The notes below the pieces were generated by a model. It ran no database searches and was not told the DNA's origin. It saw nothing but the letters and a program-made list of their open reading frames with translations. Below, in pieces: positions 1 to 64,000 of a stretch of 64,000 bases of DNA. A program made the position numbers and the translations under genes. This stretch comes from an uncultured Candidatus Saccharibacteria bacterium. Its GTDB lineage: Bacteria; Patescibacteriota; Minisyncoccia; Minisyncoccales; GWA2-38-27. Numbering within the stretch: the stretch's first letter is position 1; every line of letters begins with the position of its first letter. The stretch lies in contig CAZDXV010000002.1 in NCBI GenBank assembly GCA_964509645.1, positions 1,934 through 65,933 on the forward strand, written 5' to 3'.

Positions 1-32
1 CCGCTAGACGATGGGGCCTCTTGTATAATTTA

Positions 33-716
33 TCACAAATTAGGCCTTTTGTCGACAAAGTTAATTTCCTTCAAAGCCTGGGAAACCTCTACAAGATTAA
101 CGTCAAAAACTGTAGCTACTCCCACCGCAGCCAAAGCATTATACACATAAGATTTGCCAGAAATCTTCTGGAGCCAGAAAGGAACAGTATATCCTTCATA
201 ATTTGCCTTGAAATTAATTCCTTCAGAATCAATATTTAGGGCAGTAGCCTGAACATCTGCCCTTTTCTGAAAACCGTAGGTTAGAACTCGGGCTACTGTT
301 TCGTTCTCAATTTCTTTAACTGTTTCATCATCAAAGTTTAAAATGCAGAAACCTCGAGCAGGCAACACTTCAGCCAGTTTTCTAGAGCAGAAAGAATCCT
401 TTTTCTCCCCTGAAAAAAAACACCGCTCTTTTGGTATTTCTCCCAAGCGAGTAACTATTAAAACGGGCTTGCTTGATCTTTTAAGAAAAAACTTGAGCCC
501 GTTTAAAATTTTAGGACTTATCTTTTTTGTCTTGAAAATAATTACTTCCTCTTGACTCAAAACCCAAGGAAGATTTCCGTTAACTATTACTTTTACTTTA
601 GAAGATTTTAAAACTCTCAATATTGCTTTAGACACAGGTTCTGATTCTTTGCCTGTAATTAAAATTAGAGGGGGCCTCTGAAAAAAGAAAAGTAGTTTTT
701 TGAAGAAATTTGCCAT
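33..716 (-). CDS. Mur ligase family protein, MurF-like central domain only (227 aa); degenerate P-loop, possibly truncated or a pseudogene
   Basis: Sits directly after ftsI in dcw order. Central-domain motifs ILNFDDETV, VLTYGF and NALAAVGVATVF resemble MurF/MurE. The expected GxxGKT(T/S) is ITGKESEP. The ORF ends at TGA (33-35), immediately followed by TAA, before any C-terminal domain. Confidence 0.55.
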   Translation of the reverse strand: MANFFKKLLFFFQRPPLILITGKESEPVSKAILRVLKSSKVKVIVNGNLPWVLSQEEVIIFKTKKISPKILNGLKFFLKRSSKPVLIVTRLGEIPKERCFFSGEKKDSFCSRKLAEVLPARGFCILNFDDETVKEIENETVARVLTYGFQKRADVQATALNIDSEGINFKANYEGYTVPFWLQKISGKSYVYNALAAVGVATVFDVNLVEVSQALKEINFVDKRPNL

Positions 717-717
717 A

Positions 718-2370
718 TTAGTCTTGATAGTCAGGAGGTATTTGCAGATAATCTACAATATATTTTCCAAGCTCTGCAAACATGGGAACTACAGAATACT
801 CAGCTGTTTTAGTTTCAGGATTATTAACCTTTATTAAAACCAAAAATCTAGGGTTAAAAGCAGGAGCAAAGCCTATAAAGCTTTGCCAAGTTTCCTCAGA
901 ATAACCTTTTTTATTAACTCCAAGAGAAGACCAGGGAATCTGAGAGGTTCCTGTTTTCCCTGCAATATAGTAGCCAGGTATTTTAGCCTTCTTTCCAAAA
1001 CCGTTTTCTATTACAGAAACAAGCATAGCGATTATCTTAGAAGAGGTCTCAGGAGAAATAATATTGTCTCTTACTATCTCTATCTCTGTTTCAATAACTT
1101 CCCCGTTTTTAGAAATACTTTCTACCACAAAGGGCCTTAAAAGCTTTCCTCCGTTAGCAATTACACTAAAGGCTCTAGCCATTTGGAGGGGTGTTATTTC
1201 AATTCCCTGCCCAAAAGAAGCTGTCGCATAATTTATTTCGTATCCTTTTCTGAATTCTTTGTTTTCCGAAAAGACTTCTCCTTGAAGATCGATTCCTGTG
1301 GGCTCAAAAAAACCGAAGTTTTCAATATACCTTAAAAACTCTTCGTGCCCCAACTGCCTTTCTGCAAAAACAGCTCCTGTATTAATCGACTTCTCTAAAA
1401 CTTCTGTCATGGACTGCTCTCCCCAAGACCTTTCTCCGTAGTTATATATTTTATATCCCCCTATTTTAATTACGCCGCTATCTGCATAGGTAGTATTTGG
1501 AGAAACGGCGTTTTCGTTTAGAGCTGAGGCCATGGTAACAGCTTTAAAAACAGATCCCGGTTCATAAATTTTCTGAATAGTTCCATTCTGAAAAATATCA
1601 AAATTTTCAGCTTTAGAATAATTATTTGGATCAAAGCGAGGATAATTTGCTAAAGCAAGAATCTTTCCTGTTTGAGGATCCATAACTATTATATGCCCCC
1701 CTTTAATGTTGAGCTCGTCTTTGGCTTTTTCCAAAAGTTTTTCTGACATAAACTGGATATTATAGTCAATAGTTAGATTAAGGTCGGCTCCGTTAACGCT
1801 TCTGTCAATCAAACTTTCATCTTCTGGAAAAAATTCTTTTCCTTTTAAAATATCGCTGTAGTAACCCTCTAAGCCATATTGTCCTTGGTTGTCCCCTCCA
1901 AAAAAACCCACCAAATGAGAAGCTGTTTTGTTTTGGGGGTACTTTCTAAACGTCGCTTTATTTATAAACACTCCCGGAATATCCTCTTTTTCTATTTTTT
2001 CTTCTGTTTCTTTATCCAAATCTTCCGCTATTTTTGCCAGAATCCCCTCTTCATTTAAAATACTTAAAATTTCTTCTTTTTCTCTGTCTAATATGTCGGC
2101 CAACCTTTGAGATGTTTTCTCTTTATCTTCTACTTTTTCTAAAGAAACAAAAACATAGCTTCCTTTTACATTTATAGCTAAAGCTTCTCCGCCTCTAAAA
2201 AAAATCTGCCCTCTCTCTCCTTGAGCGGGCTTGAACATTTTATGTTGGCCTTGGGCTAAAGCTTGATAAAAGTCGTGTTTTATTATCTGTAGATTTATCA
2301 TCTGGGCTATCAACCCCAGACCCAAGAGAATAACAAAAACTAATACGAAATTAATCCTCCAGTTCTTCAT
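718..2370 (-). CDS. ftsI: Penicillin-binding protein 2/3 family transpeptidase (FtsI-like)
   Basis: N-terminal TM helix. Transpeptidase motifs SVFK (SxxK), SIN (SxN) and KTGT are present. dcw position after ftsL. Confidence 0.9.
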   Translation of the reverse strand: MKNWRINFVLVFVILLGLGLIAQMINLQIIKHDFYQALAQGQHKMFKPAQGERGQIFFRGGEALAINVKGSYVFVSLEKVEDKEKTSQRLADILDREKEEILSILNEEGILAKIAEDLDKETEEKIEKEDIPGVFINKATFRKYPQNKTASHLVGFFGGDNQGQYGLEGYYSDILKGKEFFPEDESLIDRSVNGADLNLTIDYNIQFMSEKLLEKAKDELNIKGGHIIVMDPQTGKILALANYPRFDPNNYSKAENFDIFQNGTIQKIYEPGSVFKAVTMASALNENAVSPNTTYADSGVIKIGGYKIYNYGERSWGEQSMTEVLEKSINTGAVFAERQLGHEEFLRYIENFGFFEPTGIDLQGEVFSENKEFRKGYEINYATASFGQGIEITPLQMARAFSVIANGGKLLRPFVVESISKNGEVIETEIEIVRDNIISPETSSKIIAMLVSVIENGFGKKAKIPGYYIAGKTGTSQIPWSSLGVNKKGYSEETWQSFIGFAPAFNPRFLVLIKVNNPETKTAEYSVVPMFAELGKYIVDYLQIPPDYQD

Positions 2371-2376
2371 TGAAAA

Positions 2377-2721
2377 CTACTTTGTTACAACTTTTGTATC
2401 TAAAACCCTTATATAGTATGTTTTATTTACTCTCTCTAAACCCAGACCCTCTAGAGAAGTCGTGATGTTGTTTAAAGAGTTAGCTTCCAAGGAATTAACT
2501 TCTAGCGACTTACTTTCTGAGGTCAATCGATTTAAATCTCTTTGGTGTTTTTGGACAGAATATCTTTCCGCTATAAATTGGTTTACTTGCAAAAGGTAGA
2601 GCCCGAAAAGAGACATAACCGTTAGCACAGCCAGAAATTGGATCGCTCTCAAAACCCCTTCATGGTTAAAAGAGTTTTTTTTAGAAACAAAGGGCAAATT
2701 CAGAGATAATGTTTTAATCAT
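2377..2721 (-). CDS. FtsL-like small bitopic cell-division protein
   Basis: 114 aa with a single TM helix followed by a coiled-coil-like region. Lies between rsmH and ftsI with an 8-nt overlap with rsmH. Confidence 0.5.
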   Translation of the reverse strand: MIKTLSLNLPFVSKKNSFNHEGVLRAIQFLAVLTVMSLFGLYLLQVNQFIAERYSVQKHQRDLNRLTSESKSLEVNSLEANSLNNITTSLEGLGLERVNKTYYIRVLDTKVVTK

Positions 2722-3562
2722 GTTTTTCTGCTGCTCGGAGCTTGCAGCTCCTTGCGCGAGGATTACTCTTTACTTCCTTTAAACTTGCTGTTATAGGTTT
2801 TTTTGTAATAATTTTAAGACCTTTTTGATTTTTAAAGAATTGTTTTGCAATTCTGTCTTCTAGGGAATGAAAGGACAGGATAACCAATCTTCCCTTAGGA
2901 GACAAAATTTCAAAAAGACGGGGCAGAGCCTTTTTTAAATGATCAAGCTCTTTGTTTGTTTCTATTCTTAGGGCCTGAAAAGTTCTAGTGGCGAAATGAA
3001 TTTTCTGAGGTTTTAAAGGAACAGCTTTTTTTATTATCTCCACTAGCTGAAAAGTGGTTTCTATCGTTTTCTTTTTTCTTTCTTCTAAGATTCTTTTAGT
3101 AATTCTTCCGGCAAACTTTTCTTCTCCGTAATCTTTTAAAGTTCTGTGAATATCTTCCTTGGGGTATTCATTAACTATAATTTTAGCTGTTAAGAAATTA
3201 TTTACCGGATCAAACCTCATATCAAGAGGCTCATCCTTCTGAAAGGAGAATCCCCTACCCGACTTCTCCAAATGCCAGCTTGAAAGTCCAAGATCTAAAA
3301 GTATGCCGTCTATTCTATCAAACTCTTCAATCTCAGAATAACTTTTGTTAAAGAGAGCAACTCTATCTAGTTTTTGATTTTTTAACTTTTGAAAAAGAAC
3401 AGGATCTCGCTCTATAGCTACAACTTTTCCCTCTGGCCCGTTGCGGTCCAAAATCATCCTGGTATGTCCCCCTTCTCCTGCCGTAGCGTCAATAAAATTC
3501 TTGTTTCTCCTGACTTCTAAATATTCCAAAACTTCTTTTTTAAGAACAGGCTCGTGAATCAT
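2714..3562 (-). CDS. rsmH: 16S rRNA (cytosine1402-N4)-methyltransferase RsmH/MraW
   Basis: HEPVLKKEVLEYL start, SAM motif DATAGEGGHT, and LDLGLSS and SFHSLEDR motifs. Follows mraZ. Confidence 0.95.
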   Translation of the reverse strand: MIHEPVLKKEVLEYLEVRRNKNFIDATAGEGGHTRMILDRNGPEGKVVAIERDPVLFQKLKNQKLDRVALFNKSYSEIEEFDRIDGILLDLGLSSWHLEKSGRGFSFQKDEPLDMRFDPVNNFLTAKIIVNEYPKEDIHRTLKDYGEEKFAGRITKRILEERKKKTIETTFQLVEIIKKAVPLKPQKIHFATRTFQALRIETNKELDHLKKALPRLFEILSPKGRLVILSFHSLEDRIAKQFFKNQKGLKIITKKPITASLKEVKSNPRARSCKLRAAEKHD

Positions 3563-3994
3563 CTATATTCCCAGCTCTTCAAGATTAGAGACCATATCGT
3601 CAACCTTGGGCTCAATCTTGCTTTTAAAGCTGTTCCATTTCTTTTCATCCCAGATCTCCAGTCTGTTAGAGAGACCGCAAACAACAGTGTTCTTTTTCAG
3701 AGTTGCATAATCTTTAAGGTAATCGGGTATCAGTACTCTTCCTAATCTGTCTATACCGGCTAGCACTGCGCCCGCCAGCATTATCCTGGCAAAGTTCCTT
3801 GCTTCTTTTCTGCTTATAGGAAGCTTCTCTAGTTTTTTAGACATTACATTCCATTCTTTTTCAGGATAAACAACAAGGCATTTATCTACCCCCTTTGTAA
3901 TCACCACTTTCTTTCCCAGCTTCTTTCTAAACTTGGCCGGCAGAGCCAGTCTTTTCTTGCTGTCTATTGTGTGTTTGTATTCTCCTATAAACAT
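3563..3994 (-). CDS. mraZ: Transcriptional regulator MraZ
   Basis: MFIGEYKHTIDSKKRLALPAKFRK matches the MraZ N-terminus, and a second DxxxR-type half is present. The track ORF starts at TTG 4039; I prefer ATG 3994 at MFIGEY. Confidence 0.9.
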   Translation of the reverse strand: MFIGEYKHTIDSKKRLALPAKFRKKLGKKVVITKGVDKCLVVYPEKEWNVMSKKLEKLPISRKEARNFARIMLAGAVLAGIDRLGRVLIPDYLKDYATLKKNTVVCGLSNRLEIWDEKKWNSFKSKIEPKVDDMVSNLEELGI

Positions 3995-4056
3995 AAGGTT
4001 ATCCACTAATCTAAGGGGTTTTCCCATAGTTTTCCACAATCTACCACCTTACTTCC

Positions 4057-4086
4057 TTTATACCCCACTTTAGACTACCTCGTCAA
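4057..4086 (-). promoter_or_regulatory. Candidate Pmra promoter (TTGACG-18-TATAAA) with a GTGGGG box in the spacer
   Basis: Minus strand reads TTGACGaggtagtctaaagtggggTATAAA upstream of mraZ. Confidence 0.4.
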
Positions 4087-4218
4087 CCCCTTACTACCAC
4101 CCCCTAAAATGAACTTAAATAAGGAGTTTTTCCACAAAGAATTCACAGATACAAAAAAGACCCTGCTTTAAAGGGCCTCTATAACACTAAAATAACTATC
4201 GGGCTCTAGATAAAGAAT

Positions 4219-4362
4219 CTATCCTTTTATCACTAAAAAAAATCCAGCTCCTAAAGCGGATAAAATAATCACAGCCGCTATAATCGTTATTAAAACAACT
4301 CCTTTTTGAGTCCGATATCCTGGGTTTCCAAATCTAGGAAATTGAGGATCTATTTTATTCAT
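4219..4362 (-). CDS. Small membrane peptide (47 aa), unlisted ORF
   Basis: ATG at 4362, 4 nt after the Clp-like stop. Translation is MNKIDPQFPRFGNPGYRTQKGVVLITIIAAVIILSALGAGFFLVIKG with one clear TM helix; stop TAG 4219-4221. Confidence 0.35.
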   Translation of the reverse strand: MNKIDPQFPRFGNPGYRTQKGVVLITIIAAVIILSALGAGFFLVIKG

Positions 4363-4366
4363 AAGC

Positions 4367-6874
4367 TTAATTGATTATTACTTTAAAGTTGTTGGAGTTA
4401 ACTTTAACCCTGTCTCCTCTTTTAAGCTCTCCCGACAAAAGAGCTGATGCTAATTTGTTTTCTACCTTGTCTTGGATAACTCTTCTCATTTCTCTGGCTC
4501 CAAACTGAGGGTTGTATCCCAGATCAACTATTCTTTCCTTAAGCTTTTCTGTTATCTCAAAATCTATCCCTTTACTTTCTAGATTCTCTTTCAAATCTTT
4601 AAGCATAAGCTCTGATATATCCAGTAGGTTTTCTTTGTTTAGGGGTCCAAAAACCACCACGGCATCAAAACGGTTTATAAACTCCGGCCTGAAAACTCTT
4701 TTATCAAAAAGGTATTCCAAAAGCTTCTTTTTAACTTTCTTCCATTCTTCTTTCTCTTTTATCGCCTTGAGAATTACCTTATATCCTGCATTGCTGGTAG
4801 CTATAATAATTGAGCTCTTGAAATCAACTCTCCTGCCCAATCCGTCTGTAAGGCGTCCTTCGTCTAAAACTTGTAAAAAAAGATTGAGAATATTAGGATG
4901 GGCTTTTTCTATCTCGTCTAAAAGAATAAGGGAAAAAGGATCTTCTCTTGCAGCTGTAGTTAAAATCCCCTCCTCTGAAGAAGACCCAATTAGGCGGGGT
5001 ATATCATCTGTATTCTGAAACTCAGACATATCAAGCCTTATCATTTTCTTTTCAGACCCAAAGTAAACTTCAGCTAAAGCTTTGGAGGTTTCTGTCTTTC
5101 CCACTCCGGTAGGCCCCATAAAGAGAAAAGCTCCCATGGGTCCTTTTCTTACTGTTATCTCAGACCTCGCTCTTCTTAAAGCCGCTGATACCCCCTCTAC
5201 GGCCTCTTTCTGGTTTATAATCCTTCTGTGAATAAGTTCCTCTAAATCAAGAAGAGTTTCTTTTTCCCCCGATTGAAGCTCTCCTACCGGAACTTCTGTT
5301 TTCTCTGTCACGATTCTGGCTACATGCTCTGGCAAAACCGTTCTTTCTTTTCTAGAGTTCATAAAAACTGAAACCTCATCCAGAATATCCAAAGCTTTTT
5401 CAGGAAAAGGAGAAGAAAAATAGCGATCGCATAAAGATATTATCTCCTTTAAAGCAGGATATGATATGAATATCCCGTATTTTTTTTCTAAATAAGGAGT
5501 AATTTTCTCCAAAAGATCGAGCGTTTCTTCACTCGATAATTCTGAAACTTCCACCTTCTCAAAGAGAGAAAGAATTGTGCTGTTTTTCTCTATGTTGCGG
5601 TGAAGGCCTTCGTAGCTTGTTATAGCTATGATCTGAAACTGAGGCAGATGGAGATATTTTGCTATTACCCCTGAGATGTCTATAACGCCCAGTTTCGCCT
5701 CCTGACCTATGTAATTATGGAAGTCATCTATAACAAGAACAACATTTCCAGCGTGAACAACTTCCCGAAATATCTTATCCAAAGTAGATTCCAATTCCTC
5801 AGAACTTTCAATCTGGGAAGCCAGAGAAACTATGTCCAGTTCTACTACTCTTTTAAAGTGGAGATCGGGCAGACTTTTTCCAAATAAACTTTTCTCTGCT
5901 AAACTGTAAACTACGCTCTTTCTTCCAGAGCCCGGCTCCCCTATCAGGAGAACGTTATTGATCTCCCTCCGAGATAAAATCCTTTCTACAGAATCAACTT
6001 CTTTTTCATGCCCCGTGAATTCAAGTTTTTCCTTTTTAAGAGCTCTGCTCAAGTCCACAGAGAAATTATCCAGATTGACTGTGTATCCGGCAGTCCACTC
6101 TCTAGCTAAGGTCTCTTTTTTAATCAAGCTTTCATAATCCCAAAACCTTTTTTGTTTTCCCTTTTTAAATTCCAGCCAGAAAACAACGCTGTCTATGTCA
6201 TCTCTTTTAATGTTAGCTCTTAAAAGAATTCTTTTAAAAACGCTGTCTGTTTCAGCTAAAGCCACAAGAAGATCCCCGACTTCGATTCTGCAATGATTTT
6301 CTTTTTCCGCCCTTGCTAAAGCTCTCTCTATTGCCTTGTCGAAGCTTTCCTGAGAAGACAGAGGCTCTTTTTCTTTAGCTTCTTGAAGAAGAGCTTTTTT
6401 TAGTTCTTCAACATTGATTAAAAGTCTGGAAAAAACAAAATTAAGTTCCGGGTTTTCTTTTAAAAGAAAGTAGAGAAGATAAGTTGAGGAAACAGAACCC
6501 TCAGACAATTTCAAAGCTCTATAAACAGCCTTGGCTGAATCAAAGCTTAGAAACTCTGCGAAGTTAAACGTTTCCGGCTTCAAAGAAGCTTCCTCAAGAG
6601 ATACTGCCAGTTTTGGATTCTTAAGCTTCTTTTTAAAAAAGGCTCCTTTCAGCCATACAGAAATTGATAGAGAAAAGAAAACCAAAGAAAAACCAAGCAA
6701 AATGCGAGAAAGATCAGCTGTAAATCTTTGGAGAATAAATCCGTAAAGAAATAGAATAAAAGAAACTAAAAAGAGACCCAAAAAGAAACTTCTCAAAAAC
6801 TCTGAAAACCTGAAAAGAGGAAATTTCTCCCATTTTAAGGCCTTGTATATTTTAGCTTCCTTTAAATTAAACAT
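4367..6874 (-). CDS. Membrane-anchored Hsp100/Clp-family double AAA+ ATPase (ClpA/B/C-like)
   Basis: Two N-terminal hydrophobic helices, then Clp_N-like repeats. NBD1 has GEPGSGRKS and VLVIDDFHN. NBD2 is canonical: GPTGVGKTE, LLDEIEKAH, ATSNAG, RPEFINRFD. Confidence 0.8.
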   Translation of the reverse strand: MFNLKEAKIYKALKWEKFPLFRFSEFLRSFFLGLFLVSFILFLYGFILQRFTADLSRILLGFSLVFFSLSISVWLKGAFFKKKLKNPKLAVSLEEASLKPETFNFAEFLSFDSAKAVYRALKLSEGSVSSTYLLYFLLKENPELNFVFSRLLINVEELKKALLQEAKEKEPLSSQESFDKAIERALARAEKENHCRIEVGDLLVALAETDSVFKRILLRANIKRDDIDSVVFWLEFKKGKQKRFWDYESLIKKETLAREWTAGYTVNLDNFSVDLSRALKKEKLEFTGHEKEVDSVERILSRREINNVLLIGEPGSGRKSVVYSLAEKSLFGKSLPDLHFKRVVELDIVSLASQIESSEELESTLDKIFREVVHAGNVVLVIDDFHNYIGQEAKLGVIDISGVIAKYLHLPQFQIIAITSYEGLHRNIEKNSTILSLFEKVEVSELSSEETLDLLEKITPYLEKKYGIFISYPALKEIISLCDRYFSSPFPEKALDILDEVSVFMNSRKERTVLPEHVARIVTEKTEVPVGELQSGEKETLLDLEELIHRRIINQKEAVEGVSAALRRARSEITVRKGPMGAFLFMGPTGVGKTETSKALAEVYFGSEKKMIRLDMSEFQNTDDIPRLIGSSSEEGILTTAAREDPFSLILLDEIEKAHPNILNLFLQVLDEGRLTDGLGRRVDFKSSIIIATSNAGYKVILKAIKEKEEWKKVKKKLLEYLFDKRVFRPEFINRFDAVVVFGPLNKENLLDISELMLKDLKENLESKGIDFEITEKLKERIVDLGYNPQFGAREMRRVIQDKVENKLASALLSGELKRGDRVKVNSNNFKVIIN

Positions 6875-7256
6875 TAAAAAGAATCAGTTTTAAACCGAAT
6901 AAAAGAAAGAAAAGGAGGAGAAAAGGAAGAATTATCCAAACAACAAGCATTAGGACTCCTGCAATAAAGACAACTATTTCAGCCAAAAAACCGGCGAGAA
7001 TAAGAAATGTCCTTAAAAAAGCTCCTATAACCCGGGACATCATATTAAAAGTAAAGGCGTTGAGATATTTTTTAAAACTAAATCCCCTTCCGTAAGAATA
7101 AAAATATTTATGCCAAGGAGAGAAAAATGTTTTAAGAAGAACAGGAAGAGAAAAATATTTAAAAGTAAAAACAAGAAAATTCCTCCATCCTTTGAGGATC
7201 TCTCTAATCGTCTCATAATAATACCAAGCTAAAAATTGAGATATTATAGAAGTCAT
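6867..7256 (-). CDS. Hypothetical polytopic membrane protein (129 aa)
   Basis: Highly hydrophobic C-terminal half. Its stop overlaps the Clp-like start by 8 nt (AATGTTTAA). Confidence 0.5.
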   Translation of the reverse strand: MTSIISQFLAWYYYETIREILKGWRNFLVFTFKYFSLPVLLKTFFSPWHKYFYSYGRGFSFKKYLNAFTFNMMSRVIGAFLRTFLILAGFLAEIVVFIAGVLMLVVWIILPFLLLFFLLFGLKLILFNV

Positions 7257-7264
7257 CTTTGTAT

Positions 7265-7270
7265 ATTATA
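7265..7270 (-). promoter_or_regulatory. -10 box TATAAT, 8 nt before the ATG of the 129-aa gene (possible leaderless start)
   Basis: Minus strand reads TATAATatacaaagATG. Confidence 0.35.
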
Positions 7271-7361
7271 ACTTTTTAAGAAATAAAAGAAAAGCAGTTG
7301 ACTTTTAGACAGAAATAACTTAAAAAAAGAATAGCTCTTAAAAAAAGAAAGGAATGGAAGA

Positions 7362-7964
7362 ATGAGGTGGATACAGAAGAACCTAGCTAATCTGATAACA
7401 GGTTTCGGTTTTTTTCTTGTCTTGTGGCTAATTATGGTAATCATTTACGACCCCGAAAGGCTCTGGCTGGCGTTTATTCTTTTCCTTGTTGCGGGAATTA
7501 CCGACTTCCTGGACGGGAAAATAGCAAGAAAGCTCAACATTACCAGTGACGTAGGAAAGCTTCTAGACAGAATCAGAGATAAGTTTCTCGTCTGCTCTGT
7601 CTTTCCTCTTCTTTTCTGGTACCATTGGCCAAAAGAAGAGGACTTCTTTTTTCCGACCACCATCACCCTAGCTTTGGTAGCAGGCATTATGATTGTTGAG
7701 CTTTTCCTCCTTGTAGCCGGTTTTGTCGGCACGATAAAGAGATGGAATGTAGGAGCCAGCCAGGCAGGAAAAGTAAAAATGTTTGCTGAATTTATTGTAA
7801 TTGCTTTCTGGTTTTCTTCCTTGGCAGTAGACAAATATTTCCAACTGAATCTATTTTTTTATCTTGTCTATATTCTCGACGCTATGCTTGCCGTGGTTCT
7901 CTTTTTTTCAATCAAGAGCCTCGGAGGCTATTGCCACCGCTACGAAATAAAGAGCTCGCCCTAA
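7362..7964 (+). CDS. pgsA: CDP-alcohol phosphatidyltransferase (PgsA-like)
   Basis: Signature DGKIARKLNITSDVGKLLDRIRDK fits DG(x2)AR(x8)G(x3)D(x3)D. Multiple TM helices. Confidence 0.85.
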   Translation: MRWIQKNLANLITGFGFFLVLWLIMVIIYDPERLWLAFILFLVAGITDFLDGKIARKLNITSDVGKLLDRIRDKFLVCSVFPLLFWYHWPKEEDFFFPTTITLALVAGIMIVELFLLVAGFVGTIKRWNVGASQAGKVKMFAEFIVIAFWFSSLAVDKYFQLNLFFYLVYILDAMLAVVLFFSIKSLGGYCHRYEIKSSP

Positions 7965-7979
7965 AGCGAGCTTTTTTTA
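7953..7979 (+). terminator. Rho-independent terminator of pgsA
   Basis: 7-bp stem agctcgc/gcgagct with a 6-nt loop containing the stop codon, followed by seven T residues. Confidence 0.7.
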
Positions 7980-7981
7980 TA

Positions 7982-8053
7982 TGGGCGCATCTGGATTCGA
8001 ACCAGAGACCTCTATCGTGTGAAGATAGCGCTCTACCCCTGAGCCATGCGCCC
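7982..8053 (-). tRNA. tRNA-Val (anticodon CAC)
   Basis: Hand-folded cloverleaf: GGGCGCA acceptor, D-loop AGGGGTA, anticodon loop TTCACAC, T-loop TTCGAAT, discriminator A. No encoded CCA. Confidence 0.9.
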
Positions 8054-8072
8054 GATATACCATTCTATAACT

Positions 8073-8100
8073 TTGAATTATCAAAGTAAAACTATATAAT
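8073..8100 (+). promoter_or_regulatory. Candidate promoter TTGAAT-16-TATAAT, 6 nt before ATG 8107
   Basis: Read directly: ttgaat(16 nt)tataat agaata ATG. Confidence 0.45.
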
Positions 8101-8106
8101 AGAATA

Positions 8107-9873
8107 ATGCAGCTTTTAGAACTACACTTTAATCCCAAAAAAGAAGATAAGAGTTTTGACTCTTTTATCTTTGAACCCGAAAACATCTACGAAAAAAGAC
8201 TGGGAAGTTTGTATTTGGTGGGAGAAATTAAAAACGCCACGCCCAACAGCCAAAAACTATTAGCCGGACTAGCTAAAGAGATAAAGAAGAACTACTATAA
8301 ATTGGCTTCTAAGTCTCCTGACAAAGCCCTGGCGGGAGCTTTAAAAAAAGCCAATGACTTCCTTTCAGAAGAAGTAAAAAAAGACAACGTAAGCTGGCTT
8401 GGAAATTTAAACTTTGCTGTTTTATCTTTAAAAAATTTCAAGCTTAATTTTACAGAAACAGGGAACATTAAAGTAATACTGATAAGAGAGGGGCAGATTA
8501 CAGATATTAGCAAGGAATTAGAGCTTCAGGAGATAGAGCCCTATCCTTTAAAGATATTTTTCAATACGATTTCAGGAAAATTAGCAGAAAAAGACCTCCT
8601 TCTGATCCTGACAAAAGAGATTTACGGCTTTCTAAATGAAGAAGGAGTTTTGAATAAAATAGCTCAGCTGGAAAGCTATCGGCCGAAAGAAATCAAGAAA
8701 CAGATTCCTGCCAAACTTTTTACTAAAGGAAGAGGATCTAAAATCTCGGGGGTTTGTCTAGCAGTCTTTCTTAAAGAAGAAAAAACTTTTTCGGGAAAAG
8801 AGGTTTATAACCCAGAGAAAAAATCCTCCTTTTCTAAAATATTCGATCCCGTTATAAGGCCCGTTAAAAAAACAAAAAAGAAACTTTTAAAAATAAAGCC
8901 TTCTTTTAAGAAAAAGTCCCAAAAAAAGAAACTTCCTAAAAGGGGGGAGAAGTTTTTATTCTACTCGAATATAGCTTCGGCCATAACAGCTGTTAGAAAC
9001 TCAATTAAGGTTTTTAAAATTAAAAGAAATATTCTTCTAATATTATTTTTAATTATAATCCTCTTAACAGGGTTTCTTTTATTTAAGGGAGCTCAACTTA
9101 ACAAAAACACAACTGATATTCAAAACTTTCAAGAAATAGAAAATAAAATAAAAAAAGCTGAAAATTTTCTTGTATTTAAAGAAACAAAAGAAGCTGAAAG
9201 TTTGTTAAAAGAAGCTTGGAATCAGCTTTCTTCTTTAGAGTCAAAAAAAGCTCAAGAGCTGAAAAAAAGAACTGAAAAAAATCTTAAAGAAATTTACAAA
9301 TTTCAGGAAATAGAAAATTTAAAAATAGCAGAAAACCCCCCTTCTTTCTCTCCCCCTGAATTTTCGCAATTTATCCCTCCTCCTTTTGAATTCAGCTTTG
9401 ATGAGTTTGAATATTATCTTTCTAATATTTACTTTTTAGATAAAAAAAGTTGCGAAATTGTAAAATATAATAAGACAGGAGAAAACGGCTGGGGGCCTCC
9501 TCTGGATTGGTTAAAAGAAAAAAGCGACTGTTCAAATCCAAAATCCCTAGCAATCGACGGCTCAATATGGGTTTTAAACGGCGACAACTCTATTCTTCGT
9601 TATTATCAGGAAAACTTTGAGGAAAAAATAGCAATTGAATTATTTCCCTCTGCAGAAAACATAGAAAAAATAGCAACAAAAAAAGATTTTCCTTATCTTC
9701 TTCTTTTAGAGCCCGATAAAAAAAGAATAATCGTATCTGATAAAAAAGGAAAAATAATAAAACAAATATACAGCAAAGAGCTTGAAAATCCACAGGACCT
9801 TAAGATATCAAAAGATAGTAAAAGCATCTTTATTTTAGATAAAGATAGAATATACAGAATAGAAGCGTTTTAA
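8107..9873 (+). CDS. Hypothetical membrane protein: N-terminal PP2C/SpoIIE-like fold (tentative), central TM helix, C-terminal repeat/beta-rich ectodomain
   Basis: Long ORF with a lysine-rich linker, TM segment ILLILFLIIILLTGFLLF and a C-terminal beta-strand-like region. PP2C likeness rests only on weak pattern resemblance. Confidence 0.55.
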   Translation: MQLLELHFNPKKEDKSFDSFIFEPENIYEKRLGSLYLVGEIKNATPNSQKLLAGLAKEIKKNYYKLASKSPDKALAGALKKANDFLSEEVKKDNVSWLGNLNFAVLSLKNFKLNFTETGNIKVILIREGQITDISKELELQEIEPYPLKIFFNTISGKLAEKDLLLILTKEIYGFLNEEGVLNKIAQLESYRPKEIKKQIPAKLFTKGRGSKISGVCLAVFLKEEKTFSGKEVYNPEKKSSFSKIFDPVIRPVKKTKKKLLKIKPSFKKKSQKKKLPKRGEKFLFYSNIASAITAVRNSIKVFKIKRNILLILFLIIILLTGFLLFKGAQLNKNTTDIQNFQEIENKIKKAENFLVFKETKEAESLLKEAWNQLSSLESKKAQELKKRTEKNLKEIYKFQEIENLKIAENPPSFSPPEFSQFIPPPFEFSFDEFEYYLSNIYFLDKKSCEIVKYNKTGENGWGPPLDWLKEKSDCSNPKSLAIDGSIWVLNGDNSILRYYQENFEEKIAIELFPSAENIEKIATKKDFPYLLLLEPDKKRIIVSDKKGKIIKQIYSKELENPQDLKISKDSKSIFILDKDRIYRIEAF

Positions 9874-9888
9874 GCGTATTTTTAAAAA

Positions 9889-9916
9889 CAAAGAGCACTT
9901 TATAAAGCGCTCTTTG
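9889..9916. terminator. Bidirectional terminator between convergent genes (588-aa gene and rplL)
   Basis: Stem caaagagc/gctctttg with T-rich tracts on both strands. Confidence 0.6.
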
Positions 9917-9929
9917 TTTCCTGTAAAAG

Positions 9930-10418
9930 CTATTTCAGCTCTACTTTAGCTCCTGCTTCTTCAAACTTCTTTTTCATCTCTTCTGCTTCTTCTTTTTTAA
10001 CTCCCTCCTTTATAGTTTGAGGTTCTGATGCAGCTGCGTCAACTAAATCTTTAGCGTCTTTTAGCCCTTTTTGAGTAATATCTCTTACAACCTTAATAAC
10101 TTCAATCTTTTTATCGCCTATAGAGCTTAGAATAATATTAAACTCTGATTTCTCTTCTGCCTGCTCTCCTTCTTCCTGTCCTCCGGCTGGAGCTGCGGCT
10201 ACTGGAGCTGCGGCCGAAACACCGAATTTCTTCTCTAGAATCTTAACAAGCTCTGCCAAATCAAGAACACTCATACTCTCAACTTTTTCAACTAAATCTT
10301 TGAACTTATCAGGAACTTCTATTTCTTCTTTAGATTCTTCCTTTTTGGAGTTTTCTTTCTTCTCCTCTTCTTGAGATTTCTCCTCTTTGGGAGTTTCTTC
10401 TTTTTTTTCTTCTGCCAT
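9930..10418 (-). CDS. rplL: 50S ribosomal protein L7/L12 with about 36-aa Lys/Glu-rich N-terminal extension
   Basis: [19 protein letters not shown], an Ala/Pro hinge, and C-terminal domain [23 protein letters not shown]...GAKVELK. Lies 6 nt after rplJ. Confidence 0.9.
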
Positions 10419-10424
10419 GATTTA

Positions 10425-10946
10425 TTAATTTTTAGCGTTTTTAATAGCGGTTAAAGCGTAAATTAAAGACCTTGAATTACCCTGTAATACGCTTACAAAA
10501 TTGGAAATTGGAGCCGATATGCTCCCCACGACCTTTGCCAAAAGTTCATCCTTTGAAGGAATCTTGGCTAATGTAATTATTTCTTCCGAACTTTTGAATT
10601 TATTTTCTAAAAATCCACCTAATATTTTTAAATTCTCGTTTTCTTTTGCGAAGTTATAGGGTATTTTAGCCGACATTACGGGATCTTCAAATCCGAATAT
10701 TAAAGCAATCTGACCTTCTAAACTACCTTCTTTCAATTCAAGCCCTTTTTCTTTGAGGGCGCGCTTAGCTAGCGTTTTTTTTGCCACCTTAAGAATACAG
10801 CCTGATTTCTTCAGCTCTTTTCTTAGGTTGAAAACATCATCAGCTTTTAATCCTGAATAGTTTATAAAAACAAGAGCTTCTTGCTTTTCAAGGCTTTCTT
10901 TTATTTCTTCTAAAGATTTTTGTTTTTCTTCTTTTGTTTTAGCCAT
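10425..10946 (-). CDS. rplJ: 50S ribosomal protein L10
   Basis: Typical L10 N-terminus (KEEKQKSLEEIKESLEKQEALVFINYSGL) and position before rplL. Confidence 0.9.
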   Translation of the reverse strand: MAKTKEEKQKSLEEIKESLEKQEALVFINYSGLKADDVFNLRKELKKSGCILKVAKKTLAKRALKEKGLELKEGSLEGQIALIFGFEDPVMSAKIPYNFAKENENLKILGGFLENKFKSSEEIITLAKIPSKDELLAKVVGSISAPISNFVSVLQGNSRSLIYALTAIKNAKN

Positions 10947-11040
10947 AAAAAACAGCTGTCACCGCAGACAGCATAAAAAAACTTTTAAATGCGCCTCGAT
11001 GGGATTTACTCCGAAAAGATACCCATTGTCTGCGGCTATA
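10947..11040 (-). promoter_or_regulatory. Structured rplJ leader (candidate L10-responsive attenuator)
   Basis: GCCGCAGACA (11027-11036 region) pairs with TGTCTGCGGT (10961-10970). An alternative hairpin GCTGTC-TGCGGT-GACAGC followed by TGTTTTTT sits immediately before the ATG. Confidence 0.45.
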
Positions 11041-11058
11041 ATTAAATTGTATGTTTCT

Positions 11059-11086
11059 ATCTTACTTTTTTTGAAAAGAATGTCAA
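11059..11086 (-). promoter_or_regulatory. Candidate rplJL promoter TTGACA-16-TAAGAT
   Basis: Minus strand reads TTGACAttcttttcaaaaaaagTAAGAT, just after the stop of the upstream gene. Confidence 0.45.
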
Positions 11087-11090
11087 CCCC

Positions 11091-12248
11091 TTACTTCTCA
11101 ATGCACATCAATCTCTGCCTTAGATTGCAGTATTTTCCTTGGGAGGGACTGAGTTTGGTTTCTGTTTCTCCGAGTCCTAAGGCTCCAGAAGCTACTGCAT
11201 CTGTAGATTTTCCCTGGGGCGTATAACAGGTTGGAAAGGAGGGCTTTGAAGCACCAACAGGTACAGGATAGCCCTCTACAAACTTGTCTGATCTCGTCCA
11301 ATTCTGACAGGTAGTTGTAAAGGTGTATTTTTCTGCCAGGTTCGCATAAGGATCGGCGGCAACAGAGGCTATAATTTCGCAATTCTTTTTACTCTGACCC
11401 GTAACCCGCCCCAGCCATACTTCGCCAAGCTTCTGATAGAAAGAGTTTCCCAGTCTTTTTTGATTTAAATCTTTCTCGTCTGAAAACTTCTTTAAAAACT
11501 CGTTAATATTCTTACCCAAAACCCTATGGCACGTATCTCCTCTTAAAAGAACAGCTTCTGCCTGAGCGTCAACATACGTCCCTTCCGTTCCTCTTTCTGT
11601 GTCTTCTAGTCTTTGAAGCGCCGTCTCGTTATCTCCGTCTCCACCTAGAAAAGCCATCCACTCTCCTTCGTATCCCAAATTATCAGCTTCTGATTGACAC
11701 TTCTCGTCTGCTCCAATCATTCCCCCCAAATCACCCGTATATTTTTCTTCTGTAATAAAGACCTTCCTTAGGTCAGGGTAATCGCTTGGAATATAGGGCC
11801 ATTCGTTTTGAAGAGAAATAGCATCGCATGTAGCAAGTTCCGGGAAAACGATTGCAAAAGCTCCATCAGAATAATCTATTACATTCCCCTCCTGCCAAGG
11901 ATATTCAAAAATAGCAACCCAGTAATCATCTCTGTATTCCTGGCCGGGGTGTATTTTCCAGCTGTATTCTTCATTTCCCGCTGCAATGTTTTTTGCTATC
12001 CATTTAGGCTCTGATCCTTTAAAAAGGACTATTCCCACTTTGTCTACTCCTCTTGATTTCCATTTTATATTATATGTCTCCCCTATCTGCCACCCCTCTC
12101 TTCCATTAGGAGAGATTATTTCCATATTTTTAGTAAAATGGGTATAAAAAAGATAAAACAAAAAACTAAACACGATTAAAACTGCAACTATTATAACGTA
12201 TAAAAGATTTCTCTCTATTGTGAATTTATCCAAAAAAGAAGTGTTCAT
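11091..12248 (-). CDS. Secreted/anchored protein with Kre9/KNH-like N-domain and DUF1554-like Cys-rich C-domain (tentative)
   Basis: N-terminal TM helix. SPNGREGWQIGETYNIKWKSRG pattern. GDLGGMIGADEKCQSEADNLGYEGEWMAFLG resembles the DUF1554 core. Confidence 0.5.
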   Translation of the reverse strand: MNTSFLDKFTIERNLLYVIIVAVLIVFSFLFYLFYTHFTKNMEIISPNGREGWQIGETYNIKWKSRGVDKVGIVLFKGSEPKWIAKNIAAGNEEYSWKIHPGQEYRDDYWVAIFEYPWQEGNVIDYSDGAFAIVFPELATCDAISLQNEWPYIPSDYPDLRKVFITEEKYTGDLGGMIGADEKCQSEADNLGYEGEWMAFLGGDGDNETALQRLEDTERGTEGTYVDAQAEAVLLRGDTCHRVLGKNINEFLKKFSDEKDLNQKRLGNSFYQKLGEVWLGRVTGQSKKNCEIIASVAADPYANLAEKYTFTTTCQNWTRSDKFVEGYPVPVGASKPSFPTCYTPQGKSTDAVASGALGLGETETKLSPSQGKYCNLRQRLMCIEK

Positions 12249-12252
12249 ATTT

Positions 12253-12873
12253 TTATTTTTGTAACAGGCAGGGAGGATTTACTTTCTGCTCCAGCCTGTC
12301 TCTTATAATTTTTACTTCCTCTAGACTGTACCTTTCCACGGGAGTCCAAAGAAAAGATATTTTAAGGTCTTTGCTGCAGTTTTCAATCCAGCATGATCTT
12401 CCTCTTGCGCTATCAAAATTTATTCTACTCCCTTCCCCTATATATATTTTATCATATCCTTCCGCTTTTGGACAAAGAATAGCAAAAACTGATTTGTTTT
12501 CAATATAGCCAACATCTTTTAAGCTGTAAGGCCCTCTGAAATAAAGATTTTCTATTTCTATATAATCTGGCTGGGGAGGAAAACCTATAGAGGCAGAAGC
12601 AGGAAATTCCCCTCTTCCTTTTCTGGCTCCTGACAAATACCATCTCTGAAGAAGATAAGTTACAAAATAAAAGACCAAGACCACTAAAGCTGTTATAGAA
12701 AAAACAATAAAACCCCTTATTAAGATCTTCCTTCCTTTTTGAAGCTTGTCTACGGTTCCTTTGGCGGTTAGAAGAATTATCCCGCCCCAAAAACACAATA
12801 CAAAGCTCGCAAAAAATGACAGAGCAAAGATTATAGCTGGAAGATTGGCAACAACATCAAAAGATTGATTCAT
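12253..12873 (-). CDS. Hypothetical membrane protein (2 TM helices plus C-terminal soluble domain)
   Basis: 206-aa ORF overlapping the DJ-1 gene by 4 nt (ATGA). No recognised family. Confidence 0.5.
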   Translation of the reverse strand: MNQSFDVVANLPAIIFALSFFASFVLCFWGGIILLTAKGTVDKLQKGRKILIRGFIVFSITALVVLVFYFVTYLLQRWYLSGARKGRGEFPASASIGFPPQPDYIEIENLYFRGPYSLKDVGYIENKSVFAILCPKAEGYDKIYIGEGSRINFDSARGRSCWIENCSKDLKISFLWTPVERYSLEEVKIIRDRLEQKVNPPCLLQK

Positions 12874-13391
12874 TGTAATTTGCTTATTATTTTTTTAGCA
12901 AAAACTTCAGCTAAAGACGGCCCTGAAGCCGTAATAATATTTCCGTCCTCTGTTAAAGAATCTGGCGTATAGATAGCACCACTGCTCTCTAAAATCTTTA
13001 CCGCTGATTTATCCATATTACTTCTCCAAACTGTAGCTTTTCTTCCTTTTAAAACGCCTGCCCTAGCCAGAATAGTTGGCGCTATGCAAATAGCTCCTAA
13101 AATCTTTTCTCCATCAAGAGTCTCTCGGGCTATTCTGTGGCAATTTTCATTATCAATCATCTTATGGGCTCCGGGGCCTCCTAAGAATAGAACGGCGTCA
13201 AACTCTAAAACATTAAGTTCACTGATTAATATTTCCGCTTCAGTCTCTCCTCCCAAACTACCCATGGCTTTTCCTTTAGAAGTGCTTACCGTTTTTGTTT
13301 CAAAGCCTGCTTTTTCTAGTTTTTCTTTGGGTATAAAGTATTCTTCATCTCTGAAGTCCTGAAAGGCTATAATTAAAGCTACTTTTGCCAT
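12870..13391 (-). CDS. DJ-1/PfpI family protein
   Basis: Nucleophile-elbow motif AICIAP, FLGGPGA, and typical length. Confidence 0.85.
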   Translation of the reverse strand: MAKVALIIAFQDFRDEEYFIPKEKLEKAGFETKTVSTSKGKAMGSLGGETEAEILISELNVLEFDAVLFLGGPGAHKMIDNENCHRIARETLDGEKILGAICIAPTILARAGVLKGRKATVWRSNMDKSAVKILESSGAIYTPDSLTEDGNIITASGPSLAEVFAKKIISKLQ

Positions 13392-13427
13392 TATTTAATT
13401 ATAGCAAGATATAAAAAACAATAAAAC

Positions 13428-14453
13428 CTATTTTAAATGTTCGGCTTTGGCTCCATTGTGCTCCTCTAAGGTTCTGCTGAAAACAGTTTCTCCTTCCGGA
13501 GTGGATAAATAATACCAAAAAAAGCTTTCTTCGGGAGAAAGAGCAGCTTTAATGCTATCCAGCCCCGGATTGCAAATAGGACCCAGAGGAAGTCCTTTGT
13601 ATTTATAAGTATTAAAAGGAGAATCGATTTTAGTTTCTTCCCGAGAAACTTTAACGCTCTTTTTGCCTGTAAGATAAATTATCGTGCTATCCACTTGAAG
13701 AGGAACACCGTGTTCCAGTCTTTTCCAGAGAACACCTGAGACTATTTTTTTATCTTCAAAAGTTCTTACTTCTTTTTCTATTAAAGAGGCCATTGTTAAG
13801 ACCTCAAAAAGAGTCCTTCCTTGTTTTTCTGCTTTAGATCTTAGTTCTGGATTAAACTTATCATCAAAGTTTTTAAGTATTTTCCCGATAACTTCTTCCA
13901 AGGAAGCTGAAGGATGTATTTCATAAGTATCTGGAAAGAGAAAACCTTCTAAACTGATATTGCTCGGCTTGTTTTTTAAAAAATCAAACCGGGAAATAAA
14001 ATTATCAGACAAATCGGTCTTAAGATAATCTGTTCCTGGATAGCCTGCTTTTTCAAAAAACTGCTCAGCTGAAAAAAGACCTCTTTCTTCCAGATAGAAA
14101 GCTATATCTCTAAGGTTCCATCCTTCTATTATGGTAATCTTATTTTTAAGAACACCCCCCTTAAAAAACTTATCTGCTATAGTAGGAACATTCATAGATT
14201 TTGAAAGCGAATACTCTCCGGCCTTCAATTTTCCTCCTGTGCCCTTCAATAAAACATAAAGGCGGAAAGGAAAGCTCCATCTAATAATCTCTTTCTCTTC
14301 AAGACTTAAAGCTATTTCTTTTGCTCCCTCCCCTTTTTCAACCAAAAACTGCTCTGATTCAGAAACCTTTTTTGCCGGAAGATAAATACCAACAGCTAAA
14401 AAAGCTAGAAAAAACAGCGTAATTATTAAAAAACTAATTATTATTATTTTCAT
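13428..14453 (-). CDS. mltG: Endolytic murein transglycosylase MltG (YceG-like)
   Basis: N-terminal TM helix plus YceG pattern (EGWNLRDIA, EGFLFPDTYE, ASLIEKE, NTYKYKGLPLGPICNPG). Confidence 0.85.
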   Translation of the reverse strand: MKIIIISFLIITLFFLAFLAVGIYLPAKKVSESEQFLVEKGEGAKEIALSLEEKEIIRWSFPFRLYVLLKGTGGKLKAGEYSLSKSMNVPTIADKFFKGGVLKNKITIIEGWNLRDIAFYLEERGLFSAEQFFEKAGYPGTDYLKTDLSDNFISRFDFLKNKPSNISLEGFLFPDTYEIHPSASLEEVIGKILKNFDDKFNPELRSKAEKQGRTLFEVLTMASLIEKEVRTFEDKKIVSGVLWKRLEHGVPLQVDSTIIYLTGKKSVKVSREETKIDSPFNTYKYKGLPLGPICNPGLDSIKAALSPEESFFWYYLSTPEGETVFSRTLEEHNGAKAEHLK

Positions 14454-15064
14454 TTTTCAATAAGAGGAACGAAGGTAAATCCTTCATGCTCTTCTTTTTT
14501 AAGCTTTCCACCTTTCTTTTCTAAAACCCAGATAGAATGCCTTACGGGAGTTACAATTATTCCGCCCTCTTTAAGCTGTTTTTTCCAGGCTAAGGGTATT
14601 TTATCTTGAACTGCAGCAGAAGCTAAAATTTTATCAAAAGGAGCTTCACTTTTATACCCTTTTGTTCCATCAGCTAAAGCAAACTGAGCTGTTCCTTTTT
14701 TAATAAAGTTGTATTTAGAAACATTTTTTTCCCCAAACTCCCTTAGCTCGGGAATAACTTCTAAAGCTACAACTTTTCCCTTATCTCCCACTAAATAGGA
14801 TAAAAGAGCTGTAGTCCAACCAGATCCGGAACCAATATCTAAAACAATATCTCCTTCCGAAACTTGAAGTTTTTCTATCATAAAAGCCACAACTAGGGGC
14901 TGAGATATTGTTTGATCAAATCCTATAGAAAAAGCCTCATTGACTTCAGCTAAATTCCTTATTTCTTCTGGCATAAAATCTGCCCTGTCAATACTCCTAA
15001 AGGCATCAATAACCTTATCTGTTTTAAGCCACCCTTCTTTGATTAAATCATCAACTAAACTCAT
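14450..15064 (-). CDS. pcm: Protein-L-isoaspartate O-methyltransferase
   Basis: QTISQP motif and SAM motif VLDIGSGSGWTTALL. Confidence 0.85.
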   Translation of the reverse strand: MSLVDDLIKEGWLKTDKVIDAFRSIDRADFMPEEIRNLAEVNEAFSIGFDQTISQPLVVAFMIEKLQVSEGDIVLDIGSGSGWTTALLSYLVGDKGKVVALEVIPELREFGEKNVSKYNFIKKGTAQFALADGTKGYKSEAPFDKILASAAVQDKIPLAWKKQLKEGGIIVTPVRHSIWVLEKKGGKLKKEEHEGFTFVPLIEK

Positions 15065-15558
15065 AGAAGAGGATGCCTTAATTTAAAAAATATCTTTCTT
15101 AAAAGAGGTAAGCGGTTAAAAAACAAAACACCGTCCAAATGATCTATTTCATGCTGAAAAACTCTTGCAGCTAAACCCTCTGCTTTAATTCTTACTTTCT
15201 CTTCTTTTTTATTCAGAGCTTCAACTTCTATTTTTTGAGCCCTGTTTATTTTCAAAAAAATACCGGGGAAACTTAGACATCCTTCTTCTCCTAATTCTTT
15301 TTCCTTGCTTTTATTGATAATCTTAGGATTTGCCAATACCAAAACCCCTCCTTCTTTAGGATCCGCTACAGCCATTATTCTTTTTGAGATCCCGACCTGA
15401 GGAGCAGCTAGTCCGATACCGTCTTTTTTAACCATAGTTTCTGCCAAGCTGTCAGCAAATTTTTGGTCTATTCCATTTACTTTCTCTGCTTTTTTTCTTA
15501 AAACAGGATCTCTAAATTTTCTTATCTCTAATAAAGACATATACTTATGATATGACAT
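15061..15558 (-). CDS. def: Peptide deformylase
   Basis: Motifs GIGLAAPQ, EGCLSFPG and HEIDHLDG. Confidence 0.95.
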   Translation of the reverse strand: MSYHKYMSLLEIRKFRDPVLRKKAEKVNGIDQKFADSLAETMVKKDGIGLAAPQVGISKRIMAVADPKEGGVLVLANPKIINKSKEKELGEEGCLSFPGIFLKINRAQKIEVEALNKKEEKVRIKAEGLAARVFQHEIDHLDGVLFFNRLPLLRKIFFKLRHPLL

Positions 15559-15572
15559 TTTAAACTTTTTTT

Positions 15573-15795
15573 CAAAAAAAAGGGGTCTTGAAGACCCCTT
15601 GAAGGCTTAGTGGAGAGAGAAGAAAAAAAGTGGAGACCATACTCCTGAAAGGCGTAGACAACCACTGCGGCCTAGGTACTGCGCTGAGGGGACAGTTTCT
15701 TGCAAGCCGCAACGAAGGCCCCGGGGCAGAAACACCTGGCAGACCTTACAACCTTTCCTTTTGCTCTTCTCTCTCCTTTACTCTCTTAAAGAACT
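15573..15795 (-). ncRNA. Unclassified structured small RNA (rod-like, 6S-like architecture; class unresolved), including its terminator hairpin 15573-15600
   Basis: GC-rich patch in AT-rich DNA. A 12-bp closing helix (15612-15623 with 15765-15776), further nested helices, its own promoter, and a terminator GGGGTCT/AGACCCC followed by a run of T on the minus strand. Confidence 0.5.
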
Positions 15796-15801
15796 ATTTT
15801 C

Positions 15802-15830
15802 TTTTTAACAAAGGAGAAAACATTTGTCAA
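15802..15830 (-). promoter_or_regulatory. Candidate promoter TTGACA-17-TAAAAA for the small RNA
   Basis: Minus strand reads TTGACAaatgttttctcctttgtTAAAAA. Confidence 0.45.
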
Positions 15831-15849
15831 TAGGAGGCTTTTCATAGTG

Positions 15850-15921
15850 CGGGGGTACTAGGACTCGAACCTAGAAAACCAGTTTTGGAAACTGGTAGTT
15901 TTCCAATTAGCTTATACCCCC
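15850..15921 (-). tRNA. tRNA-Trp (anticodon CCA)
   Basis: Hand fold: GGGGGTA acceptor, D-loop AATTGGAA, anticodon loop TTCCAAA, T-arm CTAGG-TTCGAGT-CCTAG, discriminator G. Confidence 0.9.
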
Positions 15922-16098
15922 GATCTTATTACCTATCTTTTCAAAAACTCCTTCGGAACCCTCTCCTTTCATCGGAAAAGCTTTGTCTTGCTCCTGCTTA
16001 AAATAACGCAATAAGTAAATCTCTTTCCGTCTTTTGCGTAATGATTCGCGCATATCGCGTCCTTTCTCCCCAAATCTTCTTCTCAAGTTCTTTAGAAC

Positions 16099-16263
16099 TT
16101 ATTTCTTCTTTTCTTTATGAACAGTGTGCTTTTTGCACCATTTACAGAATTTCTTCAAGTCTAACTTCTCCTCAGTCATAGTTTTGGACTTGGTTGTAAA
16201 GTAATTTACTCTATTACATTCTGTGCATTGAAGCTTAATGTATGATTTTTTCTTTTTTGCCAT
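16099..16263 (-). CDS. rpmG: 50S ribosomal protein L33 (54 aa, unlisted ORF)
   Basis: Translation is [54 protein letters not shown], with the two CxxC pairs typical of L33. Confidence 0.9.
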
Positions 16264-16286
16264 AATTTTAAATATTGTTTATTATG

Positions 16287-16359
16287 AGCCAAGGACGAGA
16301 TTTGAACTCGTGACCTTCCCCTTACCATGGGGATGCTCTACCGACTGAGCTACCTTGGC
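16287..16359 (-). tRNA. tRNA-Thr (anticodon GGT)
   Basis: Hand fold: GCCAAGG acceptor, D-loop AGTCGGTA, anticodon loop ATGGTAA, T-loop TTCAAAT. Confidence 0.9.
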
Positions 16360-16365
16360 GACTTG

Positions 16366-16449
16366 TGGGCAGGGAGGGATTTGCACCCCCGAAGGTCAGA
16401 GACCGTCGGATTTACAGTCCGATGCCTTTGTCTGCTCAGCCACCTGCCC
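16366..16449 (-). tRNA. tRNA-Tyr (anticodon GTA), class II long variable arm; atypical A18 and G55
   Basis: Hand fold: GGGCAGG acceptor, D-loop AGCAGACAA, anticodon loop CTGTAAA, long variable arm, T-arm GGGGG-TGCAAAT-CCCTC, discriminator A. Confidence 0.85.
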
Positions 16450-16479
16450 AATGTCTCTAATAGTTTACCAGAAAGGAAG

Positions 16480-17151
16480 TTATTTTTCAATAACTTTTCC
16501 GTGTTTCTTTTTCCATTCTTTTATTTTCTTGTGATTCCCAGATAAAAGAACTTTTGGAACCTTCCATTTAATGCCTTTTTTAGGTTCATATATTTCAGGT
16601 CTTGTATATTGGGGGTATTCTATAAATCCTTTTGATTTAGTTATTCGTTCTTTTAATAACTCGGGCTTTCCTATAACGCCGGGGACCAGCCTAGAAACGG
16701 CTTCAACTACGATCATGGCAGGAAGCTCCCCTCCCATCAAAACATAATCCCCTATTGAAAGCTCCGTATCAGCTATATTTTTAGCCACCCTTTCATCTAC
16801 TCCTTCATACCTCCCGCATATTAGAATAAGCTGGTCTAGCTTGGAAAACTGAGTAGCTATTTTCTGGTTAAACTTTTTTCCTCTTGGAGATAAAAGAACA
16901 ACCTTCCTCTTTTTTTTCTTTTTCAAGCTTTTTACTGCCTTGTCTATGGGACCCACTCTCATTACCATTCCAATTCCCCCGCCAAAAGGACGATCATCAA
17001 CTGACTTGTGATTGTCTTTTGTCCAATCTCTTAAATCATAAATATTAATATCAAGCAGCCCTTTTTCTTGGGCTTTTTTAATTAAACTTTCGTTGAAATA
17101 AGGTTCAAATACTTTTGGAAAAATTGTAAAAATATCAAACTTCATAATCAT
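16480..17151 (-). CDS. trmD: tRNA (guanine37-N1)-methyltransferase TrmD
   Basis: MKFDIFTIFP start, DDRPFGGGIGMVM, CGRYEGVDERV and GGELPAM motifs. Confidence 0.95.
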   Translation of the reverse strand: MIMKFDIFTIFPKVFEPYFNESLIKKAQEKGLLDINIYDLRDWTKDNHKSVDDRPFGGGIGMVMRVGPIDKAVKSLKKKKKRKVVLLSPRGKKFNQKIATQFSKLDQLILICGRYEGVDERVAKNIADTELSIGDYVLMGGELPAMIVVEAVSRLVPGVIGKPELLKERITKSKGFIEYPQYTRPEIYEPKKGIKWKVPKVLLSGNHKKIKEWKKKHGKVIEK

Positions 17152-17182
17152 TAAAACAAACGATGCTACCTCAATGGTAGCA
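17152..17182 (-). terminator. Weak intra-operon hairpin/terminator between the KH gene and trmD
   Basis: Stem tgctacc/ggtagca, 5-nt loop, then TCGTTTGTTTT on the minus strand. Confidence 0.35.
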
Positions 17183-17216
17183 CCGCCTGTTTCCTAAGTA
17201 AATACTAACTAAACAA

Positions 17217-17546
17217 TTAAATCTTTAAATCTTCTAAGCTTTCAGAAGATTCAGAAGATTCTTTTTCTCCTTGAGAAGATGCTTTCCTGCCGCCTTCTGG
17301 CTCTTCGATCTTCAGGTTAACTCTGGCATGGTTTTTAAGCCCAATAATTCTTACCAAAGTCCTAATAGCTCGAGCAGTAGAACCCTGGCGACCAATAATC
17401 TGACCCATGTCTTCGGGGTTTACTTTTAAAGTAAGCAAAACTCCCATTTCATCGACTTTTCTGTCGATTTTGACATCATCAGGATTATCAACCAAAGTCT
17501 TTACAACGTACTCAAGAAACTCCTTATCAGTTTCGTCCTTGGCCAT
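17217..17546 (-). CDS. KH-domain RNA-binding protein (KhpA/YlqC-like) with Ser/Glu-rich tail
   Basis: GxxG motif IIGRQGSTARAIRTL. Position between rpsP and trmD. Confidence 0.85.
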   Translation of the reverse strand: MAKDETDKEFLEYVVKTLVDNPDDVKIDRKVDEMGVLLTLKVNPEDMGQIIGRQGSTARAIRTLVRIIGLKNHARVNLKIEEPEGGRKASSQGEKESSESSESLEDLKI

Positions 17547-17639
17547 GAAATCTTTAATTCTATCATTTATCTTTTGTAATCGACCTTTCCCTTCTAGATC
17601 CTCTTTCCTTCAGAGAATCCATGATAAGGTACTGTCCCT

Positions 17640-17668
17640 ATTATATTCTATTTAAAATGATATGTCAA
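17640..17668 (-). promoter_or_regulatory. Consensus sigma70-type promoter TTGACA-17-TATAAT upstream of the KH gene
   Basis: Minus strand reads TTGACAtatcattttaaatagaaTATAAT. An approximately 95-nt leader follows. Confidence 0.6.
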
Positions 17669-17751
17669 GAAAAATGATATTACGAACTTAGTAGCGGATA
17701 CCTATCTGAACCCGGACACAACAAGGCTAACACCTGAAACTAGAAATAATT

Positions 17752-18264
17752 TTACTTTTTTTCAGGATCTTCTTTCTTTTCTTCAAGTTTATCTTGAGAA
17801 ACTTCCTCTTCCTTATTTTCAGAAGCTTTCTCTTTGTCTTTAGATTCAGTTTCTTCTTCCTGAGGTTTTTCTTCTGTTTTAGGCTCTTCTTTCTTTTCTT
17901 CTTTCGGAGCCTCTTTCTCCTCTGCTTTTTCTTCTTTAGGAGCTTCCTCTTTTTTAACTTCTTCTGCAGGCTTCTCTTCTGCTTCTTCTTTTTTCTTCTT
18001 TGTCTTATGAACAGGAAGTTTAGCTCCTGTTAGAATTCCTTCATCCACAAATAAATTATAAACTGCAGGAGAAGGCTTGGCTCCTTGAGAAAGCCATTTT
18101 TGAATCTTTTCCTTGTCCAAACTCTTGTCTTTTGTTATAGGGTTCCAAGAACCTATCTCGTCAACAAATCTCCCTCCCTGGGGAGGATTCTTTTTATCTG
18201 TTACTACTATCTTAAAAGAAGGTCTTTTCTTTTTTCCTACTCTAAAAAATCTTATAACCAACAT
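17752..18264 (-). CDS. rpsP: 30S ribosomal protein S16 with about 85-aa Lys/Glu-rich C-terminal extension
   Basis: MLVIRFFRVGKKKRPSFKIVV...GSWNP core, followed by a KEE/APKEE-rich tail. Confidence 0.9.
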   Translation of the reverse strand: MLVIRFFRVGKKKRPSFKIVVTDKKNPPQGGRFVDEIGSWNPITKDKSLDKEKIQKWLSQGAKPSPAVYNLFVDEGILTGAKLPVHKTKKKKEEAEEKPAEEVKKEEAPKEEKAEEKEAPKEEKKEEPKTEEKPQEEETESKDKEKASENKEEEVSQDKLEEKKEDPEKK

Positions 18265-18283
18265 ATTTTTTTCTATTTTAGTT

Positions 18284-18973
18284 TTACCAACCTTTTGTTT
18301 TTAATGCATTCTGGGCAGCTTTCTCCTCTGCCTCTTGCTTTGATGTCCCTTGACCTTTAGCTATCATTTTTTTATTAAGATAAACTCCTACCTGAAAACT
18401 TTTCTCGTGATCAGGGCCCCATTCTTTTAATACTTTGTAATAAGGGGTAATTCCTGTTTTCTCCTGGGCTTTTTCCTGAAAAAGAGACTTTCCTCCTTTA
18501 GACAGCCCTTCTTCTATAATACGGGGCAGCTCTTTTATTAAATGCTTCTCTAAAAACTTTCTGCAGGGATCCATTGTCTGATCTAAATACAAGCTTCCGA
18601 CAAAGGCCTCAAAGACGTTAGCTAAAATATACTGCCTTGATTTTCCAGTCTCTTTAGCTTCTCCTTGGGATAGAAGAAGGAAATCATTGAAACCCAGCTC
18701 TTCTGCCACTTTAGCTAGCATTTTGGAATTTACTAAAGCCGCTCTCCAACTCGTTAAAGCGCCTTCGGGATCTTTTGGATATTTTTTAAAAAGATACTTT
18801 GTTACAGCTAACTCTATTACAGCGTCCCCCAAAAATTCCAGTCTTTCGTTATGGTAAAGGTGAAAACCTGGATTTTCATTTAAATAAGATCTATGGGTAA
18901 AAGCTTGAATAAGCAGATCTTGATTCTTAAACTTTACTCCAAGCTTCTTTTCTAATTTTGAAAAATCTTTCAT
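18284..18973 (-). CDS. rnc: Ribonuclease III
   Basis: Signature [11 protein letters not shown] plus a C-terminal dsRBD ([10 protein letters not shown]...[18 protein letters not shown]). Confidence 0.95.
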
Positions 18974-19395
18974 TCTTCTTTTATTTCTTTGTAAACTGTT
19001 CCCAGTACTCCATTTATAAACTTGCCAGAATTCTCCCCTCCGAAGCTTTTAGCCAATTCTATGGCCTCATTAATAGCCACTTTAGGAGGAACTTCTTCTT
19101 TATCTTCATACAGCAATTCGAAAAGACCTATCCTCAAGACATTTCTGTCCACAATGGTAATCTGATCCAAGGGCCATTCCGGAGCCGCTTTCTCTATAAC
19201 TTTGTCAATATCCTTTAAATGACCGATAACCCCGTTTATTATCTGCCAGGTAAAGTCCTCGCTTTCCAAGCCAGGCCCGAACTCCTTAAGGTTTCTTTTG
19301 ACAATATCTTCTAAAGCTCCTTCTTTTTTACCATAAAAGTCCCATTCATAGAGACTTTGCATAGCAATGCTTCTTGAAAGATGACGCGATGCCAT
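18970..19395 (-). CDS. nusB: Transcription antitermination factor NusB
   Basis: [14 protein letters not shown] start and [13 protein letters not shown] motif. 4-nt overlap with rnc. Confidence 0.85.
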
Positions 19396-19396
19396 A

Positions 19397-19678
19397 TTAT
19401 TTCTTAGATAACCCTTCCATCGTTAAGGGTTTGTCTTCCTTCTCTTCTTTTTTATTTTCCATTTCTTTTTCTCTCTGTTTCTTTTCTTTTTTAGTCATTT
19501 TCTTGGTAACATCTATTACTTCGTTTTTCTTGTAATAGCCGCATTCAGAACAAACAGTATGAGGCCTAACTTTCTTTCTGCACTTAGGACAAACAGCCAA
19601 AGTAGGCTGCTTTAAATATATATGCATCCTTCTCTGGTCTCTCCTTGATTTAGTTTTTCTTTGTTTTGGTACTGCCAT
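19397..19678 (-). CDS. rpmF: 50S ribosomal protein L32 with Lys/Glu-rich C-terminal extension
   Basis: [17 protein letters not shown] start and Zn-ribbon CPKC...CSEC. Confidence 0.9.
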
Positions 19679-19712
19679 AACTTTTTAATCATAACAGATT
19701 GAGTAAAAATTT

Positions 19713-20312
19713 TCAACTGTTTTTGAAGGATTTCCTATGTATCTTACATAAACCATACTCTTTTATCATTCTTTTATGAAGCTTTGTACCATAACCCTTG
19801 TGCTTGTCAAAACGATAAAAGGGATACTTTTTATGATATCTTAACATAGCTCTATCTCTTACAACCTTAGCTATAACAGAAGCCAAGGCGCAAGAAAAAA
19901 CCTTTTCATCGCCCTTAATAATGCTTTTTTGGGAAATATTAATATCAATCTCAATATTCCCGTCTATAATCAAAAAATCAGCATCTTTTCTCAAGTTAAC
20001 CACAGCTCTTTTCATGGCCAAGCGAGTAGCTTCTAAAATATTGATTCTGTCTATAACTTTTTCTGAAACTCTGCCTATCCCCCACTCTATGCGAGGATCT
20101 TTTTTGGCTTTCTTAAATATTTCTTCTCTTTGAGAAAAGCTTAAATCTTTAGAGTTTTTTAGTTTAGGAAAAGAAACTTCTTTTCCTACAACTACAGCAG
20201 CTGCCACAACAGAAGAAGCCAAAGGACCTCTTCCCACCTCATCGATGCCAACAATGCTTCTAAACCCTTTTCTCCTTAATTTATTCTCTTCTCTAAAATT
20301 AGGGTATCTCAT
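19713..20312 (-). CDS. rnhB: Ribonuclease HII
   Basis: GIDEVGRGPLA motif and DSKDLS. Confidence 0.9.
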   Translation of the reverse strand: MRYPNFREENKLRRKGFRSIVGIDEVGRGPLASSVVAAAVVVGKEVSFPKLKNSKDLSFSQREEIFKKAKKDPRIEWGIGRVSEKVIDRINILEATRLAMKRAVVNLRKDADFLIIDGNIEIDINISQKSIIKGDEKVFSCALASVIAKVVRDRAMLRYHKKYPFYRFDKHKGYGTKLHKRMIKEYGLCKIHRKSFKNS

Positions 20313-20403
20313 TAATATTATCTTACAACAAAAACAAATATTAGAAAATGATTTGTTTGACTATTCTAATTTGAAAAAGTAGAATACTATAAGAAGATAA
20401 GCC

Positions 20404-23400
20404 ATGAAATTTACTCATTTACACGTTCACAGCCACTACTCTCTTTTAGACGGTCTTCCCAAAATAGACCAGCTTTTAGATTATACCAAGAAACTAGGAA
20501 TGGATTCTATCGCCCTAACAGATCACGGAGTATTATACGGAGCTGTAGAGTTTTACAAGAAAGCTAAAGAAAAAGGAATAAAGCCGATTATAGGATGCGA
20601 AGTATATACAGCCTTTGAGGAAATGCACCAAAAAAGGCCCAATATTGACCATAAAAGGTACCATTTAATACTTTTAGCTAAAAATAAAAAAGGATATGAA
20701 AATTTAGTAGAACTTGTAACAAAAGCCCACTTGGAGGGTTTTTATTACAAACCGAGAATAGACGACAAACTTCTGGAAAAGCACACCGAAGGTTTAATCT
20801 GCCTGACAGCCTGCATTCAAGGCAAGATACCCAGATTAATACTTTCCAAAAGAAAAAAAGAAGCTGAAAATTTAGCTTTAAAATATCAGAGGATGTTTGG
20901 AAAAGGAAACTTTTATCTAGAGCTTCAGAGTCATCCTCACACACCCGAGCAAAAAACTGTAAACGACAAACTTAAAGAAATAGCAAAAAAGCATAACATA
21001 CCTTTGGTGGCTACAAACGACACCCATTATTTAAAACCCGAGGACGCAGAAGCCCAAGATATTTTAATGCTTATCAACACCGGAGCTGATAAAAACGACC
21101 CTGAAAGAATAACTTTACAGTCAGACGATTTTTCTTTGAAGAAACCGGAAGAAATGATAAAAACTTTTAAAGATACGCCTGAAGCCATAAAAAACACTCA
21201 AAAGATAGCGGATGCCTGTAATTTTGAATTAGACTTGGGAAAAACAAAACTTCCCTACTTTAAAGTTCCCAACGGAAAAAGTCCTTCAGAATATCTAAAG
21301 GACCTTTGTTATCAAGGATTAAAAAAAAGATATAAAGAAACTACAAAAGAGATAAAAGAAAGATTGGAATACGAACTTTCTGTAATAAAAGAAACGGGTT
21401 TTGATTCCTACTTTTTAATTGTTCAAGATTTTGTCAACTGGGCTAAAGATAACAGAATAGTCGTGGGGCCGGGAAGAGGTTCTGCCGGAGGATCTTTAGC
21501 TTCCTATCTTTTGAACATAACTAATATTGATCCTTTAAAGCACGATCTTCTTTTTGAAAGATTTCTTAATCCTGCCAGAATCTCCATGCCCGATATTGAT
21601 TTGGATTTTACAGACAGAAGAAGAGACGAAGTTATAGAATACGTAGCTCAAAAATACGGAAGAAACAAAGTAGCTCAAATAATAACCTTTGGAACTATGG
21701 CCTCCAGGGCCGTAATAAGAGATGTGGGAAGAGCCTTGGGCTACAGCTACGACTATTGCGATCAATTGGCTAAAATGGTACCTTTTGGATTTAGTTTAAA
21801 AGATACCTTAGAGAAAGTTTCTGATTTTAAAAGAAAATACGAAACAGACGAAGAAGCAAAAAAACTAATTGATTTAGCTCAAAAACTAGAGGGAGTGGTA
21901 AGACACGCTTCAACTCACGCCTGCGGAGTAGTAATCTCAGAAGAGCCCTTAACAAAAGAGGTGCCCCTCCAGCATCCCACCCAAAACGACCAAAGCATAG
22001 TAACCCAGTATGAAATGCATGCCATAGAAGATTTGGGACTTTTAAAAATGGATTTTCTAGGACTGAAAAACCTTACTATTATAGAGGACACTTTAGCTAG
22101 AATATATGTTGTAAGAGGTGGAAAAAAAGTAGATATTGAAAATATACCCATAGACAATGAAAAAACCTATAAAATTTTGCAGGAAGGAAAAACCGCAGGA
22201 GTTTTCCAGCTTGAAGGACAGGGCATGACAAGATACCTCAAAGAATTAAAGCCTACAGAGTTTGAAGATCTAGTAACAATGATAGCTCTTTACAGGCCGG
22301 GCCCCATGGAGCTTATTCCAAGCTATATTAAAAGAAAACACGGAAAAGAAAAAGTTAATTATATTCACCCAAAACTAGAACCCATACTTAAAAACACCTA
22401 CGGGATTATGATTTTCCAGGAGCAACTTATGCAGATGGCCAGAGAAATAGCAGGGTTCTCTTTAGCTGAAGCAGATATTTTAAGAAAGGCCGTAGGGAAA
22501 AAAATAAAAAGTCTTCTTAATAGCCAGGAAAAGAAATTTATAAAGGGAGCCGTAGATAACGGTGTAGATAAAAAAATAGCTCAAAGACTTTGGCAATGGA
22601 TACTTCCTTTCGCAAGATATGGTTTTAATAAATCCCATTCTACAGCTTACGCCACAATAGCTTACCAGACAGCTTATCTTAAAGCCCATTTTCCTGTAGA
22701 GTTTATGGCCTCTCTTTTGACCTCTGAAAGAAACGATGTAGAAAAAATAGCTCATCTTATAGAAGAGTGCGAAAAAATGGATATTGAGGTTCTTCCTCCG
22801 GATATAAATGAAAGCTTGAAAAACTTTACTGTAGTACCCGAAGAAAACAAGATAAGATTCGGCCTTTGGGCAATTAAAAATGTTGGAGAAAATGTAATAG
22901 ATGCCATCGTTAAAGAGAAAAAAGAAAATGGACAATTTAAATCAATAGGAGATTTTGTAGATAGAGTTAATTCAAAAGATCTTAATAAAAGATCTCTAGA
23001 AAGTTTGATTAAGGTTGGAGCTTTTGACAAGTTGGGAGAAAGAAACGAGCTTCTCTCTAACACGGAAAGACTACTGGAAGCTTCAAGAGAAAACCAAAAA
23101 AATAAAGCCAACGGCCAGAAAGGACTTTTCGAAGGGCAATATTTCAGCTCCAACGTAAAACTTGAAAAATCACTTCCTGCCAAAAACCAAGAAAAGCTCA
23201 GCTGGGAAAAAGAATTACTCGGTCTGTATATTACTTCCCACCCCTTGGAAAATTACAAAAGCCTTCTTAAAAAAAGAGCTTTCTCTATATCTAAAATATC
23301 AGCTGACTTAGTAAACAGAAAGGTAAGAATAGGAGGAATAATATCCGAAATAAAGAAGATTCTTACTAAAAAAGGAAGCCCGATGCTTTTTATAAAAGTG

Positions 23401-23574
23401 GAAGACCTGACAAGCAAGATAGAAGTGGTGGTTTTCCCCAACCTTATCCAACAGAATCCCACCGCCTTCCAAGAAAACAAAGTAGTTCTCATATCAGGAA
23501 GGATTGACAATAGAAACGGAGATACTAAGGTGGTCGCAGAAAACATAGAGGAGATTGTTACAGAAGAAGCTTAA
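20404..23574 (+). CDS. dnaE: DNA polymerase III alpha subunit
   Basis: PHP domain FTHLHVHSHYSLLDG, PDIDLDF, FNKSHSTAYA and a C-terminal OB region. Confidence 0.95.
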   Translation: MKFTHLHVHSHYSLLDGLPKIDQLLDYTKKLGMDSIALTDHGVLYGAVEFYKKAKEKGIKPIIGCEVYTAFEEMHQKRPNIDHKRYHLILLAKNKKGYENLVELVTKAHLEGFYYKPRIDDKLLEKHTEGLICLTACIQGKIPRLILSKRKKEAENLALKYQRMFGKGNFYLELQSHPHTPEQKTVNDKLKEIAKKHNIPLVATNDTHYLKPEDAEAQDILMLINTGADKNDPERITLQSDDFSLKKPEEMIKTFKDTPEAIKNTQKIADACNFELDLGKTKLPYFKVPNGKSPSEYLKDLCYQGLKKRYKETTKEIKERLEYELSVIKETGFDSYFLIVQDFVNWAKDNRIVVGPGRGSAGGSLASYLLNITNIDPLKHDLLFERFLNPARISMPDIDLDFTDRRRDEVIEYVAQKYGRNKVAQIITFGTMASRAVIRDVGRALGYSYDYCDQLAKMVPFGFSLKDTLEKVSDFKRKYETDEEAKKLIDLAQKLEGVVRHASTHACGVVISEEPLTKEVPLQHPTQNDQSIVTQYEMHAIEDLGLLKMDFLGLKNLTIIEDTLARIYVVRGGKKVDIENIPIDNEKTYKILQEGKTAGVFQLEGQGMTRYLKELKPTEFEDLVTMIALYRPGPMELIPSYIKRKHGKEKVNYIHPKLEPILKNTYGIMIFQEQLMQMAREIAGFSLAEADILRKAVGKKIKSLLNSQEKKFIKGAVDNGVDKKIAQRLWQWILPFARYGFNKSHSTAYATIAYQTAYLKAHFPVEFMASLLTSERNDVEKIAHLIEECEKMDIEVLPPDINESLKNFTVVPEENKIRFGLWAIKNVGENVIDAIVKEKKENGQFKSIGDFVDRVNSKDLNKRSLESLIKVGAFDKLGERNELLSNTERLLEASRENQKNKANGQKGLFEGQYFSSNVKLEKSLPAKNQEKLSWEKELLGLYITSHPLENYKSLLKKRAFSISKISADLVNRKVRIGGIISEIKKILTKKGSPMLFIKVEDLTSKIEVVVFPNLIQQNPTAFQENKVVLISGRIDNRNGDTKVVAENIEEIVTEEA

Positions 23575-23577
23575 TTA

Positions 23578-23586
23578 TGATAAAAT
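23578..23586 (+). promoter_or_regulatory. Extended -10 box TGaTAAAAT, 6 nt before the thrS ATG
   Basis: Read directly: TGATAAAATcaatatATG. Confidence 0.35.
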
Positions 23587-23592
23587 CAATAT

Positions 23593-25302
23593 ATGGCCGA
23601 AATAGAAACAATTAGACATTCTTTAGCTCATATTCTAGCTAAAGCAGTAAAAGAGATATACCCTGAAACTAAGCTTGGAATAGGTCCTGCTACGGAGGAT
23701 GGTTTTTATTATGATTTCGATTTTAAAAATAATATCTCAGAAGAAGATCTTCCCAAAATAGAAAAAAGAATGAAGGAAATAATAAAAGAAAAGATTTCTT
23801 TTAAAAAAGAAAAGATTTCCGGAAAGAAAGCCAAGGAAATATTTAAGAAAGAACCGTATAAATTACAATTAATAGAGAAGCTAAAAGATGCAACCATATA
23901 CAAAAGTGGAGATTTTATAGATCTCTGCTCTGGACCTCATATAAAATCAACCAAAGAAATCGATCCTAGGGGATTTGAACTTACTAAAACAGCTGGCGCC
24001 TACTGGAAGGGAGACGAAAAAAATAAAATGCTAACGAGAATTTACGGAATAGCTTTCGAAAACAAAAAACAGCTTAAAATCCATTTAAAAAACATTGTAG
24101 AAGCGGAAAAAAGAGACCATAGAAAGCTGGGGCAAAAGCTGGAAATATTCTTATTGGATGAGGAGGTGGGATCCGGCCTTCCGATTTGGCTTCCCAAGGG
24201 AGCTGTTTTAAGAAATGAAATGGAAAAATATCTGAGAGAAGAACTGACAAAACAAGGATATAGCTGGCTTTACACTCCTCATATAGGAAAGTTAGATTTA
24301 TGGAAAAAGTCAGGACACTGGAGTTTCTATAAAGAAAACCTCTACTCCCCTATTAAAATAGACAGCGAAAAATATCTTTTAAAGCCAATGAACTGCCCTT
24401 TTCATGTCAAAGTTTACAACTCTAAAATAAGAAGCTACAGAGACCTTCCTCTTTATCTTGCTGAGCTAGGAACTGTCTATAGATATGAAAGATCGGGCAC
24501 TCTTCACGGATTAACAAGAGTAAGAGGTTTTACCCAAGATGACGCTCACGTCATTTGCACTCCCGCCCAAATAGAAAAAGAGGTATCCAAACTAGTAAAA
24601 TACGGCTTAAAAATACTTAAAGGTTTCGGATTTAAAGAATACAACATTTATCTTTCAACCCGACCCGAAAAATACGCTGGCGAACTTAAAAATTGGAAAA
24701 AAGCTACAGATACCTTAAAAAAGGTTTTGGAGAACCAAAAACTAAAATATCAAATAGATCCAGGAGGTGGCGTATTTTACGGCCCCAAAATTGATATTAA
24801 GATAAAAGACTCTTTAGACAGAGAATGGCAATGCACCACTATCCAATTTGACTTCAACCTTCCCGAAAGATTCAACATGCACTACATTGACCAGAAGGGA
24901 AATAAAAAAGAACCCTTTATGATCCACAGAGCTCTCTTGGGAAGCATTGAAAGGTTTACTGGGGTTTTAATAGAACATTATGCGGGAGCTTTCCCTTTGT
25001 GGCTTTCCCCTGTTCAAGCGCAAGTAATACCCGTTGGAGCTAATCATAGAAAATACGCAGAAAAGATAAAGGAAGAATTAAAAGAAAAAGGAATAAGAGC
25101 TGAAGCTAAAACTGAAAGAGAAACTGTTTCTAAAAAAATAAGGGAGGGAGAAGTACAAAAAATCCCCTATCTTTTGGTAGTAGGAGACGAAGAAATAGAA
25201 AAGAAATCTGTAAGGATAAGAAAAAGAGGGGAAGGAGATCTCGGCCTCGTGAAAACAGAAAAATTTATTAAAGACATAAAAAAGGAAATAGAAAATAAAT
25301 AA
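23593..25302 (+). CDS. thrS: Threonyl-tRNA synthetase lacking the N-terminal TGS domain
   Basis: Starts at the editing-domain HSLAH motif, with CSGPH. Class II core (MNCPFH, FRYERSG, GFTQDDAH) and an anticodon-binding domain. Confidence 0.95.
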   Translation: MAEIETIRHSLAHILAKAVKEIYPETKLGIGPATEDGFYYDFDFKNNISEEDLPKIEKRMKEIIKEKISFKKEKISGKKAKEIFKKEPYKLQLIEKLKDATIYKSGDFIDLCSGPHIKSTKEIDPRGFELTKTAGAYWKGDEKNKMLTRIYGIAFENKKQLKIHLKNIVEAEKRDHRKLGQKLEIFLLDEEVGSGLPIWLPKGAVLRNEMEKYLREELTKQGYSWLYTPHIGKLDLWKKSGHWSFYKENLYSPIKIDSEKYLLKPMNCPFHVKVYNSKIRSYRDLPLYLAELGTVYRYERSGTLHGLTRVRGFTQDDAHVICTPAQIEKEVSKLVKYGLKILKGFGFKEYNIYLSTRPEKYAGELKNWKKATDTLKKVLENQKLKYQIDPGGGVFYGPKIDIKIKDSLDREWQCTTIQFDFNLPERFNMHYIDQKGNKKEPFMIHRALLGSIERFTGVLIEHYAGAFPLWLSPVQAQVIPVGANHRKYAEKIKEELKEKGIRAEAKTERETVSKKIREGEVQKIPYLLVVGDEEIEKKSVRIRKRGEGDLGLVKTEKFIKDIKKEIENK

Positions 25303-25303
25303 C

Positions 25304-26920
25304 ATGACAGGAATATCTCCCAAAACAAAAGAACTTATAGAGAATTATCAAAAATGGTATCAATCTCAGAAACCAAAAGAAGGAACAGCTACCATTCACG
25401 TAGATGAGGTTGCTTCAAGGGTTGCAGCTTTTTATGAAAAATTAAGAGGAATAATTGACTGGAAAGAAGAGCATCTTTTAAGGAAAAGAGCCATCGAAAG
25501 AATTTTAAAAAGAAGGTTTTTTTCAGGAGTTGATGTTGCCAATAGAAACTTGTCAGCTAAGGAAATAGCAAGACCTTTGGTGCTAGAGTTGATTAGAGGA
25601 GGACATTTTCCAAACGACAGAATAGAAGAATACAAAATATCCCATGTACAAGAGACTATAAATAAATATGTTTTTATACTCAACTACAGTTCTAAAAAAG
25701 ACAAATCAAAAATTCAGCTTTACAACTGGCTCTGTTCTATTGCGGCCTGCGAGATAGAAGAAATACTCACTCCCCCATCTAAAGAAAGAGCTCTGATAGA
25801 TTTTATGTTCCGCTCTGTAAAAGAAAAAATAAATGTAAGCAACGACGTTTTAAAAAGAGAAGTATCAGAGAAAGAAAGCAGCATCCAAGCCTACATCGCA
25901 GTTCAAAAAGCTCTTTTTAAGCTAGATAGTCCTGTTATAAGCTATCATTTAATAAAGTACAGGTATCCGGAATGGAAAACCCTCTCCAAGGATAAATTGA
26001 AAGAGGCAGCAGATAATATATATTCTTTATGGGCAGATATTGAAAATGAATTAAATCATCCTTTGTCAGACAAGTTCTACAAAATAGCAGAAAAATACGA
26101 TACTCCTTACCTTCTTTTGGGCGACGTTCTTTTAGAAAACCCGAATAAAGGAGAAGAAAAATTTAAGAATCCAGAGAAGCTAGAAAGCGCCGTAAGAAAA
26201 GCCTACAATACCAGAGTTAAAACCTTAAAATCAAGGCTGGGAAGAGCTGCTTTTTATTCCACTCTCTCCATTTTCTTAACCAATATAGTATCCCTTTTAG
26301 CTGTTGAAATACCAGCGACAAAACTACTTACGGGGAGTTTTAACCTTTGGGCTATAGGGGTAGATATTCTAGGCCCCACTGTTTTAATGCTTCTTTTAGT
26401 GATAACCATAAAACCCCCAAAAAGAGAAAATTTTAATCAAGTTATACTGGAGGTAATGAAAATAATTTATCCGAAAGAAGAAAAGGAAACCTACGAGATA
26501 AAATCTTATCCCAAAAGAAGCCTTATTATCAACTTTATTGTAAGGTTTCTCTACACTCTGGGATTCACTATTGTAGTGGGCCTCATAATCTGGGGGCTTT
26601 ACCACGTCAACTTCCCTCCTCTCTCTTATGTTATTTTCATAATCTTCCTTTCTCTAATAGCTTTTGCCGGAGCAAAAATAAGGCAAAGAGCAAAAGAGCT
26701 CCAGGTCATAGAAGAGAAAGAGAGCTTTCTTCATTTCTTTTTCGACCCCTTTGCTGTTCCCATTATCCAACTGGGAAAATGGCTTACTGCCAGATGGAAA
26801 AGGTATAATATAATAGCCGCCTTTTTCTCAGCTTTAATAGATATGCCTTTCACTCTCTTCATTGAATTCATCGAACAATGGAGATACTTTTTAAAAGAAA
26901 GAAAAGAAAAAATACATTAA
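25304..26920 (+). CDS. Hypothetical protein: about 300-aa cytoplasmic helical domain plus multi-TM C-terminal half
   Basis: Long ORF starting 1 nt after the thrS stop. Several hydrophobic helices after residue ~315. No family recognised. Confidence 0.55.
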   Translation: MTGISPKTKELIENYQKWYQSQKPKEGTATIHVDEVASRVAAFYEKLRGIIDWKEEHLLRKRAIERILKRRFFSGVDVANRNLSAKEIARPLVLELIRGGHFPNDRIEEYKISHVQETINKYVFILNYSSKKDKSKIQLYNWLCSIAACEIEEILTPPSKERALIDFMFRSVKEKINVSNDVLKREVSEKESSIQAYIAVQKALFKLDSPVISYHLIKYRYPEWKTLSKDKLKEAADNIYSLWADIENELNHPLSDKFYKIAEKYDTPYLLLGDVLLENPNKGEEKFKNPEKLESAVRKAYNTRVKTLKSRLGRAAFYSTLSIFLTNIVSLLAVEIPATKLLTGSFNLWAIGVDILGPTVLMLLLVITIKPPKRENFNQVILEVMKIIYPKEEKETYEIKSYPKRSLIINFIVRFLYTLGFTIVVGLIIWGLYHVNFPPLSYVIFIIFLSLIAFAGAKIRQRAKELQVIEEKESFLHFFFDPFAVPIIQLGKWLTARWKRYNIIAAFFSALIDMPFTLFIEFIEQWRYFLKERKEKIH

Positions 26921-26921
26921 T

Positions 26922-27791
26922 ATGATTTACAAAACACTACTCCTCATAATATTAACAGTTTTTTTAATGGCCTCCCCGGCTCTTGCTGAACAAACGCTTG
27001 AAGAGGTAATTCAGGATACCGAGGTTACAGCTGAAAGCTTAAATATAAAAGATCCGGAAATCCTTCCTGACAGTCCTTTTTACTTTTTAAAAGAATGGGG
27101 TCGAAACATTCGTTCCTTTCTTACCTTTAATAATGTCGAAAAGCTTGAATTAAAAAACAGATTTGCCAACGAAAATCTTTTAGAGTTAAAAAAACTTGTT
27201 GAAAAAAACAGCAAAGAAGAGGTCCTACAGAAAACTATCCGCAGATACCAAGAAAGAATGGGAGATCTAGAAAAAGCAACTGAAGGAATAAAAAGCCAGG
27301 AAGCAGTGGATAGATTTCTAGACAAGTATACTAATCAGCAAATTCTCCACCAAAGAATATTGGAAAAATTAGAAAACCAGGTTCCAGAAAAAACTTTTCA
27401 AAAAATAGAGGAGGCAAGGCAAGAACATCTGGAAAGGTTTAAAAATGTCATGCTAAAGCTAGAAGACAAAGAAAAGATAGCCGAAAGAATTGCTGACTCC
27501 GTTAAAGAGCAAACTGGAAGTCAGTTTCAAGAATTCAAAAATCTGGAAATAATAGAAAGAATAAGAAAGAATATGCCGGGAGAAATTGAGGAAAAACTTC
27601 AGGAAAAAGAAAGGGAAATATTAGAAAGCCTTAAAAATAATCTGGAAAGCGCCACCCAGCAAGAACAAGAAAGATTCCAACAGTATATGAAAGAACAATT
27701 AAGAATAATGGATCAGATAGAGTCGCGAATCCAAGAGGGATCACGGCTCAGAAAAAGACTCCAAGAAGCAAAGGAAAAAATACCTTTTTAG
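26922..27791 (+). CDS. DUF5667-like secreted coiled-coil protein
   Basis: Signal peptide followed by PDSPFYFLKEWGRNIRSFLTF, typical of DUF5667. Glu/Lys/Gln-rich helical remainder. Confidence 0.6.
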   Translation: MIYKTLLLIILTVFLMASPALAEQTLEEVIQDTEVTAESLNIKDPEILPDSPFYFLKEWGRNIRSFLTFNNVEKLELKNRFANENLLELKKLVEKNSKEEVLQKTIRRYQERMGDLEKATEGIKSQEAVDRFLDKYTNQQILHQRILEKLENQVPEKTFQKIEEARQEHLERFKNVMLKLEDKEKIAERIADSVKEQTGSQFQEFKNLEIIERIRKNMPGEIEEKLQEKEREILESLKNNLESATQQEQERFQQYMKEQLRIMDQIESRIQEGSRLRKRLQEAKEKIPF

Positions 27792-27921
27792 GAGAACGAG
27801 AACATTATTTTCTATTTGCAAAAAAACAGCAAACCCTGCTCCAATAACAAACAGGAAAAAGATAATACGACAAAAAAACAGTCCTTGAAAGAGGCTGTTT
27901 TTTGTTATAGAATAAAGCCCT

Positions 27922-29172
27922 ATGAAGTACTGGATCAAAACCTTTGGGTGCCAAATGAACAAGTCAGATTCTGAAAGAATAAGTTCTGTTTTGAATAAAT
28001 CGGGGTACAAGCCTGTTCAAAAAATAGAAGAAGCTGATTTGGCCATAATCAATATGTGTTCTGTAAGACAATCCCCTGTGGACAGGGTCTACGGGCTAGT
28101 ACCAAAATTAAAAAACAAGCAGTCCCTTCTAACGGGTTGTGTTTTAAATAAGGATAAAAGAAAGCTTTCTAAGATCTTCGACTTTATTTTAGATATTGAA
28201 AGCCTGTCTAAGTGGCCTGAAATTATTACGGGAAAGAAAATAATCTCCGGAAAAGATATAATAAAAGTATCCAGCTATTTAAAGATAAGGCCATGCTACG
28301 ACAATAGGTTTTCAGCCAATATCCCAATAATGACAGGGTGTAATAACTACTGCTCTTACTGCGTTGTTCCTAGCACCAGGGGAGAGGAAATATCCCGGCC
28401 TGTTGAAGACATCGTTTCAGAAGCTCAAAATTTAGCAGAAAAAGGATATAAAGAAATATGGCTTTTGGGCCAAAACGTAAACTCATACAACAAGATACCT
28501 TTCGCGGATCTTTTAAGAAAAATAAATAACATACCGGGAAACTTCTGGATAAGATTTACCTCTTCAAATCCTAAAGACTTTTCAGAAAATACAATAAAAG
28601 CCATTAAAGATTCAAAAAAAATTACAGAATACCTTAATCTTCCGGCCCAGTCAGGAGACAATGAAATACTTAAAAAAATGAACAGACCCTATACCGTAGA
28701 AGAGTACAAAAAGATAATCAAGAAAACAAGAAAAGAAATACCAAATATTACTCTCTCCACAGACATTATCGTAGGTTTTCCAGGAGAAACAAAAGAGCAA
28801 TTCAAAAATACAGCAAAGCTTTTCAAAGAAATAGAATATGATATGGCCTATATCGCTAAATACTCACCCAGACCTCAGACTAAAGCCGCTCAAATGAAAG
28901 ATAACGTCCCTCAGAAAGAAAAGAACAGAAGAGAAAAAGTCCTTACAGACATTCTTAAAAAAACTGCTTTAAAAAATAATAAAGAATACATAGGAAAAGA
29001 GATAGATGTTTTGCTTAGCGCTAAAACAAAAGACGGATGGACAGGAAAAAGCAGAAAGTATAAAACAGTTAAGGTGTTTTCTAATAAAAACCTCTTGGGA
29101 GAGTTTGTAAAAGTAAAAATTACAGAAGCTTTTCCTTGGGGACTGAAAGGGGAAATAAAAAGCTATTCATAA
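27922..29172 (+). CDS. miaB: tRNA methylthiotransferase MiaB (radical SAM)
   Basis: UPF0004 N-domain KTFGCQMN...NMCSVR, radical-SAM motif GCNNYCSYCVVP and a C-terminal TRAM domain. Confidence 0.85.
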   Translation: MKYWIKTFGCQMNKSDSERISSVLNKSGYKPVQKIEEADLAIINMCSVRQSPVDRVYGLVPKLKNKQSLLTGCVLNKDKRKLSKIFDFILDIESLSKWPEIITGKKIISGKDIIKVSSYLKIRPCYDNRFSANIPIMTGCNNYCSYCVVPSTRGEEISRPVEDIVSEAQNLAEKGYKEIWLLGQNVNSYNKIPFADLLRKINNIPGNFWIRFTSSNPKDFSENTIKAIKDSKKITEYLNLPAQSGDNEILKKMNRPYTVEEYKKIIKKTRKEIPNITLSTDIIVGFPGETKEQFKNTAKLFKEIEYDMAYIAKYSPRPQTKAAQMKDNVPQKEKNRREKVLTDILKKTALKNNKEYIGKEIDVLLSAKTKDGWTGKSRKYKTVKVFSNKNLLGEFVKVKITEAFPWGLKGEIKSYS

Positions 29173-29225
29173 AAGAATGAAGAATCTTCGGTTTCTTCCA
29201 AGAAGCTATTAATTCATTTTTAAAA

Positions 29226-30119
29226 ATGGAAACTAAAAAAGCAATAGCAATAGTAGGCCCTACCGCTGCAGGCAAAACAAATCTCTCTATAAAACTGGCT
29301 AAAAAGTTTTCGGGAGAAGTGGTTTCAGCTGATTCAAGACAGGTTTACAGAGGAATGGATATTAGCACAGGAAAAATAACAAAAAAAGAAATGGACAATA
29401 TTCCCCACTACCTTTTAGATGTAGTCTCTCCTAAAAGAATATTTACTGTAGCTCAATATAAGAAAAAGGCTTTAAGAGCCATTGAAAATATTCACAAAAA
29501 GGGGAAAATCCCTTTCTTGGTCGGAGGAACAGCACTTTATCTTTATACTGTAATAGATAACATATCAATACCTGGCGTGAAACCTGACTGGAAGTTAAGG
29601 AAAAAACTCCAAAAAAAAACAAAAGAAGAGCTTTACAATCAATTAAAAAAGCTAGATCCCAGAAGGGCTCAAACCATAGAGAAAAACAACAAGAGAAGAT
29701 TAATAAGGGCTCTGGAGATAATTTTAAAAACAAAAAAACCCGTTCCCCCGCTTAAAAGCCAAAACTCAGATTTTGATTTTCTTATCCTGGGGATCAAGAA
29801 ATCAAAAGAAAAATTAGAGAAATTAATAAAAAAAAGATTAGAGAAAAGACTAAATCAAGGAATGATTGCAGAAGTTAAAAGATTAAAAAATTCAGGCGTT
29901 TCTTGGAAAAGACTGGAAAGTTTTGGATTGGAATGCAAACATATTGCAAAATATCTTCGGAATAAAATAACAGAAGAAGAAATGAAAGAAAAATTACAAA
30001 AAGAAGAAGAACACTTTGCCAAAAGGCAAATGACTTGGTTTAAAAAGGACAAAAGAATTCATTGGATAAAGAATCAGAAAGAAGCTGAAAAACTGATAAG
30101 AGATTTTCTTTGTCGTTGA
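29226..30119 (+). CDS. miaA: tRNA dimethylallyltransferase MiaA
   Basis: P-loop GPTAAGKT, SADSRQVYRGMDI and GGTALY motifs. Confidence 0.9.
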   Translation: METKKAIAIVGPTAAGKTNLSIKLAKKFSGEVVSADSRQVYRGMDISTGKITKKEMDNIPHYLLDVVSPKRIFTVAQYKKKALRAIENIHKKGKIPFLVGGTALYLYTVIDNISIPGVKPDWKLRKKLQKKTKEELYNQLKKLDPRRAQTIEKNNKRRLIRALEIILKTKKPVPPLKSQNSDFDFLILGIKKSKEKLEKLIKKRLEKRLNQGMIAEVKRLKNSGVSWKRLESFGLECKHIAKYLRNKITEEEMKEKLQKEEEHFAKRQMTWFKKDKRIHWIKNQKEAEKLIRDFLCR

Positions 30120-30130
30120 GAAAAAAACAA

Positions 30131-30161
30131 AAGCCACGTTGAAGTTGAATGTGGCTTTTTT
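30131..30161. terminator. Bidirectional terminator between miaA and gatB
   Basis: Stem aagccac/gtggctt, with T-tracts on both strands. Confidence 0.6.
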
Positions 30162-30170
30162 GTATTTCTA

Positions 30171-31622
30171 TTATTTTAAACTCTTTTTCAAAATCTCAAT
30201 AACGGTTTCTGGATTAGCTCTCCCTTTTGTAGCTGCCATTATCTGTCCTGCAAGAAACTGCAAAGCGTTTTCTTTTCCTTTTTTATAGTCTTCTGCGGCT
30301 TTTTCATTTTTTGAAATAACATCTTTTACAACATTCTCAATTTCTCCTGTGTCTTCAATTTGAGACAACCCTTTATCTTCTATAATGTGAGAGGGATCTG
30401 CGCCCGTCGAAAACATTTCCTTTAAAACCTTCTTTGCTATTTTGCTGGATATTTTTCCTTCAAATATTAAAACTATAAACTCAGCAAAGTTTTCAGGGGT
30501 AATCAGAAAATCCTCCTCTTCTACAGATTTTCCTTTTAAAAGACCTTGGAGATCTGTGAGAATATAATTTGAAGCAAGTTTTGCGATTTTATCATTCTCC
30601 AAAACATCTTTTTTTATTGTCTTAAGCCAGTTTTTAAGCTCAGATACCACCTGTTCAAAATACTCACTCAAGTTCTTATTAAAAACAAAAATCTCAATCT
30701 CTTCCTTCCCTAGTCCGTATTCTTCCTTAAACCTTTTCCTTTTGTTCTGAGGAAGCTCCGGGATATCAGCTTTTATCTCATTTAAAAACTCTTCTGAAAA
30801 TTCCAAAGCAGGAAGATCGGGCTCTGGAAAATACCTGTAATCATGCGCCTCTTCTTTGCTTCTTTGAGAAACTGTAATCTGTTTATTATCGTCCCAACCC
30901 CTTGTTTCTTGAATAATCTCTTTACCAGAATCTAATATTTCCTTTTGCCTCTCTACTTCATACTCAATAGCCTTTTCTACGGCCTTAAAAGAATTTAAGT
31001 TTTTAATTTCTACTTTAGTCCCCAGTTTCTCTCCTGATTTTAAGGAAATGTTTGCTTCAACTCTCATCTGTCCTTTTTCCATATCAGCTGAGGAAACATC
31101 TAGATATCTTGCTATCAAACGTAATTCTTCTGCAAACCTTCTTGTTTCTTGAGCCGAAGTTAAATCAGGCTCTGTAACAAGCTCCATCAAGGGAACGCCC
31201 GCTCTATTAAAATCAACCAAAGAATCTCCGCCGGAATGAATAAGCCTCCCCGTATCTTCTTCTAAGTGTATTCTAGTAATGTCTATTTTTCTTCCGTCAA
31301 CCTCTAAAAAACCTCCTTTGCATAAGGGAATATCGTACTGGGAAATCTGGTATCCCTTGGGAAGATCTGGATAAAAGTAGTTTTTCCTGTCAAACTTAGA
31401 AATTGAAGCTACGGAGCACCTTAAAGCATATCCTGTTTTGATTACCTTTTTAACGGCCTCTTTGTTTATAACAGGGAGAGAACCCGGCTGAGCAGTACAA
31501 ACAGGGCAAATATTAACATTGGGATTTTTCTCTTCAGAGTCGTTCTTGCAAGAGCAAAACATCTTAGAATTAGTATTTAGCTCTATGTGTATTTCTAGTC
31601 CTATAACTGTAGTGTATTTCAT
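30171..31622 (-). CDS. gatB: Asp/Glu-tRNA amidotransferase subunit B
   Basis: VIGLEIHIEL, NICPVC, HLEEDTGR, a C-terminal GatB_Yqey-like tail. Confidence 0.95.
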   Translation of the reverse strand: MKYTTVIGLEIHIELNTNSKMFCSCKNDSEEKNPNVNICPVCTAQPGSLPVINKEAVKKVIKTGYALRCSVASISKFDRKNYFYPDLPKGYQISQYDIPLCKGGFLEVDGRKIDITRIHLEEDTGRLIHSGGDSLVDFNRAGVPLMELVTEPDLTSAQETRRFAEELRLIARYLDVSSADMEKGQMRVEANISLKSGEKLGTKVEIKNLNSFKAVEKAIEYEVERQKEILDSGKEIIQETRGWDDNKQITVSQRSKEEAHDYRYFPEPDLPALEFSEEFLNEIKADIPELPQNKRKRFKEEYGLGKEEIEIFVFNKNLSEYFEQVVSELKNWLKTIKKDVLENDKIAKLASNYILTDLQGLLKGKSVEEEDFLITPENFAEFIVLIFEGKISSKIAKKVLKEMFSTGADPSHIIEDKGLSQIEDTGEIENVVKDVISKNEKAAEDYKKGKENALQFLAGQIMAATKGRANPETVIEILKKSLK

Positions 31623-31624
31623 AA

Positions 31625-32314
31625 TTAAACTTTTTTAGCAGAAAGTCCATCTTCTGAAACCTCAAAGTCATCAAATATTACAGGGACTCTTTTCTGAACA
31701 TCCTTTAAAAGATTAACCATTACTCTTCTTATCTCCCAGTGAGCCGCTGGCCCGCACCTCAAAGCAAAAATATGGCGCCATTCTCTGAAATTTGCCGTAA
31801 TAACAATCTGAGCCTTAATGCCTATGGGCAGAGTCTGTCTTGCATCTTGGGGAATCCATCCCTTTTCTCTTAAGCCCCTGTACATTTGCTCGTTTAAATC
31901 AACCCAATCCTGAAAAGAGACCGGCATACTATTTCCATCCGGAAGCTTTAAATCAACAAGTTTTTCGTCTTTTTCTTTGTCGGGGGGGATAACAACCTTA
32001 AATTTGCTTTCATCTACATATCTGGTAGATTCTTGGGTATAGGCCGCTAATCTATGGCGAACTAGCTCATGAGTAAATCCACGGCAAACATCATCAAACT
32101 CTACTGTCATACAAGAATGTTCCAAAACTGATTCATGTCCCCTTTTCCTAAGCATTTCCACAAACTTAGCTGCTGATTCGTGAGTAATTTTATCTCTGCT
32201 CTGATAGGCCGTTCTGCCCGCTACTTCAATTAGCTGAAGAGGATTCTCCCCCTCAGCTCCTGTCATAATAGATAATATTTTATGAATTCCTTTATTTTTT
32301 AAAATCTCTGCCAT
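31625..32314 (-). CDS. thyX: FAD-dependent thymidylate synthase ThyX
   Basis: ThyX signature RHRLAAYTQESTRY (RHRxxxxxS). Confidence 0.9.
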   Translation of the reverse strand: MAEILKNKGIHKILSIMTGAEGENPLQLIEVAGRTAYQSRDKITHESAAKFVEMLRKRGHESVLEHSCMTVEFDDVCRGFTHELVRHRLAAYTQESTRYVDESKFKVVIPPDKEKDEKLVDLKLPDGNSMPVSFQDWVDLNEQMYRGLREKGWIPQDARQTLPIGIKAQIVITANFREWRHIFALRCGPAAHWEIRRVMVNLLKDVQKRVPVIFDDFEVSEDGLSAKKV

Positions 32315-32316
32315 AA

Positions 32317-32934
32317 TTATTTTAAAAATTTTGAAGTTATAAGTTTCTTTACCTCTTCAAAAATATCTTCAATAGATTTTTCTCCGTCAATAGCTATAAC
32401 ATCATCAAACATCTTGGGAAATTTTTTGTAGTAGTTAAGGACCTTAGAAAGCTTTTTTTCTTTTTCAAATAAAGTTTTGTCTATGCCTCTTTTTTCTATC
32501 CTTTCGATACAAGTTTTGGCTGAAGCTATGAAAATTAAAGTAATGTCAGGAAGCAAAAAATCATTGTTTTTTTCTATTAAATTATTCAAATCCAGCCCCT
32601 CGGCTGCCCCATAAGCTAAAGTAGAGAAAAAATATCTATCTAAAAGAACATACTTTCCTTTTTTCAAAGCGGGGATCACAACTTTTTCAAGATTTTCCTT
32701 CCTATCTTGAATAAAAAGATCTTGAAGCTCTCCAGCTTCAACCTCTATTTCTTTCTCTAAAACTTTTTTTATTTTTTCCCCGGGTACAGTATAAGTAGTA
32801 GGCTCTTTTGAAATCAATACTTCAATCCCTCTTTTTGATAAAAAATCAGCTATTAACTCCAGCTGAGTGCTATGGCCCGAACCGTCCAATCCTTCTGAGA
32901 CTACAAACTTTCCGGGATAATTGTTTTTTATCAT
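32317..32934 (-). CDS. tmk: Thymidylate kinase with atypical P-loop (GSGHST)
   Basis: EGLDGSGHSTQ replaces the usual EGxDGxGK(S/T)T. The DRY motif (LLDRYFFS) is present. Confidence 0.8.
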   Translation of the reverse strand: MIKNNYPGKFVVSEGLDGSGHSTQLELIADFLSKRGIEVLISKEPTTYTVPGEKIKKVLEKEIEVEAGELQDLFIQDRKENLEKVVIPALKKGKYVLLDRYFFSTLAYGAAEGLDLNNLIEKNNDFLLPDITLIFIASAKTCIERIEKRGIDKTLFEKEKKLSKVLNYYKKFPKMFDDVIAIDGEKSIEDIFEEVKKLITSKFLK

Positions 32935-32939
32935 TTTTT

Positions 32940-33437
32940 TTATTGTTTACTGTATTCTTCTACGCTATTATCTACAACATCGAGCTTAACTCCTGCGCTT
33001 TTAAAAAGCTCCAAAGAAAGCTTGTCAGCATGATATCTTTTCTGAGCAACCACCCTCTTAATACCTACTCTTACTATTCTCATAGCGCAATTATAGCAAG
33101 GAACCATTTTACAGTAAATAGTAGCTCCCTTGATCCTTACACCATCTTTTGCGCACTGTAAAATAGCGTTTTCTTCGGCATGAAGAGTTCTTACACAGTG
33201 CTGAGATTTATTGCCTTTTTCATCAATTACAGTCTTCATCATATGGCCCACATCATCACAATGAGGCTGACCCGGAGGAGATCCGACATAGCCTGTAGCC
33301 AAAATAGTGTTCTCAGAACTTACGATAACAGCTCCGCTGCGACCCCTATCACAGGTAGCCCTCTTTCCTATGGGGTTGATTAAACTTAAAAAATACTCGT
33401 CCCAAGTAGGTCTTATATATTTTGAGTCTTTTTCCAT
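32940..33437 (-). CDS. dCMP deaminase (ComEB-type)
   Basis: Motifs HAEENAI and PCYNCA. I prefer the start at MEKDSKY (33437), which avoids overlap with rplK. Confidence 0.85.
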   Translation of the reverse strand: MEKDSKYIRPTWDEYFLSLINPIGKRATCDRGRSGAVIVSSENTILATGYVGSPPGQPHCDDVGHMMKTVIDEKGNKSQHCVRTLHAEENAILQCAKDGVRIKGATIYCKMVPCYNCAMRIVRVGIKRVVAQKRYHADKLSLELFKSAGVKLDVVDNSVEEYSKQ

Positions 33438-33450
33438 AATTAAAAGGGTA

Positions 33451-33873
33451 TTACTCAATAGTAATACCCATATTTTTAGCCGTTCCTTCAATTATTTTAA
33501 CTGCTTGGTTTAAATCATCTGTATTGAGATCAGGCATCTTTTTCTTGGCTATCTCTTCTAGCTGGGCGCGAGAAATCTTAGCTACCTTCTCTTTATTGGG
33601 AACCCCCGAGCCCTTTTCAATTCCTAAAACCTTCCTTAAAAGCTCTGAAGCTGGTGGCTGCTTTAATTCAAAACCATAGCTTCTATCTTCATAAACTGTA
33701 ATCTCTACAGGAATAACAAAACCTGACTGTTCTTTTGTAGCATCGTTGAATTTCTGACAGAATTCTGAAATATTTATTCCGTGGGGAGCTAAAGCAGGCC
33801 CTACTGGAGGAGCAGGCGTAGCTTTACCAGCTTCTATTTGAAGTTTCACAACAGATTTTACTTTCTTTGCCAT
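33451..33873 (-). CDS. rplK: 50S ribosomal protein L11
   Basis: [26 protein letters not shown] motif. Confidence 0.95.
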
Positions 33874-33875
33874 AA

Positions 33876-34421
33876 TTAAAGTTTTTTAATTTGTAATGAA
33901 TCCAGCTCAACAGGAGTGTCCCTGCCAAACATATTAACTAGAACCTTAACTTTTCCTTTTTCTTCGTCAATCTCTGAAACCTTTCCGTCAAAATCTTTAA
34001 AGGGGCCGTCTGTTATCTTAACAGAATCCCCTATTTTAAACTCAATCTTGTGCTGAGGATCTTCAACGCCCATTCTCTTTTTAAGGCTATCTATTTCCTT
34101 TTGGGAGATAGGGACCGGAGTTGTGCCAACCCCAACAAAACCTGTAACATTCGGGGTATTTCTTACTATATACCAAGAATCGTCTGTTACCATCATTTCC
34201 ACCAAAACATATCCCGGATATATTTTTTCTTCTACCACTTTCCTCTTTCCGCTTTTTATCTTAATCTTTTTTTCTTTGGGAACTATAACATCGAATATCT
34301 TATCCTCCACTCCCAAAGACTCAACCCTTTGCTTTAGGTTTTTAGCCACTGCATCTTCATACCCTGAATAAGTATGTATAACGTACCAATTTCTCTCTTG
34401 GGGTAATTTTTGTTTTGGCAT
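33876..34421 (-). CDS. nusG: Transcription elongation factor NusG
   Basis: [14 protein letters not shown] start and KOW motif [18 protein letters not shown]. Confidence 0.95.
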
Positions 34422-34424
34422 AAA

Positions 34425-34619
34425 TTAAAGAATAAAAGCTTGCAAAATCCTAGCAAAGATAAAATCGAGTCCTCCGAGAAAGACTGCGATAGCCAAAGAA
34501 GACCCTATGACAACAAGGGTATATTTTATTGTTTCTTTTCTGCTGGGCCAATTAACTTTCTTTATTTCTAATTTTACTTCTTTCAGAAAAGGAACTATTT
34601 TTTTGAAAATGTTTTTCAT
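34425..34619 (-). CDS. secE: Preprotein translocase subunit SecE
   Basis: 64 aa with EVKLEIKKVNWPSRKET followed by a single TM helix. Lies upstream of nusG. Confidence 0.85.
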   Translation of the reverse strand: MKNIFKKIVPFLKEVKLEIKKVNWPSRKETIKYTLVVIGSSLAIAVFLGGLDFIFARILQAFIL

Positions 34620-34655
34620 TGTCTTTTAAAAAAGGCCTTTTTGGCCCCCAGTTAA

Positions 34656-34684
34656 ATATTAACTGAAGACCGGTTAAAAGTCAA
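34656..34684 (-). promoter_or_regulatory. Candidate secE-nusG-rplK promoter TTGACT-17-TAATAT
   Basis: Minus strand reads TTGACTtttaaccggtcttcagtTAATAT. A short GGCC/GGCC hairpin plus T-run lies downstream, so its role is ambiguous. Confidence 0.35.
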
Positions 34685-34685
34685 A

Positions 34686-36632
<1,947 letters not shown>

Positions 36633-38618
36633 TTATTTTCTTACTTGCCATTGGACTTCTGACTCCAATGCCTTTATAATTTTATCCTGCATTTTGCTTA
36701 TCTCCTTGTTTTCTAAGGTCCTATCTTTTGCTTGGTATATAATGTGAAAAGCTAGATTCTTTTTTCCTCCCGGAAGGCCTTCTTCTTCATAAATATCGAA
36801 AAGATCAACATCTCTCACCAAAGACCCCCCCGTTTTATTAATTATATTCATAACATCCTCCACTTTTACTCCCAAGGGAACTAAAACCGCAACATCTCTT
36901 ACGGCCGAAGGATAGCGGGAAATAGGCTGATATTCTTGCTCCTCTGAGGCTATCTTCTGTAATTTTTCAAAATCAATTTCAAAAGCTACAACCTTTCTAT
37001 CTATCTTCATCTTCCTTAAGACATCAGAGGATATTTCCCCCAGAAAACCTATCTCTTCAGAGCCAACTTTGATTTCGGCGCCTCTTCTCTTCTCCCAAAG
37101 ACTCTTTTCTTCTGGAGTAGCCTTAAAATCGTCATACCATATTTCGCTAATCCCCATCCTCTCTAAAAGCTCGTCTGATATTCCTTTAAGGGAATAAAAG
37201 TCCATTTTGTCGGAAAAAACAAAAAGCATCTTTTTTTCTTTTTTTAAAAACACCTTTCCTAATTCAAAAATATTAATTTCCTGAAAATTATTCGCATTTT
37301 CCTTGATGTTTTTCAAAAGGTTAGGCGCTAAGCTGGGCCTTAAATATTCCTGGTCAGAGCTTAAGGGGTTATCAAGAGCTTTTAAGCTGCCTTTTTTATA
37401 ATTAAAGTCCTCTGCTTGTTTTTTAGATATAAAAGAATAATTATATATTTCGGAGAACCTCATCTCTTTTAAGTTGTCTTTAACAAAGTTCTCCCAAAAA
37501 ATAGAGAAATTCTTTTGAGGAGGAACAAGAGCCGCTGAAGGAAAAACAGCCGGTATATTTTCAAAACCGTAGATTCTCCCCGCTTCTTCTGCCAGATCTT
37601 CTTCTATTGAGATGTCCAGCCTAAAAGTAGGAATTCTGACTTTTTTGCCAAGAACTTCAAACCCCAGTCTTTTAAAGATGCTGTCTATCTCTTTGTCTTT
37701 AATATCAATACCTAAAAGTTTTCTTAAATAGTCCTTGTTAAGCTTTACTGTTTTTGGGGTTCTCTTTTTAGGATAGCAATCTATTAAACCGGAGGCGTCT
37801 TTTCCGTTGGCTTCTTTTTCCACTAGAAAAGCTGCTCTATTTATGGCTTTTTCTGTTAGATTGGGATCAATTTCGTTCTCAAACCTCCAGGAAGCATCAG
37901 TTTTAAGATCAAGTTTTCGGGAGGTCTTCCTTATTAAAGAATATTTAAAGTTAGCAGATTCCAGAATTATTGTTTTGGTGTCTTTTTCTATCTCGGCTTT
38001 CTTCCCTCCCTTTATTCCAGCTACAGCCAAAGGGCTTTTATTGTCTGCTATAACTAAAATATCCTTGCTCAGTTTGTATTTGTTACCATCTAAGCTTACA
38101 ATCTCTTCTCCTTCTTTTGCTCTTCTTACTATAATTTTCTCTGAAACCTTCTCGTAATCAAAGGCATGAAGAGGTTGACCTGTTTCAAGCATGACATAGT
38201 TTGCAATGTCCACTATATTGTTAATTGGCTGAAGACCGCAGGCCTCAAGCCTGTCTTTAATCCATTTTGGGGAAGGCCCCACTTTGACACCTTCCATAAC
38301 TCTTGCTGTATAGCGAGGGCAGTTTTTTTTATCTTTGACTTCAACTTTTAAAAGGTTCTTTTTTCCATTCTTTATCTTGCTCTCCGGTTTCTTCATCTTT
38401 TTGCTTAAGATAGCCGATATCTCTCGGGCCACTCCCTCATGAGAAAGGCAGTCTGAAGATCTATTGGAAAGAATATCAATATCAAGAAGAAAATCTCCTT
38501 TTTTCTTTTTAATGCCTTCTACCTCAAAGCTGTGCATAGTTAAAAGATCTGCCAGTTTTTCAGGTTTTAAAATTCTATTTTCAAAAAAAGATTGTAGCCA
38601 GTTATAGGAAAAAATCAT
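36633..38618 (-). CDS. pheT: Phenylalanyl-tRNA synthetase beta subunit lacking the N-terminal OB (B2) tRNA-binding domain
   Basis: MIFSYNWLQSF start leads directly to DIDILSNRSSDCLSHEGVAREI. B3/4, B5 and FDX-ACB-like regions are present. Confidence 0.9.
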   Translation of the reverse strand: MIFSYNWLQSFFENRILKPEKLADLLTMHSFEVEGIKKKKGDFLLDIDILSNRSSDCLSHEGVAREISAILSKKMKKPESKIKNGKKNLLKVEVKDKKNCPRYTARVMEGVKVGPSPKWIKDRLEACGLQPINNIVDIANYVMLETGQPLHAFDYEKVSEKIIVRRAKEGEEIVSLDGNKYKLSKDILVIADNKSPLAVAGIKGGKKAEIEKDTKTIILESANFKYSLIRKTSRKLDLKTDASWRFENEIDPNLTEKAINRAAFLVEKEANGKDASGLIDCYPKKRTPKTVKLNKDYLRKLLGIDIKDKEIDSIFKRLGFEVLGKKVRIPTFRLDISIEEDLAEEAGRIYGFENIPAVFPSAALVPPQKNFSIFWENFVKDNLKEMRFSEIYNYSFISKKQAEDFNYKKGSLKALDNPLSSDQEYLRPSLAPNLLKNIKENANNFQEINIFELGKVFLKKEKKMLFVFSDKMDFYSLKGISDELLERMGISEIWYDDFKATPEEKSLWEKRRGAEIKVGSEEIGFLGEISSDVLRKMKIDRKVVAFEIDFEKLQKIASEEQEYQPISRYPSAVRDVAVLVPLGVKVEDVMNIINKTGGSLVRDVDLFDIYEEEGLPGGKKNLAFHIIYQAKDRTLENKEISKMQDKIIKALESEVQWQVRK

Positions 38619-38619
38619 A

Positions 38620-39636
38620 TTAAAACTGATTAATAAACCTTAAGTCGCCACTCCTAAAAAGCCTTACGTCTTCGATCTTGTATTTCATCATAGCCAGCCT
38701 ATCCATGCCTATGCCGAAAGCAAAACCCTGCCAGTTTTTAGGATTTATACCGGAAGCTTTTAATACGTTTGGATGAACCATGCCGGCCCCTATGAGTTCT
38801 ACCCAACCCGTTTGAGAACAGACACTGCATCCTTTTCCCTTGCAAACTAAACAGCTTATATCCACCTCAAAAGAGGGTTCGGTAAAAGGAAAAAAGCTCG
38901 GCCGTAGACGCACATTGACTTTCTTCTCAAAAAACCTGCCTAAAAACTCCCTTATAACAGCTCTGAAATTGGCGGCTGAAACATCTTTGCCGATCATTAA
39001 GCCCTCAACTTGATAAAACTGGAAATCATGGGAAGCGTCCGTAGCCTCATGCCTATATATCCTGCCTGGAACTATAATCCTAAGGGGAGGGTTGTTTTTC
39101 TCCATATAATGTATTTGGACAGGAGAGGTATGGGTTCTTAAAAGCTTTCCCTTTTTTAAATAAAAAGTGTCCCAAATATCCCGAGCAGGATGGTCTTTAG
39201 GTATGTTTAGAGCGTCAAAATTATAAAATTCGGTCTCCACTTCAGGACCTTCTATCGTGCCAAAACCCATAGTCTTAAAGATATCTTCGATTCTTCTCTT
39301 TACCAAAGTCAAAGGATGAAGATGGCCGGAATAAGGCCTCTTTCCCGGAATACTAATATCTAAACTTCCTTTTTTCTCTTCTCCTTTCTTAGACAAAAGA
39401 AAGTTCTTTTTAGATTCTATTTTTTTCTCTAAAAACTTTTTGGCCTCATTAGCTTTCTTTCCCGCTTTGACTCTTTCAGAAACAGAAACATCTTTAAGAG
39501 AGCGAAAAATCACAGAAAGTTTTCCCTTCTTGCCTAAATACTCTTTATAAGCCTCACTAAGCTCCTTTAGGTCAACGGATTTCTCTATCTTTTCTAGGGC
39601 TTTTTCCTTAATATTATCTATATCTTTTAACTCCAT
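38620..39636 (-). CDS. pheS: Phenylalanyl-tRNA synthetase alpha subunit
   Basis: HPLT, class II motifs RTHTSPVQ, FRHE, GAGMVHPNV and FAFGIGMDR. Confidence 0.95.
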   Translation of the reverse strand: MELKDIDNIKEKALEKIEKSVDLKELSEAYKEYLGKKGKLSVIFRSLKDVSVSERVKAGKKANEAKKFLEKKIESKKNFLLSKKGEEKKGSLDISIPGKRPYSGHLHPLTLVKRRIEDIFKTMGFGTIEGPEVETEFYNFDALNIPKDHPARDIWDTFYLKKGKLLRTHTSPVQIHYMEKNNPPLRIIVPGRIYRHEATDASHDFQFYQVEGLMIGKDVSAANFRAVIREFLGRFFEKKVNVRLRPSFFPFTEPSFEVDISCLVCKGKGCSVCSQTGWVELIGAGMVHPNVLKASGINPKNWQGFAFGIGMDRLAMMKYKIEDVRLFRSGDLRFINQF

Positions 39637-39688
39637 ATTATATCTATTTTACCTTAAAAAAGACCCGAAATCAACTGGGTATTTGGGG

Positions 39689-39718
39689 ATAAAAAAGCCA
39701 CCGTTTAGAGCGGTGGCT
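39689..39718 (-). terminator. Rho-independent terminator of the pyr cassette
   Basis: 8-bp stem agccaccg/cggtggct, 7-nt loop, T-run on the minus strand. Confidence 0.7.
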
Positions 39719-39725
39719 GGTTTGT

Positions 39726-40436
39726 TTAAGCTGTCAATTCGTTCCAGTGGGTTCTGGGTCTTAAGGCCTTAGAACCCTGAGCACAAAGAGGACAATCATT
39801 GGCCTCTACTGCCCAAACTGCTCTCTCTAAAAGAGAAACCACGCAAATCCCGTTTTCATAATGAACCGGGAGCTCTGGAGGACGATGAACAACAGAACCG
39901 ACAACAGGATGGAAAAAAACATTCGCCCTGTTGTCCTTTTTTATTGCCTCCCTCACTTTCATTGTCGTTCCAAGCGTAGTAATCAACTCCTCAATTTGGA
40001 GAATCCTAGAGCCTTCGGGAATTTGCCAATCCTTCCAGATCATCTTTTTAGGATCGCTGGGATCCTTTCTCGGGAATCCGTGGTTTGCGCCCAAGATTCT
40101 CGCAACCTCGTAAGAAAAAGCAATCGCAGAATAAGGCGAACCGACTACCCAGTCCACTCCTTCTGCAATCGTCGTTTCTAAATTATAAGCAAGTTGACGA
40201 GCAAAAAGACTGCTAATTTTAGTATCGCAAAGAACTCTCGGACAGTTAAAAAATCCATTGCTGTGCTTGCCTGAGGTAAGCTCGGCATGGGGTTTTTCAG
40301 AACTTCCATTGTGAAGCCATACGGCTCCGTATTCCTGGAAAACTTCTAGAATCTCCTCTTCTGTTAGGGGATCAGAGAGAATCTTTGAAGTATCATAGCT
40401 TAAGGCTATGATCTTGTCGACAAGAGCCCTTTTCAT
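39726..40436 (-). CDS. pyrE: Orotate phosphoribosyltransferase-like protein
   Basis: ELTSGKHSNGFFN (F-x-L-x-SG-x-x-S type) and PRPP loop ILQIEELITTLGTT. I prefer the start at MKRALV (40436), which has AAGGAG 8 nt upstream. Confidence 0.65.
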   Translation of the reverse strand: MKRALVDKIIALSYDTSKILSDPLTEEEILEVFQEYGAVWLHNGSSEKPHAELTSGKHSNGFFNCPRVLCDTKISSLFARQLAYNLETTIAEGVDWVVGSPYSAIAFSYEVARILGANHGFPRKDPSDPKKMIWKDWQIPEGSRILQIEELITTLGTTMKVREAIKKDNRANVFFHPVVGSVVHRPPELPVHYENGICVVSLLERAVWAVEANDCPLCAQGSKALRPRTHWNELTA

Positions 40437-40437
40437 C

Positions 40438-41208
40438 TTATTTCTCCTTTCTGACAGTTTTAGCAATTTCCTCGGCAATTTTCCTGGCAGCATCTTCCGA
40501 AGTACCGATCTCCGGCGGAGGTTGGCGAATAGGCCTGCCGATAATAATGTAATCAGCTCCTGCCTTCACAGCGTCAGCGGGAGTCATAATTCTTTGCTGA
40601 TCTCCCTTAGCCGCCCAAGAAGGACGAATTCCGGGAGTGGCCGTAAGAAGACTTTTATATCTCACCCTGCTCCTGATTAATTTAAGTTCCTGAGGAGAGC
40701 AGATAATTCCGTCGGCTCCAGCATCAAGAAGCATATCGGCAAACTGAAGCACCTTGGAACCAGGAGCAGCTCCGAAAATAGATTTACACGCTTCTTCGTC
40801 AAGAGAAGTCAAAACAGTTACTCCGAAAAGAAGGGAGCTACCCTTGTTTTCTACCGCTTTGACAATAGCCTCAACTCCGGCAGAAGCATGAAGATTCAGC
40901 ATCTTCAAACCCATTCTTTTCACCTGAGCCGTAGCTTTCCCGACAGTACTGGGAATATCATCAAACTTACCATCCCATAGAACATTTCCATCTAACAAGT
41001 AAAAAAGTCGGCGAATATTGAGAAAGTTATTCATCGCTGAGTCTCTCTTCTCTGGCGGACCAAGAGACGCTAACATAGCGGTAATAAACTCCAGTCCGAT
41101 CTTAAAACATCCCACTAACGGAAACAGTTTTTGAACTAAATCCATTGCTTTCTCCGGCGAATCAACATCAAGAGCGTGAATAATTTTTTGATGGGGTTTC
41201 AGTTCCAT
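40438..41208 (-). CDS. pyrF: Orotidine 5-prime-phosphate decarboxylase
   Basis: ALDV... and WDGKFDDIPSTV (DxKxxDIxxT). C-terminal IIIGRPI. Confidence 0.85.
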   Translation of the reverse strand: MELKPHQKIIHALDVDSPEKAMDLVQKLFPLVGCFKIGLEFITAMLASLGPPEKRDSAMNNFLNIRRLFYLLDGNVLWDGKFDDIPSTVGKATAQVKRMGLKMLNLHASAGVEAIVKAVENKGSSLLFGVTVLTSLDEEACKSIFGAAPGSKVLQFADMLLDAGADGIICSPQELKLIRSRVRYKSLLTATPGIRPSWAAKGDQQRIMTPADAVKAGADYIIIGRPIRQPPPEIGTSEDAARKIAEEIAKTVRKEK

Positions 41209-41209
41209 C

Positions 41210-42079
41210 TTACCTCTCCTTTCTCTTCTGTTTCATGTCTCTCCGAACAAATGCCGTAGGGCGCCAGGGATAAGGGATGAAGATAGAACCAAAGCTTATA
41301 GCTTTAGCTCCTAAATCCCTTAGTTCCTGAATATCCTCAAAGTCCCAAACGCTGGAACCTATCACCGGAATTGAAAACTTTGAAGAAAACATTTCAACAA
41401 AGTCCCAAGTAAAAGGAGAAGCCGCTTTTCCCGAAACTCCTCCGCCCCCTAAATGAGCCAGAGGGCTTTTTTTGCCGGGATAAACAATGTGCCAAGGCAC
41501 GCTGTTTATAGAAACAGCTTCTATTACCCCCTCTACCTCAGGAATAATTACCTCCACGTTATGAATAACAGAAAGCTTTAAGATCAATGGGAATCTGGAT
41601 GATTTCTCTGCTGCTTGACAGCACCGAACAATGGTTTCTGTATTTTCCAAAACTCCTTCTTTAGTATTGGGACAGGAAGCATTCAGCTCCATGCCGACCA
41701 AGTCAAAACGGTTTAAGGCCAAACACATCTTAAAGACTTCGTCCGGATCTTCGCAGAAGACAGATCCAACCAACGGTATCTCTCGAGAAACGGCAGGCCC
41801 TATTTCTCTGCACCACCATTCGTACCCTTTGTTTGTAAGGCCTACAGAGTTAACTGTTCCCTCTTTAATGAGGCGAACGCAGCCAAAAGGATTATACCAC
41901 CTTAAATTACCTTTTCTCGGCTCGTAAGTAAGCGTCTTTATTACAACCGTAAATAGCTTGGGATCAATCAGTTTCATCCATCTCAAAGGCCATTCCCAGA
42001 ACCAGCCCTTGCCGTCAAAAGCAAGAGCTCCAGAAGCCACCATGTAATCAAACTTGTGTTCGTTTGACAGCTTTATCAT
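41210..42079 (-). CDS. pyrD: Dihydroorotate dehydrogenase family 1-like protein
   Basis: KTLTYEPRKGN, NSVGLTNKG, MELNASCPNT, LILKLS and GGGGVSGKA motifs. Confidence 0.75.
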   Translation of the reverse strand: MIKLSNEHKFDYMVASGALAFDGKGWFWEWPLRWMKLIDPKLFTVVIKTLTYEPRKGNLRWYNPFGCVRLIKEGTVNSVGLTNKGYEWWCREIGPAVSREIPLVGSVFCEDPDEVFKMCLALNRFDLVGMELNASCPNTKEGVLENTETIVRCCQAAEKSSRFPLILKLSVIHNVEVIIPEVEGVIEAVSINSVPWHIVYPGKKSPLAHLGGGGVSGKAASPFTWDFVEMFSSKFSIPVIGSSVWDFEDIQELRDLGAKAISFGSIFIPYPWRPTAFVRRDMKQKRKER

Positions 42080-42115
42080 TCTTTTCTCCTTTTTTCAAAG
42101 AACCAAAGATCTTTT

Positions 42116-42143
42116 ATCCTACTATATTTATCCCCTCTGTCAA
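42116..42143 (-). promoter_or_regulatory. Candidate pyr cassette promoter TTGACA-16-TAGGAT, followed by a leader with AAGGAG
   Basis: Minus strand reads TTGACAgaggggataaatatagTAGGAT...aaaaaggagaaaagaATG. Confidence 0.4.
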
Positions 42144-42146
42144 CAC

Positions 42147-42175
42147 TTGATTTTATCTAAAAAATCAGTTAGTAT
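42147..42175 (+). promoter_or_regulatory. Candidate tRNA-cluster promoter TTGATT-17-TAGTAT
   Basis: The predicted start site falls about 7 nt downstream, at or near position 1 of the first tRNA. Confidence 0.4.
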
Positions 42176-42181
42176 ATTACT

Positions 42182-42252
42182 TGCGGGGTGGAGAAGTAGT
42201 ATCTCGCGAGGCCCATAACCTCGAGACGTCAGTGCAACTCTGGCCCCCGCAA
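42182..42252 (+). tRNA. Initiator-like tRNA-Met (anticodon CAT) with non-canonical C33, A18 and G55
   Basis: Closely parallels E. coli tRNA-fMet in the acceptor (xGCGGGG/CCCCGCA-A) and D-stem, including A11:U24. Anticodon loop CCCATAA, D-loop AGTAGTA, T-loop TGCAACT. Confidence 0.6.
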
Positions 42253-42266
42253 CAAATTAAGCCGTA

Positions 42267-42337
42267 GCCGGGGAGTAGAATGGCATCTAAAGCCGTCTCA
42301 TAAGCGGTTAAAGTGGGTTCGATTCCCGCCCCCGGCA
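42267..42337 (+). tRNA. tRNA with CAT anticodon (elongator Met or Ile2), compact and slightly irregular
   Basis: Acceptor GCCGGGG/CCCCGGC, D-loop ATGGCA, anticodon loop CTCATAA, T-arm GTGGG-TTCGATT-CCCGC. It has A at position 8 and one extra nucleotide at the D/anticodon junction. Confidence 0.65.
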
Positions 42338-42341
42338 CATT

Positions 42342-42415
42342 GCGGGCGTAGCTTAGCGGCTTAAAGCGCCGCCCTGTCACGGCGGAGACCGTGGGTTCAA
42401 ATCCCATCGCCCGCG
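42342..42415 (+). tRNA. tRNA-Asp (anticodon GTC)
   Basis: Canonical hand fold: GCGGGCG acceptor, D-loop AGCGGCTTA, anticodon loop CTGTCAC, T-loop TTCAAAT, discriminator G. Confidence 0.9.
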
Positions 42416-42420
42416 CAAAC

Positions 42421-42448
42421 AAAAAACACCTTTCAAGAGGTGTTTTTT
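42421..42448. terminator. Bidirectional terminator (tRNA cluster and gatCA operon)
   Basis: Stem aacacct/aggtgtt, 6-nt loop, with A-run and T-run flanks. Confidence 0.7.
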
Positions 42449-42454
42449 GGAAAG

Positions 42455-42964
42455 CTAAATAGCTTCTAGATCTCTAAGGGTTTCTTCGTAAATTTTAAGT
42501 ATTCTTTCAGTCTCTTCTCTATCCAAGCTGTAATCCAGATCATGAACCACCTTGTTCCTGGTTTGGTGAACTTCTTTTATGTCCTCCAGATTAGGAATAA
42601 CACCCTCCTCTGCGCCTTTTAAAATATCCCCTACTGTTTCCTGCTCATATCCTATATTTTGAAACACCTCCAGAAGAAGATTATCTGCATCAATTAAAGC
42701 CAGCTTAAGCTCAGATTCTTTTCCAGAATCCAAAAGCTTCATAATCTTATCCCATCTTTTTCCTGTCTCCTTTCTCTCAAAGGGCCTGTAGGAAAAGGCT
42801 TCTGTATAGTCTTCAAAATATCTATGCCTTAGCCAGCTATTTTTAGTTAAAAGGAAAAAAATCCAGGCAAAAAGATAAAAAGTCACTCCTAAGAAAACAA
42901 AGCGGATTATTTTGTAAAAAGCGTAGTTTTCTGGATTTATAAGAAACTGAAGGAAAGAATTCAT
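42455..42964 (-). CDS. Membrane-anchored small protein with HEPN-like RNxxxH motif (tentative)
   Basis: One TM helix, then a helical domain ending in HQTRNKVVHD (Rx4H). 4-nt overlap with gatA. Confidence 0.45.
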   Translation of the reverse strand: MNSFLQFLINPENYAFYKIIRFVFLGVTFYLFAWIFFLLTKNSWLRHRYFEDYTEAFSYRPFERKETGKRWDKIMKLLDSGKESELKLALIDADNLLLEVFQNIGYEQETVGDILKGAEEGVIPNLEDIKEVHQTRNKVVHDLDYSLDREETERILKIYEETLRDLEAI

Positions 42965-44364
42965 GAAAAAAGCTCTCCTATGTTTAAAATCTTGTTATCT
43001 TCAAAGGGCTGGCCTATTAACTGAAAACCTACGGGAAGACCGCTTTCTGACAGCCCTGCTGGAACAGAAACTGCAGGCAGCCCCACCAAAGAAGCCGGAG
43101 CTGTAAAAACATCGCATAAATACATGGAAAGAGGATCTGTAATCTTCTCCCCTATCTCAAAAGGAAGAACGGGCGAAACGGGAGACAAGATAACATCTAC
43201 TTCTTTGAAAGCCCTATTAAAATCCTCTATAATCAAAGTTCTTACTTTTTCAGCTTTTAAATAAAAAGCGTCGTAATACCCGGAAGAAAGAGCATAAGTG
43301 CCGAGCATAATCCTTCTTTTAACCTCGGGTCCAAAACCCTTGTCTCTGCTTTTTTTATAAACATCAAGAAGCTCTTCTCCTTTTTCCGATAATCCGTACT
43401 TTATACCGTCATATCTAGCTAGATTAGCCGAGGCTTCAGAAGTATTTATCAAGTAATAAGTGGGGATAGCATATTTTGTATTAGGAAGACTTATCTCTTT
43501 TATTTCAGCTCCCATCTTTTCATATCTCTTGGCAGCCTCCCTAACAATTCTTTCTACTTCCCTGTCTATTCCTTCTATAAAATACTCTTTGGGAACTCCT
43601 ATTTTAATCTTTTTAAGATCAACTTCAATCTTGTCTTTCCAGGAAAAGTTAATACTAGTAGAGTCCATTTTATCTTTTCCTCTTATCTCGTTGAAAACAA
43701 TTTCAGCATCCTCTGCTGTTTTAGCAATAGGGCCTATTTGATCCAGAGAAGAAGCAAAAGCTATCAACCCGTATCTTGAAACAGCTCCATAAGTAGGCTT
43801 TAAACCGGCTACCCCGCAAAAGGAAGAGGGCTGTCTTATAGATCCTCCCGTATCAGATCCTAAAGCATAAACTGCCATACCGGCAGCTACAGCCGCAGCA
43901 GATCCTCCGGAGCTGCCCCCGGGAACCATTTTTAGATTGTGGGGATTTTTTGTCGGGAAAAAAGCGGAGTTCTCGGTAGAGGCTCCCATGCCGAATTCAT
44001 CAAGATTGGTTTTCCCTAAAATAACAGCTCCGGAATCAATCAGCTTTTCTATAACCGCAGCATTGTAAGGAGCTGTATATTCTTCCAATATCTTAGATCC
44101 TGCAGTAGCTTTAATATCTTCTACTAAAATATTATCCTTTACTGCCATGGGAATACCGGCCAAAAGCGGAACATTCTCCCCAGAAGAAATAAGCTTATCT
44201 GCTTTTTCTGCCTGAGAGATAGCCAGTTCTTCTGTTACTGTAATAAAAGCTGAAATATCTTTATCTTTCTTTTTTATTGCATCTAAAAACTCTTTAGCTA
44301 AATCCTTAGCTGAAAATTCCTTTTCAAGAAGAGATTTATGTATTTTTCTAATGCTAAAATTCAT
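42961..44364 (-). CDS. gatA: Glu/Asp-tRNA amidotransferase subunit A
   Basis: Amidase signature GGSSGGSAAAVAAG and the GSDTGGSIRQP motif. Confidence 0.95.
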   Translation of the reverse strand: MNFSIRKIHKSLLEKEFSAKDLAKEFLDAIKKKDKDISAFITVTEELAISQAEKADKLISSGENVPLLAGIPMAVKDNILVEDIKATAGSKILEEYTAPYNAAVIEKLIDSGAVILGKTNLDEFGMGASTENSAFFPTKNPHNLKMVPGGSSGGSAAAVAAGMAVYALGSDTGGSIRQPSSFCGVAGLKPTYGAVSRYGLIAFASSLDQIGPIAKTAEDAEIVFNEIRGKDKMDSTSINFSWKDKIEVDLKKIKIGVPKEYFIEGIDREVERIVREAAKRYEKMGAEIKEISLPNTKYAIPTYYLINTSEASANLARYDGIKYGLSEKGEELLDVYKKSRDKGFGPEVKRRIMLGTYALSSGYYDAFYLKAEKVRTLIIEDFNRAFKEVDVILSPVSPVLPFEIGEKITDPLSMYLCDVFTAPASLVGLPAVSVPAGLSESGLPVGFQLIGQPFEDNKILNIGELFS

Positions 44365-44366
44365 AA

Positions 44367-44672
44367 TCAGCGCCCTAAAATACTTTTAACCTTAAGGTGC
44401 CCGTTCTCGGAATCAGGGAAAAGTTTCTTTATCTTCTCCACTCTTTTTATCTTCTCGGAGTCTGCTTTATCCTCTCTCATAATTTCAAGCTTCTTTTCAA
44501 AAAATCTCTCTAAAGGATGGAAGGTAGGTTCCACATCCGCCTTTACTCCATCTAGAGCATCAAAGTAATCTAAAATAGAAGAAAGCTCTTTTTGAAACTT
44601 CCCCACTTCTTCTTCAAGCAGTCCCAACCTGGCAAGCTCTGCTATATGTTTTACTTCTTTTTCTTCTATCAT
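44367..44672 (-). CDS. gatC: Glu/Asp-tRNA amidotransferase subunit C
   Basis: About 100 aa with VKHIAELARLGL. Lies upstream of gatA. Confidence 0.85.
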   Translation of the reverse strand: MIEEKEVKHIAELARLGLLEEEVGKFQKELSSILDYFDALDGVKADVEPTFHPLERFFEKKLEIMREDKADSEKIKRVEKIKKLFPDSENGHLKVKSILGR

Positions 44673-45721
44673 CTTGGCGCCTCCATTTGGTCAATTTCTG
44701 TTAAAACCTCGTGGAGTTCGTCTAGGTTTTCTAAAACTAAGCCGGCTCCCCTTACTACAGCCGTAGTAGGATCCTCGATAAGCTTTGTGGGTATCTTCAC
44801 TTCCTGCTGTATTAAAACATCCAGCTTTTTAAGCAAACTCCCTCCCCCTGCAAGATATATTCCCTTGTTCATAATATCCGCTACAAGTTCCGGGGGCGTC
44901 TCTTCTATAGTATCTTTTACAGAAGTTACTATTTGTTTTACTGACTTCTCCATGGCTTTTCTGATATCTTTATCTGTTACTATTATCTCCTCTGGAAGAC
45001 CCGTAACAAGATTTCTCCCCCGCAAGGGCATTTCTGAGCCCTCCTCCAGAGGAAGAGCGGAACCTATGCTTATCTTAGCTTTCTCGGCCCCCCTTTCCCC
45101 TATTAAAAGATTGTATTCTTCCTGGGCATATCTGATAATGTCCTGATTAAACTTATCTCCTGCTATTCTTAAGCTTTTAGCTAAAACAACTCCTCCCAGA
45201 GAAATAACTGCTACTTCGGTGGTTCCTCCCCCTATATCGACTATAAAGTTGCCTCCGGGCTCCTGAACGTCCAAACGAGCCCCTATGGCCGCTGCCATCG
45301 GCTCTTCTATTAGAAACACCTGCCTTGCGCCTGCGTTCTTGGCGGCATCGCAAACAGCCTTTTTTTCAACTTCGGTCACCCCATAAGGTATCCCTACTAT
45401 TACCCTGGGTCTGGGACCTATAATAAATTTCCTTTTGTGAACCTTTTCTATGAAATATTTAAGCATTTCTTCTGTAACTTCAAAATCTGAAACTACCCCG
45501 TCTACTAAAGGGCGGGTAGCTGTAATGTATCCCGGAGTTCTTCCGACCATTCTCTGGGCTTCAGCTCCTATGGCTAAAACTTGCCCGGTTTTCTGGTTAA
45601 TGGCGACAACCGAGGGCTCGTTTATAACAATCCCTCTTCCTTTAACATAAACCAAAGAAGTTGCTGTCCCTAAGTCAATAGCTATATCATGTGAAAATTT
45701 GCTTAAAATTCTGTTTATCAT
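44669..45721 (-). CDS. mreB: Rod-shape protein MreB (paralog 1)
   Basis: DIAIDLGTATSLVY, NEPSVVA, DIGGGTTEVAVISLGG, LAGGGSLL. Confidence 0.9.
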   Translation of the reverse strand: MINRILSKFSHDIAIDLGTATSLVYVKGRGIVINEPSVVAINQKTGQVLAIGAEAQRMVGRTPGYITATRPLVDGVVSDFEVTEEMLKYFIEKVHKRKFIIGPRPRVIVGIPYGVTEVEKKAVCDAAKNAGARQVFLIEEPMAAAIGARLDVQEPGGNFIVDIGGGTTEVAVISLGGVVLAKSLRIAGDKFNQDIIRYAQEEYNLLIGERGAEKAKISIGSALPLEEGSEMPLRGRNLVTGLPEEIIVTDKDIRKAMEKSVKQIVTSVKDTIEETPPELVADIMNKGIYLAGGGSLLKKLDVLIQQEVKIPTKLIEDPTTAVVRGAGLVLENLDELHEVLTEIDQMEAPR

Positions 45722-45724
45722 AAT

Positions 45725-47149
45725 TTAATAAGCCTGAGCAAAAAGCCATTTCTGAGAAGCTTTTTTACCGCAGCTAACACATTTTCCCTTAAAAGAGCCT
45801 GAAAGCTTAAGACGGGTAGTGGCTTTAGTTTCCTTTTTAATCTTTTGTTCGCATTTTGGATCTCCGCACCACAGAGATTCAATAAACCCTTTCTCTTTTT
45901 TAATAATTTCTTTAAACTCTTTATAATTGGAAGCTTTTCTGGTATTTTCTTGAAGGTGCTTTTTGCTCTTTTCCAATAGTCTTTCTTGAACCGAATCCAA
46001 AATCTTTTTTACCTGAGAAGGAAGAGAGCTAAAACCAACCTTTCTCTTTTCTCCTGTGTCTCTTCTAGCTAATAAGGCTTTTCCTTCTTTCAGCTCCTTT
46101 TCGCCTATATCAATTCTCAAAGGAACGCCCTTTACCTCCCAGTAATTATATTTCCAACCTAAACTATAATTCTCTCTGAGATCTACCTTTACTCTTAAGC
46201 CCTTTAAATCGCTCTTAATCTTGTCTATCTTTTGAGACAGTTTTTTGTCAACTTTTCCTTTCTTAAGAACAGGAACTACAACCACTTGAATCGGAGCAAG
46301 CTTAGGAGGAAGAACAAGACCTGAATTATCTCCATGAGACATAATTAAAGCGCCTATACTCCTAGTAGAAAGACCCCATGAGGTCTGCCAGGGAACTTTT
46401 TTTTCACCTTTTCTGTCTGAAAACTTAATATCAAAGGCCTTGGCAAAATTCTGCCCTAAATCATGGGAAGTGCACCCTTGGAGAGCCTTCCCGTCCGGCA
46501 TAAGCATTTCGTAGGTATAGGTAGTTAAAGCTCCAGGAAATTTTTCAGCATCAGATTTTACTCCTTTGTAACCCGCTATTGCAAAATAATCTCGGTAAAG
46601 CTGGATATAATTTTCCATCATCTTTTCTGCTGTATCGATTGCTTCTTTGTGGGAGGCGTGGACTGTGTGCCCTTCCTGCCACAAAAATTCTGTTGTTCTT
46701 AAAAATAATCGGGATCTCATTTCCCAACGGACAACATTGCACCATTGGTTTATTAAAAGAGGAAGATCCCGCCAGGAATCAATCCAATCGGCAAACATAT
46801 TGTTTATGATAGTTTCCGAAGTAGGTCTTACAATCAGCTTTTCCTTTAATTTTTTACCTCCGCCGATAGTAACTACTGCTAACTCGGGAGAAAATCCTTC
46901 TACATGCTTTTTTTCTTTTTTCAAAAACTTCTCTGGAATTAAAAGAGGGAAATAGGCATTTTCGGCTCCGGTATTTTTTATCATCTTATCTAAAACGCTC
47001 TGGATATTCTCCCAAAGAGCAAAACCGTAAGGTCTTATCACTTGGCATCCTTTTACGGGTGCATAATCTGCCAACTCTGATTTTATAATCACATCTGTAT
47101 ACCACTGAGAAAAATTATCTGTTTTTTTAATTAAGTGCTTTTTTCCCAT
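45725..47149 (-). CDS. proS: Prolyl-tRNA synthetase, archaeal/eukaryote-like type
   Basis: No INS editing insertion. Class II motifs, a C-terminal Cys-rich domain, and the terminal Tyr typical of this type. Confidence 0.9.
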   Translation of the reverse strand: MGKKHLIKKTDNFSQWYTDVIIKSELADYAPVKGCQVIRPYGFALWENIQSVLDKMIKNTGAENAYFPLLIPEKFLKKEKKHVEGFSPELAVVTIGGGKKLKEKLIVRPTSETIINNMFADWIDSWRDLPLLINQWCNVVRWEMRSRLFLRTTEFLWQEGHTVHASHKEAIDTAEKMMENYIQLYRDYFAIAGYKGVKSDAEKFPGALTTYTYEMLMPDGKALQGCTSHDLGQNFAKAFDIKFSDRKGEKKVPWQTSWGLSTRSIGALIMSHGDNSGLVLPPKLAPIQVVVVPVLKKGKVDKKLSQKIDKIKSDLKGLRVKVDLRENYSLGWKYNYWEVKGVPLRIDIGEKELKEGKALLARRDTGEKRKVGFSSLPSQVKKILDSVQERLLEKSKKHLQENTRKASNYKEFKEIIKKEKGFIESLWCGDPKCEQKIKKETKATTRLKLSGSFKGKCVSCGKKASQKWLFAQAY

Positions 47150-47150
47150 A

Positions 47151-48233
47151 TTAAAATATCCTTATTATATCTCTTACTGTTATAAAAATCATTAAAAGAA
47201 TTAAAAGAATAAAGAAAACTCCGCTTATTTTTTCTATTATTTTAGCATTCAAAGGTCTTCTCCTTATCTTTTCAATTGTAAGAAATAAAAGCCATCCTCC
47301 ATCCAAAGCCGGGATAGGAAGAATATTGATTATAGCAAGGTGAACTGTCAGAACTGCTACAAAATTAAGAAAATAACTGGTGCCAAGCCCTCCTACTCGA
47401 GAAAAAAGCTGAAAGATGCCCACAACTCCTGTAACTTCCATTCCAGCAGGAACTCCTTCTCCCTGAAAAAGACTGGAAAAAAGCATGCCCCAGCTCCTTA
47501 TTATACCCCATGTCAGACTACCGGTGGCCAAAACACCCCTCCAGATAGATTCGTACCAGGGATAGGATTCCAGACCCGTCCTCACTAAAGCTATCCCCAT
47601 AGCTCCCTCCCCTTCTGGTGGAGAAACTCTGGGAGTCAAAGAAAGCTCTAACATATTTCCTCCTCTTTGAATCTTAAGAGTAATTTCTTCTCCCTTGTAC
47701 TTTTTAACAAACTCTTGAATCTGACCTACCTTGTCTACGGCTAAATCTTCGCCTCTAAACTCCGCTCCCCTTATAATGTCTCCTGTTTCCAAGTTCGCTT
47801 TTTGGGCTGGAGAATCAGACTCTACCCCGAGAATCTGAACCTTGGAATCTTTAATCCCTTGAGCCGAATCGTCTATAACAGTGGGAGAGCCCAAACTCAT
47901 AACAATACTTAAAAGAATAACCGCTATAATCCAAAAAGACATAACTCCTCCCGCAATTATTAAAGCCTTTTGCCAATAGGGCTTGACCGTAAAGCTCCTC
48001 GGTTCTTCTATTCTTTTTTCCTGCCCGTATATCTTAACAAAACCTCCAAAAGGTATAAGATTGATAGAATAAATGGTTTCCCCTATTTTCTTTCCCCATA
48101 TTCTGGGAGGATAGCCGAAACCAAACTCCTCTACTTTTACTCCAAACTTTTTGGCTAAAAGAAAATGCCCTAACTCATGAAAAAATATTAGAGCTATTAG
48201 AGAAAATATAGCTATTAAAACAGTAAAAACCAT
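47151..48233 (-). CDS. rseP: Site-2 zinc metalloprotease RseP (M50)
   Basis: HELGHF motif, a PDZ-like insert, and a NILPIPALDGG motif. Confidence 0.9.
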   Translation of the reverse strand: MVFTVLIAIFSLIALIFFHELGHFLLAKKFGVKVEEFGFGYPPRIWGKKIGETIYSINLIPFGGFVKIYGQEKRIEEPRSFTVKPYWQKALIIAGGVMSFWIIAVILLSIVMSLGSPTVIDDSAQGIKDSKVQILGVESDSPAQKANLETGDIIRGAEFRGEDLAVDKVGQIQEFVKKYKGEEITLKIQRGGNMLELSLTPRVSPPEGEGAMGIALVRTGLESYPWYESIWRGVLATGSLTWGIIRSWGMLFSSLFQGEGVPAGMEVTGVVGIFQLFSRVGGLGTSYFLNFVAVLTVHLAIINILPIPALDGGWLLFLTIEKIRRRPLNAKIIEKISGVFFILLILLMIFITVRDIIRIF

Positions 48234-48790
48234 TAAATTTCTTTTATCGCCTTCTTTTTATTTTCTATTGAATCCTGAATTTTTTTATTGTACTCGTCTA
48301 TCAAGCCCTGAAGCTCTTCTTTCGCCTTAAACTTGTCGTCTTCTCTTATTTCTCCTGCTTCTTCTTTGTCCTGAATCTCCCGCCATGCCTCTTCTCTCCA
48401 CCTCCTTATCGTCTTTCTTGCTTCTTCCTGTTTCTCAGAAAGAATATTAATAAGCCTCTGCCTATATTCTTCATTCATTGCAGGAAGCTTTATCCTAACC
48501 ACATTCTGGTCAACAATGGGAGAAGTACCGAGATCCTCTTTGGCTAAGCTTTTTTCGATTGGTTCTAAATAGGATTTATCCCAGGGCTGTATTACAATCT
48601 GTTTAGGATCCGGGGTTGAAATTGCAGCTAGTTGTTTTAAAGGAAACTTTTGGCCGAAACATTCTATTGTAATATCCTCAACCAAAGAAGGATTAGCTCT
48701 TCCCGTCCTTATCTTTTTTAATTCTTCCTTTAAGTAGTTTAAGGCCTTTTCTAGCTCTGGCTTTATATTGTCTATTGCTTCTTGATGCAT
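48233..48790 (-). CDS. frr: Ribosome recycling factor
   Basis: 185 aa with RTGRANPSLVEDI and a LPAMNEEYRQRL pattern. Confidence 0.9.
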   Translation of the reverse strand: MHQEAIDNIKPELEKALNYLKEELKKIRTGRANPSLVEDITIECFGQKFPLKQLAAISTPDPKQIVIQPWDKSYLEPIEKSLAKEDLGTSPIVDQNVVRIKLPAMNEEYRQRLINILSEKQEEARKTIRRWREEAWREIQDKEEAGEIREDDKFKAKEELQGLIDEYNKKIQDSIENKKKAIKEI

Positions 48791-48792
48791 AA

Positions 48793-49689
48793 TTAAAGTG
48801 TGATTAAAAGATTTTCAACAGCAAATTTTAAGCTTACATTTGTAGTATATATTAAAAACTGGGTTGTTTGAAGTTTCTTAATAAAGTTTTTAATTTTTAA
48901 AGGAGAATAACCTTTAAAGCCGGATTTTGAAATTAAGATTTCTCTTAAATACTCGGACCAAACAGATAAAATTTCCATTGTTTTTTCTGAAGATCCTGAA
49001 ATTTCTTTAGCATATTTAAACCTTTCAGAAAAACTGGAATCTTTAAGCTTAAGCAAGTCTAAAATTATATCTTTTCTTTCTTTTAGCTTTTCAGGATAAT
49101 CAATAAAATCTATGACCCTTCCTGGTTTTCCCAGGGAAATTGAGGACAGCTCTTCTGCTTTTTCTTTAGAAATTCCTTTCTTCAAAAGGTATTCCTTTAT
49201 TATCTTTTTTTCAACCGGTGAAAACCTCAGAGTTTGAAGGCGGGAGGTGATAGTAGAAAGAAGGGTCTCAGGATATTCTGTTATCATTATCAGGAGAGTA
49301 TCCCCTTTAGGCTCCTCTAAAAGCTTTAAAAAGCAGCTCTGAGCCGGCAAAGTCATATTGTGGGCCATATCTATTATTCCCACCTTTAAGGGAGCAGAAT
49401 AGGGCTTTAAAGATAAACGAGAGATGAGATCTCTTATCTGGGAAATTTGAATGCTTCCCTTGTTTTCTATTAAGGCTAGATCGGGATGCTTTCTTTTCTC
49501 TACTTCTTTGCAGCTTCTGCACTGGCCACAGGCTTTTTGATTTTCGCAGTAAAGATATTTTATAAAATCTAAAGCTAAAGTTTTCTTTCCTATCTTCTCC
49601 TGACCTGAAAAAAGAACAGCGTGGGGAAGCTTTCCTAGCTCCGAAATTTTTCTTAAAAGAGCTCTCTGTTTTTGATGTCCCAAAACCAT
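48793..49689 (-). CDS. holB: DNA polymerase III delta-prime subunit
   Basis: KLPHAVLFSGQEKIGKKTLA, Zn module CGQCRSC, and FLKLLEEP. Confidence 0.8.
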   Translation of the reverse strand: MVLGHQKQRALLRKISELGKLPHAVLFSGQEKIGKKTLALDFIKYLYCENQKACGQCRSCKEVEKRKHPDLALIENKGSIQISQIRDLISRLSLKPYSAPLKVGIIDMAHNMTLPAQSCFLKLLEEPKGDTLLIMITEYPETLLSTITSRLQTLRFSPVEKKIIKEYLLKKGISKEKAEELSSISLGKPGRVIDFIDYPEKLKERKDIILDLLKLKDSSFSERFKYAKEISGSSEKTMEILSVWSEYLREILISKSGFKGYSPLKIKNFIKKLQTTQFLIYTTNVSLKFAVENLLITL

Positions 49690-50696
49690 TACTTTTTGGA
49701 CATTATGCTTTTTTTGTAAACATCCAGATTGTCTAAAACCATTCCTGTTCCTTTAGCTACGCACAAAAGAGGCTCTTCTGCTATAAAACAAGGAACCCCT
49801 GTAGCTTTAGAGATAAGCTCGTCTATGTTCTTAATCAAAGCCCCTCCTCCGGATATTATCATTCCCTTATCCATAATATCGGCAGCAAGCTCTGGAGGAG
49901 TTTCTCTTAAAACTCTTTTCACAACCTGAACAATTTCGTTTAAGCTTTCTGATATCGCCTCACACACTTCGTTAGAAGATATCTTTACATTTTGAGGAAG
50001 ACCGGATATTAAATGCCTTCCCCTTATCTCGATTTCTTCTGCTTTCTTTTGAGGTACAGCAGTGCCTATTTTCATTTTTACCTCCTCAGCTGTCTGCTCT
50101 CCTACGGCTAAATTGTATTTCTCTTTGATAAAATTAGAAATTGAGACATCCATTTTGTCTCCCCCTACTCTTAGAGAGTCACAAGTCACAACTCCTCCCA
50201 AGGAAATAACGGCTACCTCAGAAGTTCCTCCTCCTATATCTATTATCATGTGGCCTGAGCAGGAATTTATCGGAATTCCGGCTCCGATAGCTGCCAATAC
50301 GGGCTCTTTGGCAAGATACACGCCCTTTGCTCCGGCTGCAGTTCCGGCTTCAATAACAGCTCTTTTTTCTGTTGAGGTGATTCCAGCAGGAACCCCTACT
50401 AGCAATTCAGGTTTAAAAAACTTATAGGTTCCCGGTATCTTTTTTATAAAATAGCGAAGAATAGCTTCTGTCACTCTATAGTCTGCTATCACTCCGTCTC
50501 TTAAGGGTCTATACACTCGGATGGTGTCAGGAGTCCTTCCTGTCATTTCCTTAGCTTCTTTTCCCACAGCTAAAACTCTGTTTTCAGAAAGAGCTACAGC
50601 CACCACAGAGGGTTCATTTAAAACCACTCCTTTTTTGGATATAAAAACGATCGAATTGCAAGTTCCTAAATCTATGCCTATTTTCCTTACAAACAT
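49689..50696 (-). CDS. MreB-like actin homolog (paralog 2)
   Basis: IGIDLGTCNSIVF, NEPSVVAV, DIGGGTSEVAVISLGG, ISGGGALI. Confidence 0.85.
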   Translation of the reverse strand: MFVRKIGIDLGTCNSIVFISKKGVVLNEPSVVAVALSENRVLAVGKEAKEMTGRTPDTIRVYRPLRDGVIADYRVTEAILRYFIKKIPGTYKFFKPELLVGVPAGITSTEKRAVIEAGTAAGAKGVYLAKEPVLAAIGAGIPINSCSGHMIIDIGGGTSEVAVISLGGVVTCDSLRVGGDKMDVSISNFIKEKYNLAVGEQTAEEVKMKIGTAVPQKKAEEIEIRGRHLISGLPQNVKISSNEVCEAISESLNEIVQVVKRVLRETPPELAADIMDKGMIISGGGALIKNIDELISKATGVPCFIAEEPLLCVAKGTGMVLDNLDVYKKSIMSKK

Positions 50697-50697
50697 A

Positions 50698-51999
50698 TTA
50701 TTTTATCCTTTTGATGTCAGCTCCTAGTTTTTTCAACCTTTCTTCTATCTTCTCGTATCCTCTGTCGATTTGATAAATATTGTTTATAACGGTCTCTCCT
50801 TCAGCTATAAGCCCCGCTATTACAAGAGCTGCCCCAGCCCTCAAATCAGAGCTTGGTATTTCAGCTCCTTGCAAAACGGTAGGTCCGTAAACTATGGCTC
50901 TGTGAGGATCGCAGAAAATAATGTCAGCTCCCATTTTATTTAAATCCTCCAAATATTTCAATCTCCCTTCAAACAAAGGATCGTGAATCAGGGTAGGACC
51001 CGGGGTCAAGGTGGCCAAGACGCCTAATTCGGGCTGAAGATCAGTATGAATTCCGGGATAAGGCAGACTTTGTATCTTGTCTATTTTTAAATCCGAAGGG
51101 AAAATTTCGATAGTTTCAGGATCTACAATTTCAATCTTTGCCCCAAAATCGGAAAGTCTTTTTAAAAACAAATCTAAAAAAGAAAGAGGAGCTTTCTTGA
51201 TAACTGCCCACCCTTTCGTGGCTAAAACAGCAGAAATAAAGGTTCCCGTTTCTATAGGATCTGATATTATACTGCATTTAAAACCTTTGAGCTTCTTTTT
51301 CCCTTTTATTTCAAAGCTGTTACATTCTTTTTTTTCTATCTCAGCTCCCATCTGTTTTAAAACCTTAACTAGCTCCTGAACTTGATAATCCTCATCCGCT
51401 ATTTTTAAAACTGTTTTCTTTGGATTCCCGCTGGCAAAGAGCAGGACATTTTCTGTAGCTGTAACGCTGAATTCTCTTAAAACAACCTCAATAGGGTTGT
51501 CTTTTTTAAATTTTAAAACTGTATTGTAGCTTGGCTTAAAATCTTTTCTCTTTTTTAAAATGAAGGCATTGTTTTTTAGCGTCTCTTTAATTCCCATTTG
51601 AGAAAAAGCATCCAAGTGAGTATTGATGGGCCTTGACCCTATAATACATCCTCCGGGAGGAGGCATTTCTACTTTATTAAACCTCGCCAAAAGAGGGCCC
51701 ATTATTAAAATAGAGCCTCTCAGGAATTTAACTATTTCGCTAGGGAGAGCTGAAGGGTCAACAGAAGAGTTCTTGATTTTTATCTTTCTTTCTCCAAGCC
51801 AAGTTATCTCAGAACCCAAACCCTCTAAAATATCTATCATCTTAAAGACATCTTCTATTAGAGGAATATTGGCAATCTCACAGGCTTCTTCTGTTAAAAG
51901 AGTAGCAGCTAATATAGGAAAAGCGGCGTTTTTAGCCCCTTTTATCTCAACTTCTCCTTTAAGAGGTTTCCCTCCTTTTATTACAAATTTGCCGTCCAT
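50698..51999 (-). CDS. murA: UDP-N-acetylglucosamine 1-carboxyvinyltransferase
   Basis: KGAKNAAFPILAA. Active-site PPGGCIIGSRPIN with Cys. Confidence 0.95.
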   Translation of the reverse strand: MDGKFVIKGGKPLKGEVEIKGAKNAAFPILAATLLTEEACEIANIPLIEDVFKMIDILEGLGSEITWLGERKIKIKNSSVDPSALPSEIVKFLRGSILIMGPLLARFNKVEMPPPGGCIIGSRPINTHLDAFSQMGIKETLKNNAFILKKRKDFKPSYNTVLKFKKDNPIEVVLREFSVTATENVLLFASGNPKKTVLKIADEDYQVQELVKVLKQMGAEIEKKECNSFEIKGKKKLKGFKCSIISDPIETGTFISAVLATKGWAVIKKAPLSFLDLFLKRLSDFGAKIEIVDPETIEIFPSDLKIDKIQSLPYPGIHTDLQPELGVLATLTPGPTLIHDPLFEGRLKYLEDLNKMGADIIFCDPHRAIVYGPTVLQGAEIPSSDLRAGAALVIAGLIAEGETVINNIYQIDRGYEKIEERLKKLGADIKRIK

Positions 52000-52073
52000 A
52001 GATTATATTCCATCTTAATCTAAATTTCATCAATTGGCAAGAAGGAAAAAGTGTTTCAAAAAACATCTTTTTC

Positions 52074-52082
52074 TGTTAAAAT
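52074..52082 (+). promoter_or_regulatory. Extended -10 box TGtTAAAAT, 6 nt before ATG 52089
   Basis: Read directly: TGTTAAAATtacagaATG. Confidence 0.4.
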
Positions 52083-52088
52083 TACAGA

Positions 52089-53426
52089 ATGACAAAAAGA
52101 AAAAGGAAAATTTTAATAGCTGTCTTAGCGCTGTTTTTTGCTGTTGCGGCCCCCTTAACTATATTTTATTCTTTAGGCTGGCGTTTTGACTGGAGCAAAA
52201 AAGAAATAACAAGGCCTGGCATTTTCTTTTTTAAAGTAAAACCAAATTCTGCCAAAGTTCTTATAAACGGAGAGTCAGAAGACAAAACCGATTTTTTCTT
52301 CGGTTCTGTTGTTATAGACAACCTTCTCCCCAAAAAATACCAGGTGCTAATAAAAAAAGAAAACTACCATAATTGGGGAAAAAACCTTGAAATAAAAAGA
52401 GGAGAAGTGACAGAAGCTAAAAATATTATCTTAATACCTCAAAATCCAGATTTTGAAAAAATATCCCAAAACACAGAGAGTTTTTACTTTAAAAACGGAG
52501 AAATAATTTTAAAGGAAGAAGAAGAAAGCTGGGCCCTAAAATCGTATGACCTTAAAAACAATGTAAAAAGCCTTTTGACAGAAGATTTTTCAAAAAAAGA
52601 ATCTGATTTAATAGATATTCTTTTTTTTGAAGAAAGCTCAGATCTTTTGGCAAAACTTTTTGAAGGAGAGAGCTTCAGCTACTATATTATAAAAAGAAAC
52701 CCTCTGGAAATAATACCCCTTGATTTTCTTCCCAGTCCGGAAAAGGTTTACTTAGAAAAAAACAGCCTTTTTGTCCTTAAACAGGGAAAACTAAGAAAAG
52801 CCGACCTGCCAGAAAAAGAACTTTCAGAACCTCTTGTAGAAGATATTGTTTCTTTAGAAACAGAAAAGGCAGAGGTATTTTATCTTGACTCCGAAGGGCT
52901 TCTGTTCCAAAGCGATTTGTCTTTCCAAGAGAAAACAAAGCTTAACAGAAAGGCCTTTCCTATTAAAAAAGAAACAGAATATTCTTTAAAGGTATCCCCT
53001 CCCCATTTCTTTTTAAAGGAAAAAAACTCTCTTTATTACTTAAAAGACCAAGTTTTTAAAAAAATAGCAGATAATATTAAAGATTTTAAATTCTCCCCAG
53101 ACAGAAAAAAAATAGCTTATTCCAACAACGGAGAACTCTGGCTTTACATTTTGGAGGACACTAACGAATATCCAAAAAGAAAAGCGGGAGAAAAAGTTTT
53201 TATCACCCGCTTGTCAGAAGAAATAAAGGATGTTTTCTGGTACACAAACCATTATCTGGTTTTCAGTACGGCAAAAGATATTAAAATAGCTGAGACCGAC
53301 GACCGGGATAAAATAAACATGGTTTCTTTAGCCCAGTTCAAAAATCCTGAAATTTTTTGGGAAAGCCCTGAACTGTATTTTCTTTCAGAAAATAATTTCT
53401 ACATTTCAGAAACTCTAATCCCTTAA
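52089..53426 (+). CDS. Membrane-anchored PEGA-domain protein with TolB-like C-terminal beta-propeller region (tentative)
   Basis: N-terminal TM helix. PEGA-like KVLINGES...LLPKKYQVLIKKENYHNW. C-terminal FSPDRKKIAYSNNGELWLY. Confidence 0.55.
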   Translation: MTKRKRKILIAVLALFFAVAAPLTIFYSLGWRFDWSKKEITRPGIFFFKVKPNSAKVLINGESEDKTDFFFGSVVIDNLLPKKYQVLIKKENYHNWGKNLEIKRGEVTEAKNIILIPQNPDFEKISQNTESFYFKNGEIILKEEEESWALKSYDLKNNVKSLLTEDFSKKESDLIDILFFEESSDLLAKLFEGESFSYYIIKRNPLEIIPLDFLPSPEKVYLEKNSLFVLKQGKLRKADLPEKELSEPLVEDIVSLETEKAEVFYLDSEGLLFQSDLSFQEKTKLNRKAFPIKKETEYSLKVSPPHFFLKEKNSLYYLKDQVFKKIADNIKDFKFSPDRKKIAYSNNGELWLYILEDTNEYPKRKAGEKVFITRLSEEIKDVFWYTNHYLVFSTAKDIKIAETDDRDKINMVSLAQFKNPEIFWESPELYFLSENNFYISETLIP

Positions 53427-54109
53427 TCTGCTTCCTGGATCTTGGACTTTAGCTCTTCCCACCTCATCTCCCCTTCCTCTCCTAATTCACAAACTGCTCT
53501 GTATTCGCAGTAGCCACAGGGCCACTTAGCAGGATATTCTGGTATCCTGGGAGGAACTACATCAGATTCTATCTGGCTTTTTAATTTTCTTAGTCCCTCT
53601 ATCATTTCTTTTGTTTTATTTTTGTCGTACTCTACAATAAACTCTTTTAACTGAAGTTTATCTTTATCGACATAAAGAAGAATTCCTTTCGGTATTCTAA
53701 AATAGTGAAGATAAAATTGGAGCTGATCTACATTGTCCTCTTTTGGCTCTGTCATTTTCTGAAACATCATACTATTCATGCTTTTAATATCTAAAACATA
53801 GAGATCTTTCCCGTCAGAAACTATAGCGTCAGCTCTCCCTCTTACCAGTTCCTGGGGAGGAATATCCACTTCAGAAGCTACCACATGGATATCTCTTGTA
53901 CTTAAAAGGGGTTTCATTATGAGCTGGTGCATATGGTCTCCGTGGTCAAACAGTCTTAAAATATTGGCTTCCAGCTCTTTTTTAGGAGCGTTCTTAAACT
54001 TAAAGAAAACTTGCCTGGGACACTTCCCAGCTTGGGAAACATAAAAGCTTGTTTGAACTCTGTCTTTATTGCTGTCTAAATAAAATTTGTCTATAATTTC
54101 CTTTAGCAT
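53423..54109 (-). CDS. Stand-alone Cas4/RecB-family PD-(D/E)xK nuclease with 4-Cys cluster
   Basis: N-terminal Cys (GKCPRQ), RADAI...LDIKS (D...DxK), QLQFY (QxxxY), and C-terminal CGYCEYRAVC (Cx2Cx5C). Confidence 0.75.
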   Translation of the reverse strand: MLKEIIDKFYLDSNKDRVQTSFYVSQAGKCPRQVFFKFKNAPKKELEANILRLFDHGDHMHQLIMKPLLSTRDIHVVASEVDIPPQELVRGRADAIVSDGKDLYVLDIKSMNSMMFQKMTEPKEDNVDQLQFYLHYFRIPKGILLYVDKDKLQLKEFIVEYDKNKTKEMIEGLRKLKSQIESDVVPPRIPEYPAKWPCGYCEYRAVCELGEEGEMRWEELKSKIQEAD

Positions 54110-54142
54110 TGTTTCAGTTTACCCCCAAAAAGATTTTTAGGC

Positions 54143-54171
54143 AAATAAAAAAGCCCGGGGGAAACCGGGCT
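54143..54171 (-). terminator. Rho-independent terminator ending the infA...rpsI operon
   Basis: Stem agcccgg/ccgggct, 6-nt loop, T-run on the minus strand. Confidence 0.7.
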
Positions 54172-54178
54172 GAAAACT

Positions 54179-54574
54179 TTATCTCTTCTTCCACTGGGGA
54201 GCTCTGCGGGCTCTTTTTAATCCAAACTTCTTTCTTTCTCTCATTCTAGCATCTCTGGTTAAGAAACCTCCTTTTTTCAGTTTCTTTTCAAACTCTTCAT
54301 CAATCTTAATTAAGGCTCTTGAGATTCCGAGCTTTAAAGCTTCCGCTTGAGAATGGATCCCTCCACCTTTAGCTTTTACAGAAAAACTGAACTTGTCTGA
54401 AACTTTTAGCTTGTTCAGGGGAGAAAGAACTATCTCCTGCATTTCATAAGTTGGAAAGTATTCTTTAAAGTCTTTTTCGTTGACTGTTATCTTTCCTTTT
54501 TTCCTGAAAAGACGAACTCTGGCCACAGAGGTCTTCCTTCTTCCTATAGTTTCAATATATTTTTTCTCTGCCAT
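54179..54574 (-). CDS. rpsI: 30S ribosomal protein S9
   Basis: GRRKTSVARV start and C-terminal RRAPQWKKR. Confidence 0.95.
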   Translation of the reverse strand: MAEKKYIETIGRRKTSVARVRLFRKKGKITVNEKDFKEYFPTYEMQEIVLSPLNKLKVSDKFSFSVKAKGGGIHSQAEALKLGISRALIKIDEEFEKKLKKGGFLTRDARMRERKKFGLKRARRAPQWKKR

Positions 54575-54575
54575 A

Positions 54576-54923
54576 TTACTCTACTTTTAGCCTTTTAATC
54601 TGCTCTTTTCTTAATTTATTCTTAGGAAGCATTCCGAAAACAGCTCTTTTCAAAGCCTCCCCCGGATCTTTGGCTAAAACCTTTTTTAAAGGCTTTTCTT
54701 TTAATCCTCCTAAGTACCCTGAGTGGCTGTAATATTTTTTCTGTTCAATTTTTTTCCCGGTAATTTTCATCTTGTCTATATTTTTAACAACAACAGAATC
54801 CCCTACATCCTTGTAGGGAACAAAATCAGACTTTCCTTTCCCTCTTAAAAGGTCTGCTACCTCGGTAGCCATCCTTCCGAGTACTTTTCCTTGAGCGTCT
54901 ATTGTGTGGGTTTCTCTTTTCAT
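54576..54923 (-). CDS. rplM: 50S ribosomal protein L13 (short form, 115 aa)
   Basis: IDAQGKVLGRMATEVADLLRGKGK and AVFGMLPKN motifs. Ends at LKVE without the usual C-terminal tail. Confidence 0.9.
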   Translation of the reverse strand: MKRETHTIDAQGKVLGRMATEVADLLRGKGKSDFVPYKDVGDSVVVKNIDKMKITGKKIEQKKYYSHSGYLGGLKEKPLKKVLAKDPGEALKRAVFGMLPKNKLRKEQIKRLKVE

Positions 54924-55267
54924 ATTAGTTCAATAAAAGCCATCTTAGCTCCGTCTGATTTTCTGGGGCCCATTTTTAAAATCCTAGCATATCCCCCTTT
55001 TCTGTCTTTATATTTCGGAGCTATTTCTTTTATTATTTTAGAAGAAAGATCTTTAGAAAAATACTTTGTCAGGTGTCTTGTAGAATTTAAATCCTGTTTT
55101 TTTGCTTTTGTAATTATCTTCTCAGCTAAAGGCCTTATTTCTTTTGCCTTAGCTTCAGTTGTCTTGATCTTTCCATTGAGAAAAAGAGATCTGAGAAGAG
55201 ATCTTTTTAAAGCGTTTCTCTGGTCTTTTTCTCTTGAAAGTTTTCTTCCTTTTTTAAGCTTTTTCAT
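54920..55267 (-). CDS. rplQ: 50S ribosomal protein L17
   Basis: KLSREKDQRNALKRSLLRSLFLNGKIKTTEAKAKE. Lies after rpoA. Confidence 0.9.
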   Translation of the reverse strand: MKKLKKGRKLSREKDQRNALKRSLLRSLFLNGKIKTTEAKAKEIRPLAEKIITKAKKQDLNSTRHLTKYFSKDLSSKIIKEIAPKYKDRKGGYARILKMGPRKSDGAKMAFIELI

Positions 55268-56225
55268 TTTTCAGCTCTAAATCAAATTTCTTTAGGGCTT
55301 TTTTAACTTCTTTTACAGCTTTATCTCCCAGACCCTCCATTTCGTTAAGAGCCTCTTCTGACTTTCTCAAAAGCCCTCCTACTGTTTTTATATTATTCTG
55401 CTCTAGGGCGTTTATTGTCCTAGTAGAGAGATTAAGCTCCTCCATTTTCTTTTTGGTAATATCCTCTTCCTTTTCTTCTTTTTTAGTAACTTTCTTTTTG
55501 GGAGTTTCTTCGAAGGGCTCTTTCAATAAAGAAAAGTGATTCAAAAGGATCTGGCAGGCTCTGTAAAACGCTTGCTGGGGGGAAACAATTCCGTCTGTCT
55601 CTATTTCTATTCTTAACCTGTCAAAGTCTGTTCTCTCCCCGACTCTCATATTCTCAACTTTAAAGCTTACCTGTTTTACAGGACTGAAAACAGCATCAAC
55701 CGGAAGAACCCCTGTCTCTGTCTTTTCCTGGCTTTTTCTCTGGTCAATTGTCTGATATCCAACTCCCTGCTCTATTTTAATCTCAATCTCTAGAGAGGAT
55801 TTTTTATCTGTTAATGTAGCTATATGGCAATCCTTGTTTACCAATTCTACCTGGCTGGGAAGATCAAAATCAGAACCTTTTACTTCTTTTTCTCCCGACA
55901 CCTTGAGACTAGCACTTTGGGGCTCTTGTTCATGAACCTTAAACCTCATCTGTTTAATATTCATTAAAATAGTTAAAACATCTTCTAAGATTCCCGAAAG
56001 CGTAGAAAACTCGTGCTGAGCACCTTTTATCTTTACTTCTGTTACAGCAGCTCCTTTTAAAGAAGAAAGTAAAACTCTTCTTAAGCTGTTGCCGATTGTA
56101 ATTCCGTATCCAGGATAAAGAGCTTCTATTTCAAAGACGGCCTTGTTGTCTTTTTCTTCTGTAACTTTTGGCGGTTTTGGTAAAAATTCCATATTTTTAA
56201 AATTATTATCTTGAATAAAACTCAA
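55254..56225 (-). CDS. rpoA: DNA-directed RNA polymerase alpha subunit
   Basis: GYGITIGNSLRRVLLSS, and a C-terminal domain LNLSTRTINAL. The start may be the internal MEFLPKPP at 56192. Confidence 0.95.
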   Translation of the reverse strand: MSFIQDNNFKNMEFLPKPPKVTEEKDNKAVFEIEALYPGYGITIGNSLRRVLLSSLKGAAVTEVKIKGAQHEFSTLSGILEDVLTILMNIKQMRFKVHEQEPQSASLKVSGEKEVKGSDFDLPSQVELVNKDCHIATLTDKKSSLEIEIKIEQGVGYQTIDQRKSQEKTETGVLPVDAVFSPVKQVSFKVENMRVGERTDFDRLRIEIETDGIVSPQQAFYRACQILLNHFSLLKEPFEETPKKKVTKKEEKEEDITKKKMEELNLSTRTINALEQNNIKTVGGLLRKSEEALNEMEGLGDKAVKEVKKALKKFDLELKNEKA

Positions 56226-56835
56226 AAATAGCTGATATTTCAGCTGGAGGAGCTACTTCTTCCAGGGTAGGCTCCCCTATAACCTCTCCTTCAAGTTTCT
56301 CGGCTCTGACTTTAAGCCAGGAAGGAGGCGTTTGTTTTTTTAAAATAGTTGGAAGATTCTTAAAAATTTCTTTTTTCTGAGCTTTCGGACTTAAACTAAC
56401 AACATCTCCTTTCTTCACTTGGCGAGAGGGTATGTTTGTCTTTTTTCCGTTTACCAAAAAATGGCCGTGAGATACAATTTGCCTGGCCTGAATTCTTGAG
56501 GGAACAAAACCCACCCTAAAAACAACATTGTCCAAACGGCTCTCAAGCTTTTTGATAAGATAAGCTCCGGTGTCCTCTATCTGGCCTCTTTTTTCCAAAA
56601 CATCCTGGACATAGTTCCTGAACTGCTTCTCTCTCAAGTGATACCATCTCTTCAGTTTCTGCTTTTCTTGAAGCTCTTTTCCATATTCTGAGATATTTCT
56701 TCTTCTTCTCTTTCCCTTTTGGCCGGGAGGATAAGATCTTCTTACAAGAGAACATTTAGTAGAAAAACACCTATCTCCCTTTAAAAAGAGTTTGGTTCCT
56801 ACCCTTCTGCAAATTTTACATTTATTATTTACCAT
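56206..56835 (-). CDS. rpsD: 30S ribosomal protein S4
   Basis: N-terminal Zn-type CKICRR...C..KC and an S4 domain RLDNVVFRVGF. Confidence 0.95.
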   Translation of the reverse strand: MVNNKCKICRRVGTKLFLKGDRCFSTKCSLVRRSYPPGQKGKRRRRNISEYGKELQEKQKLKRWYHLREKQFRNYVQDVLEKRGQIEDTGAYLIKKLESRLDNVVFRVGFVPSRIQARQIVSHGHFLVNGKKTNIPSRQVKKGDVVSLSPKAQKKEIFKNLPTILKKQTPPSWLKVRAEKLEGEVIGEPTLEEVAPPAEISAIFEFYSR

Positions 56836-57287
56836 TATGCTCTTCTAGCTTTTCTGGGACGGCACCCGTTATGAGGCATAGGAGTAACGTCTTTTATAGC
56901 TGTAATTTCTAAACCTTTATTAACTAAAGATCTTATAGCAGAATCTCTGCCAGACCCTATTCCTTTAACAAAGATAGACACCTTGTCCACTCCAAGCTTT
57001 CCTGCAGCAAAAGATATAGACTCTGCTACTTTCGAAGCAGCAAAAGGAGTAGCTTTCTTAGTCCCCTTAAATCCTATTGATCCTGCGCTTGACCAAGTTA
57101 AAACATCTCCCGAAGAATTAGTCAGGGTAATAACAGTGTTATTATAGGAAGAAGAAATATAAACCCGGCCTTCTCTTGAAGCAAGGCCTTTTTTAGCTTT
57201 TACATCCTTTTTAACTCCTGACTCAACTTTCTCTCTTTCCTTTAAAAGCTCTTCTTTTGTTTTTTGTACAACTCTTTTCTTTCCCAT
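56835..57287 (-). CDS. rpsK: 30S ribosomal protein S11 (with short N-terminal extension)
   Basis: GRVYISSSYNNTVITLT, a GFKGTKKATPFAA motif and C-terminal PMPHNGCRPRKARR. Confidence 0.95.
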   Translation of the reverse strand: MGKKRVVQKTKEELLKEREKVESGVKKDVKAKKGLASREGRVYISSSYNNTVITLTNSSGDVLTWSSAGSIGFKGTKKATPFAASKVAESISFAAGKLGVDKVSIFVKGIGSGRDSAIRSLVNKGLEITAIKDVTPMPHNGCRPRKARRA

Positions 57288-57289
57288 AA

Positions 57290-57679
57290 TTATTTAGGGG
57301 TTGGAGCAGATTTTCTTCCAGAACCCATGGTTCTTCTTACATTGCCCCTTACCGTCCTGGTATTAGTTCTTGTCTTCTGCCCTCTTACAGGAAGACCTTT
57401 CTTATGCCTTATTCCCCTCCAGGAATTGATATCTTTCAACCTTTTGATGTTTACCGTTTTTTCTCTTCTTAGATCCCCTTCTATTTTATAATCCTTCTCA
57501 ATAATCCCTTTAATCTTGTTCAGCTCCTCCGAAGTAAGCTTAGCAGTTTTTTTCTGGGATTCTACTTTGGCTTTTCTTAAAATATCCTTACTCAAAGAAT
57601 AGCCTATTCCGTAAATATAGGTTAAAGCTGTTTCTATGTTCTTTTTTTCGGGTATATCAACCCCTGCAATTCTAGGCAT
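57290..57679 (-). CDS. rpsM: 30S ribosomal protein S13
   Basis: MPRIAGVDIP start, then YRGIRHKKGLPVRGQKTRTN-like motif. Confidence 0.95.
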   Translation of the reverse strand: MPRIAGVDIPEKKNIETALTYIYGIGYSLSKDILRKAKVESQKKTAKLTSEELNKIKGIIEKDYKIEGDLRREKTVNIKRLKDINSWRGIRHKKGLPVRGQKTRTNTRTVRGNVRRTMGSGRKSAPTPK

Positions 57680-57681
57680 AA

Positions 57682-57795
57682 TTATCCTTGTCTTTGTTTG
57701 TGTTTAGGATTTTTACAAATAACATAAACTCGCCCTTTTCTTCGGACGATTTTACAATCTTTACACATTTTTTTTACTGATGGACGCACTTTCAT
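57682..57795 (-). CDS. rpmJ: 50S ribosomal protein L36 (37 aa, unlisted ORF)
   Basis: Translation is [37 protein letters not shown]. Confidence 0.95.
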
Positions 57796-57825
57796 AACAA
57801 AAAAAAATATTAAAGATAACTTTAA

Positions 57826-58050
57826 TTAATTCCCCCTGTAGACTATTCTGCCTCTTTCTTTATCATAAGGACTCATTTCTACTGTTACTCTGTCTCCTGG
57901 CAGAACCTTAATCCTATACATTCTAAGTTTCCCCGCTAAATGAGCTATAATCTCCATTCCGTCATCCAATTCTACCTTAAAATGAGTACTAGGTAAAGCC
58001 TCTGTCACTGTTCCTTTTTTTTGAATAACTTCTTTACTGGTTTTTCCCAT
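57826..58050 (-). CDS. infA: Translation initiation factor IF-1
   Basis: [43 protein letters not shown]. Confidence 0.95.
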
Positions 58051-58080
58051 TGTATAGCTAATAGTCTAACAAATATTCAG

Positions 58081-59352
58081 TTATCGGTCAAGCCTTAAAA
58101 CTAAATTTATCTTCTCCTTCTCTTTAGGCAAACTTCTTCTCCAGAAAGGCCATGATGTTACCTCTACCTTTTCTATTCCAGAGAGCCTTCCCAAAAATAA
58201 TTTAGCTTCGTTCAATCCTTGTCCGGCAATAGATTTTTTAACTTTCTCGAGTTCAATATCTTTAAAAACAGATGCTTTAACGGCCAGAGTCAAAGAAACC
58301 TCTCCTTTTTCTAAATCTAAAGAATCAACTGAAAAATTAAGAGCAAGAGTTTCCTCCTTTATTTTCATATCCTCTGAAATCATAGATGCTATTAGATTTT
58401 TAGCAAAATCTGCTACATAGTCCTCTCTTAAAGCTAAGGCTTGAGATTTTATTTCCGCTTTATAAGTAAAGGAGTCGCTCTTTTCTTCGGGCTCTACAGA
58501 AGACTCCGTATTTAAAACTTGATGAGAAATAGAATCTTTCAAAAGAATATGTTTTTCAGAAAGAGTATCTTTTAAGAACTGGCTGTTCTCTTCTTTGAGC
58601 CCAGAGACGACTTCCTCTTCAGCTTTTGCAAGATCCTCCTCTGCAGCTTGGGCTACCTCCCCCACAAAACCTTCCTTCATATCTTCAAAAGATTTTCCGT
58701 AAAAGGTAGTGAACTTTTCTGTACCGGCGAATCCTGGTATGGAAAAGGTGGTCGGCCCTATATTGTAATCTTTGCCCGGTTCGGCTGCCCTTACCTCAAT
58801 ATCTGTATAGCCCGGGACAAATTCTCCTCCTTCGTAATGGCCCCCCTTAACAACTTCTCTTTCTAAGGAACGAAAAAGCTTTCCCTCTGAAGAAACAAAC
58901 CTTGTATTAGCCACTAGAGGCTGGTCATAAGTAGAATGGGCGTTGTAAACCCTTATAACACCCTCCGCTCTTTTTTCCACTTCTGCTCGGGCGCTAGCCA
59001 TAAAATTACTCTCTTTGGTTTTTTGGACTTCAACCTCTTCTACGGGAAGAATTTCTGTTTCAAACCAGACTTCAGGATTCTCCCCTGCCTCTTTGCTTAG
59101 TAAAATCTGATAATCAAAGTCCAAAAATTCCTGTTGGGGCCATATTTCGATTTTAATATCAGAGAAAAAGAAAAATCCGACCAAAGCCACAATCACCAGT
59201 CCCAAGACAGAAAATATTAAACTCTTGAACCAGATTCTTTTTTTGGGCTCTACCGGTTTTTCTTTCGACACCTCTTCTTTTTTCTCTTCTAAAACCGGTT
59301 TTTCTTCTTTTTTACTATTTGGCGGAATTACATCGTAAAATTTCTTTGGCAT
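58081..59352 (-). CDS. Hypothetical bitopic membrane protein (423 aa)
   Basis: Lys/Glu-rich N-terminus, one TM helix and a large extracytoplasmic domain. 38-nt overlap with the upstream actin-like ATPase gene. Confidence 0.55.
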   Translation of the reverse strand: MPKKFYDVIPPNSKKEEKPVLEEKKEEVSKEKPVEPKKRIWFKSLIFSVLGLVIVALVGFFFFSDIKIEIWPQQEFLDFDYQILLSKEAGENPEVWFETEILPVEEVEVQKTKESNFMASARAEVEKRAEGVIRVYNAHSTYDQPLVANTRFVSSEGKLFRSLEREVVKGGHYEGGEFVPGYTDIEVRAAEPGKDYNIGPTTFSIPGFAGTEKFTTFYGKSFEDMKEGFVGEVAQAAEEDLAKAEEEVVSGLKEENSQFLKDTLSEKHILLKDSISHQVLNTESSVEPEEKSDSFTYKAEIKSQALALREDYVADFAKNLIASMISEDMKIKEETLALNFSVDSLDLEKGEVSLTLAVKASVFKDIELEKVKKSIAGQGLNEAKLFLGRLSGIEKVEVTSWPFWRRSLPKEKEKINLVLRLDR

Positions 59353-60466
59353 GGTATAGGGTTAATAATATTGGTATAAATTGAGGGTTATTAATTTCTT
59401 TTGCCTTAATATCGGGAAGCTTGTCTGGAGAAAGAACTTCAACCTGCAAACTCTCCAGAGAAAACTCATCTTCTTTTAAGGCGTCCCCTATGTCTGGGAG
59501 CTGAGAAGATCCTCCGTATATAAAAACATTTTTGGGGATATGGGTTTTTAAAAATTCAACTTCTCTCCTTAAGGCATTATACCATTTCTTTCTCTCTTTG
59601 CTAAAAATCTCTTTAATTTTTTTTCTTGAATCTTCGCTTAGCTCCTCTCTGCTATATCTCTCTTTAAGATCTCGAGCATAATTCTCGTCTAACCCAAGAT
59701 CCTCCATTAACTTTTCTGTAAAAGCCCTCCCTCCGGCATTAAACTCTCCCACCTTAGAAAGTTCTTTTTCCACAAGCTGAAACTGGCTTACTTTTCCTCC
59801 TATGTCAATAAAAACTGCCTCTTTTGATACCCTGTCAAGATAGCAAGAACTGGAAACAAAGTCTGAAATATTAAATCCGTTTAAAACCTTCTTTATCTTT
59901 TCAAGGTAGAAATCGGGAGCAAAAATAGCTATTACCTTAAAATCTAGATTTCTCCCCTGATATCCCTTGAGAGAGTCCACTCTGTAACCGTCTATTTTAA
60001 TCTCTGCGAGATATTCTTTAATCCATTTTATCTCTCCGGGCAGAATACCGCTTCTCTTAGAAAACTCTTCTGAAGTTTCTTTTTTAACTTCACTTAAAAC
60101 CTTTTTCTTAATTGTTTCAGCCTCCTTAAAAGAAATTGTCTTGCTTTCTTTTCTCTCAAAGGAAATACTTACTACTCTCGTTTTTAAATAATCAGGAGAT
60201 AAAGAAACAAAACATTTAAGTTTCTCCGGCCTTATTTTTTCAGGCCTCAAAAGAGATTTTTTAGCTCCTTCGATGGCTTTTAAAGCCGCTTTTCTCATCA
60301 AGGATATTTCATAATCTCCCTTAAAAGAACTATATCTATCAAAATATTCAAAAAAGGAACCCAAAACCTCTATTCTATCTGAAAAGAATACGGCTTTTAC
60401 GCTTTCTGTTCCTATATCCAGAGCCAAAAAGATATTCTTTTTTTCTTTTCTAAAAAAAGCTCCCAT
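59315..60466 (-). CDS. Actin-fold ATPase of the FtsA/PilM family
   Basis: ASKHA phosphate motifs LALDIGTESVKAV and VFIDIGGKVSQF, a late YGGSSQLP. Confidence 0.6.
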   Translation of the reverse strand: MGAFFRKEKKNIFLALDIGTESVKAVFFSDRIEVLGSFFEYFDRYSSFKGDYEISLMRKAALKAIEGAKKSLLRPEKIRPEKLKCFVSLSPDYLKTRVVSISFERKESKTISFKEAETIKKKVLSEVKKETSEEFSKRSGILPGEIKWIKEYLAEIKIDGYRVDSLKGYQGRNLDFKVIAIFAPDFYLEKIKKVLNGFNISDFVSSSCYLDRVSKEAVFIDIGGKVSQFQLVEKELSKVGEFNAGGRAFTEKLMEDLGLDENYARDLKERYSREELSEDSRKKIKEIFSKERKKWYNALRREVEFLKTHIPKNVFIYGGSSQLPDIGDALKEDEFSLESLQVEVLSPDKLPDIKAKEINNPQFIPILLTLYHAKEILRCNSAK

Positions 60467-60473
60467 TTACCTT

Positions 60474-60479
60474 ATTTTA
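60474..60479 (-). promoter_or_regulatory. -10 box TAAAAT, 7 nt before the ATG of the FtsA/PilM-like gene
   Basis: Minus strand reads TAAAATaaggtaaATG. Confidence 0.3.
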
Positions 60480-60503
60480 CCTTTTTAGATGATTTTTCTC
60501 AAA

Positions 60504-62276
60504 TCATTCCAAAACAGCCCTTATTCTCCTTATTCCGGCTCCAGATGATTTTTCTTTTATAATCTTAAATCGCCCCAGTTCAGAAGTTTTTTTAGCGTGA
60601 GGCCCGGCGCAAATCTCCTTGGAAAAACTTCCTACAGAATAAACATTAACCTTGTCAGGATATTTTTCTTTAAAGAAGGCAAGCGCTCCGGAATCTAAAG
60701 CTTTTTTCAAGCTCATTTCTTTTTTTTCAACTTTAAGATCTTCTTTTATCTTTTCGTTGACAATATCTTCAACTTTATTTATCTCTTCGTCTGTCATTTT
60801 AAAGTTGTAGGAAAAATCAAACCTTAATCTTTCAGAATTAACATCGGAACCCATTTGCTTTACCTCCTTCCCTAATACCTCTCTTAGGGCCTGGTGAAGA
60901 AGATGAGTGGCTGTGTGAAGTTTTGCTTCCTGGTACCCTGCTTCTCTACCTACTCCTCCAAACTTTTTTTCAACTCCTGCTCTAGATATTTCTTTGTGTT
61001 TCTTTAAAGCTTTTTCAAAATCTTCTTCTTGAACAATTTCTATCTCTTTTTCTTCGGCAAGTTCTTTTGTAAGTTCTAGAGGAAATCCATAGGATTCGTA
61101 GAGGCGGAAGGCCTCTTTTCCTGATATTTTTTTGTACCCTATTTTATCAAACTCTTTTAATCCCCTTTCTAAAGTTTTCTCAAACTTATCCTGTTCTTTT
61201 TGAATAACATTTAAAATCTCTTTTTCTTTAAGCTTCAGCTCGGGATAGGCTTCCCCGAATTTATTTATAACTTCCTGAGCCAGAACTACGAGAAAGCTGT
61301 CTGGCATTTTTAAAACTTTTCCCAATCTTATTGCCCTTCTTAAAACTCTTCTTAAAATATATCCTCTTTCCGTATTGCTTGGAAGAATATTATCTGAGAT
61401 TAAAAACACGCCTCCTCTGGCGTGGTCCGCAATAACCCTAAAGGCTTTTGTGTTTTCTTTGTAATCTTTCCCCGACACTTCCTCCAGCTTCTTTATGATA
61501 GAATCGAAAAGATCCGTCTCAAAAGCTGATTTTTTCCCCTGTAAAAGAGCTGTGACTCTTTCAAACCCTATGCCAGTATCAACATTCTTTTGGGGAAGTT
61601 TTTTAAGGGATCCATCTTCTTTTTTATCATACTCCATAAAAACAAGATTCCAAATCTCAACAAATCTGTTGCATTTGTCGCAGTTTGGTCCGCAGTCTTT
61701 GCACCCGAATTTCTCCCCCCTGTCATAATGAATTTCAGAACAGGGACCGCAGGGACCTGTATCTGAAACCGGGCCCCAGAAATTGTCTTCGGACCCAAAT
61801 TCCAATATCCTCCCTCGTGGAATTCCTTTCTTTTCCCATATCTCAGCCGCCTCATTGTCTTTTGGAACACTGCCTTCTCCTGAAAAAATCGTAACCCATA
61901 TTCTTTCTTTTTCAAGTCCCAATTCTTTTAATAAAAAATCAAGGGCTAAGCCAATGGCTCCCTCTTTAAAATACCCGTTTTTCCCTCCTCCTATAGACCA
62001 GTTACCCAACATCTCAAAAAAAGTGTGGTGGGTATCGTCTCCGACTTCTTCTATATCGTTTGTCCTGAAACACTTCTGGATAGAGGCCAAGGTTTTACCT
62101 CCAAAATCTTCTGTAGCGTCTTTCTGACCAGAAAGATAGGGTATAAACTGCTGCATCCCAGCCGTGGTTAAAAGAACGGTTTTATCCTCTGGAATCAAAG
62201 AACTGGAAGGCACTATCTTGTGCCCTCTTTTTTCAAAAAAATTAAAAAATTTGTTTCTTAGCTCAAAAGAATTCAT
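60504..62276 (-). CDS. alaS: Alanyl-tRNA synthetase, short form without the C-Ala domain
   Basis: LRNKFFNFFEKRGH, LLTTAGMQQF, the editing-domain HTATHLLH and CAGPH. Ends at 590 aa. Confidence 0.9.
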   Translation of the reverse strand: MNSFELRNKFFNFFEKRGHKIVPSSSLIPEDKTVLLTTAGMQQFIPYLSGQKDATEDFGGKTLASIQKCFRTNDIEEVGDDTHHTFFEMLGNWSIGGGKNGYFKEGAIGLALDFLLKELGLEKERIWVTIFSGEGSVPKDNEAAEIWEKKGIPRGRILEFGSEDNFWGPVSDTGPCGPCSEIHYDRGEKFGCKDCGPNCDKCNRFVEIWNLVFMEYDKKEDGSLKKLPQKNVDTGIGFERVTALLQGKKSAFETDLFDSIIKKLEEVSGKDYKENTKAFRVIADHARGGVFLISDNILPSNTERGYILRRVLRRAIRLGKVLKMPDSFLVVLAQEVINKFGEAYPELKLKEKEILNVIQKEQDKFEKTLERGLKEFDKIGYKKISGKEAFRLYESYGFPLELTKELAEEKEIEIVQEEDFEKALKKHKEISRAGVEKKFGGVGREAGYQEAKLHTATHLLHQALREVLGKEVKQMGSDVNSERLRFDFSYNFKMTDEEINKVEDIVNEKIKEDLKVEKKEMSLKKALDSGALAFFKEKYPDKVNVYSVGSFSKEICAGPHAKKTSELGRFKIIKEKSSGAGIRRIRAVLE

Positions 62277-62277
62277 A

Positions 62278-62796
62278 TTAACTGTACCTGTCAGCTAAAA
62301 TAGACGCTATACAGGCTTCAGGCTTTATTTTGGGCTCAAAGCCATTCCCTCTTATTAATCCTACAAGCTCTTTTATCATGTCTTTTGTTTTCCCTTTGAC
62401 TCCAATGTCTGCATGAATGTATTTAAACTGATAATCAAGCTTTTCATCTAGATCTTCAATCCTTTTTTTAAGTTCTTCTCTCAAAAAAAGAGCCAGTTCG
62501 CAGGACAACAAGACCTCTTGAAGAATTCTGTTTCTCCAATTGGCAAACCTTTTATTGAAAGAAGAAGGATATTTTACTTTTTTCAGAAAAAACCTTCCTC
62601 CTTCCCCTACTCTTAAAACAGCTACTGCAACCGGAAAATGAGGTGTTTCTTCAGAAGAAGAGTCACATCCTACGATAACATCATAAAGGTTGTCGGGGTA
62701 CTCTTGAATATATCCTATTATTTCATCTATAACTTGTTCCATCCTTAAATTTCCTCTCGTAGGGTTATAAAAATGGCCTTCTAAAACTTGCTGCAT
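62278..62796 (-). CDS. DUF458/YkuK-like RNase H-fold protein
   Basis: YDVIVGCDSS, FPVAVAVLRVGEGGRFF, IHADIGVKGKT, and a KPEACIASILADR pattern. Confidence 0.55.
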   Translation of the reverse strand: MQQVLEGHFYNPTRGNLRMEQVIDEIIGYIQEYPDNLYDVIVGCDSSSEETPHFPVAVAVLRVGEGGRFFLKKVKYPSSFNKRFANWRNRILQEVLLSCELALFLREELKKRIEDLDEKLDYQFKYIHADIGVKGKTKDMIKELVGLIRGNGFEPKIKPEACIASILADRYS

Positions 62797-62804
62797 AATA
62801 GAGT

Positions 62805-62813
62805 ATTCTAACA
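62805..62813 (-). promoter_or_regulatory. Extended -10 box TGtTAGAAT, 8 nt before the ATG of the DUF458 gene
   Basis: Minus strand reads TGTTAGAATactctattATG. Confidence 0.35.
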
Positions 62814-62829
62814 GTTAAAATCCCGAAAA

Positions 62830-63519
62830 TCAAACAACGCTATCAATTATTTTAGAAAATTCTTCAGGGTCCAGAGAAGCTCCTCCTACTAAAAGGCCTT
62901 GAAAGTCGGCCTCTTTTATAAATCCTGAGGCATTATGGCTTTTAACGCTCCCCCCGTACAAAACAGGTATGTCTGAGAAATTAAAAGCTTCTTTCAAAAT
63001 ATTAAGAATAAGATTTTTTCTCTCTAAAGCCTTGTTAAGATCGCAGGCTTTCCCCGTACCGATAGCCCATATGGGCTCATAAGCTATAATAACAGAAGAT
63101 ATATCAATACCTTTCAGTCCTTCTTCTATCTCTCTTCTTAAGATCTCTTCTACTTTTTCCCCTTCTTTCTCTCCTATACAAACAATAGGAATCAAACTAT
63201 TTTCTAAAGCAGCTTTAACTTTTTTATTAACCATCTCATCTGTTTCTTCAAAATATCCTCTTCTTTCAGAATGCCCCACAATAACGTATTCACATCCCAA
63301 ATCCTTTAGCATCAAAGGAGAAATCTCTCCTGTAAAAGCTCCTTCCTTTTCCCAAAAAAGATTCTGAGCTCCTTTTTTAACACCCTTAAATAAAGGCAAA
63401 AAAACAAAAGGAGGACAAATCACAAAGTTGTCCTTATCTTTAATTCCTTCAACTAATTTAATTGCCTCATCAGTAGTCGAAGGATTCATTTTCCAGTTTG
63501 CTACCACCAAGGGCTTCAT
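62830..63519 (-). CDS. tpiA: Triosephosphate isomerase
   Basis: ANWKMN, VGHSERR, AYEPIWAIGTG, YGGSV. Confidence 0.95.
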   Translation of the reverse strand: MKPLVVANWKMNPSTTDEAIKLVEGIKDKDNFVICPPFVFLPLFKGVKKGAQNLFWEKEGAFTGEISPLMLKDLGCEYVIVGHSERRGYFEETDEMVNKKVKAALENSLIPIVCIGEKEGEKVEEILRREIEEGLKGIDISSVIIAYEPIWAIGTGKACDLNKALERKNLILNILKEAFNFSDIPVLYGGSVKSHNASGFIKEADFQGLLVGGASLDPEEFSKIIDSVV

Positions 63520-63524
63520 AACGA

Positions 63525-64000
63525 TTACTTTATTACCAATCCTTTCTCTTCTGCTCCTTCTACATAATGTTTTCTTATTTGGGCTGAACTTAAGCTTTCA
63601 GGGTAAACCCTTACTTCATCTATAGCTCCTTTGAAAGATCCCTCGACCCAAATTTTACTATATGATCCGATTAAAACCGGCTCATTGTTTGTGTTAATAT
63701 TTCCCGATTCGGAGTTACTGTCTACTTCCTTCCCATTCACAAATATTTTAATCCCGTCTTCATTTCCATCATAGGTAGCTGCAACATGCTGCCATTCTTC
63801 ATTTTCTATACAATCAGTAACATACAAGGTATAAGAAGAACCACCTGAATAATATCTAAATTTAAGACCGGGATCATCTCCTGAGATAACATTATATAAG
63901 GTAAAAAACCAAGATTCATGCTTCTTTGCAATCGTATCCCAATCTCCTATATTTTCAGGTCTAATCCAAGCTTCAACAGTCATAGTATTCCCGTCAATAT
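63525..64000 (-). CDS. LamG/concanavalin-A-like lectin domain protein, C-terminal part (partial, continues past the window end)
   Basis: TVEAWIRPE...WQHVAATYDG...IKIFVNGKEV...FKGAIDEVRVY pattern. The frame is open to the window edge. Confidence 0.7.
   Translation of the reverse strand, partial: IDGNTMTVEAWIRPENIGDWDTIAKKHESWFFTLYNVISGDDPGLKFRYYSGGSSYTLYVTDCIENEEWQHVAATYDGNEDGIKIFVNGKEVDSNSESGNINTNNEPVLIGSYSKIWVEGSFKGAIDEVRVYPESLSSAQIRKHYVEGAEEKGLVIK

Follow-up and report, generated by a model that had tools for sequence, protein, structure and literature searches.

A probable stand-alone structured RNA gene downstream of tRNA-Trp in a small clade of Patescibacteria

We investigated a GC-rich intergenic element in the window, that is, the whole 64,000-nt stretch of Patescibacteria (CPR) DNA analyzed here. 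On the minus strand, it occupies the interval between the gene for tRNA-Trp and def, which encodes peptide deformylase; ARAGORN detected seven tRNAs in the window. Between positions 15600 and 15749, segments of 100 nt have a GC content of 0.51–0.61, with 0.27–0.40 in the flanks and approximately 33% in the genome, which confirms the GC-rich stretch reported in a preliminary description of this locus. The same level of GC is found in the adjoining tRNA genes. The def ORF spans 15061–15558, but its true start is likely the ATG at 15538–15540, where the database protein P0001 begins. All sequence features listed in the preliminary description were present at their positions, and they are given in Table 1 together with those found in the present analysis.

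Table 1. Features of the tRNA-Trp–def interval, in minus-strand order (positions refer to the window).
Feature	Position	Strand	Basis or remark
tRNA-Trp (CCA)	15849–15921	−	Same-strand upstream neighbor; linked to the putative sRNA in three of three genomes
−35 hexamer TTGACA	15825–15830	−	Exact match; 18 nt past the tRNA-Trp 3′ end
−10 hexamer TAAAAA	15802–15807	−	17 nt past the −35 hexamer; same in three of three genomes
5′ leader before P1	15777–15795	−	Poorly conserved between the window and L081/L082
P1 5′ strand GGAGAGAGAAGAGCAAAAG, nearly all purines	15758–15776	−	Fold and comparison
P2 5′ strand GAAAGGU	15751–15757	−	Fold and comparison
P3 hairpin, 7–8 bp stem and 19–20 nt loop	15715–15747	−	Covarying stem; loop motifs aligned
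P4a, variable long irregular hairpin	15666–15711	−	Separate folds of the three P4 regions
P4b hairpin GUGG-UUGU-CUAC	15654–15665	−	Directly before the P2 3′ strand
P2 3′ strand GCCUUUC	15647–15653	−	Fold and comparison
P5 hairpin GGAG-UAUGGU-CUCC	15632–15645	−	Side branch at the P2/P1 boundary of the 3′ strand
P1 3′ strand CUUUUUUUCUUCUCUCUCC, all pyrimidines	15612–15630	−	Fold and comparison
Intrinsic terminator AAGGGGUCU-UCA-AGACCCCUU and U8	15573–15600	−	Stem and T-run in the sequence
def promoter (TTGAAA 15570–15575, TATCAT 15547–15552) and likely ATG (15538–15540)	15540–15575	−	Pattern in three of three genomes

The element appears to be transcribed from a promoter of its own. The minus-strand promoter TTGACA-17-TAAAAA at 15802–15830, proposed earlier, matches exactly, and the start of transcription is inferred to lie near 15795. 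A promoter pattern with one mismatch is expected about two times per window, so a single site alone is not beyond chance. Both hexamers and the 17-nt spacing are, however, invariant in the window and in two diverged relatives, L081 and L082, where the identical TTGACA occupies the equivalent place (3725–3730 and 3260–3265, respectively), even though the spacer sequence is only 48–56% identical; the third codon positions of def and trmD are 56–68% identical in the same comparison. In each of the three genomes, no more than approximately 20 nt separate the start of the promoter from the 3′ end of tRNA-Trp. The −10 hexamer lacks the final T that is usually critical. Downstream of the promoter, the 5′ leader of the window is 48% identical to those of the relatives, which share 78% with each other.

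At the other end, a 9-bp stem at 15600–15580 followed by T8 on the minus strand confirms the element's own terminator that had been described. Equivalent terminators were found in L081 (approximately 3975–4000) and L082 (approximately 3503–3533), with sequences unrelated to that of the window. A promoter and a terminator of its own, both kept among the orthologs, support the earlier proposal that the minus strand carries an independent small RNA gene here. No hairpin or terminator was found between tRNA-Trp and the −35 hexamer in the window, whereas outgroup genomes have a terminator hairpin directly after tRNA-Trp; the terminator of the element therefore probably also ends read-through of the upstream tRNA/rpmG/tRNA-Trp transcript. 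In addition, def is preceded in all three genomes by TTGAAA, a spacing of 16 or 17 nt, TAT(C/T)AT and, 6–7 nt further on, the ATG. Because the ATG follows so closely on this promoter, the def mRNA may well be leaderless, and the promoter itself would separate def from the small RNA transcription unit.

Protein searches with def, trmD and L33, together with 11 contig look-ups, yielded only two further distinct copies of the element. The def protein search returned four proteins with more than 65% identity, and two loci, L083 and L112, duplicate the copies of the window and of L081. Both L081 (def 73% identical) and L082 (def 71% identical) are syntenic with the window, with the element directly after tRNA-Trp; at this locus L081 contains extra DNA and L082 an HTH gene. 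For trmD, approximately five database members form a tight clade at 83% identity or above, followed by a drop to 75%. More distant trmD matches are labeled Patescibacteria, Pacebacteria or Nealsonbacteria by their sources. The best relative in a def-based scan of GTDB species genomes (L001, def 57% identical) retains the order tRNA-Tyr, tRNA-Thr, tRNA-Trp, def, and its tRNA-Trp–def gap holds only a GC hairpin of approximately 65 nt, without the element. The element is absent from every outgroup locus that spans the site (L084–086, L091–095, L113 and L001); there, def or a small zinc-ribbon gene follows tRNA-Trp within 86–122 nt. In at least five outgroup lineages, tRNA-Trp and def are neighbors and the element is missing.

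A search for additional copies with an nhmmer profile and a covariance model, both built from the three copies, covered the window, 80 def loci, and viral and metagenome pattern matches; no further copy was found in the window or the approximately 1.3 Mb of fetched loci. The best extra match, at 49241–49386 of the window, lies inside an ORF of 298 aa. A metagenome pattern scan gave two chance matches, one of them inside an ORF, four pattern scans of viral contigs gave chance matches only, and blastn against phage and plasmid collections gave no match. Within the data searched, the element thus appears to be present in a single copy at an orthologous site and to be limited to a small clade.

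The minus-strand RNA of the window is predicted to fold with −83 kcal/mol (z = −3.6), and the homologs in L081 and L082 reach z-scores of −5.9 and −4.9; in each case none of 200 shuffled sequences folded as well. The preliminary description had suggested folding both orientations. Doing so bore out a stable minus-strand structure, but the plus strand folds about equally well, and the strand is therefore not assignable from energy alone. RNAalifold and the individual folds of the three homologs agree on helices P1, P5 and P2 and on a four-way junction whose arms are P3, a variable P4a and a small P4b. The folded core measures 165 nt (15612–15776, minus strand) within a predicted transcript of approximately 220 nt.

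Several helices of this fold had been recognized by hand. The 12-bp closing helix (15612–15623 with 15765–15776) is present as part of P1, which extends to 19 bp in the window and 19–20 bp across the homologs; the pairing GAAAGG/CCTTTC is P2, the GGAG...CTCC hairpin is P5, and both appear in the comparative fold. In P1, 19 pairs were scored, with 98% of the cells paired, three pairs compensated and four showing one-sided changes among G-C, G-U and A-U. P2 is 7–8 bp long (eight pairs scored, two compensated, 96% of the cells paired), and P5 is 4–6 bp long, with three of its five scored pairs compensated (GGAG/CUCC, GGGA/UCCC and GAGG/CCUC) and 100% of the cells paired. At the junction, a conserved UUCAG runs from the last residues of P2 across a single A into the first residues of P5. 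The stem of P3 has changes on both sides in four of eight pairs, its pair probabilities range from 0.5 to 0.95 in the ensemble of the window, and its loop carries the conserved motif (A/C)UGCCA..GG..UUU..CCCG.

The P4 region is much less uniform. P4a is 46 nt long in the window and approximately 51–70 nt in the relatives, and in or near its apical loop it keeps the motif UCCC(C)UC(A)GC (15683–15692 in the window). Its base helix reads GGCU/AG(G)CC in the window, GACU/AGUC in L081 and GACU/GGUC in L082. P4b is a stem of 4–5 bp at the equivalent position in all three genomes, with wholly different sequences (CGCG/CGCG in L081 and GGCUU/AAGCU in L082, both with GUAA in the loop region). Both P4b and the base of P4a still pair despite this complete sequence turnover.

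The covariation set consists of three distinct sequences (window, L081 and L082), so that its statistics are weak. Across the well-aligned helices, which comprise 42 pairs, 96% of the cells are standard pairs. Twelve pairs are changed on both sides, compared with zero or one when the partners are slid by 1–3 columns; the comparative analysis proposed in the preliminary description thus returned double-sided changes in three homologs. None of 500 shuffles reached the observed pairing values, a control that related sequences alone can exceed. Thirteen cells are G·U, and pairing falls from 120 of 125 cells to 108 of 125 when the opposite strand is read; T-runs follow the terminator hairpins only on the minus strand. 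The G·U pairs and the orientations of promoter and terminator agree in pointing to the minus strand as the RNA strand. The helices P1, P2, P3 and P5 bear compensatory and G·U changes that point to selection acting on the pairing of the RNA.

Two further pairings noted earlier, CTGC..CAGGT/ACCTGGCAG and GTTTCT/AGAAAC, are present in the window sequence but lack comparative support and compete with the covarying P3 stem. With them goes the rod-like shape resembling 6S RNA that had been ascribed to the molecule: the comparative fold of the three homologs is branched. Both of these pairings join the P3 loop to P4. Whether taken as part of a rod or as a pseudoknot, such a duplex does not surpass dinucleotide shuffles in the window, L081 or L082 (z from −0.5 to −0.9), and since it also competes with the covarying P3, the molecule is branched and not a rod. 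A kissing contact between the loops of P5 and P3 is absent in L082.

At the gathering score, Rfam 15 matched only tRNAs across the whole window and no ncRNA family on the element. At E ≤ 10, the three homologs gave scattered sub-threshold matches with no family in common. The preliminary description had left the class of the RNA open and had recommended cmscan against Rfam, and its reading stands: no Rfam 15 family was recovered in the three homologs, with no match to 6S, SRP, RNase P or tmRNA, and no tmRNA was found by ARAGORN. We considered each of these classes in turn. For 6S RNA, neither RF00013 nor another 6S model matched, and a two-sided central bubble between irregular stems is missing. 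For SRP RNA, there was no match to Bacteria_small_SRP or Bacteria_large_SRP, and inspection of the three sequences revealed no apical hairpin with the GNAR motif of domain IV. RNase P RNA was rejected because neither RNaseP_bact_a nor RNaseP_bact_b matched, the P4 pseudoknot with regions CR-I to CR-V was not recovered, and a partner of the ACAGAA type is lacking. A purine-rich AGGAAG that vaguely resembles CR-I of RNase P is the covarying 5′ strand of P1/P2. For tmRNA, ARAGORN found none in the window or in L081–L083, and Rfam gave no match.

A small protein gene was likewise rejected. No ORF is common to the window, L081 and L082, as strand, frame and length all differ, and an AUG in the P3 loop of L081 and L082 is CUG in the window. 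The plus-strand ORF at 15630–15833 has no conserved counterpart in the relatives, which agrees with its earlier dismissal as an artefact.

Among RNAs of known families, the closest parallels are partial. Y-RNA-like RNAs (YrlA/Yrn1) combine a long terminal stalk made of both ends with a multi-branched, cloverleaf-like domain. The stalk and four-way domain of the element may resemble this architecture; unlike YrlA/Yrn1, the element has no T-loop or D-loop signatures, its arms are far larger than tRNA arms, and it has no Rfam match. The rsr (Ro60) gene was not found near the element in the loci examined. Another parallel comes from screens for GC-rich intergenic ncRNAs in AT-rich genomes, which include the raiA motif (PMC6429828, PMC8632094, PMC11109978). 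Like raiA motif RNA, the element is a long GC-rich intergenic region of approximately 200 nt in an AT-rich genome, with a multi-helix junction and an orphan role. However, it matches neither raiA nor any other Rfam 15 family in sequence or structure, and it is known from three genomes, whereas raiA occurs in thousands.

Four other explanations of the element have to be weighed. It is improbable that it represents a divergent 6S-type RNA that binds the RNA polymerase holoenzyme as a mimic of an open promoter, with P1 and P2 as the closing stem, P4a as the terminal stem, and P3 and P4b as folded strands of the central bubble. In 6S RNA, structure is conserved more than sequence, and 6S covariance models are known to miss distant phyla. 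The element resembles 6S RNA (ssrS, RF00013) in being a stand-alone gene of the abundant type with a strong promoter and an intrinsic terminator, in its size (approximately 200 nt, with a transcript of approximately 220 nt), in the long closing helix of paired 5′ and 3′ ends, and in keeping its structure far more than its sequence. Nevertheless, none of the three sequences matched RF00013 or another 6S family in lists that reach down to approximately 7–15 bits. The large central bubble is replaced by a four-way junction in which the supposed 5′ bubble strand is held in the covarying 8-bp stem of P3; the stalk is a nearly perfect A-form helix of 19 + 7 bp without periodic bulges, and it carries the extra side hairpin P5. 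The distribution is also very narrow, with absence at the site in all outgroups and no homolog elsewhere in the searched loci.

Somewhat better placed, though still unlikely, is a trans-acting riboregulator whose C-rich loops (CCCG in P3, UCCCUC in P4a) pair with G-rich sites in mRNAs. The window, L081 and L082 all keep both motifs, each in a predicted loop, and a UCCC-loop mechanism is documented for the Rsa RNAs of S. aureus (PMC2790875). The C-rich-loop sRNAs of Firmicutes, such as RsaE/RoxS, likewise expose conserved unpaired UCCC-type motifs in hairpin loops. Against this, Shine-Dalgarno-like G-rich sites are rare in the host: among 62 long ORFs, GGAG precedes only three within 22 nt and GAGGG precedes none, on which ground mimicry of an anti-Shine-Dalgarno sequence was rejected, and def is apparently leaderless. 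The molecule is far larger (2–3 times RsaE/RoxS) and more ornate than typical seed-pairing sRNAs, its ends are locked in a 27-bp stalk, and the P4a of L081 and L082 contains a G-run able to mask one of the C-rich motifs. We consider it decidedly improbable that the element is a domesticated or decaying insertion without function in trans, either MITE-like or an overgrown terminator or insulator of the tRNA-Trp operon, whose folded RNA is a by-product of stopping read-through into def. A unit of approximately 165–190 bp with 19-bp inverted repeats at its termini, next to a tRNA gene and inserted relative to the outgroups, does recall MITEs such as Correia and the Rickettsia palindromic elements. 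Only one small clade has it, with outgroups showing tRNA-Trp, a simple GC hairpin and def; the locus is a hot spot of insertion, as the additions in L081 and L082 indicate, and the P4 region evolves fast. Unlike MITEs, however, the element is found once in the 64-kb window and nowhere else in the fetched loci, occupies the orthologous position in three diverged genomes, and shows no visible target-site duplication. Its compensatory and G·U changes fit selection on RNA pairing and not on ends bound by a transposase, and a conserved dedicated promoter is needless for a mere terminator. Its single copy in the loci covered, its orthologous position, its dedicated promoter and its covariation at the RNA level all speak against an element that is selfish today; its origin may have been MITE-like. 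Finally, a cis-regulatory leader (riboswitch or attenuator) controlling def via the terminator is scarcely credible. In the window and L081, the terminator does precede def by approximately 30–40 nt, with the strand shared. However, the conserved promoter of def intervenes between terminator and ATG, and L082 has an entire XRE-type HTH gene, equipped with a promoter and a terminator, inserted between the RNA and def; each of the three genomes has a different terminator stem, and none of these stems overlaps P1. These observations together led us to reject a leader of def. The one candidate anti-terminator pairing seen by inspection, between the P4 loop and the 5′ half of the terminator, amounts to only 3 bp in L081, and no riboswitch family of Rfam 15 matched the three homologs.

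The reading that we prefer is that the element is a stand-alone gene for a structured ncRNA of approximately 220 nt, which probably founds an undescribed family of a small Patescibacteria (CPR) clade. By the sequence evidence, it is a unit with a sigma-70-type promoter, a terminator and a conserved fold of its own, independent of def. The family would be new, and its general kind, a lineage-specific structured sRNA, is familiar. The helices are 67–77% identical among the three copies and P4 only 26–46%, which is what an RNA that evolves fast yet keeps its fold would leave behind. This fast evolution with the fold kept, together with the absence from outgroups, points to a recently acquired, lineage-specific RNA and not to a universal housekeeping RNA. 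Conversely, fast evolution and absence from outgroups also fit a dispensable, recently acquired element.

As a stand-alone RNA, the molecule would act in trans as a stable folded structure. The duplex of approximately 27 bp formed by P1 and P2 would lock both ends and should stabilize the RNA; alternatively, this stalk could be a substrate of RNase III. The contact surface would be made up of the conserved single-stranded motifs, namely UGCCA and CCCG in the P3 loop, UCCCUC in P4a, and the UUCAG and CAC junctions. Since pairing with ribosome-binding sites is unlikely where Shine-Dalgarno motifs are rare, we favor a protein as the most likely partner, with the RNA as a scaffold or decoy RNP, an assignment that we hold tentatively and at somewhat below an even chance. 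A KhpA-like KH protein is encoded approximately 1.5 kb upstream of the element. Base pairing with G-rich RNA targets would be the next most likely mode. The element may have arisen when approximately 250 bp were inserted into the genome of the clade's ancestor. On a bolder reading, which we regard as possible but rather doubtful, this insertion by tRNA-Trp now encodes a new regulatory or RNP class of RNA in an ultra-small Patescibacteria lineage, binding a protein, for example as a stand-in for 6S RNA. The hosts in that reading are largely without Shine-Dalgarno-based control and known sRNA chaperones.

A literature search on ncRNAs of CPR/Patescibacteria returned nothing relevant, and to our knowledge almost nothing is known of such RNAs beyond rRNA, tRNA and the universal housekeeping RNAs. 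If the element were merely an elaborate terminator or a decaying insertion, it would be ordinary. In genomes as tiny as these, one would hardly expect a dedicated promoter, a covarying fold of 165 nt and a terminator to persist if they served no purpose. Should the RNA prove to be expressed and bound by a specific partner, it would provide a first entry point into the RNA-based regulation of these episymbionts, and it would be a clean example of a structured RNA gene born recently, which one small clade has and all neighboring lineages lack at this site.

Three stretches carry the element after tRNA-Trp, namely the window and the syntenic relatives L081 and L082, and the DNA around it differs among them (see the table below). 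L081 has extra DNA between rpmG and tRNA-Trp relative to the window and L082. Within it are a tRNA-Ser(tga) call, ORF fragments resembling an exonuclease and a second copy of the 3′ end of rpmG; this DNA is a scar left by an insertion into the rpmG/tRNA-Trp locus. In L082, the sRNA and def are separated by an inserted XRE-type HTH gene that has its own TTGACA promoter and its own terminator, and a different HTH gene lies between yceG and the DJ-1 gene in L081. The window has neither gene, and these small HTH regulators seem to move around in the syntenic block. The rpmG/tRNA-Trp interval also holds a small ORF whose C-terminus is conserved between the window and L082 (identity at 19 of 28 residues, with ...NKIGGIS at the very end) and whose stop codon falls within the tRNA-Trp gene. 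This ORF could encode a small protein that lacks an annotation and overlaps a tRNA gene.

Features flanking the element and in related loci
Feature	Locus	Position	Strand	Length
def promoter region	window	15540-15575	minus	
def promoter region	L081	about 3996-4040		
def promoter region	L082	about 3965-4003		
Small ORF	window	15907-16086	minus	59 aa
Small ORF	L082	2984-3184		66 aa
Extra DNA	L081	2990-3630		~640 bp
tRNA-Ser(tga) call	L081	3030-3104	reverse	
Duplicated rpmG 3′ end	L081	about 3530-3590		
XRE-type HTH gene	L082	3533-3960		114 aa
Different HTH gene	L081	6221-6592		
GC-rich tRNA-Trp 3′ flank	L001	3910-3975		65 nt
def-PCMT spacer	L084	3501-3587		87 nt

In L001, the closest GTDB relative, the GC-rich 3′ flank of tRNA-Trp contains several mutually exclusive hairpins (GCCCGCC.../GGCGGGC...). 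It exceeds a plain terminator and is not homologous to the sRNA element. Among the outgroup loci, the def-PCMT spacer, conserved in three contigs (L084, L085 and L086), matched the model weakly (9 bits, E about 3), probably by chance.

The def promoter is near-consensus in all three element-bearing genomes (TTGAAA-16/17-TAT(C/T)AT). Since 6-7 nt separate the end of its −10 hexamer from the ATG in each of them, the sequences suggest that the def mRNA is leaderless. The mechanically called ORF start at 15558 is probably wrong, the true start probably being the ATG at 15538-15540. Upstream of the start codons of the 62 ORFs in the whole window that are 120 aa or longer, Shine-Dalgarno-like motifs were rare (GGAG in 3, GGAGG in none), and the commonest words were A/T-rich, such as TAAAA and AAAAT. 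This scarcity and the dominance of A/T-rich words are consistent with leaderless or SD-independent initiation being widespread in this organism.

Follow-up and report, generated by a model that had tools for sequence, protein, structure and literature searches.

The G18·Ψ55 contact of the tRNA elbow has very probably been replaced by A18·G55, usually together with A57, in functional tRNAs of Patescibacteria, through recurrent compensatory evolution. The change was seen in two tRNA genes, a tRNA-Tyr and an initiator-type tRNA-CAT, of the window, that is, the whole 64-kb stretch of DNA analysed here (GC content ~36%), which belongs to a Parcubacteria/Nealsonbacteria-like genome of the Patescibacteria (CPR). 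To our knowledge, few RNA modifications are as conserved as Ψ55. In reviews, U55/Ψ55 is described as universally conserved (PMC7912444, PMC4810234), and G18 and Ψ55 are regarded as a mainstay of the L-shaped fold; the only deviants given for an elbow in which G18 and U55/Ψ55 are conserved are tRNA-Pyl, tRNA-Sec and mitochondrial tRNAs (PMC7912444, PMC4810234, PMC7609411). No prior description of an A18/G55 tRNA variant was found in the literature searched as full text, an absence that does not amount to proof of novelty. The variant genes themselves are ordinary members of the tRNA family; the novelty lies in the form of one tertiary contact.

tRNA genes of the window

ARAGORN and the Rfam model RF00005 agree on seven tRNA genes in the window, all of them above the RF00005 gathering score of 29 bits. 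An earlier note on this DNA had counted eight tRNAs, six of them canonical; these numbers come down to seven and five, while the GG and UUC motifs that it reported for tRNA-Val, tRNA-Trp, tRNA-Thr, the second tRNA-CAT and tRNA-Asp stand. The genes, with the elbow residues of the two variant ones, are the following:

7982-8053: tRNA-Val, GG in the D-loop and UUC in the T-loop
15850-15921: tRNA-Trp, GG and UUC
16287-16359, minus strand: tRNA-Thr(GGU), canonical GG/UUC, 6 nt downstream of tRNA-Tyr, an internal control
16366-16449, minus strand: tRNA-Tyr(GUA), A18/G55/A57 elbow, found by ARAGORN and Rfam (53.1 bits)
16433 and 16432, minus strand: A18 and G19 in the tRNA-Tyr D-loop, AGCAGACAA
16379-16385, minus strand: tRNA-Tyr T-loop, UGCAAAU, with G55 at 16384 and A57 at 16382
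42182-42252, plus strand: initiator-type tRNA-CAT, A18/G55/A57 elbow, found by ARAGORN and Rfam (51.6 bits)
42198 and 42199, plus strand: A18 and G19 in the initiator D-loop, AGUAGUA; the Rfam alignment places this A at model position G18
42233-42239, plus strand: initiator T-loop, UGCAACU, with G55 at 42234 and A57 at 42236
42267-42337, plus strand: tRNA-CAT no. 2, GG/UUC, directly downstream of the initiator
42342-42415, plus strand: tRNA-Asp, GG/UUC, after tRNA-CAT no. 2

The Rfam scores of the two variant genes make both of them members of the tRNA family. As judged from the sequence and the ARAGORN structure, the tRNA-Tyr is of bacterial class II, with a GUA anticodon, a long variable arm, G1-C72 and A73. 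Its 5′ part reads GGGCAGG-UG-GCU-GAGCAGACAAA-GGC..., and its T-arm is GGGGG-UGCAAAU-CCCUC, with the loop residues U54, G55, C56, A57, A58, A59 and U60; the T-arm of the initiator-type tRNA is GUCAG-UGCAACU-CUGGC. Both genes carry A18 and G55 in place of the G18 and U55 (Ψ55) of the canonical elbow, which confirms the double change that the earlier note had read in the D- and T-loops of tRNA-Tyr and again in the initiator-like gene. The G19-C56, U54·A58 and G53-C61 pairs of the canonical elbow are present in both, as they are in all 84 A18/G55 tRNAs tabulated in this study. For tRNA-Tyr, an alignment with 63 orthologues of equal D-loop length identifies the first G of the GG pair as the base that was replaced; in column 20 of the alignment, all 38 G55 genes have A and all 25 U55 genes have G.

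Both variant loci are surrounded by housekeeping genes (trmD, rpmG, def, rpsP, rnc, nusB, dnaE, pheST, gatAC and mreB). The gap between tRNA-Tyr and tRNA-Thr spans 6 nt (16360-16365), and rpmG and tRNA-Trp then follow, an arrangement that makes co-transcription of tRNA-Tyr and tRNA-Thr probable. Neither gene encodes CCA, which is encoded in some orthologues (L007, L033, L048 and L065). The second tRNA-CAT (42267-42337) has an A at position 8 and an aberrant D-arm, in which a UAGA/UCUA stem closes a loop of 6 nt, AUGGCA. No other tRNA of the window scores as low with Rfam (40 bits), and ARAGORN folds the gene only with mismatches; its orthologues in relatives L054, L066 and L075 are canonical.

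The tRNA-CAT at 42182-42252 is likely an initiator. It has a CAU anticodon and a GAGA/UCUC D-stem with A11:U24, a hallmark of bacterial initiator tRNA. Bacterial initiators normally carry a C1xA72 mismatch; the window gene has a weak pair, U1-A72 (42182, 42252), at this position, and its relatives have C1xA72 (L066) or A1xA72 (L054, L075). At 29-31:39-41 of the anticodon stem, where three consecutive G:C pairs were looked for, A29-U41, G30-C40 and G31-C39 were found, and since only two of these are G:C, the assignment is likely rather than proven. G55-type initiators are also present in L054, L066 and L075 and on at least 24 metagenome contigs. In the anticodon loop, CCCAUAA (42212-42218), C33 (42213) replaces the near-universal U33. 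The same C33 was seen in the initiators of L054, L066, L075, L117, L135, L153, L178, L198 and L200, and also in some U55 initiators (L136, L140, L149, L174 and L184). It is, therefore, independent of the elbow change.

Coupling of positions 18, 55 and 57 in relatives

Relatives of the window were collected through TrmD, which is encoded immediately upstream of tRNA-Tyr and retrieved 80 loci from species-representative genomes. All 80 belong to Patescibacteria/CPR of the Parcubacteria group (Nealsonbacteria, Gribaldobacteria, Paceibacter and Minisyncoccales), with TrmD identities of 58-85%. ARAGORN predicted 241 tRNAs in the window and these 80 loci. When classified by D-loop positions 18-19 and T-loop positions 54-56, 178 of them were GG/UUC, 58 were AG/UGC and three were GG/UCC, with neither G18/G55 nor A18/U55 occurring in this set (0 each). 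The run and the tabulation of positions 18, 19, 55 and 56 that the earlier note proposed thus disclosed a strict A18-G55 coupling. The note had placed the variant in tRNA-Tyr and the initiator, where it does occur, although it is not confined to them, being found also in tRNA-Thr, tRNA-Trp and an elongator-type tRNA-CAT. By family, AG/UGC accounted for 38 of the 63 canonical-type tRNA-Tyr genes (71 genes called as tRNA-Tyr adjoin trmD), 14 of 71 tRNA-Thr(GGU), two of the 65 tRNA-Trp surveyed and all four initiator-type tRNAs of the trmD-locus set (window, L054, L066 and L075). Positions 18 and 55 of the aligned tRNA-Tyr genes share a mutual information of 0.97 bit, which is as much as the full state entropy, and position 57, with a mutual information of 0.63, is the sole other strongly coupled column.

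The association was replicated in metagenome contigs, which were scanned with the D-arm pattern GCGGGGTGGAGNAGTNGTANCT, leaving position 18 free and the T-arm untouched, and yielded at least 120 loci. Among the matches listed, 110 initiators could be parsed: G18 was accompanied by UUC in 86 of 86, and A18 by UGC in 24 of 24. The other tRNAs on the matched contigs listed comprised 138 GG/UUC and two AG/UGC. The two variants are elongator-type tRNA-CAT, in L088 and L098, and bring the families with the variant to five, along with Tyr, Thr-GGT, Trp and the initiator; this isotype spectrum is shaped by the route through which the loci were retrieved.

Pooling both sets (~490 tRNAs, from the 80 relatives and at least 120 metagenome contigs) gave 402 G18/U55, 84 A18/G55 and no discordant tRNA. 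G18/G55 was not seen among the ~490 tRNAs tabulated, and no credible single-change intermediate was found among the tRNA-Tyr (71), tRNA-Thr(GGT) (71), tRNA-Trp (65) and initiator (110) genes. The only nominal exceptions are aberrant tRNAs of L180, with D-arms that could not be parsed; the single nominal A18/U55 call is an aberrant tRNA of this kind. A57 accompanies G55 in 83 of 84 tRNAs and U55 in 125 of 405 in the pooled set. The association between positions 18 and 55 is, thus, far beyond chance, and the coupling is a three-way one that includes position 57. GC pressure was considered as a cause and rejected: the two changes cancel each other in GC content, and the contigs bearing the variant span 30-62% GC.

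Other unusual tRNAs were encountered in the relatives. Ten of them have a third, very different form of tRNA-Tyr downstream of trmD (L001:4129-4213, L003, L010, L014, L025, L050, L061, L066, L068 and L076, of which L001 is a close relative), with a G-rich D-loop (...UAGGGGG...), the T-loop UUCGACU and different stems; two of these are miscalled by ARAGORN as tRNA-Phe(AAA). Its location at the same syntenic site suggests a gene replacement. A C55 variant of the T-loop, UCC, was found in L022:10888-10960 and L036:11611-11683 (Thr), in L076:15634-15709 (Trp), in L100 and L156 (both Gly-GCC) and in L166 (CAT), with G18G19 kept; it is rarer than G55 and leaves the D-loop unchanged. The tRNA-Asp at L141:507-583 has the D-loop AGUCUGAUUUA, which lacks GG, and the T-loop UUUAAAU, apparently through a Watson-Crick covariation of the second tertiary pair of the elbow, from G19-C56 to A19-U56. 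An odd tRNA between tRNA-Thr and tRNA-Trp in L001 (4687-4761, minus strand), called Ser(UGA) by ARAGORN, has a class I shape, an AG D-loop, a mismatched anticodon stem and an 8-nt T-loop, UGUCAAAU. At L169:821-895, an initiator-like body (GCGGGGUGGAG...) with A18/G55 and an encoded CCA bears the anticodon CGU (Thr), and may have arisen from an initiator by a switch of anticodon.

Function, recurrence and modification of the variant tRNAs

The comparative evidence indicates that the A18/G55 tRNA-Tyr and initiator genes are functional. The 38 G55-type tRNA-Tyr genes fold as class II cloverleafs, in which 17 of the 23 pairs have altered bases on either side and all 23 remain paired, as expected of a working tRNA. 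The variant tRNA-Tyr occupies a conserved site downstream of trmD and the variant initiator a conserved syntenic site, the gene order iMet-CAT-Asp on contigs with a G55 initiator being that of the window; together with the compensatory stem changes, these positions argue against pseudogenes. On the same contigs, the neighbouring tRNAs have a canonical elbow in 16 of 18 cases for CAT and 12 of 13 for Asp, indicating that the variant belongs to individual tRNA genes and not to whole genomes. The opposite view, that the two loci are decaying pseudogenes, or that their cloverleaf is misaligned and a G is kept at position 18 through slippage of the D-loop, could draw on their Rfam scores of 53 and 52 bits, against 58-71 for the canonical neighbours, and on the slippage documented in yeast SUP4oc (PMC4117946). 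It could also draw on the Rfam model itself, which assigns the D-loop G of tRNA-Tyr to position 18 and the next A to position 19. This is the alternative alignment with G18 that the earlier note had raised against its own reading; the placement has a low posterior probability and is overruled by the orthologues, and U55 is absent in any case. Moreover, GG is missing from the D-loop of every G55 tRNA, and the base after AG varies (A, C or U), which rules out its pairing with the invariant C56 in the slipped register, and slippage would leave the change from U55 to G unexplained. Given also the perfect cloverleaf with compensatory evolution and the preserved synteny, decay or misalignment has next to no probability. 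The structural covariation that the earlier note proposed in place of random decay is, thus, strongly supported by the 402/0/0/84 table, the five families, the compensatory stems and the synteny.

How often the switch occurred was estimated by parsimony. A single-gene TrmD tree gave 20 changes for Tyr, compared with 24.7 when states were shuffled, and barely resolved the taxa; because the states are nearly as scattered as shuffled ones, this count is unreliable, and we relied on trees of the tRNAs themselves, in which the elbow columns were masked, and on the closest pairs of opposite state. With the masked trees, the number of switches came to 10 in Tyr (bootstrap minimum 9, against a mean of 19.9 for shuffled states), five in Thr (minimum 2) and six in the initiator (minimum 5). 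These numbers are soft, as the alignments comprise ~70 nt, the TrmD tree resolves poorly and any passing of tRNA alleles from one lineage to another could raise the counts. They suggest roughly nine or more switches in Tyr, two in Thr and five in the initiator. Genes of opposite state may differ at just 3-7 other positions, with three differences outside the elbow for L067/L072 and for L098/L172 and four for L065/L016 and for L085/L181, and the T-stems of L117 and L134 are identical despite their opposite elbow states. All four combinations of Tyr and Thr states were found within genomes. It could be argued that each family holds a single ancient A18/G55 allele, spread by descent or transfer, and that the coupling is mere linkage: allele transfer could explain the near-random scatter on the TrmD tree, and the G55-type tRNA-Thr genes are alike. 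Against this stand the bootstrap minima of 9, 2 and 5 switches and, in Tyr and the initiator, the G55 and U55 forms found on several distinct backbones that they share (3-7 differences). The same double change affects five different tRNA families, which counts out an artefact of single origin, since even one origin per family would leave five independent double changes and no single change. We, therefore, regard shared ancestry as a very improbable source of the coupling.

The substitutions also bear on modification. G cannot be isomerised to pseudouridine, so G55 tRNAs are devoid of Ψ55 and, having no uridine 55 in the T-arm, are not TruB substrates, as the earlier note had anticipated and as the chemistry dictates; likewise, A at position 18 makes Gm18 impossible. 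In tblastn searches with E. coli queries, TruB homologues with the catalytic GHAGTLDP motif were detected only in relative L026 and metagenome contig L091, and no TrmH or TrmA homologue was found in the window, the relatives' loci or the metagenome contigs. The check for truB that the earlier note called for thus found it in relatives, with no TruB homologue, as with TrmH and TrmA, within the 64-kb window. Short TruB homologues, 215-225 aa in length, number thousands, some of the named ones coming from Patescibacteria, and TruB is widespread in the phylum. Eight contigs with CPR TruB homologues have only canonical tRNAs nearby and share no assembly with a known G55 tRNA-Tyr; in assembly CAYMMJ, TruB and a trmD locus are both present, and tRNA-Tyr lies beyond the contig end. 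Among the matches listed (P0001-P0120), patescibacterial TruB proteins are ~210-230 aa long and match TruB_N and TruB_C_2, with no match to the PUA domain. The truB gene often directly adjoins a tRNA gene, either tRNA-Lys (L026, L204 and L205) or the initiator (L091 and L207).

An adaptive reading would have A18/G55 exempt tRNA-Tyr, tRNA-Thr, tRNA-Trp and the initiator from a reader of the elbow, such as TruB, TrmH, TrmA, a nuclease or toxin directed at tRNA, or a factor of host or phage origin, or else tune their handling by the unusual CPR ribosome; the variant would then be more than a near-neutral structural equivalent. The variant is gene-specific within genomes, recurs many times and is present in four of four initiators of the trmD-locus set (window, L054, L066 and L075), all of which would fit such a role, as would the retention of TruB in the phylum, whereby G55 removes a modification that other tRNAs presumably receive. 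However, no partner varying together with the tRNA state came to light, the outer G19-C56 face used by most elbow readers is unchanged, and the states flip among close relatives in all Tyr and Thr combinations, a pattern more like drift between equivalents. We, thus, consider an escape of this kind unlikely. It is similarly doubtful that the A18·G55(A57) elbow is, rather than a neutral equivalent, a selected, tRNA-specific switch that defines a Ψ55-free and Gm18-free class, including the initiator, handled differently by a CPR-specific partner; candidates for that partner would be the reduced CPR ribosome, TruB in a chaperone role, a toxin that targets tRNA or, given the episymbiotic lifestyle, a factor of the host.

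A predicted G-clamp elbow

The favoured reading, a compensatory replacement of G18·Ψ55 by A18·G55, leaves most of the elbow in place. U54, C56, A58, G53-C61 and G19 are retained in every variant, and with them the outer pair, G19-C56, which offers a stacking surface to the ribosome, RNase P and other partners. T-loops are built from a UA_handle and a UNR or GNR turn (Jaeger and co-workers, PMC2615604). According to the same study, a G-clamp or, “more rarely a U-clamp”, mediates the interaction with the intercalating nucleotide, and tRNA-Phe is singled out as the U-clamp case (PMC2615604). Of the two, the G-clamp is the commoner form of the T-loop motif in rRNA, RNase P RNA, riboswitches and the ATP aptamer. 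By analogy, the turn of the variant T-loop would switch from a UNR U-clamp (Ψ55-C56-R57) to a GNR G-clamp (G55-C56-A57), and residue 18, the purine intercalated between residues 57 and 58, would become A instead of G and so be able to bond with the G of the clamp. A18 would take the role of the GNRA-like adenine, in a contact with G55 that is probably of the sheared type, as in GNRA loops and for AMP in the ATP aptamer. Such a conversion would explain both why G18 gave way to A and why A57 is preferred. The G-clamp signature U-G-N-R-A is found as UGCAA in both window genes, and the R position is an A in 83 of 84 variants. From this likeness, we infer the G-clamp fold and the hydrogen-bond geometry of the A18/G55 elbow; the intercalation of A18 and its bond to the clamp G are supported indirectly, by the perfect covariation of positions 18 and 55. 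A GNRA tetraloop formed by G55-A58 and closed by U54-N59 was also considered and was rejected, as position 59 is freely A, G, U or C in G55 tRNAs.

Under the proposed mechanism, single changes would be strongly deleterious and the double change compensatory, which would account for the two substitutions being seen only together. In the yeast SUP4oc tRNA-Tyr suppressor, G18-U55 tolerates no single mutation (PMC4117946). The scan of this tRNA (Guy et al. 2014, PMC4117946) thus shares with our data an essential 18-55 contact, its dead single mutants matching the absent intermediates. It differs in the rescue of G18A, reported for U20G only, which acts by D-loop slippage (G18A + U20G) and not by U55G as in CPR bacteria; if G18A + U55G was scored, the double mutant was inactive in that G57 background (PMC4117946).

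Compared with the canonical tRNA elbow, the variant shares the cloverleaf, the 7-nt T-loop, U54, C56, A58, G53-C61, G19 and, presumably, the outer G19-C56 face, and differs in A18 and G55, in its strong preference for A57 and in that it can bear neither Ψ55 nor Gm18. Eukaryotic and archaeal initiator tRNAs have a T-loop variant of their own, with A54 and A60. This is likewise a lineage- and tRNA-specific deviation of the T-loop in which the L-shape is kept, although it affects positions 54 and 60 instead of 18 and 55, is limited to initiators and involves no coupled change in the D-loop. Like the G-clamp motifs known from rRNA, RNase P RNA, riboswitches and the ATP aptamer (PMC2615604), the variant combines U-G-N-R-A with a distant purine, which is predicted to intercalate and to touch the G of the clamp; those T-loops do not occur in tRNAs, whereas here the predicted geometry is set in an otherwise standard tRNA elbow. 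tRNA-Pyl, tRNA-Sec and mitochondrial tRNAs are also natural, functional tRNAs without G18·Ψ55 (PMC7609411). Their loops, however, are shortened or grossly altered, with loss of G19-C56 or of the whole interaction, while the A18/G55 tRNAs keep their loop sizes and all other conserved residues and have one contact swapped.

On this reading, A18·G55 with A57 would be a second workable elbow design in nature, used repeatedly by a major bacterial radiation in essential tRNAs, including the initiator. It would provide a natural and many-times-replicated case of covariation at a non-Watson-Crick tertiary contact without viable intermediates, and would tie the T-loop of tRNA to its G-clamp counterparts in rRNA and RNase P. 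The tools for finding and scoring tRNAs are concerned as well, as their models penalise real CPR tRNAs. In the bacteria themselves, certain tRNAs are obliged to work without Ψ55, so that the roles of Ψ55 and of TruB as a chaperone become testable on matched natural pairs.

Follow-up and report, generated by a model that had tools for sequence, protein, structure and literature searches.

The enzymes closest to those discussed here are the class 1 dihydroorotate dehydrogenases (DHODs; the DHODB PyrD structures 1ep1 and 5ue9 and the class 1A DHODA structure 1dor), the type-1 OMP decarboxylases (V. cholerae 3ldv, E. coli 1eix) and the OPRTs of the HP1257/Thermus type (TIGR01367; 4paw). As for control, pyrC and pyrD of E. 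coli and Salmonella are regulated at translation: a hairpin in the leader masks the Shine-Dalgarno (SD) sequence, depending on a nucleotide-sensitive transcription start. Translation of the Bacteroidetes type is SD-poor: the anti-SD is kept, and SDs are found at a few genes only. For part of the Parcubacteria, the anti-SD is reported to have been lost (PMC9297842).

Here we describe a pyrD-pyrF-pyrE locus found in a 64-kb stretch of DNA, the only part of the source genome that was examined and hereafter called the window. We consider it probable that it represents a pyrimidine operon typical of its CPR lineage and passed on vertically.

Layout and expression signals of the cassette

The cassette forms one unit on the minus strand (42143-39690), made of a promoter, a leader, three genes and a terminator:

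42138..42143, minus strand: promoter -35 hexamer TTGACA (10/12 match, 16-nt spacer; conserved in relatives L005 and L006)
42116..42121, minus strand: -10 hexamer TAGGAT (conserved in L005 and L006)
42080..42112, minus strand: 5' leader of about 30 nt from a putative transcription start, bearing SD1 (AAGGAG, 42091-42086)
41210..42079, minus strand: pyrD-type gene for a divergent class-1-like dihydroorotate dehydrogenase ('DHOD-like'), 289 aa (PF01180, motifs, fold)
41206..41221, minus strand: pyrD/pyrF junction AAGGAGAGGTAAGATG, with SD2, TAA stop, 1 nt and ATG (sequence)
40438..41208, minus strand: pyrF, type-1 orotidine-5'-phosphate decarboxylase, 256 aa (PF00215, TIGR01740, motifs)
40434..40449, minus strand: pyrF/pyrE junction AAGGAGAAATAAGATG, with SD3, TAA stop, 1 nt and ATG (sequence)
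39726..40436, minus strand: pyrE-type gene for a divergent OPRT ('PRT-X'), 236 aa (TIGR01367 match, fold, motifs)
39690..39718, minus strand: intrinsic terminator, an 8-bp G+C-rich stem AGCCACCG/CGGTGGCT followed by TTTTTT (sequence)
42182-42416: tRNA-Met, tRNA-Met and tRNA-Asp genes, which adjoin the cassette

The promoter, short leader and terminator that the sequence-only reading had assigned to a self-contained unit were all located in this way, as was the tRNA cluster said to abut it. That reading had also described an AAGGAG site at each gene start and a common form for the junctions: indeed, AAGGAG lies 6-7 nt upstream of the ATG in all three genes, and both junctions share the form AAGGAGnnnTAAGATG. 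The leader, whose sequence is nearly identical in the window, L005 and L006, has a predicted two-tier hairpin structure in which the SD and the spacer are paired (-7.9 kcal/mol, z -2.1; 9 of 200 shuffled controls folded equally well). This hairpin was not recovered in distant CPR loci.

The genes around the cassette carry expression signals of another kind. An SD-like 4-mer is found between positions -20 and -4 in only about 10 of the 69 window gene starts, and AAGGAG, present in 3/3 cassette genes, occurs in 0/65 other window genes. Operon-first genes in the window have a -10-like hexamer 6-9 nt upstream of the ATG and look leaderless, and the host genes are SD-less, in agreement with the earlier description of SD-free starts placed close behind a -10 box. 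The cassette is a separately signalled unit, set apart from the surrounding genes by its translation signals and by its composition (see below).

Inheritance, composition and Shine-Dalgarno use

The position of the cassette (MreB-GatC-GatA-hyp169-tRNAs, then pyr, then PheS-PheT-GyrB-...) is shared by the window, L005, L006 and L007 and the more distant L091. Across these relatives, identity ranges from 57 to 81% for the cassette proteins and from 60 to 95% for the flanking proteins; cassette divergence is about that of the faster-evolving neighbours. The tRNA-Met/Asp neighbours are kept in L005, L006, L007, L009 and L024, the tRNA cluster being a conserved neighbour and not an integration scar. 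Neither integrase nor transposase genes lie beside the cassette in the window or in the L005-L007 loci, and no flanking repeats are apparent. The slot has seen xenologous replacement, as recognized by the pyrD of L007 and L091 and by the occurrence of either type 1 or type 2 pyrF.

The closest relatives of all three cassette proteins are CPR proteins, and the DHOD-like and PRT-X families are widespread in CPR genomes: the former comprises more than 1200 clusters at 90% identity, of which every informatively named one is from Patescibacteria, and the latter 298 representatives (50% identity) with E<=1e-30. In a neighbour-joining (NJ) tree with a long-branch root and no support values, the window DHOD-like protein falls within a CPR clade, where it clusters with its counterparts from L005 and L006. 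Orthology with vertically inherited CPR proteins is indicated by the tree for the DHOD-like protein, and by closest relatives and synteny for PRT-X and PyrF.

Upstream of pyrD, the window departs from some of its relatives: pyrC lies directly ahead of pyrD in L009, L024, L029 and L091, and the window cassette has no pyrC at that position. The absence of carAB, pyrB and pyrC from the neighbourhood, already pointed out from the sequence, held throughout the window: tblastn with CPR pyrC, pyrB and pyrI queries gave no match in the 64 kb, and a Pfam scan of 30 window ORFs (including all those of more than 330 aa not already identified by syntenic loci) revealed no carB, carA, pyrB or pyrC.

With respect to composition, the cassette genes have a GC content of 0.441-0.449, against a window gene mean of 0.368 (sd 0.026; z about 3), and rank 1-3 of the 68 window genes. 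The difference is therefore real, although smaller than suggested by the hand counts of the sequence-only reading (45-53 percent). GC3 is 0.39-0.44 against 0.319 (z 1.5-2.6), and synonymous codon usage is a moderate outlier (z -2.3 to -2.8). The cassette can thus be told from the host genes, but the deviation is moderate and stems partly from amino-acid content: few F/Y/M/I/N/K and many G/A/R/P residues explain about half of the GC excess, with GC3 remaining 0.06-0.09 above the value predicted from amino-acid content and host codon preferences. The GC excess recurs in the cassettes of relatives; those of L001 and L091 lack the GC3 excess. Note that a GC z of about 3 combined with a GC3 excess is what an acquired block would be expected to look like, counter to vertical inheritance.

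The SDs, which had been called foreign-looking, turned out to be a feature that pyr genes have kept in CPR lineages far apart from one another; they are no mark of recent import. In 31 CPR loci, a strong SD precedes 23/71 pyr genes and 14/309 other genes (Fisher p 5e-10, with the loci treated as phylogenetically independent and start codons called crudely), i.e. strong SDs are enriched about 10-fold, and those of pyr genes are often the full aAAGGAGGtg. In L091, an SD precedes each of the four pyr genes and none of their neighbours. The anti-SD tail GGATCACCTCCTTTCT is intact in relative L010. The SD-led format of pyr genes is conserved, and presumably selected, in CPR genomes whose remaining genes lack SDs or leaders.

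An older origin of this format has to be weighed. SD-using bacteria may have supplied a pyrC-pyrD-pyrF-pyrE block to an ancestor of a large part of the CPR, or to several lineages by intra-CPR exchange. Since then, this block would have been inherited mostly vertically, keeping its SD-led, slightly GC-richer format because it evolved as a self-sufficient expression unit. We regard this scenario as rather unlikely. SDs and a higher GC content could mark old acquisitions, since the other SD-bearing genes in CPR loci are mostly of an accessory kind, with a GC content slightly raised (+0.037). The enrichment of strong SDs on pyr genes and the in-place swaps of pyrD and pyrF types fit with it, as does the short pyrC type also borne by an archaeal contig. 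Moreover, Armatimonadota and Delta/Pseudomonadota-labelled MAGs also have members of the DHOD-like family, which in the NJ tree branch outside the bulk of the CPR sequences; inter-phylum transfer must have taken place at some point. The tree, however, gives no direction of transfer, given its long-branch root and lack of support values; the non-CPR members of the family mostly lack an SD; and the L001 and L091 cassettes show no GC3 excess. Furthermore, at such distances SDs should have been lost in the absence of selection, and history by itself does not account for their presence.

The encoded enzymes

PyrF passes the cut-offs of PF00215 (130 bits, cut-off 27) and TIGR01740 (126 bits, cut-off 92), falls slightly under that of NF001273 (181 bits, cut-off 193) and matches the V. 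cholerae OMP decarboxylase 3ldv over its full length (E 2e-35). Every catalytic motif is present: DGKFDDIP (DxKxxD), VLTS, TPGIRP, DQQR (DQxR) and IGRPI all align with 3ldv.

The DHOD-like protein passes PF01180 (60 bits, cut-off 27) and scores below the curated cut-offs of NF005574 (97 bits, cut-off 269) and TIGR01037 (81 bits, cut-off 270). Its closest PDB sequence is the PyrD subunit of L. lactis DHODB (E 1e-21). The catalytic loop ELNASCPN aligns with NISCPN of 1ep1, which provides a cysteine as base (serine in class 2), and among 24 family members N133, S135 and C136 are invariant and P137 and N138 nearly so. Likewise, the family shows little or no variation at K48, N77, N133, N138, K168 and N192, which align with DHODB residues; the orotate/FMN-binding residues of the L. 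lactis enzyme are K43, N67, N127, N132, K164 and N193. The G-x-G-G FMN-phosphate loop is absent, the sequence being I-G-P-S-V-W instead of the I-G-M-G-G-V of DHODB, with a one-residue gap. The AF2 model (pLDDT 86.5) has the FMN-binding TIM-barrel fold of DHODs, and its best 41 Foldseek matches in the PDB are all DHODs, DHODB PyrD coming first (TM 0.75-0.78).

Neither PyrK (FAD / 2Fe-2S) nor any other FAD/NAD-binding or Fe-S partner is present among the called genes of L001, L005, L006, L007 and L091 or in the window cassette, and no conserved partner cluster emerged across 60 loci. As for genomic context, the DHOD-like gene is directly beside a pyrC-type gene in 9 CPR loci, and DHOD-like genes lie near pyrB-pyrI-pyrC in Uhrbacteria. 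In L007, the pyrD slot is occupied by a canonical PyrD (NF005574, 373 bits, above the cut-off of 269), and so is that of L091 (Pfam DHO_dh and Dus matches, 28% identity).

For PRT-X, the best profile match is TIGR01367 (pyrE_Therm), below its cut-off (55.6 bits, cut-off 150.25), and a Pfam scan of the window protein gave no match, PF00156 included. By contrast, the family profile matches the H. pylori OPRT HP1257 (4paw) over nearly its full length (E 6e-21). The EE pair in the PRPP loop and the C-terminal CPLC noted earlier are both there and invariant across the family: the loop reads LQIEELITTLGT, with E149, E150, L151, T153 and T157 invariant in 28 members and EE where 4paw has ED. The AF2 model (pLDDT 94.4) has a type I PRT fold, and its top 20 Foldseek matches in the PDB are all OPRTs, 4paw first, followed by APRTs. 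PRT-X is encoded beside a type-1 pyrF in the window, L005-L007, L009, L024, L029 and L091, and beside a type-2 OMP decarboxylase in L001 and L041; natural OMPdecase::PRT-X fusions also exist (P0275, P0298 and P0310).

It is most likely, judging from sequence and models, that the three genes encode the conversion of dihydroorotate to orotate, OMP and UMP, i.e. the last three steps of UMP synthesis, as the sequence-only reading had proposed: active-site motifs, folds, fusions, linkage with pyrC and pyrB and the in-slot replacement by canonical PyrD all point this way. That the DHOD-like protein and PRT-X are instead paralogues acting on other substrates (for example in dihydropyrimidine or other flavin-dependent oxidoreduction, and in phosphoribosyl transfer to another base) seems very improbable. 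Such a role would fit with scores far below the equivalog cut-offs (97 vs 269 and 56 vs 150 bits), with the name 'hypothetical protein' given by NCBI to family members, with the altered GxGG FMN-phosphate motif and with a second PRT paralogue in the L001 cluster. It is at odds, however, with the invariance of the catalytic Cys and of the orotate-binding Asn/Lys constellation, with the replacement of the DHOD-like gene in situ by a canonical PyrD, with the consistent linkage of both genes to two unrelated OMP decarboxylase subtypes, pyrC and pyrB, with the OMPdecase::PRT-X fusions, and with OPRTs and DHODs being the best structural matches.

Proposed pathway and comparison with known systems

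The sequence-only reading had taken the cassette for a horizontal acquisition, and a recent transfer from a non-CPR, SD-using, higher-GC donor whose promoter, leader, SDs and codon usage were retained would account for the GC rank and codon usage of the three genes, for the restriction of AAGGAG and a leader to these genes within the window, and for the adjoining tRNA genes; it is nevertheless scarcely credible, being contradicted by the conserved synteny (same slot and neighbours, tRNA genes included, in L005, L006, L007 and L091, despite flanking identities of 47-95%), by the CPR affiliation of all close relatives of the three proteins, by the lack of integrase or other mobility genes beside the cassette, and by the recurrence of SDs and GC excess in the relatives' cassettes, which cannot be an un-ameliorated donor signal since synonymous sites between these genomes are presumably saturated.

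In the vertically inherited operon that we favor, a class-1-like flavoenzyme with a cysteine base would oxidize dihydroorotate to orotate and hand electrons to its acceptor without PyrK; PRT-X, as a divergent HP1257/Thermus-type OPRT, would join PRPP to orotate to give OMP; and an ordinary type-1 OMP decarboxylase would convert OMP into UMP. The operon is probably the remnant of an older order in which pyrC-pyrD-pyrF-pyrE stood between tRNA-Met/Asp and pheS-pheT, pyrC having been lost there in the window lineage. With pyrC gone from the slot, dihydroorotate would either be supplied by a pyrC elsewhere in the genome or be taken up by the cell, as in the scavenging that the sequence-only reading had proposed. 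Expression would start from a sigma70-type promoter belonging to the operon, with a short leader and a canonical strong SD ahead of each of the three genes.

More tentatively, CPR might possess a distinct, largely unannotated late-pyrimidine module (a PyrK-independent, class-1-like DHOD subclass, a divergent OPRT and often a short PyrC) under an SD-dependent, leadered regime. If so, this module would allow UMP to be made from carbamoyl-aspartate or dihydroorotate in many of the CPR regarded as 'nucleotide-auxotrophic', and the pyr genes would represent a conserved SD-dependent, leadered translation regime within SD-less, leaderless genomes, implying dedicated, possibly nucleotide-sensing, translational control via the retained anti-SD tail.

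Compared with known systems, the DHOD-like protein shares with class 1 DHODs the TIM-barrel (TM 0.75-0.78 to 5ue9, 5ksw and 1ep3), the N-x-S-C-P-N loop with its Cys base, the conserved FMN/orotate-binding Lys and Asn residues, and an operon context with pyrC, pyrF and pyrE. It differs from them by an identity of only 24-33%, a long-branch clade of its own, the lack of PyrK in the neighbourhoods examined, the change of GxGG to IGPS, and conserved features of its own (W88, W89, C90, C67 and a C-terminal YPWRPT). The window PyrF has all the catalytic and phosphate-binding motifs of type-1 OMP decarboxylases, and departs from them by a 12-residue insertion after the first helix. With the HP1257/Thermus-type OPRTs, its closest structural relatives, PRT-X has in common the type I PRT fold, the H-x-x-L-x-S-G-x-x-S-N hood motif, a PRPP loop in which two acidic residues precede I/L-T-T-x-G-T, the C-terminal CPLC and an adjoining pyrF; by contrast, it is 22-24% identical to 4paw, carries EE rather than ED or DD, is extended at its N-terminus by a helical segment of some 40 aa, has a conserved W-x-E-L-T-G C-terminus, and is seen only in CPR among the genomes examined.

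As to expression, the cassette resembles pyrC and pyrD of E. coli and Salmonella in having a short leader that begins a few nt past the -10 and a predicted hairpin in which SD and spacer of the pyrD-type gene are base-paired, but this hairpin is AU-rich and weak, and start-site switching is a feature of the enteric case; the parallel is no more than an analogy. Finally, as in SD-poor systems of the Bacteroidetes type, most window genes lack an SD, a small gene set keeps strong SDs and the anti-SD tail is retained (in relative L010); here, however, the SD-retaining set is a metabolic pyr operon, and not one involved in ribosomal-protein autoregulation.

Layout of the operon and assignment of its enzymes

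The cassette forms a single transcription unit on the minus strand that spans 39689-42143; its elements and its neighbours are the following.

Elements of the pyr cassette and its borders (window coordinates)
42182-42416, divergent from the cassette: three tRNA genes (Met, Met, Asp)
42143-42138, minus: -35 element TTGACA, followed by a 16-nt spacer to the -10 element
42121-42116, minus: -10 element TAGGAT
42091-42086, minus: AAGGAG near the end of a leader of about 30 nt, then 6 nt to the ATG of ORF1
42079-41210, minus: ORF1, DHOD-like protein, 289 aa
between the 289-aa and 256-aa ORFs, minus: ORF1/ORF2 junction, AAGGAGAGGTAAGATG
41208-40438, minus: ORF2, PyrF, 256 aa
between the 256-aa and 236-aa ORFs, minus: ORF2/ORF3 junction, AAGGAGAAATAAGATG
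40436-39726, minus: ORF3, PRT-X, 236 aa
39718-39690, minus: G+C-rich hairpin and T-run
start at 39636, downstream of the cassette: pheS

Locating the unit, its expression signals and its junctions confirmed the features that a sequence-only reading of this DNA had noticed. An alternative start of ORF3 at 40493 (255 aa) would overlap pyrF and was rejected as the real start. A pseudogene or relic was likewise rejected, the three ORFs being intact, strongly conserved and tightly coupled. Rfam searches, with permissive E-values for the cassette and gathering scores for the whole window, returned tRNAs only, i.e. neither a PyrR site nor a riboswitch was found in either.

ORF2 is an ordinary type-1 OMP decarboxylase in which every catalytic motif is present. 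ORF1 scored 60 bits against Pfam DHO_dh, and 97 and 81 bits against the curated class-1 dihydroorotate dehydrogenase (DHOD) models, whose cut-offs are about 270. The best solved relative of a profile built from 24 members of this divergent, class-1-like family (hereafter DHOD-like) was the L. lactis DHODB PyrD (E 1e-21). The ORF1 alignment retains the catalytic N-x-S-C-P-N loop as well as the Lys and Asn that bind FMN and orotate, positions that do not vary within the family; unlike in the L. lactis enzyme, the FMN-phosphate loop is IGPS and not GxGG. The AlphaFold model of ORF1 has a pLDDT of 86.5, and its best structural matches are all DHODs (41/41). As for ORF3, it had no Pfam match and scored 56 bits against pyrE_Therm (cut-off 150). 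The profile of its divergent OPRT-like family, PRT-X, matched the H. pylori OPRT HP1257 (4paw) over nearly the full length, CPLC motif included (E 6e-21), and the 20 structures that best match the ORF3 model (pLDDT 94) are all OPRTs. The EE pair of the PRPP loop and both cysteines are invariant across the family.

The genomic context of relatives bears on this assignment. In the distant related locus L001, the OMP decarboxylase gene joined to those for the DHOD-like and PRT-X proteins is of type 2, and its product has no detectable similarity to the type-1 enzyme of the window. In two other related loci, L007 (8237-9157) and L091 (6083-7009), the pyrD slot of the same operon is occupied by a canonical PyrD (373 bits against NF005574, above the cut-off, for L007), only 27-28% identical to the DHOD-like protein of the window; these class-1B-type genes are in-place xenologous replacements. 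There is no pyrK near either of them, and no PyrK partner was found in any neighbourhood examined; in Dehalococcoidia loci the neighbours are rpoB and rpoC. OMP decarboxylase is fused to PRT-X in P0275, P0298 and P0310 (466-486 aa, representatives at 50% identity) and to PyrC in P0511. Furthermore, six related loci (L009, L011, L024, L029, L038 and L057) have a short-PyrC gene immediately upstream of the DHOD-like gene, three (L041, L064 and L070) have a pyrC_dimer-like gene immediately downstream of it, and pyrB-pyrI-pyrC lie near it in Uhrbacteria loci. Taken together, the partners, the replacement, the fusions and the linkage to upstream steps make the predicted activities, which read dihydroorotate to orotate to OMP to UMP, well supported. 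Motifs, folds, fusions and pyr linkage thereby uphold the earlier proposal that the cassette encodes the last three steps of UMP synthesis.

Note that the Patescibacteria genome carrying L001 has a second PRT paralogue after pyrF (L001:11728-12444, 238 aa), which has the CPLC motif and is 25% identical to PRT-X.

Upstream steps of the pathway

Searching the window by tblastn with PyrC, PyrB and PyrI from candidate-phyla-radiation (CPR) bacteria gave no match, and CarB, CarA, PyrB and PyrC were not found by Pfam scans of 30 window ORFs, which take in every ORF of more than 330 aa that had not already been identified by synteny. The only window ORF of more than 1000 aa is DnaE. Comparison with L009, L024, L029 and L091 indicates that pyrC lay directly upstream of pyrD in the ancestral operon; it is missing from this slot in the window and in its relatives L005, L006 and L007. 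Short PyrCs abound in Patescibacteria, their family yielding over 4000 matches at E<=1e-20. When the NCBI-only matches of a profile built from short CPR PyrCs (alignment A4) were considered, they comprised L091, with pyrC in the ancestral slot, and an archaeal contig, L092, and none came from the assemblies of the window or its sisters. Besides the CPR-type short PyrC, genes for an archaeal histone and for ribosomal protein L15e are present on L092 (GCA_053532935.1), showing that this type is common to CPR bacteria and archaea. From how strongly the DHOD gene is conserved, we infer that dihydroorotate, and not orotate alone, is an input; a partial pathway fed by scavenged dihydroorotate, as proposed in the sequence-only reading, is possible.

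In metabolic reconstructions, most steps of de novo pyrimidine synthesis are routinely reported as missing from Patescibacteria (PMC11974145; bioRxiv 10.64898/2026.09.16.751625). In our literature search, no specific work on dihydroorotate dehydrogenase or orotate in CPR bacteria came up, and what did appear was limited to general remarks about nucleotide synthesis being incomplete. DHOD-like and PRT-X proteins score far below curated cut-offs and are named 'hypothetical protein' at NCBI, yet they are widespread and conserved in CPR genomes. Recognizing them would alter the calls of pathway completeness for many genomes, and would narrow what the symbionts need from their hosts to dihydroorotate or carbamoyl-aspartate instead of nucleotides.

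Origin of the cassette

At 90% identity, the DHOD-like family falls into over 1200 clusters, and all those with an informative source name are from Patescibacteria. In species-representative genomes it is found in many CPR classes, and at lower identity it also occurs in Armatimonadota and in Delta/Pseudomonadota-labelled MAGs. In a neighbour-joining tree, the window protein and those of L005 and L006 group together within a CPR clade. For PRT-X, 298 representatives were found at E<=1e-30. CPR ancestors may have acquired the cassette in an ancient event.

A recent horizontal acquisition, as proposed in the sequence-only reading, is by contrast contradicted by the position of the cassette, the conserved tRNAs and the CPR relatives. 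Indeed, the cassette lies in exactly the same place in L005 (GCA_964609075.1), L006 (GCA_964648705.1) and L007 (JGI metagenome), the order common to these loci and the window being RRF-M50-ProRS-MreB-GatC-GatA-hyp169-tRNAs, then pyr, then PheS-PheT-GyrB-SecE-NusG-L11-dCMP deaminase-Tmk-ThyX. Identities to the window are 58-95% for the flanking proteins and 57-81% for the cassette proteins, and the sequence of the cassette promoter and leader is almost the same in L005 and L006. The same slot is used in L091, which is more distant from the window (67% identity for PheS, 78% for MreB) and reads MreB-GatC-GatA-hyp-pyrC-pyrD-pyrF-PRT-X-x-PheS-PheT. The tRNA-Met/Asp neighbours are also present in L005, L006, L007, L009 and L024.

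The atypical composition that had suggested import is real, albeit only moderate: the cassette genes rank 1-3 of 68 in GC (0.441-0.449 versus 0.368, s.d. 0.026), their third-codon-position GC (GC3) is 0.39-0.44 versus 0.319, and their synonymous codon usage deviates with z of -2.3 to -2.8. Amino-acid content accounts for about half of the excess in GC. The excess is absent from the L001 and L091 cassettes and is seen again in those of L005 and L007, which are probably too far diverged for synonymous sites to keep the memory of a donor; its recurrence there points to a standing constraint and not to un-ameliorated history. Composition and 'foreign' signals by themselves led to a false call of horizontal transfer, which synteny put right.

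Phage carriage was rejected, as PRT-X has no relatives in IMG/VR and the four distant DHOD-like relatives found there (37-41% identity) lie on contigs classed as viral (L087-L090, 61-343 kb), perhaps huge phages or else cellular contigs wrongly classified, and are uninformative here. The locus is a standard late-pyrimidine operon made of under-annotated, CPR-typical DHOD and OPRT subfamilies.

A better candidate for horizontal transfer than the pyr cassette is a CDP-alcohol phosphatidyltransferase gene (7362-7964, plus strand), which deviates more in codon usage than any other window gene (z -4.3, GC3 0.48), stands alone on the plus strand among minus-strand neighbours and has AAGGA ahead of its ATG. 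The relatives also differ elsewhere. The window gyrB (34686-36629, minus strand) is intein-free and encodes 647 aa; those of L005 (13805-18682, 1625 aa) and L006 (14680-18903, 1407 aa) carry two intein insertions each, with two Pfam Intein_splicing matches. In just one sister genome, an inserted DUF6922/AbiEii toxin-antitoxin-like pair separates pheS from pheT (L006:11813-12710).

Translation signals of the pyr genes

The contrast in Shine-Dalgarno (SD) sites previously drawn between the cassette and host genes was correct, and proved stronger than claimed: an SD-like 4-mer is present at -20 to -4 of only about 10 of the 69 gene starts in the window, and AAGGAG precedes no window gene outside the cassette. 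Internal genes typically begin ...TAAnnATG, while in operon-first genes a -10-like hexamer (TATAAT, TAAAAT or TAGAAT) ends 6-9 nt before the ATG (pheS, start 39636; 6867-7256; 8107-9873; 12870-13391; 52089-53426; and others), an arrangement that suggests widespread leaderless mRNAs in the window.

The same contrast is seen in L005, L006, L007, L091 and the distant L001, where the pyr genes have AAGGAG(G) and their neighbours do not. In other CPR classes, many DHOD-like genes have aAAGGAGGtg ahead of them, which complements a canonical 16S tail in full. Over 31 CPR loci, which are phylogenetically non-independent and whose start codons were crudely called, a hexamer SD was counted in 23 of 71 pyr genes versus 14 of 309 other genes (Fisher p 5e-10). 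Given this recurrence across relatives and CPR loci, the SD-led format is a trait that the pyr genes of these genomes have conserved, and not evidence of import. A further case of an SD combined with higher GC in these genomes is a D-Ala-D-Ala-ligase-like gene (L005:3256-4269), which has a perfect AAGGAG and, at 0.45, exceeds the GC of its neighbours (about 0.32).

The anti-SD motif is missing in about half of Parcubacteria, a set that overlaps the uL1-lacking group (PMC9297842). In the window, secE-nusG-rplK is not followed by rplA, an arrangement that fits the uL1-lacking Parcubacteria group tied to anti-SD loss (PMC9297842). At 31625-34421 (minus strand), genes for dCMP deaminase, tmk and thyX directly follow nusG-rplK in place of rplA-rplJ-rplL, as they do in L005-L007. 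In the related locus L010, which includes the 3' end of a 16S gene, the anti-SD tail GGATCACCTCCTTTCT is intact. Within L010:1-1860, the Rfam match to the 3' part of 16S covers 1-931 and the canonical 3' end is at about 1841-1857; this displacement implies that the gene carries an insert of about 900 nt close to its 3' end.

The sole unexplained trait of the cassette is the conservation of strong SDs amid SD-less, leaderless genomes. This contrast between an SD-led pyr operon and its neighbours is reproducible across lineages and offers a natural way to study how CPR ribosomes partition the initiation of translation.

Finally, the window leader is predicted to fold into a structure in which its SD is paired (-7.9 kcal/mol, z -2.1 versus shuffled sequences). 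The leaders of L001, L009, L012 and L041 fold no better than shuffled sequences (z -1.3 to +0.35), and an SD-sequestering hairpin was therefore rejected as a general feature; since these distant loci do without such a fold, we give little weight to the hairpin of the window, a low-confidence, local prediction. The enterobacterial pyrC and pyrD genes are under hairpin control, which the predicted SD-pairing leader of the window recalls.

Follow-up and report, generated by a model that had tools for sequence, protein, structure and literature searches.

The locus studied here, a cluster of tRNA genes within a stretch of 64,000 nucleotides (the window), raises the question of whether two neighbouring tRNA genes with a CAU anticodon, both with irregular features, are working genes and, if so, which of them is the initiator and whether the other is elongator tRNA-Met or tRNA-Ile2. 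ARAGORN called tRNA(CAU) genes at 42182-42253 and 42267-42338, and an Rfam scan of the 64 kb with RF00005 gave 51.6 bits (E 3.6e-08) for the first and 40.1 bits (E 5.3e-05) for the second, both exceeding the gathering score of 29. The two methods independently agree with an earlier reading of this DNA made from its letters (the sequence-only reading), which had placed two CAT tRNAs there; its proviso that covariance-model scores below threshold would mark them as pseudogenes is not borne out by these values. We call the genes tRNA1 (42182..42252, plus strand), a Patescibacteria-type initiator tRNA(CAU) assigned from ARAGORN, Rfam, its identity to metZWV, family covariation and the orthologues in two related loci (L002 and L003), and tRNA2 (42267..42337, plus strand), a tRNA(CAU) with a compact core that is probably elongator tRNA-Met, assigned from ARAGORN, Rfam, metagenome copies and covariation. 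A canonical tRNA-Asp(GUC) follows as the third gene on the same strand (42342..42415; ARAGORN, and 70.9 bits with Rfam). On comparative grounds, both CAU tRNAs are real, conserved genes.

The order initiator-CAU-Asp is kept in about 20 loci from genomes and about 45 from metagenomes, and the tRNA genes lie among core genes (pyrD-like, pyrF, pheST, gatCA, mreB, proS, gyrB, dnaE, thrS and alaS), with the synteny of the locus kept in L002 and L003. The named GatA homologues nearest to that of the window are from Patescibacteria, and the window is part of a chromosome of this group (CPR). Upstream of tRNA1 we found a putative -35-like hexamer, TTGATT (42147..42152, plus strand), unchanged in the syntenic L002 and L003, and after a 17-nt spacer a -10-like hexamer, TAGTAT (42170..42175, plus strand), 6 nt upstream of position 1 of tRNA1. 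Together these hexamers have 8/12 consensus matches, slightly under the threshold of the consensus scanner, and the promoter is conserved in both related genomes. A promoter-like match was present in 27 of 48 distinct regions upstream of related initiators, and in 22 of those 27 the -10 element ended 4-7 nt before the first position of the tRNA. A single sigma-70-like promoter abutting tRNA1 would drive the operon. At the other end, a terminator-like hairpin followed by a U run (42420..42448, plus strand) has a predicted folding energy of -16 kcal/mol and a z-score of -4.31 against shuffles; it was not flagged by the consensus scanner, and a hairpin plus T run is also found 3' of tRNA-Asp in L002 and L003. 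The region is very probably a housekeeping tRNA operon of Patescibacteria (CPR), composed of a promoter, the initiator tRNA1, the probable elongator tRNA2, tRNA-Asp and an intrinsic terminator.

Sequence comparison identifies tRNA1 as an orthologue of the bacterial initiator. By BLAST it aligned with the E. coli metZWV initiator genes with 77-79% identity over 99% of its length, at four places per E. coli genome. The anticodon CAU is at 42214-42216 and the discriminator A73 at 42252, and CCA is not encoded. With E. coli tRNA-fMet of the metZWV/metY type it shares, besides CAU and A73, identical acceptor positions 2-7 (G2:C71, C3:G70, G4:C69) as well as U8, G9, G10, A11:U24, G30:C40 and G31:C39. 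When 40 unique relatives were aligned, using cloverleaf positions parsed across loci from the ARAGORN bracket output, the formylation determinants G2:C71 and C3:G70 were each present in 39 and the D-stem pair A11:U24 in all 40. The stems of this family show strong compensatory change: 96.3% of the cells are paired, 122 are double-change cells, and in none of 500 shuffles was the paired fraction, the number of double-change cells or the covariation score as high as in the real alignment. The earlier description of tRNA1 as initiator-like is in this way upheld by the metZWV alignment and the invariant A11:U24, and the question that it had left aside, which of the two CAU genes is the initiator, is answered in favour of tRNA1 by the same alignment together with the family covariation. 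In the mechanism that we propose, tRNA1 would be charged by MetRS through CAU and A73; Fmt would formylate it by means of G2:C71, C3:G70 and an easily opened 1:72 pair, and its selection in the P site would rely on G30:C40 and G31:C39. The def gene, whose presence had also been pointed out, is indeed in the window (15061-15558, minus strand; TIGR00079, 145.6 bits), whereas fmt was found neither by a motif search of the 64-kb window nor by NCBIfam scans of 30 window proteins.

tRNA1 differs from E. coli tRNA-fMet in having U1:A72 for C1xA72, A29:U41 for G29:C41, C33 for U33, a 7-nt D loop with A18 for G18, G55 for U55 (Psi) and a 4-nt variable loop, besides lacking an encoded CCA. The features listed in the sequence-only reading (U1:A72, two of the three G:C pairs, the CCCATAA loop and A18/G55) are all there. 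U1 (42182) pairs with A72 (42251), which leaves tRNA1 without the mismatch of the strict C1xA72 type, while a weak Watson-Crick pair still agrees with the looser description of initiators as having no strong 1:72 pair. The same U1:A72 occurs in L002 and L003; among the 40 unique relatives, 1:72 is unpaired in 27, U:A in 8, A:U in 4 and G:C in 1, and of the initiators sampled regardless of positions 33 and 55, 25 begin with C and 18 with A. U1:A72 is a minority weak-pair state, the majority of relatives showing a CxA or AxA mismatch instead. A weak 1:72 pair is tolerated by Fmt (PMC5393177), and natural initiators with U1:A72, as in tRNA1, have been noted among sequenced genomes (PMC6265465). 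The anticodon stem, CGAGG/CCUCG, contains A29:U41, G30:C40 and G31:C39, that is, two G:C pairs instead of the strict three; 29:41 is A:U in 25, U:A in 9 and G:C in 6 of the 40 relatives. Having two of the three G:C pairs is a known natural variant: au/GC/GC stems, with the same A29:U41, G30:C40 and G31:C39, are described for initiators of alpha-proteobacteria and some mycoplasmas (PMC5389676). The variant initiators of PMC5389676 and PMC6265465 are apparently described without C33, A18:G55 or Patescibacteria, which sets tRNA1 apart from them.

The anticodon loop of tRNA1 is CCCAUAA, with C33 at 42213. This residue had been recognised correctly from the sequence, but it is less rare than was then supposed, since C33 recurs in many prokaryotic lineages. 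Pattern searches matched 65 stretches of viral collections and at least 120 genome stretches, the latter including CPR, DPANN archaea and Omnitrophota, and C33 was also found in prokaryotic-type initiators of Dehalococcoidia and some Firmicutes. In a sample of 44 initiators drawn through the adjoining tRNA2 pattern, and hence blind to position 33, 30 had C33. In multicellular eukaryotes C33 is restricted to the initiator (PMC8887486, PMC9023262), and E. coli TsaBCDE is unable to modify a U33C initiator (PMC8887486). In tRNA1, C33 could be tolerated as it is in multicellular eukaryotes because the initiator enters the P site directly, and it would also stop the formation of t6A37 by an enzyme of the TsaBCDE type. 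The cytoplasmic initiator of multicellular eukaryotes resembles tRNA1 in C33 and in a T loop and elbow that differ from those of elongators in an initiator-specific way; however, it has A1:U72, A54 and A60, whereas tRNA1 has U54 and U60, its change is A18:G55 and its body is clearly bacterial. The likeness between both would be convergent at best.

Besides U33, tRNA1 departs from the canonical core rule G18:U55 (Psi): its 7-nt D loop (AGUAGUA) has A in the G18 slot (42198) and its T loop (UGCAACU) has G55 at 42234, with a variable loop of 4 nt. All 85 intact tRNAs fetched with an A18-type D-arm pattern had G55, and among unique initiators 78 were A18/G55 and 179 G18/U55, with no discordant case in register. 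The A18/G55 elbow noted from the sequence thus turns out to be a strict covariation. Moreover, among 1161 tRNAs from 342 loci (L001-L342) and the window, G55 was found in 93 initiator-type CAU tRNAs and only one other tRNA. As judged from these comparisons, A18 and G55 covary strictly, the departures of tRNA1 are lineage-conserved or covarying states and not defects, and tRNA1 is a member of a subfamily found across the phylum, in which the D loop has 7 nt and the variable loop 4 nt, A18:G55 replaces G18:Psi55 and position 33 is usually C. We infer that A18:G55 could serve as a structural substitute for the elbow pair, and it would also remove the target of TruB.

The second gene is irregular in other ways. 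tRNA2 has G1:C72, A8 (42274) and G9, a D stem UAGA/UCUA with a 6-nt D loop (AUGGCA) that keeps GG, one additional nucleotide between the D and anticodon stems, an anticodon stem GCCGU/GCGGU plus one extra pair, the anticodon at 42299-42301, a 3-nt variable loop and the T loop UUCGAUU. A8, the 6-nt D loop and the extra nucleotide had all been read correctly before, and of the two structures then offered for that nucleotide the covariation favours a 6-bp anticodon stem: among 37 sequences of the family, in which 99.4% of the cells are paired, the sixth pair is G:C in 25, A:U in 10 and G.U in 2, and is never unpaired. The 1:72 pair is G1.U72 in 22/37 and G1:C72 in 15/37. We found 56 copies of this type in metagenome contigs, all of them in the slot between the initiator and tRNA-Asp. 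tRNA2 is, as far as family comparison goes, a conserved tRNA whose core has been rebuilt, with A8, a short D loop, 6 bp in the anticodon stem and a variable loop of 3 nt. In a close relative, L002, the same slot is occupied by a canonical CAU tRNA gene with an encoded CCA, and we infer that the two are orthologous. Like tRNA-Pyl and mammalian mt-tRNA-Ser(UCN), tRNA2 combines an anticodon stem of 6 bp with a short D loop and a variable loop of 3 nt. However, its acceptor and D stems are separated by two nucleotides (A8, G9) and not by one as in tRNA-Pyl-like tRNAs, it retains G18G19 and a T loop of canonical sequence (UUCGAUU) where tRNA-Pyl-like tRNAs lack both G18G19 and the T-Psi-C motif, and its anticodon is CAU versus CUA; it is not a member of the tRNA-Pyl or mt-tRNA-Ser(UCN) families. 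Sequencing error as the origin of the odd states in these tRNAs was considered and rejected, as identical states occur on well over a hundred independent contigs.

Whether tRNA2 inserts Met or Ile was approached through its own features and through the tRNAs that accompany it. CAU, A73, a stable 1:72 pair and an anticodon stem without the 3-G:C signature fit an elongator tRNA-Met, and G1.U72 is also found in elongator tRNA-Met of Firmicutes; A11:U24 is unusual in an elongator. It would instead be a tRNA-Ile2, its C34 converted to lysidine by TilS, if elongator tRNA-Met were encoded elsewhere in the genome and tRNA1 were still the initiator. Bacteria normally have three CAU tRNAs, and the window shows two; C29:G41 and A37/A38 of tRNA2 are compatible with the identity elements of E. 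coli IleRS, and its G27.U43 is found in E. coli ileX too. By contrast, positions 4 and 5 of the acceptor stem are G and G, versus C4 and C5 in the Ile2 tRNAs of E. coli and Bacillus. Global identity to reference tRNAs (Firmicutes Met, Ile2 and Ile(GAU), and a CPR Ile(UAU)) was 59-63% to two Met references versus 55% to the Ile2 reference, a weak and poorly discriminating difference that sits as well with Ile2, and tRNA2 had no BLAST match in E. coli genomes. The balance leans to Met because a tRNA-Ile(UAU) (64.3 bits) shares a contig with the tRNA2 type in two loci of one lineage, L360 and L367, where a lysidine tRNA would be redundant; a tRNA-Ile(UAU) is the solution adopted by the known bacteria that lack TilS (PMC3575796). 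No PP-loop (TilS-like) ORF was found among the window ORFs or in the fetched CPR loci, a low-power test that covers a small part of any genome; neither tilS nor ileS appeared in the NCBIfam scans of the 30 window proteins; motif searches for Fmt, TilS and TruB in the window ORFs and in six-frame translations of G55-type initiator loci returned only Def and spurious short ORFs; and a search of the open-access literature gave nothing pertinent on lysidine or TilS in Patescibacteria. We regard the Ile2 assignment as possible but rather unlikely, and tRNA2 is probably elongator tRNA-Met. The Met/Ile2 question left by the sequence-only reading is in this way partly answered: the tRNA-Ile(UAU) genes favour Met, while reference identity does not decide between charging with Met and a lysidine anticodon.

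An Ile2 identity for tRNA2 could also be combined with a dual role of tRNA1, whose Watson-Crick U1:A72 pair would enable the molecules left unformylated to bind EF-Tu and take part in elongation, with no dedicated elongator tRNA-Met. The conservation of U1:A72 in the window, L002 and L003 is in line with this, and PMC6265465 reports that E. coli is viable on a single mutated tRNAfMet, U1 variants included, and notes natural U1:A72 initiators as candidates. However, the CxA or AxA mismatch is found in 27/40 unique relatives from the same operon and these carry the same second CAU tRNA, which means that the operon can do without pairing at 1:72; together with the tRNA-Ile(UAU) of L360 and L367, which points to tRNA2 as Met, this makes the dual role very unlikely. 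Finally, one or both genes could be decaying pseudogenes or relics of mobile elements or phages, redundant with canonical copies elsewhere: tRNA2 reaches no more than 40.1 bits and, with A8 and a short D loop, departs from near-universal rules, tRNA1 violates U33 and U55, and similar tRNAs are found on contigs filed as viral. But both genes score above the Rfam threshold, compensatory changes preserve the helices of both families, the odd positions are themselves conserved or covarying, and the order, promoter and terminator of the operon are conserved across many genomes at a locus set among core genes in conserved synteny. The comparative data already contradict decay, which we find hardly credible, and the tRNA1-initiator, tRNA2-elongator reading is the one that we retain.

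C33, A18:G55 and the 6-bp anticodon stem are, in the light of these alignments, lineage-wide variants of the standard tRNA design. In the open-access literature searched we found no description of C33 in bacteria, of A18/G55, of a CPR initiator tRNA or of the 6-bp stem of tRNA2. Reviews and recent experimental papers treat bacterial initiators as U33 and C33 as a feature of multicellular eukaryotes, and a scenario of co-evolution with t6A has been built on that (PMC8887486); this U33-only view is contradicted by the window and by more than 180 related C33 genes in prokaryotic-type initiators. The A18:G55 covariation would offer a naturally occurring test of the requirements of the universally conserved G18:Psi55 elbow pair, and it would mark one tRNA species as unable to be a TruB substrate. 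The tRNA2 type suggests that a probable bacterial elongator can take a 6-bp anticodon stem and a compact core, previously tied to tRNA-Pyl and mitochondrial tRNAs. In addition, such genes have low scores with generic models and could be mis-flagged as pseudogenes in the annotation and completeness estimates of CPR genomes. More tentatively, Patescibacteria may have acquired a set of identity marks peculiar to the initiator, C33 together with an A18:G55 elbow that lacks Psi55, in parallel to the C33 plus A54/A60 of eukaryotes, with the C33 part common to DPANN archaea, Omnitrophota and others; that these are functional marks and not neutral drift is a speculative proposal that we put forward with considerable doubt. 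If it were true, C33 and A18:G55 would prevent t6A enzymes of the TsaD type and TruB from acting on the initiator, and on the reduced ribosome of CPR the marks might be read by the N-terminal domain of IF3, a domain in contact with the elbow of the initiator (PMC9723500). With a promoter abutting position 1, small-genome prokaryotes would then have a distinct and streamlined route by which initiator tRNA is made and recognised.

The orthologue of tRNA1 in L003 is interrupted after U36 by a group I intron (RF00028, 68.9 bits), and there C33 pairs with the guide sequence of the intron. Selection of C33 by a group I intron was considered and rejected, as C33 is widespread where no intron exists. 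Group I introns often interrupt tRNAs in MAGs of unnamed phyla (bioRxiv 10.1101/2020.01.27.920355). The L003 gene is in this respect like other intron-interrupted bacterial tRNAs, including cyanobacterial tRNA-fMet, whereas tRNA1 of the window has no intron.

The two tRNA(CAU) genes belong to one conserved transcription unit. Of the seven tRNA genes that ARAGORN detects in the window, three make up a tight plus-strand cluster: the initiator tRNA1 (42182-42253), a second tRNA(CAU), tRNA2 (42267-42338), and tRNA-Asp(GUC) (42342-42416). The Rfam tRNA model (gathering score 29 bits), run independently of ARAGORN, gave 70.9 bits for tRNA-Asp and, in a 64-kb scan, 51.6 bits for tRNA1 (E 3.6e-08) and 40.1 bits for tRNA2 (E 5.3e-05), so the covariance-model check proposed in the sequence-only reading confirms both CAU genes as real, and all the nucleotide-level features it claimed for them can be read in the sequence and the Rfam alignment. 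A promoter-like TTGATT, 17-nt spacer and TAGTAT ends 6 nt upstream of the first tRNA1 nucleotide on the same strand and is near-invariant across the window and two syntenic MAGs, L002 (GCA_964609075.1) and L003 (GCA_964648705.1), which share the gene order around the cluster (GatA 78-79% identical); a plus-strand hairpin with a U run (fold -16 kcal/mol, z = -4.3) lies downstream of tRNA-Asp. All three genes lack an encoded CCA and would need a CCA-adding enzyme. The window has a G+C of ~37% and carries the core genes pyrD-like, pyrF, pheS, pheT, gyrB, gatC, gatA, gatB, mreB, proS, dnaE, thrS, alaS, trmD, rpoA and def, the last of which had been reported correctly and is consistent with formylated initiation; no fmt was seen within the 64 kb. 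The closest named homologues of its GatA are from "Patescibacteria group bacterium" and "Candidatus Pacebacteria".

tRNA1 is orthologous to bacterial initiators. It matches E. coli initiator genes with 77-79% identity across 99% of its length. These matches fall at four sites per genome (median), one of which consists of three tandem tRNA-Met genes adjoining amiC, the metZWV operon (PMC6265465). This identity, with the common A11:U24, A73 and acceptor positions 2-7, bears out its description as initiator-like. In the alignment the two also agree at U8, G9, G10, G30:C40 and G31:C39, whereas tRNA1 has U1, A29:U41, C33 and G55 where E. coli has C1, G29:C41, U33 and U55, together with a variable loop of 4 nt and a D loop that is shorter by two nucleotides and carries A at the G18 position.

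Both CAU tRNAs are structurally constrained. In a family set of 40 unique initiators with the A18/G55 elbow, the cloverleaf is 96.3% paired, with 122 cells in which both partners of a pair have changed; in 500 control shuffles the paired fraction, the number of double-change cells and the covariation score each stayed below the observed value, and sliding the register lowered the paired fraction to 36-51%. The T stem is 100% paired with compensatory change in four of its five pairs, A11:U24 is invariant, and L002 alone has ACAGG/CCUGU for the GUCAG/CUGGC of the window. Position 1:72 is unpaired in 27 of the 40, U:A in 8, A:U in 4 and G:C in 1; the U1:A72 of the window is a minority state, also found in L002, L003 and some Saccharibacteria-labelled MAGs. 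None of the acceptor and anticodon-stem departures is new in itself, since the formylase is known to need just an openable 1:72 pair and to tolerate weak ones (PMC5393177), U1:A72 initiators occur naturally (PMC6265465), and au/GC/GC anticodon stems are found in all alpha-proteobacteria and some mycoplasmas (PMC5389676).

According to published work, bacterial initiators have U33 and C33 is a trait of multicellular organisms; E. coli TsaBCDE is unable to place t6A on a U33C initiator (PMC8887486). A pattern combining the initiator acceptor/D arm and the C33 loop (GGGGTGGAG, 14-20 nt, GGCCCATAACC) matched 65 stretches in a viral-contig collection and at least 120 in prokaryotic contigs, with one genome per species. 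Sorted by record title, the 120 genome matches listed include about 34 from Patescibacteria (Saccharibacteria, Paceibacterota, Minisyncoccia, Nealson-, Gribaldo-, Uhr-, Lipton-, Portnoy- and Colwellbacteria), about 32 from DPANN archaea, whose initiators have the archaeal A1:U72, about 13 from Omnitrophota, Ratteibacteria, Elusimicrobia, TA06 and Dependentiae, and six from Chloroflexota, besides a few Firmicutes; a Gallilactobacillus MAG (L115) has two C33 initiator copies within a classical Met-Ile2-Ser-fMet-Asp cluster. C33 is thus recurrent in prokaryotic initiators, and the C33 of tRNA1, which is indeed present, is less exceptional than the asserted near-universality of U33 implied. Examples beyond Patescibacteria, within loci L069-L188, are the DPANN archaea L072, L086 and L100, the Omnitrophota L106 and L188, and Priestia megaterium (L108). 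In a sample of 44 initiators lying upstream of tRNA2-type genes on metagenome contigs, picked irrespective of positions 33 and 55, C33 was present in 30 and the A18/G55 combination in 37, so both are the majority state of the clade; position 1 was C in 25 and A in 18, the lone U call being a one-base offset of ARAGORN. The oddities of tRNA1 are lineage traits, not decay.

The A18/G55 elbow ascribed to tRNA1 holds across the family. All 52 C33 initiators with a UGCRA T loop have the 7-nt D loop A-G-N-A-G-Y-A, and a D-arm-only scan for the A18-type D loop, blind to positions 33 and 55, gave 85 intact tRNAs, every one with G55 (C33 in 48, U33 in 37). Unique initiators comprised 78 with A18/G55, 179 with G18/U55 and none discordant in register, although the sequences counted are related, so that the numbers do not represent independent events; the four apparent exceptions combine a G18-A19 D loop with U56, a 19:56 covariation. 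This pattern marks a tertiary pair that has been maintained while both partners changed. Across 1161 tRNAs (loci L001-L342 and the window), G55 occurred in 93 initiator-type CAU tRNAs and in one other, the window tRNA-Tyr(GUA) (16365-16449, minus strand), with T loop UGCAAAU and D loop GAGCAGACAAA, which reads AG where GG is expected and E. coli tRNA-Tyr has GG. Here the A18:G55 swap occurs for a second time in this genome, independently of the initiator. In the viral contigs L022, L024 and L257, D loops AGCGAUA and AGUGACA (G18-A19) accompany UUUGA T loops (U56), which looks like covariation of the second elbow pair, 19:56, from G:C to A:U. Dozens of IMG/VR contigs filed as viral (L005, L010, L025 and others), including a near-identical group from human-associated samples, carry A18/G55 initiators, and may be misfiled CPR fragments or phages carrying CPR-type initiators.

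A metagenome scan with the tRNA2 D arm GGGGAGTAGANTGGNNTCTA, in which the D stem is fixed by the pattern and thus uninformative, gave 81 stretches and 56 intact genes, all CAU and all followed by tRNA-Asp, with an initiator before them wherever the contig extends far enough. Among 37 unique sequences, 99.4% of cells are paired. The nucleotide of the D/anticodon junction that had been read as extra forms a pair with the first nucleotide of the variable loop (G:C in 25, A:U in 10, the window among them, G.U in 2, unpaired in none), so tRNA2 is better described as having a 6-bp anticodon stem, the alternative already offered, with a single connector nucleotide and a variable loop of 3 nt. In the same set A8 is invariant while 14 and 21 are free to vary, so the standard 8:14:21 core is remodelled; G18G19 and UUCGAUU are kept, and 1:72 is G.U in 22 and G:C in 15. 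An extended anticodon stem with short variable and D loops recalls tRNA-Pyl and mammalian mt-tRNA-Ser(UCN), which share these traits, but tRNA2 fails their remaining defining features. The tRNA2 of L003 is identical to that of the window, while in L002 (20148-20223, minus strand; GatA 79% identical) the slot holds a canonical 76-nt CAU tRNA with encoded CCA and an A31/G39 mismatch, which suggests that one type has replaced the other over a short evolutionary distance.

tRNA2 is probably the elongator tRNA-Met. Two Patescibacteria-like metagenome contigs carrying the initiator-tRNA2-Asp operon also have a tRNA-Ile(UAU) (L360, 4080-4152; L367, 5195-5267; 64.3 bits in Rfam), the AUA decoder of TilS-less bacteria (PMC3575796). 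A lysidine tRNA would be redundant there, and these genes suggest that one CPR lineage or more decodes AUA without lysidine. In other Patescibacteria the slot of tRNA2 is filled by canonical-looking CAU tRNAs whose acceptor stem (GCCGGYG) is almost identical to its own. The G1.U72 and acceptor stem of the tRNA2 type are closer to the elongator tRNA-Met than to Ile2 of Firmicutes, the references being Gallilactobacillus and Christensenella clusters with identities assigned by gene order as in the Bacillus trnB cluster; however, overall identity favours Met only weakly (59-63% with the Met references, 55% with that for Ile2), and an Ile2 identity keeps a minor share of the probability. That tRNA1 serves both initiation and elongation is very improbable, because 1:72 is truly mismatched in most of the relatives that share the operon.

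From what is established for MetRS, Fmt, IF2/IF3 and EF-Tu, tRNA1 would be methionylated, then formylated once the weak U1:A72 opens, and retained in the P site through G30:C40 and G31:C39, while tRNA2 would deliver internal methionine. C33 would be harmless because the initiator skips A-site selection, and would keep A37 free of t6A; A18:G55 would hold the D/T-loop elbow, which the IF3 N-terminal domain touches (PMC9723500), without pseudouridine. Nothing here is categorically new, these being tRNAs in tRNA roles. Nevertheless, C33 combined with A18:G55 in a bacterial initiator contradicts published generalisations, and neither this combination, nor its spread over Patescibacteria with C33 alone reaching DPANN and others, nor a 6-bp anticodon-stem tRNA(CAU) family was found in the open-access literature searched.

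Upstream regions of the window (42147-42181) and of initiators in L002, L003, L074, L123, L139, L149, L165 and L343-L423 gave 48 distinct sequences, 27 of them promoter-like and many mutually related, hence not independent events, and in 22 of the 27 a -10-like hexamer ends 4-7 nt upstream of tRNA position 1, a placement that predicts an initiator transcript with little or no leader. In L003 the tRNA1 orthologue is interrupted after anticodon U36 by a group I intron (11125-11368, minus strand; RF00028, 68.9 bits), whose P1 helix pairs exon C33, C34, A35 and U36 with the intron guide GUGG, so that C33 strengthens P1; the window and L002 copies have no intron. L003 also has an AbiEii/DUF6922 pair between pheS and pheT, and a 1407-aa GyrB call (17843-20258) with two intein-splicing domain hits, the window orthologue (34686-36629) being an ordinary 647 aa. 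The window pheT (36633-38618, minus strand) encodes a 661-aa PheRS beta whose match to the bacterial model begins only at profile position 160, the N-terminal region of that model being missing.
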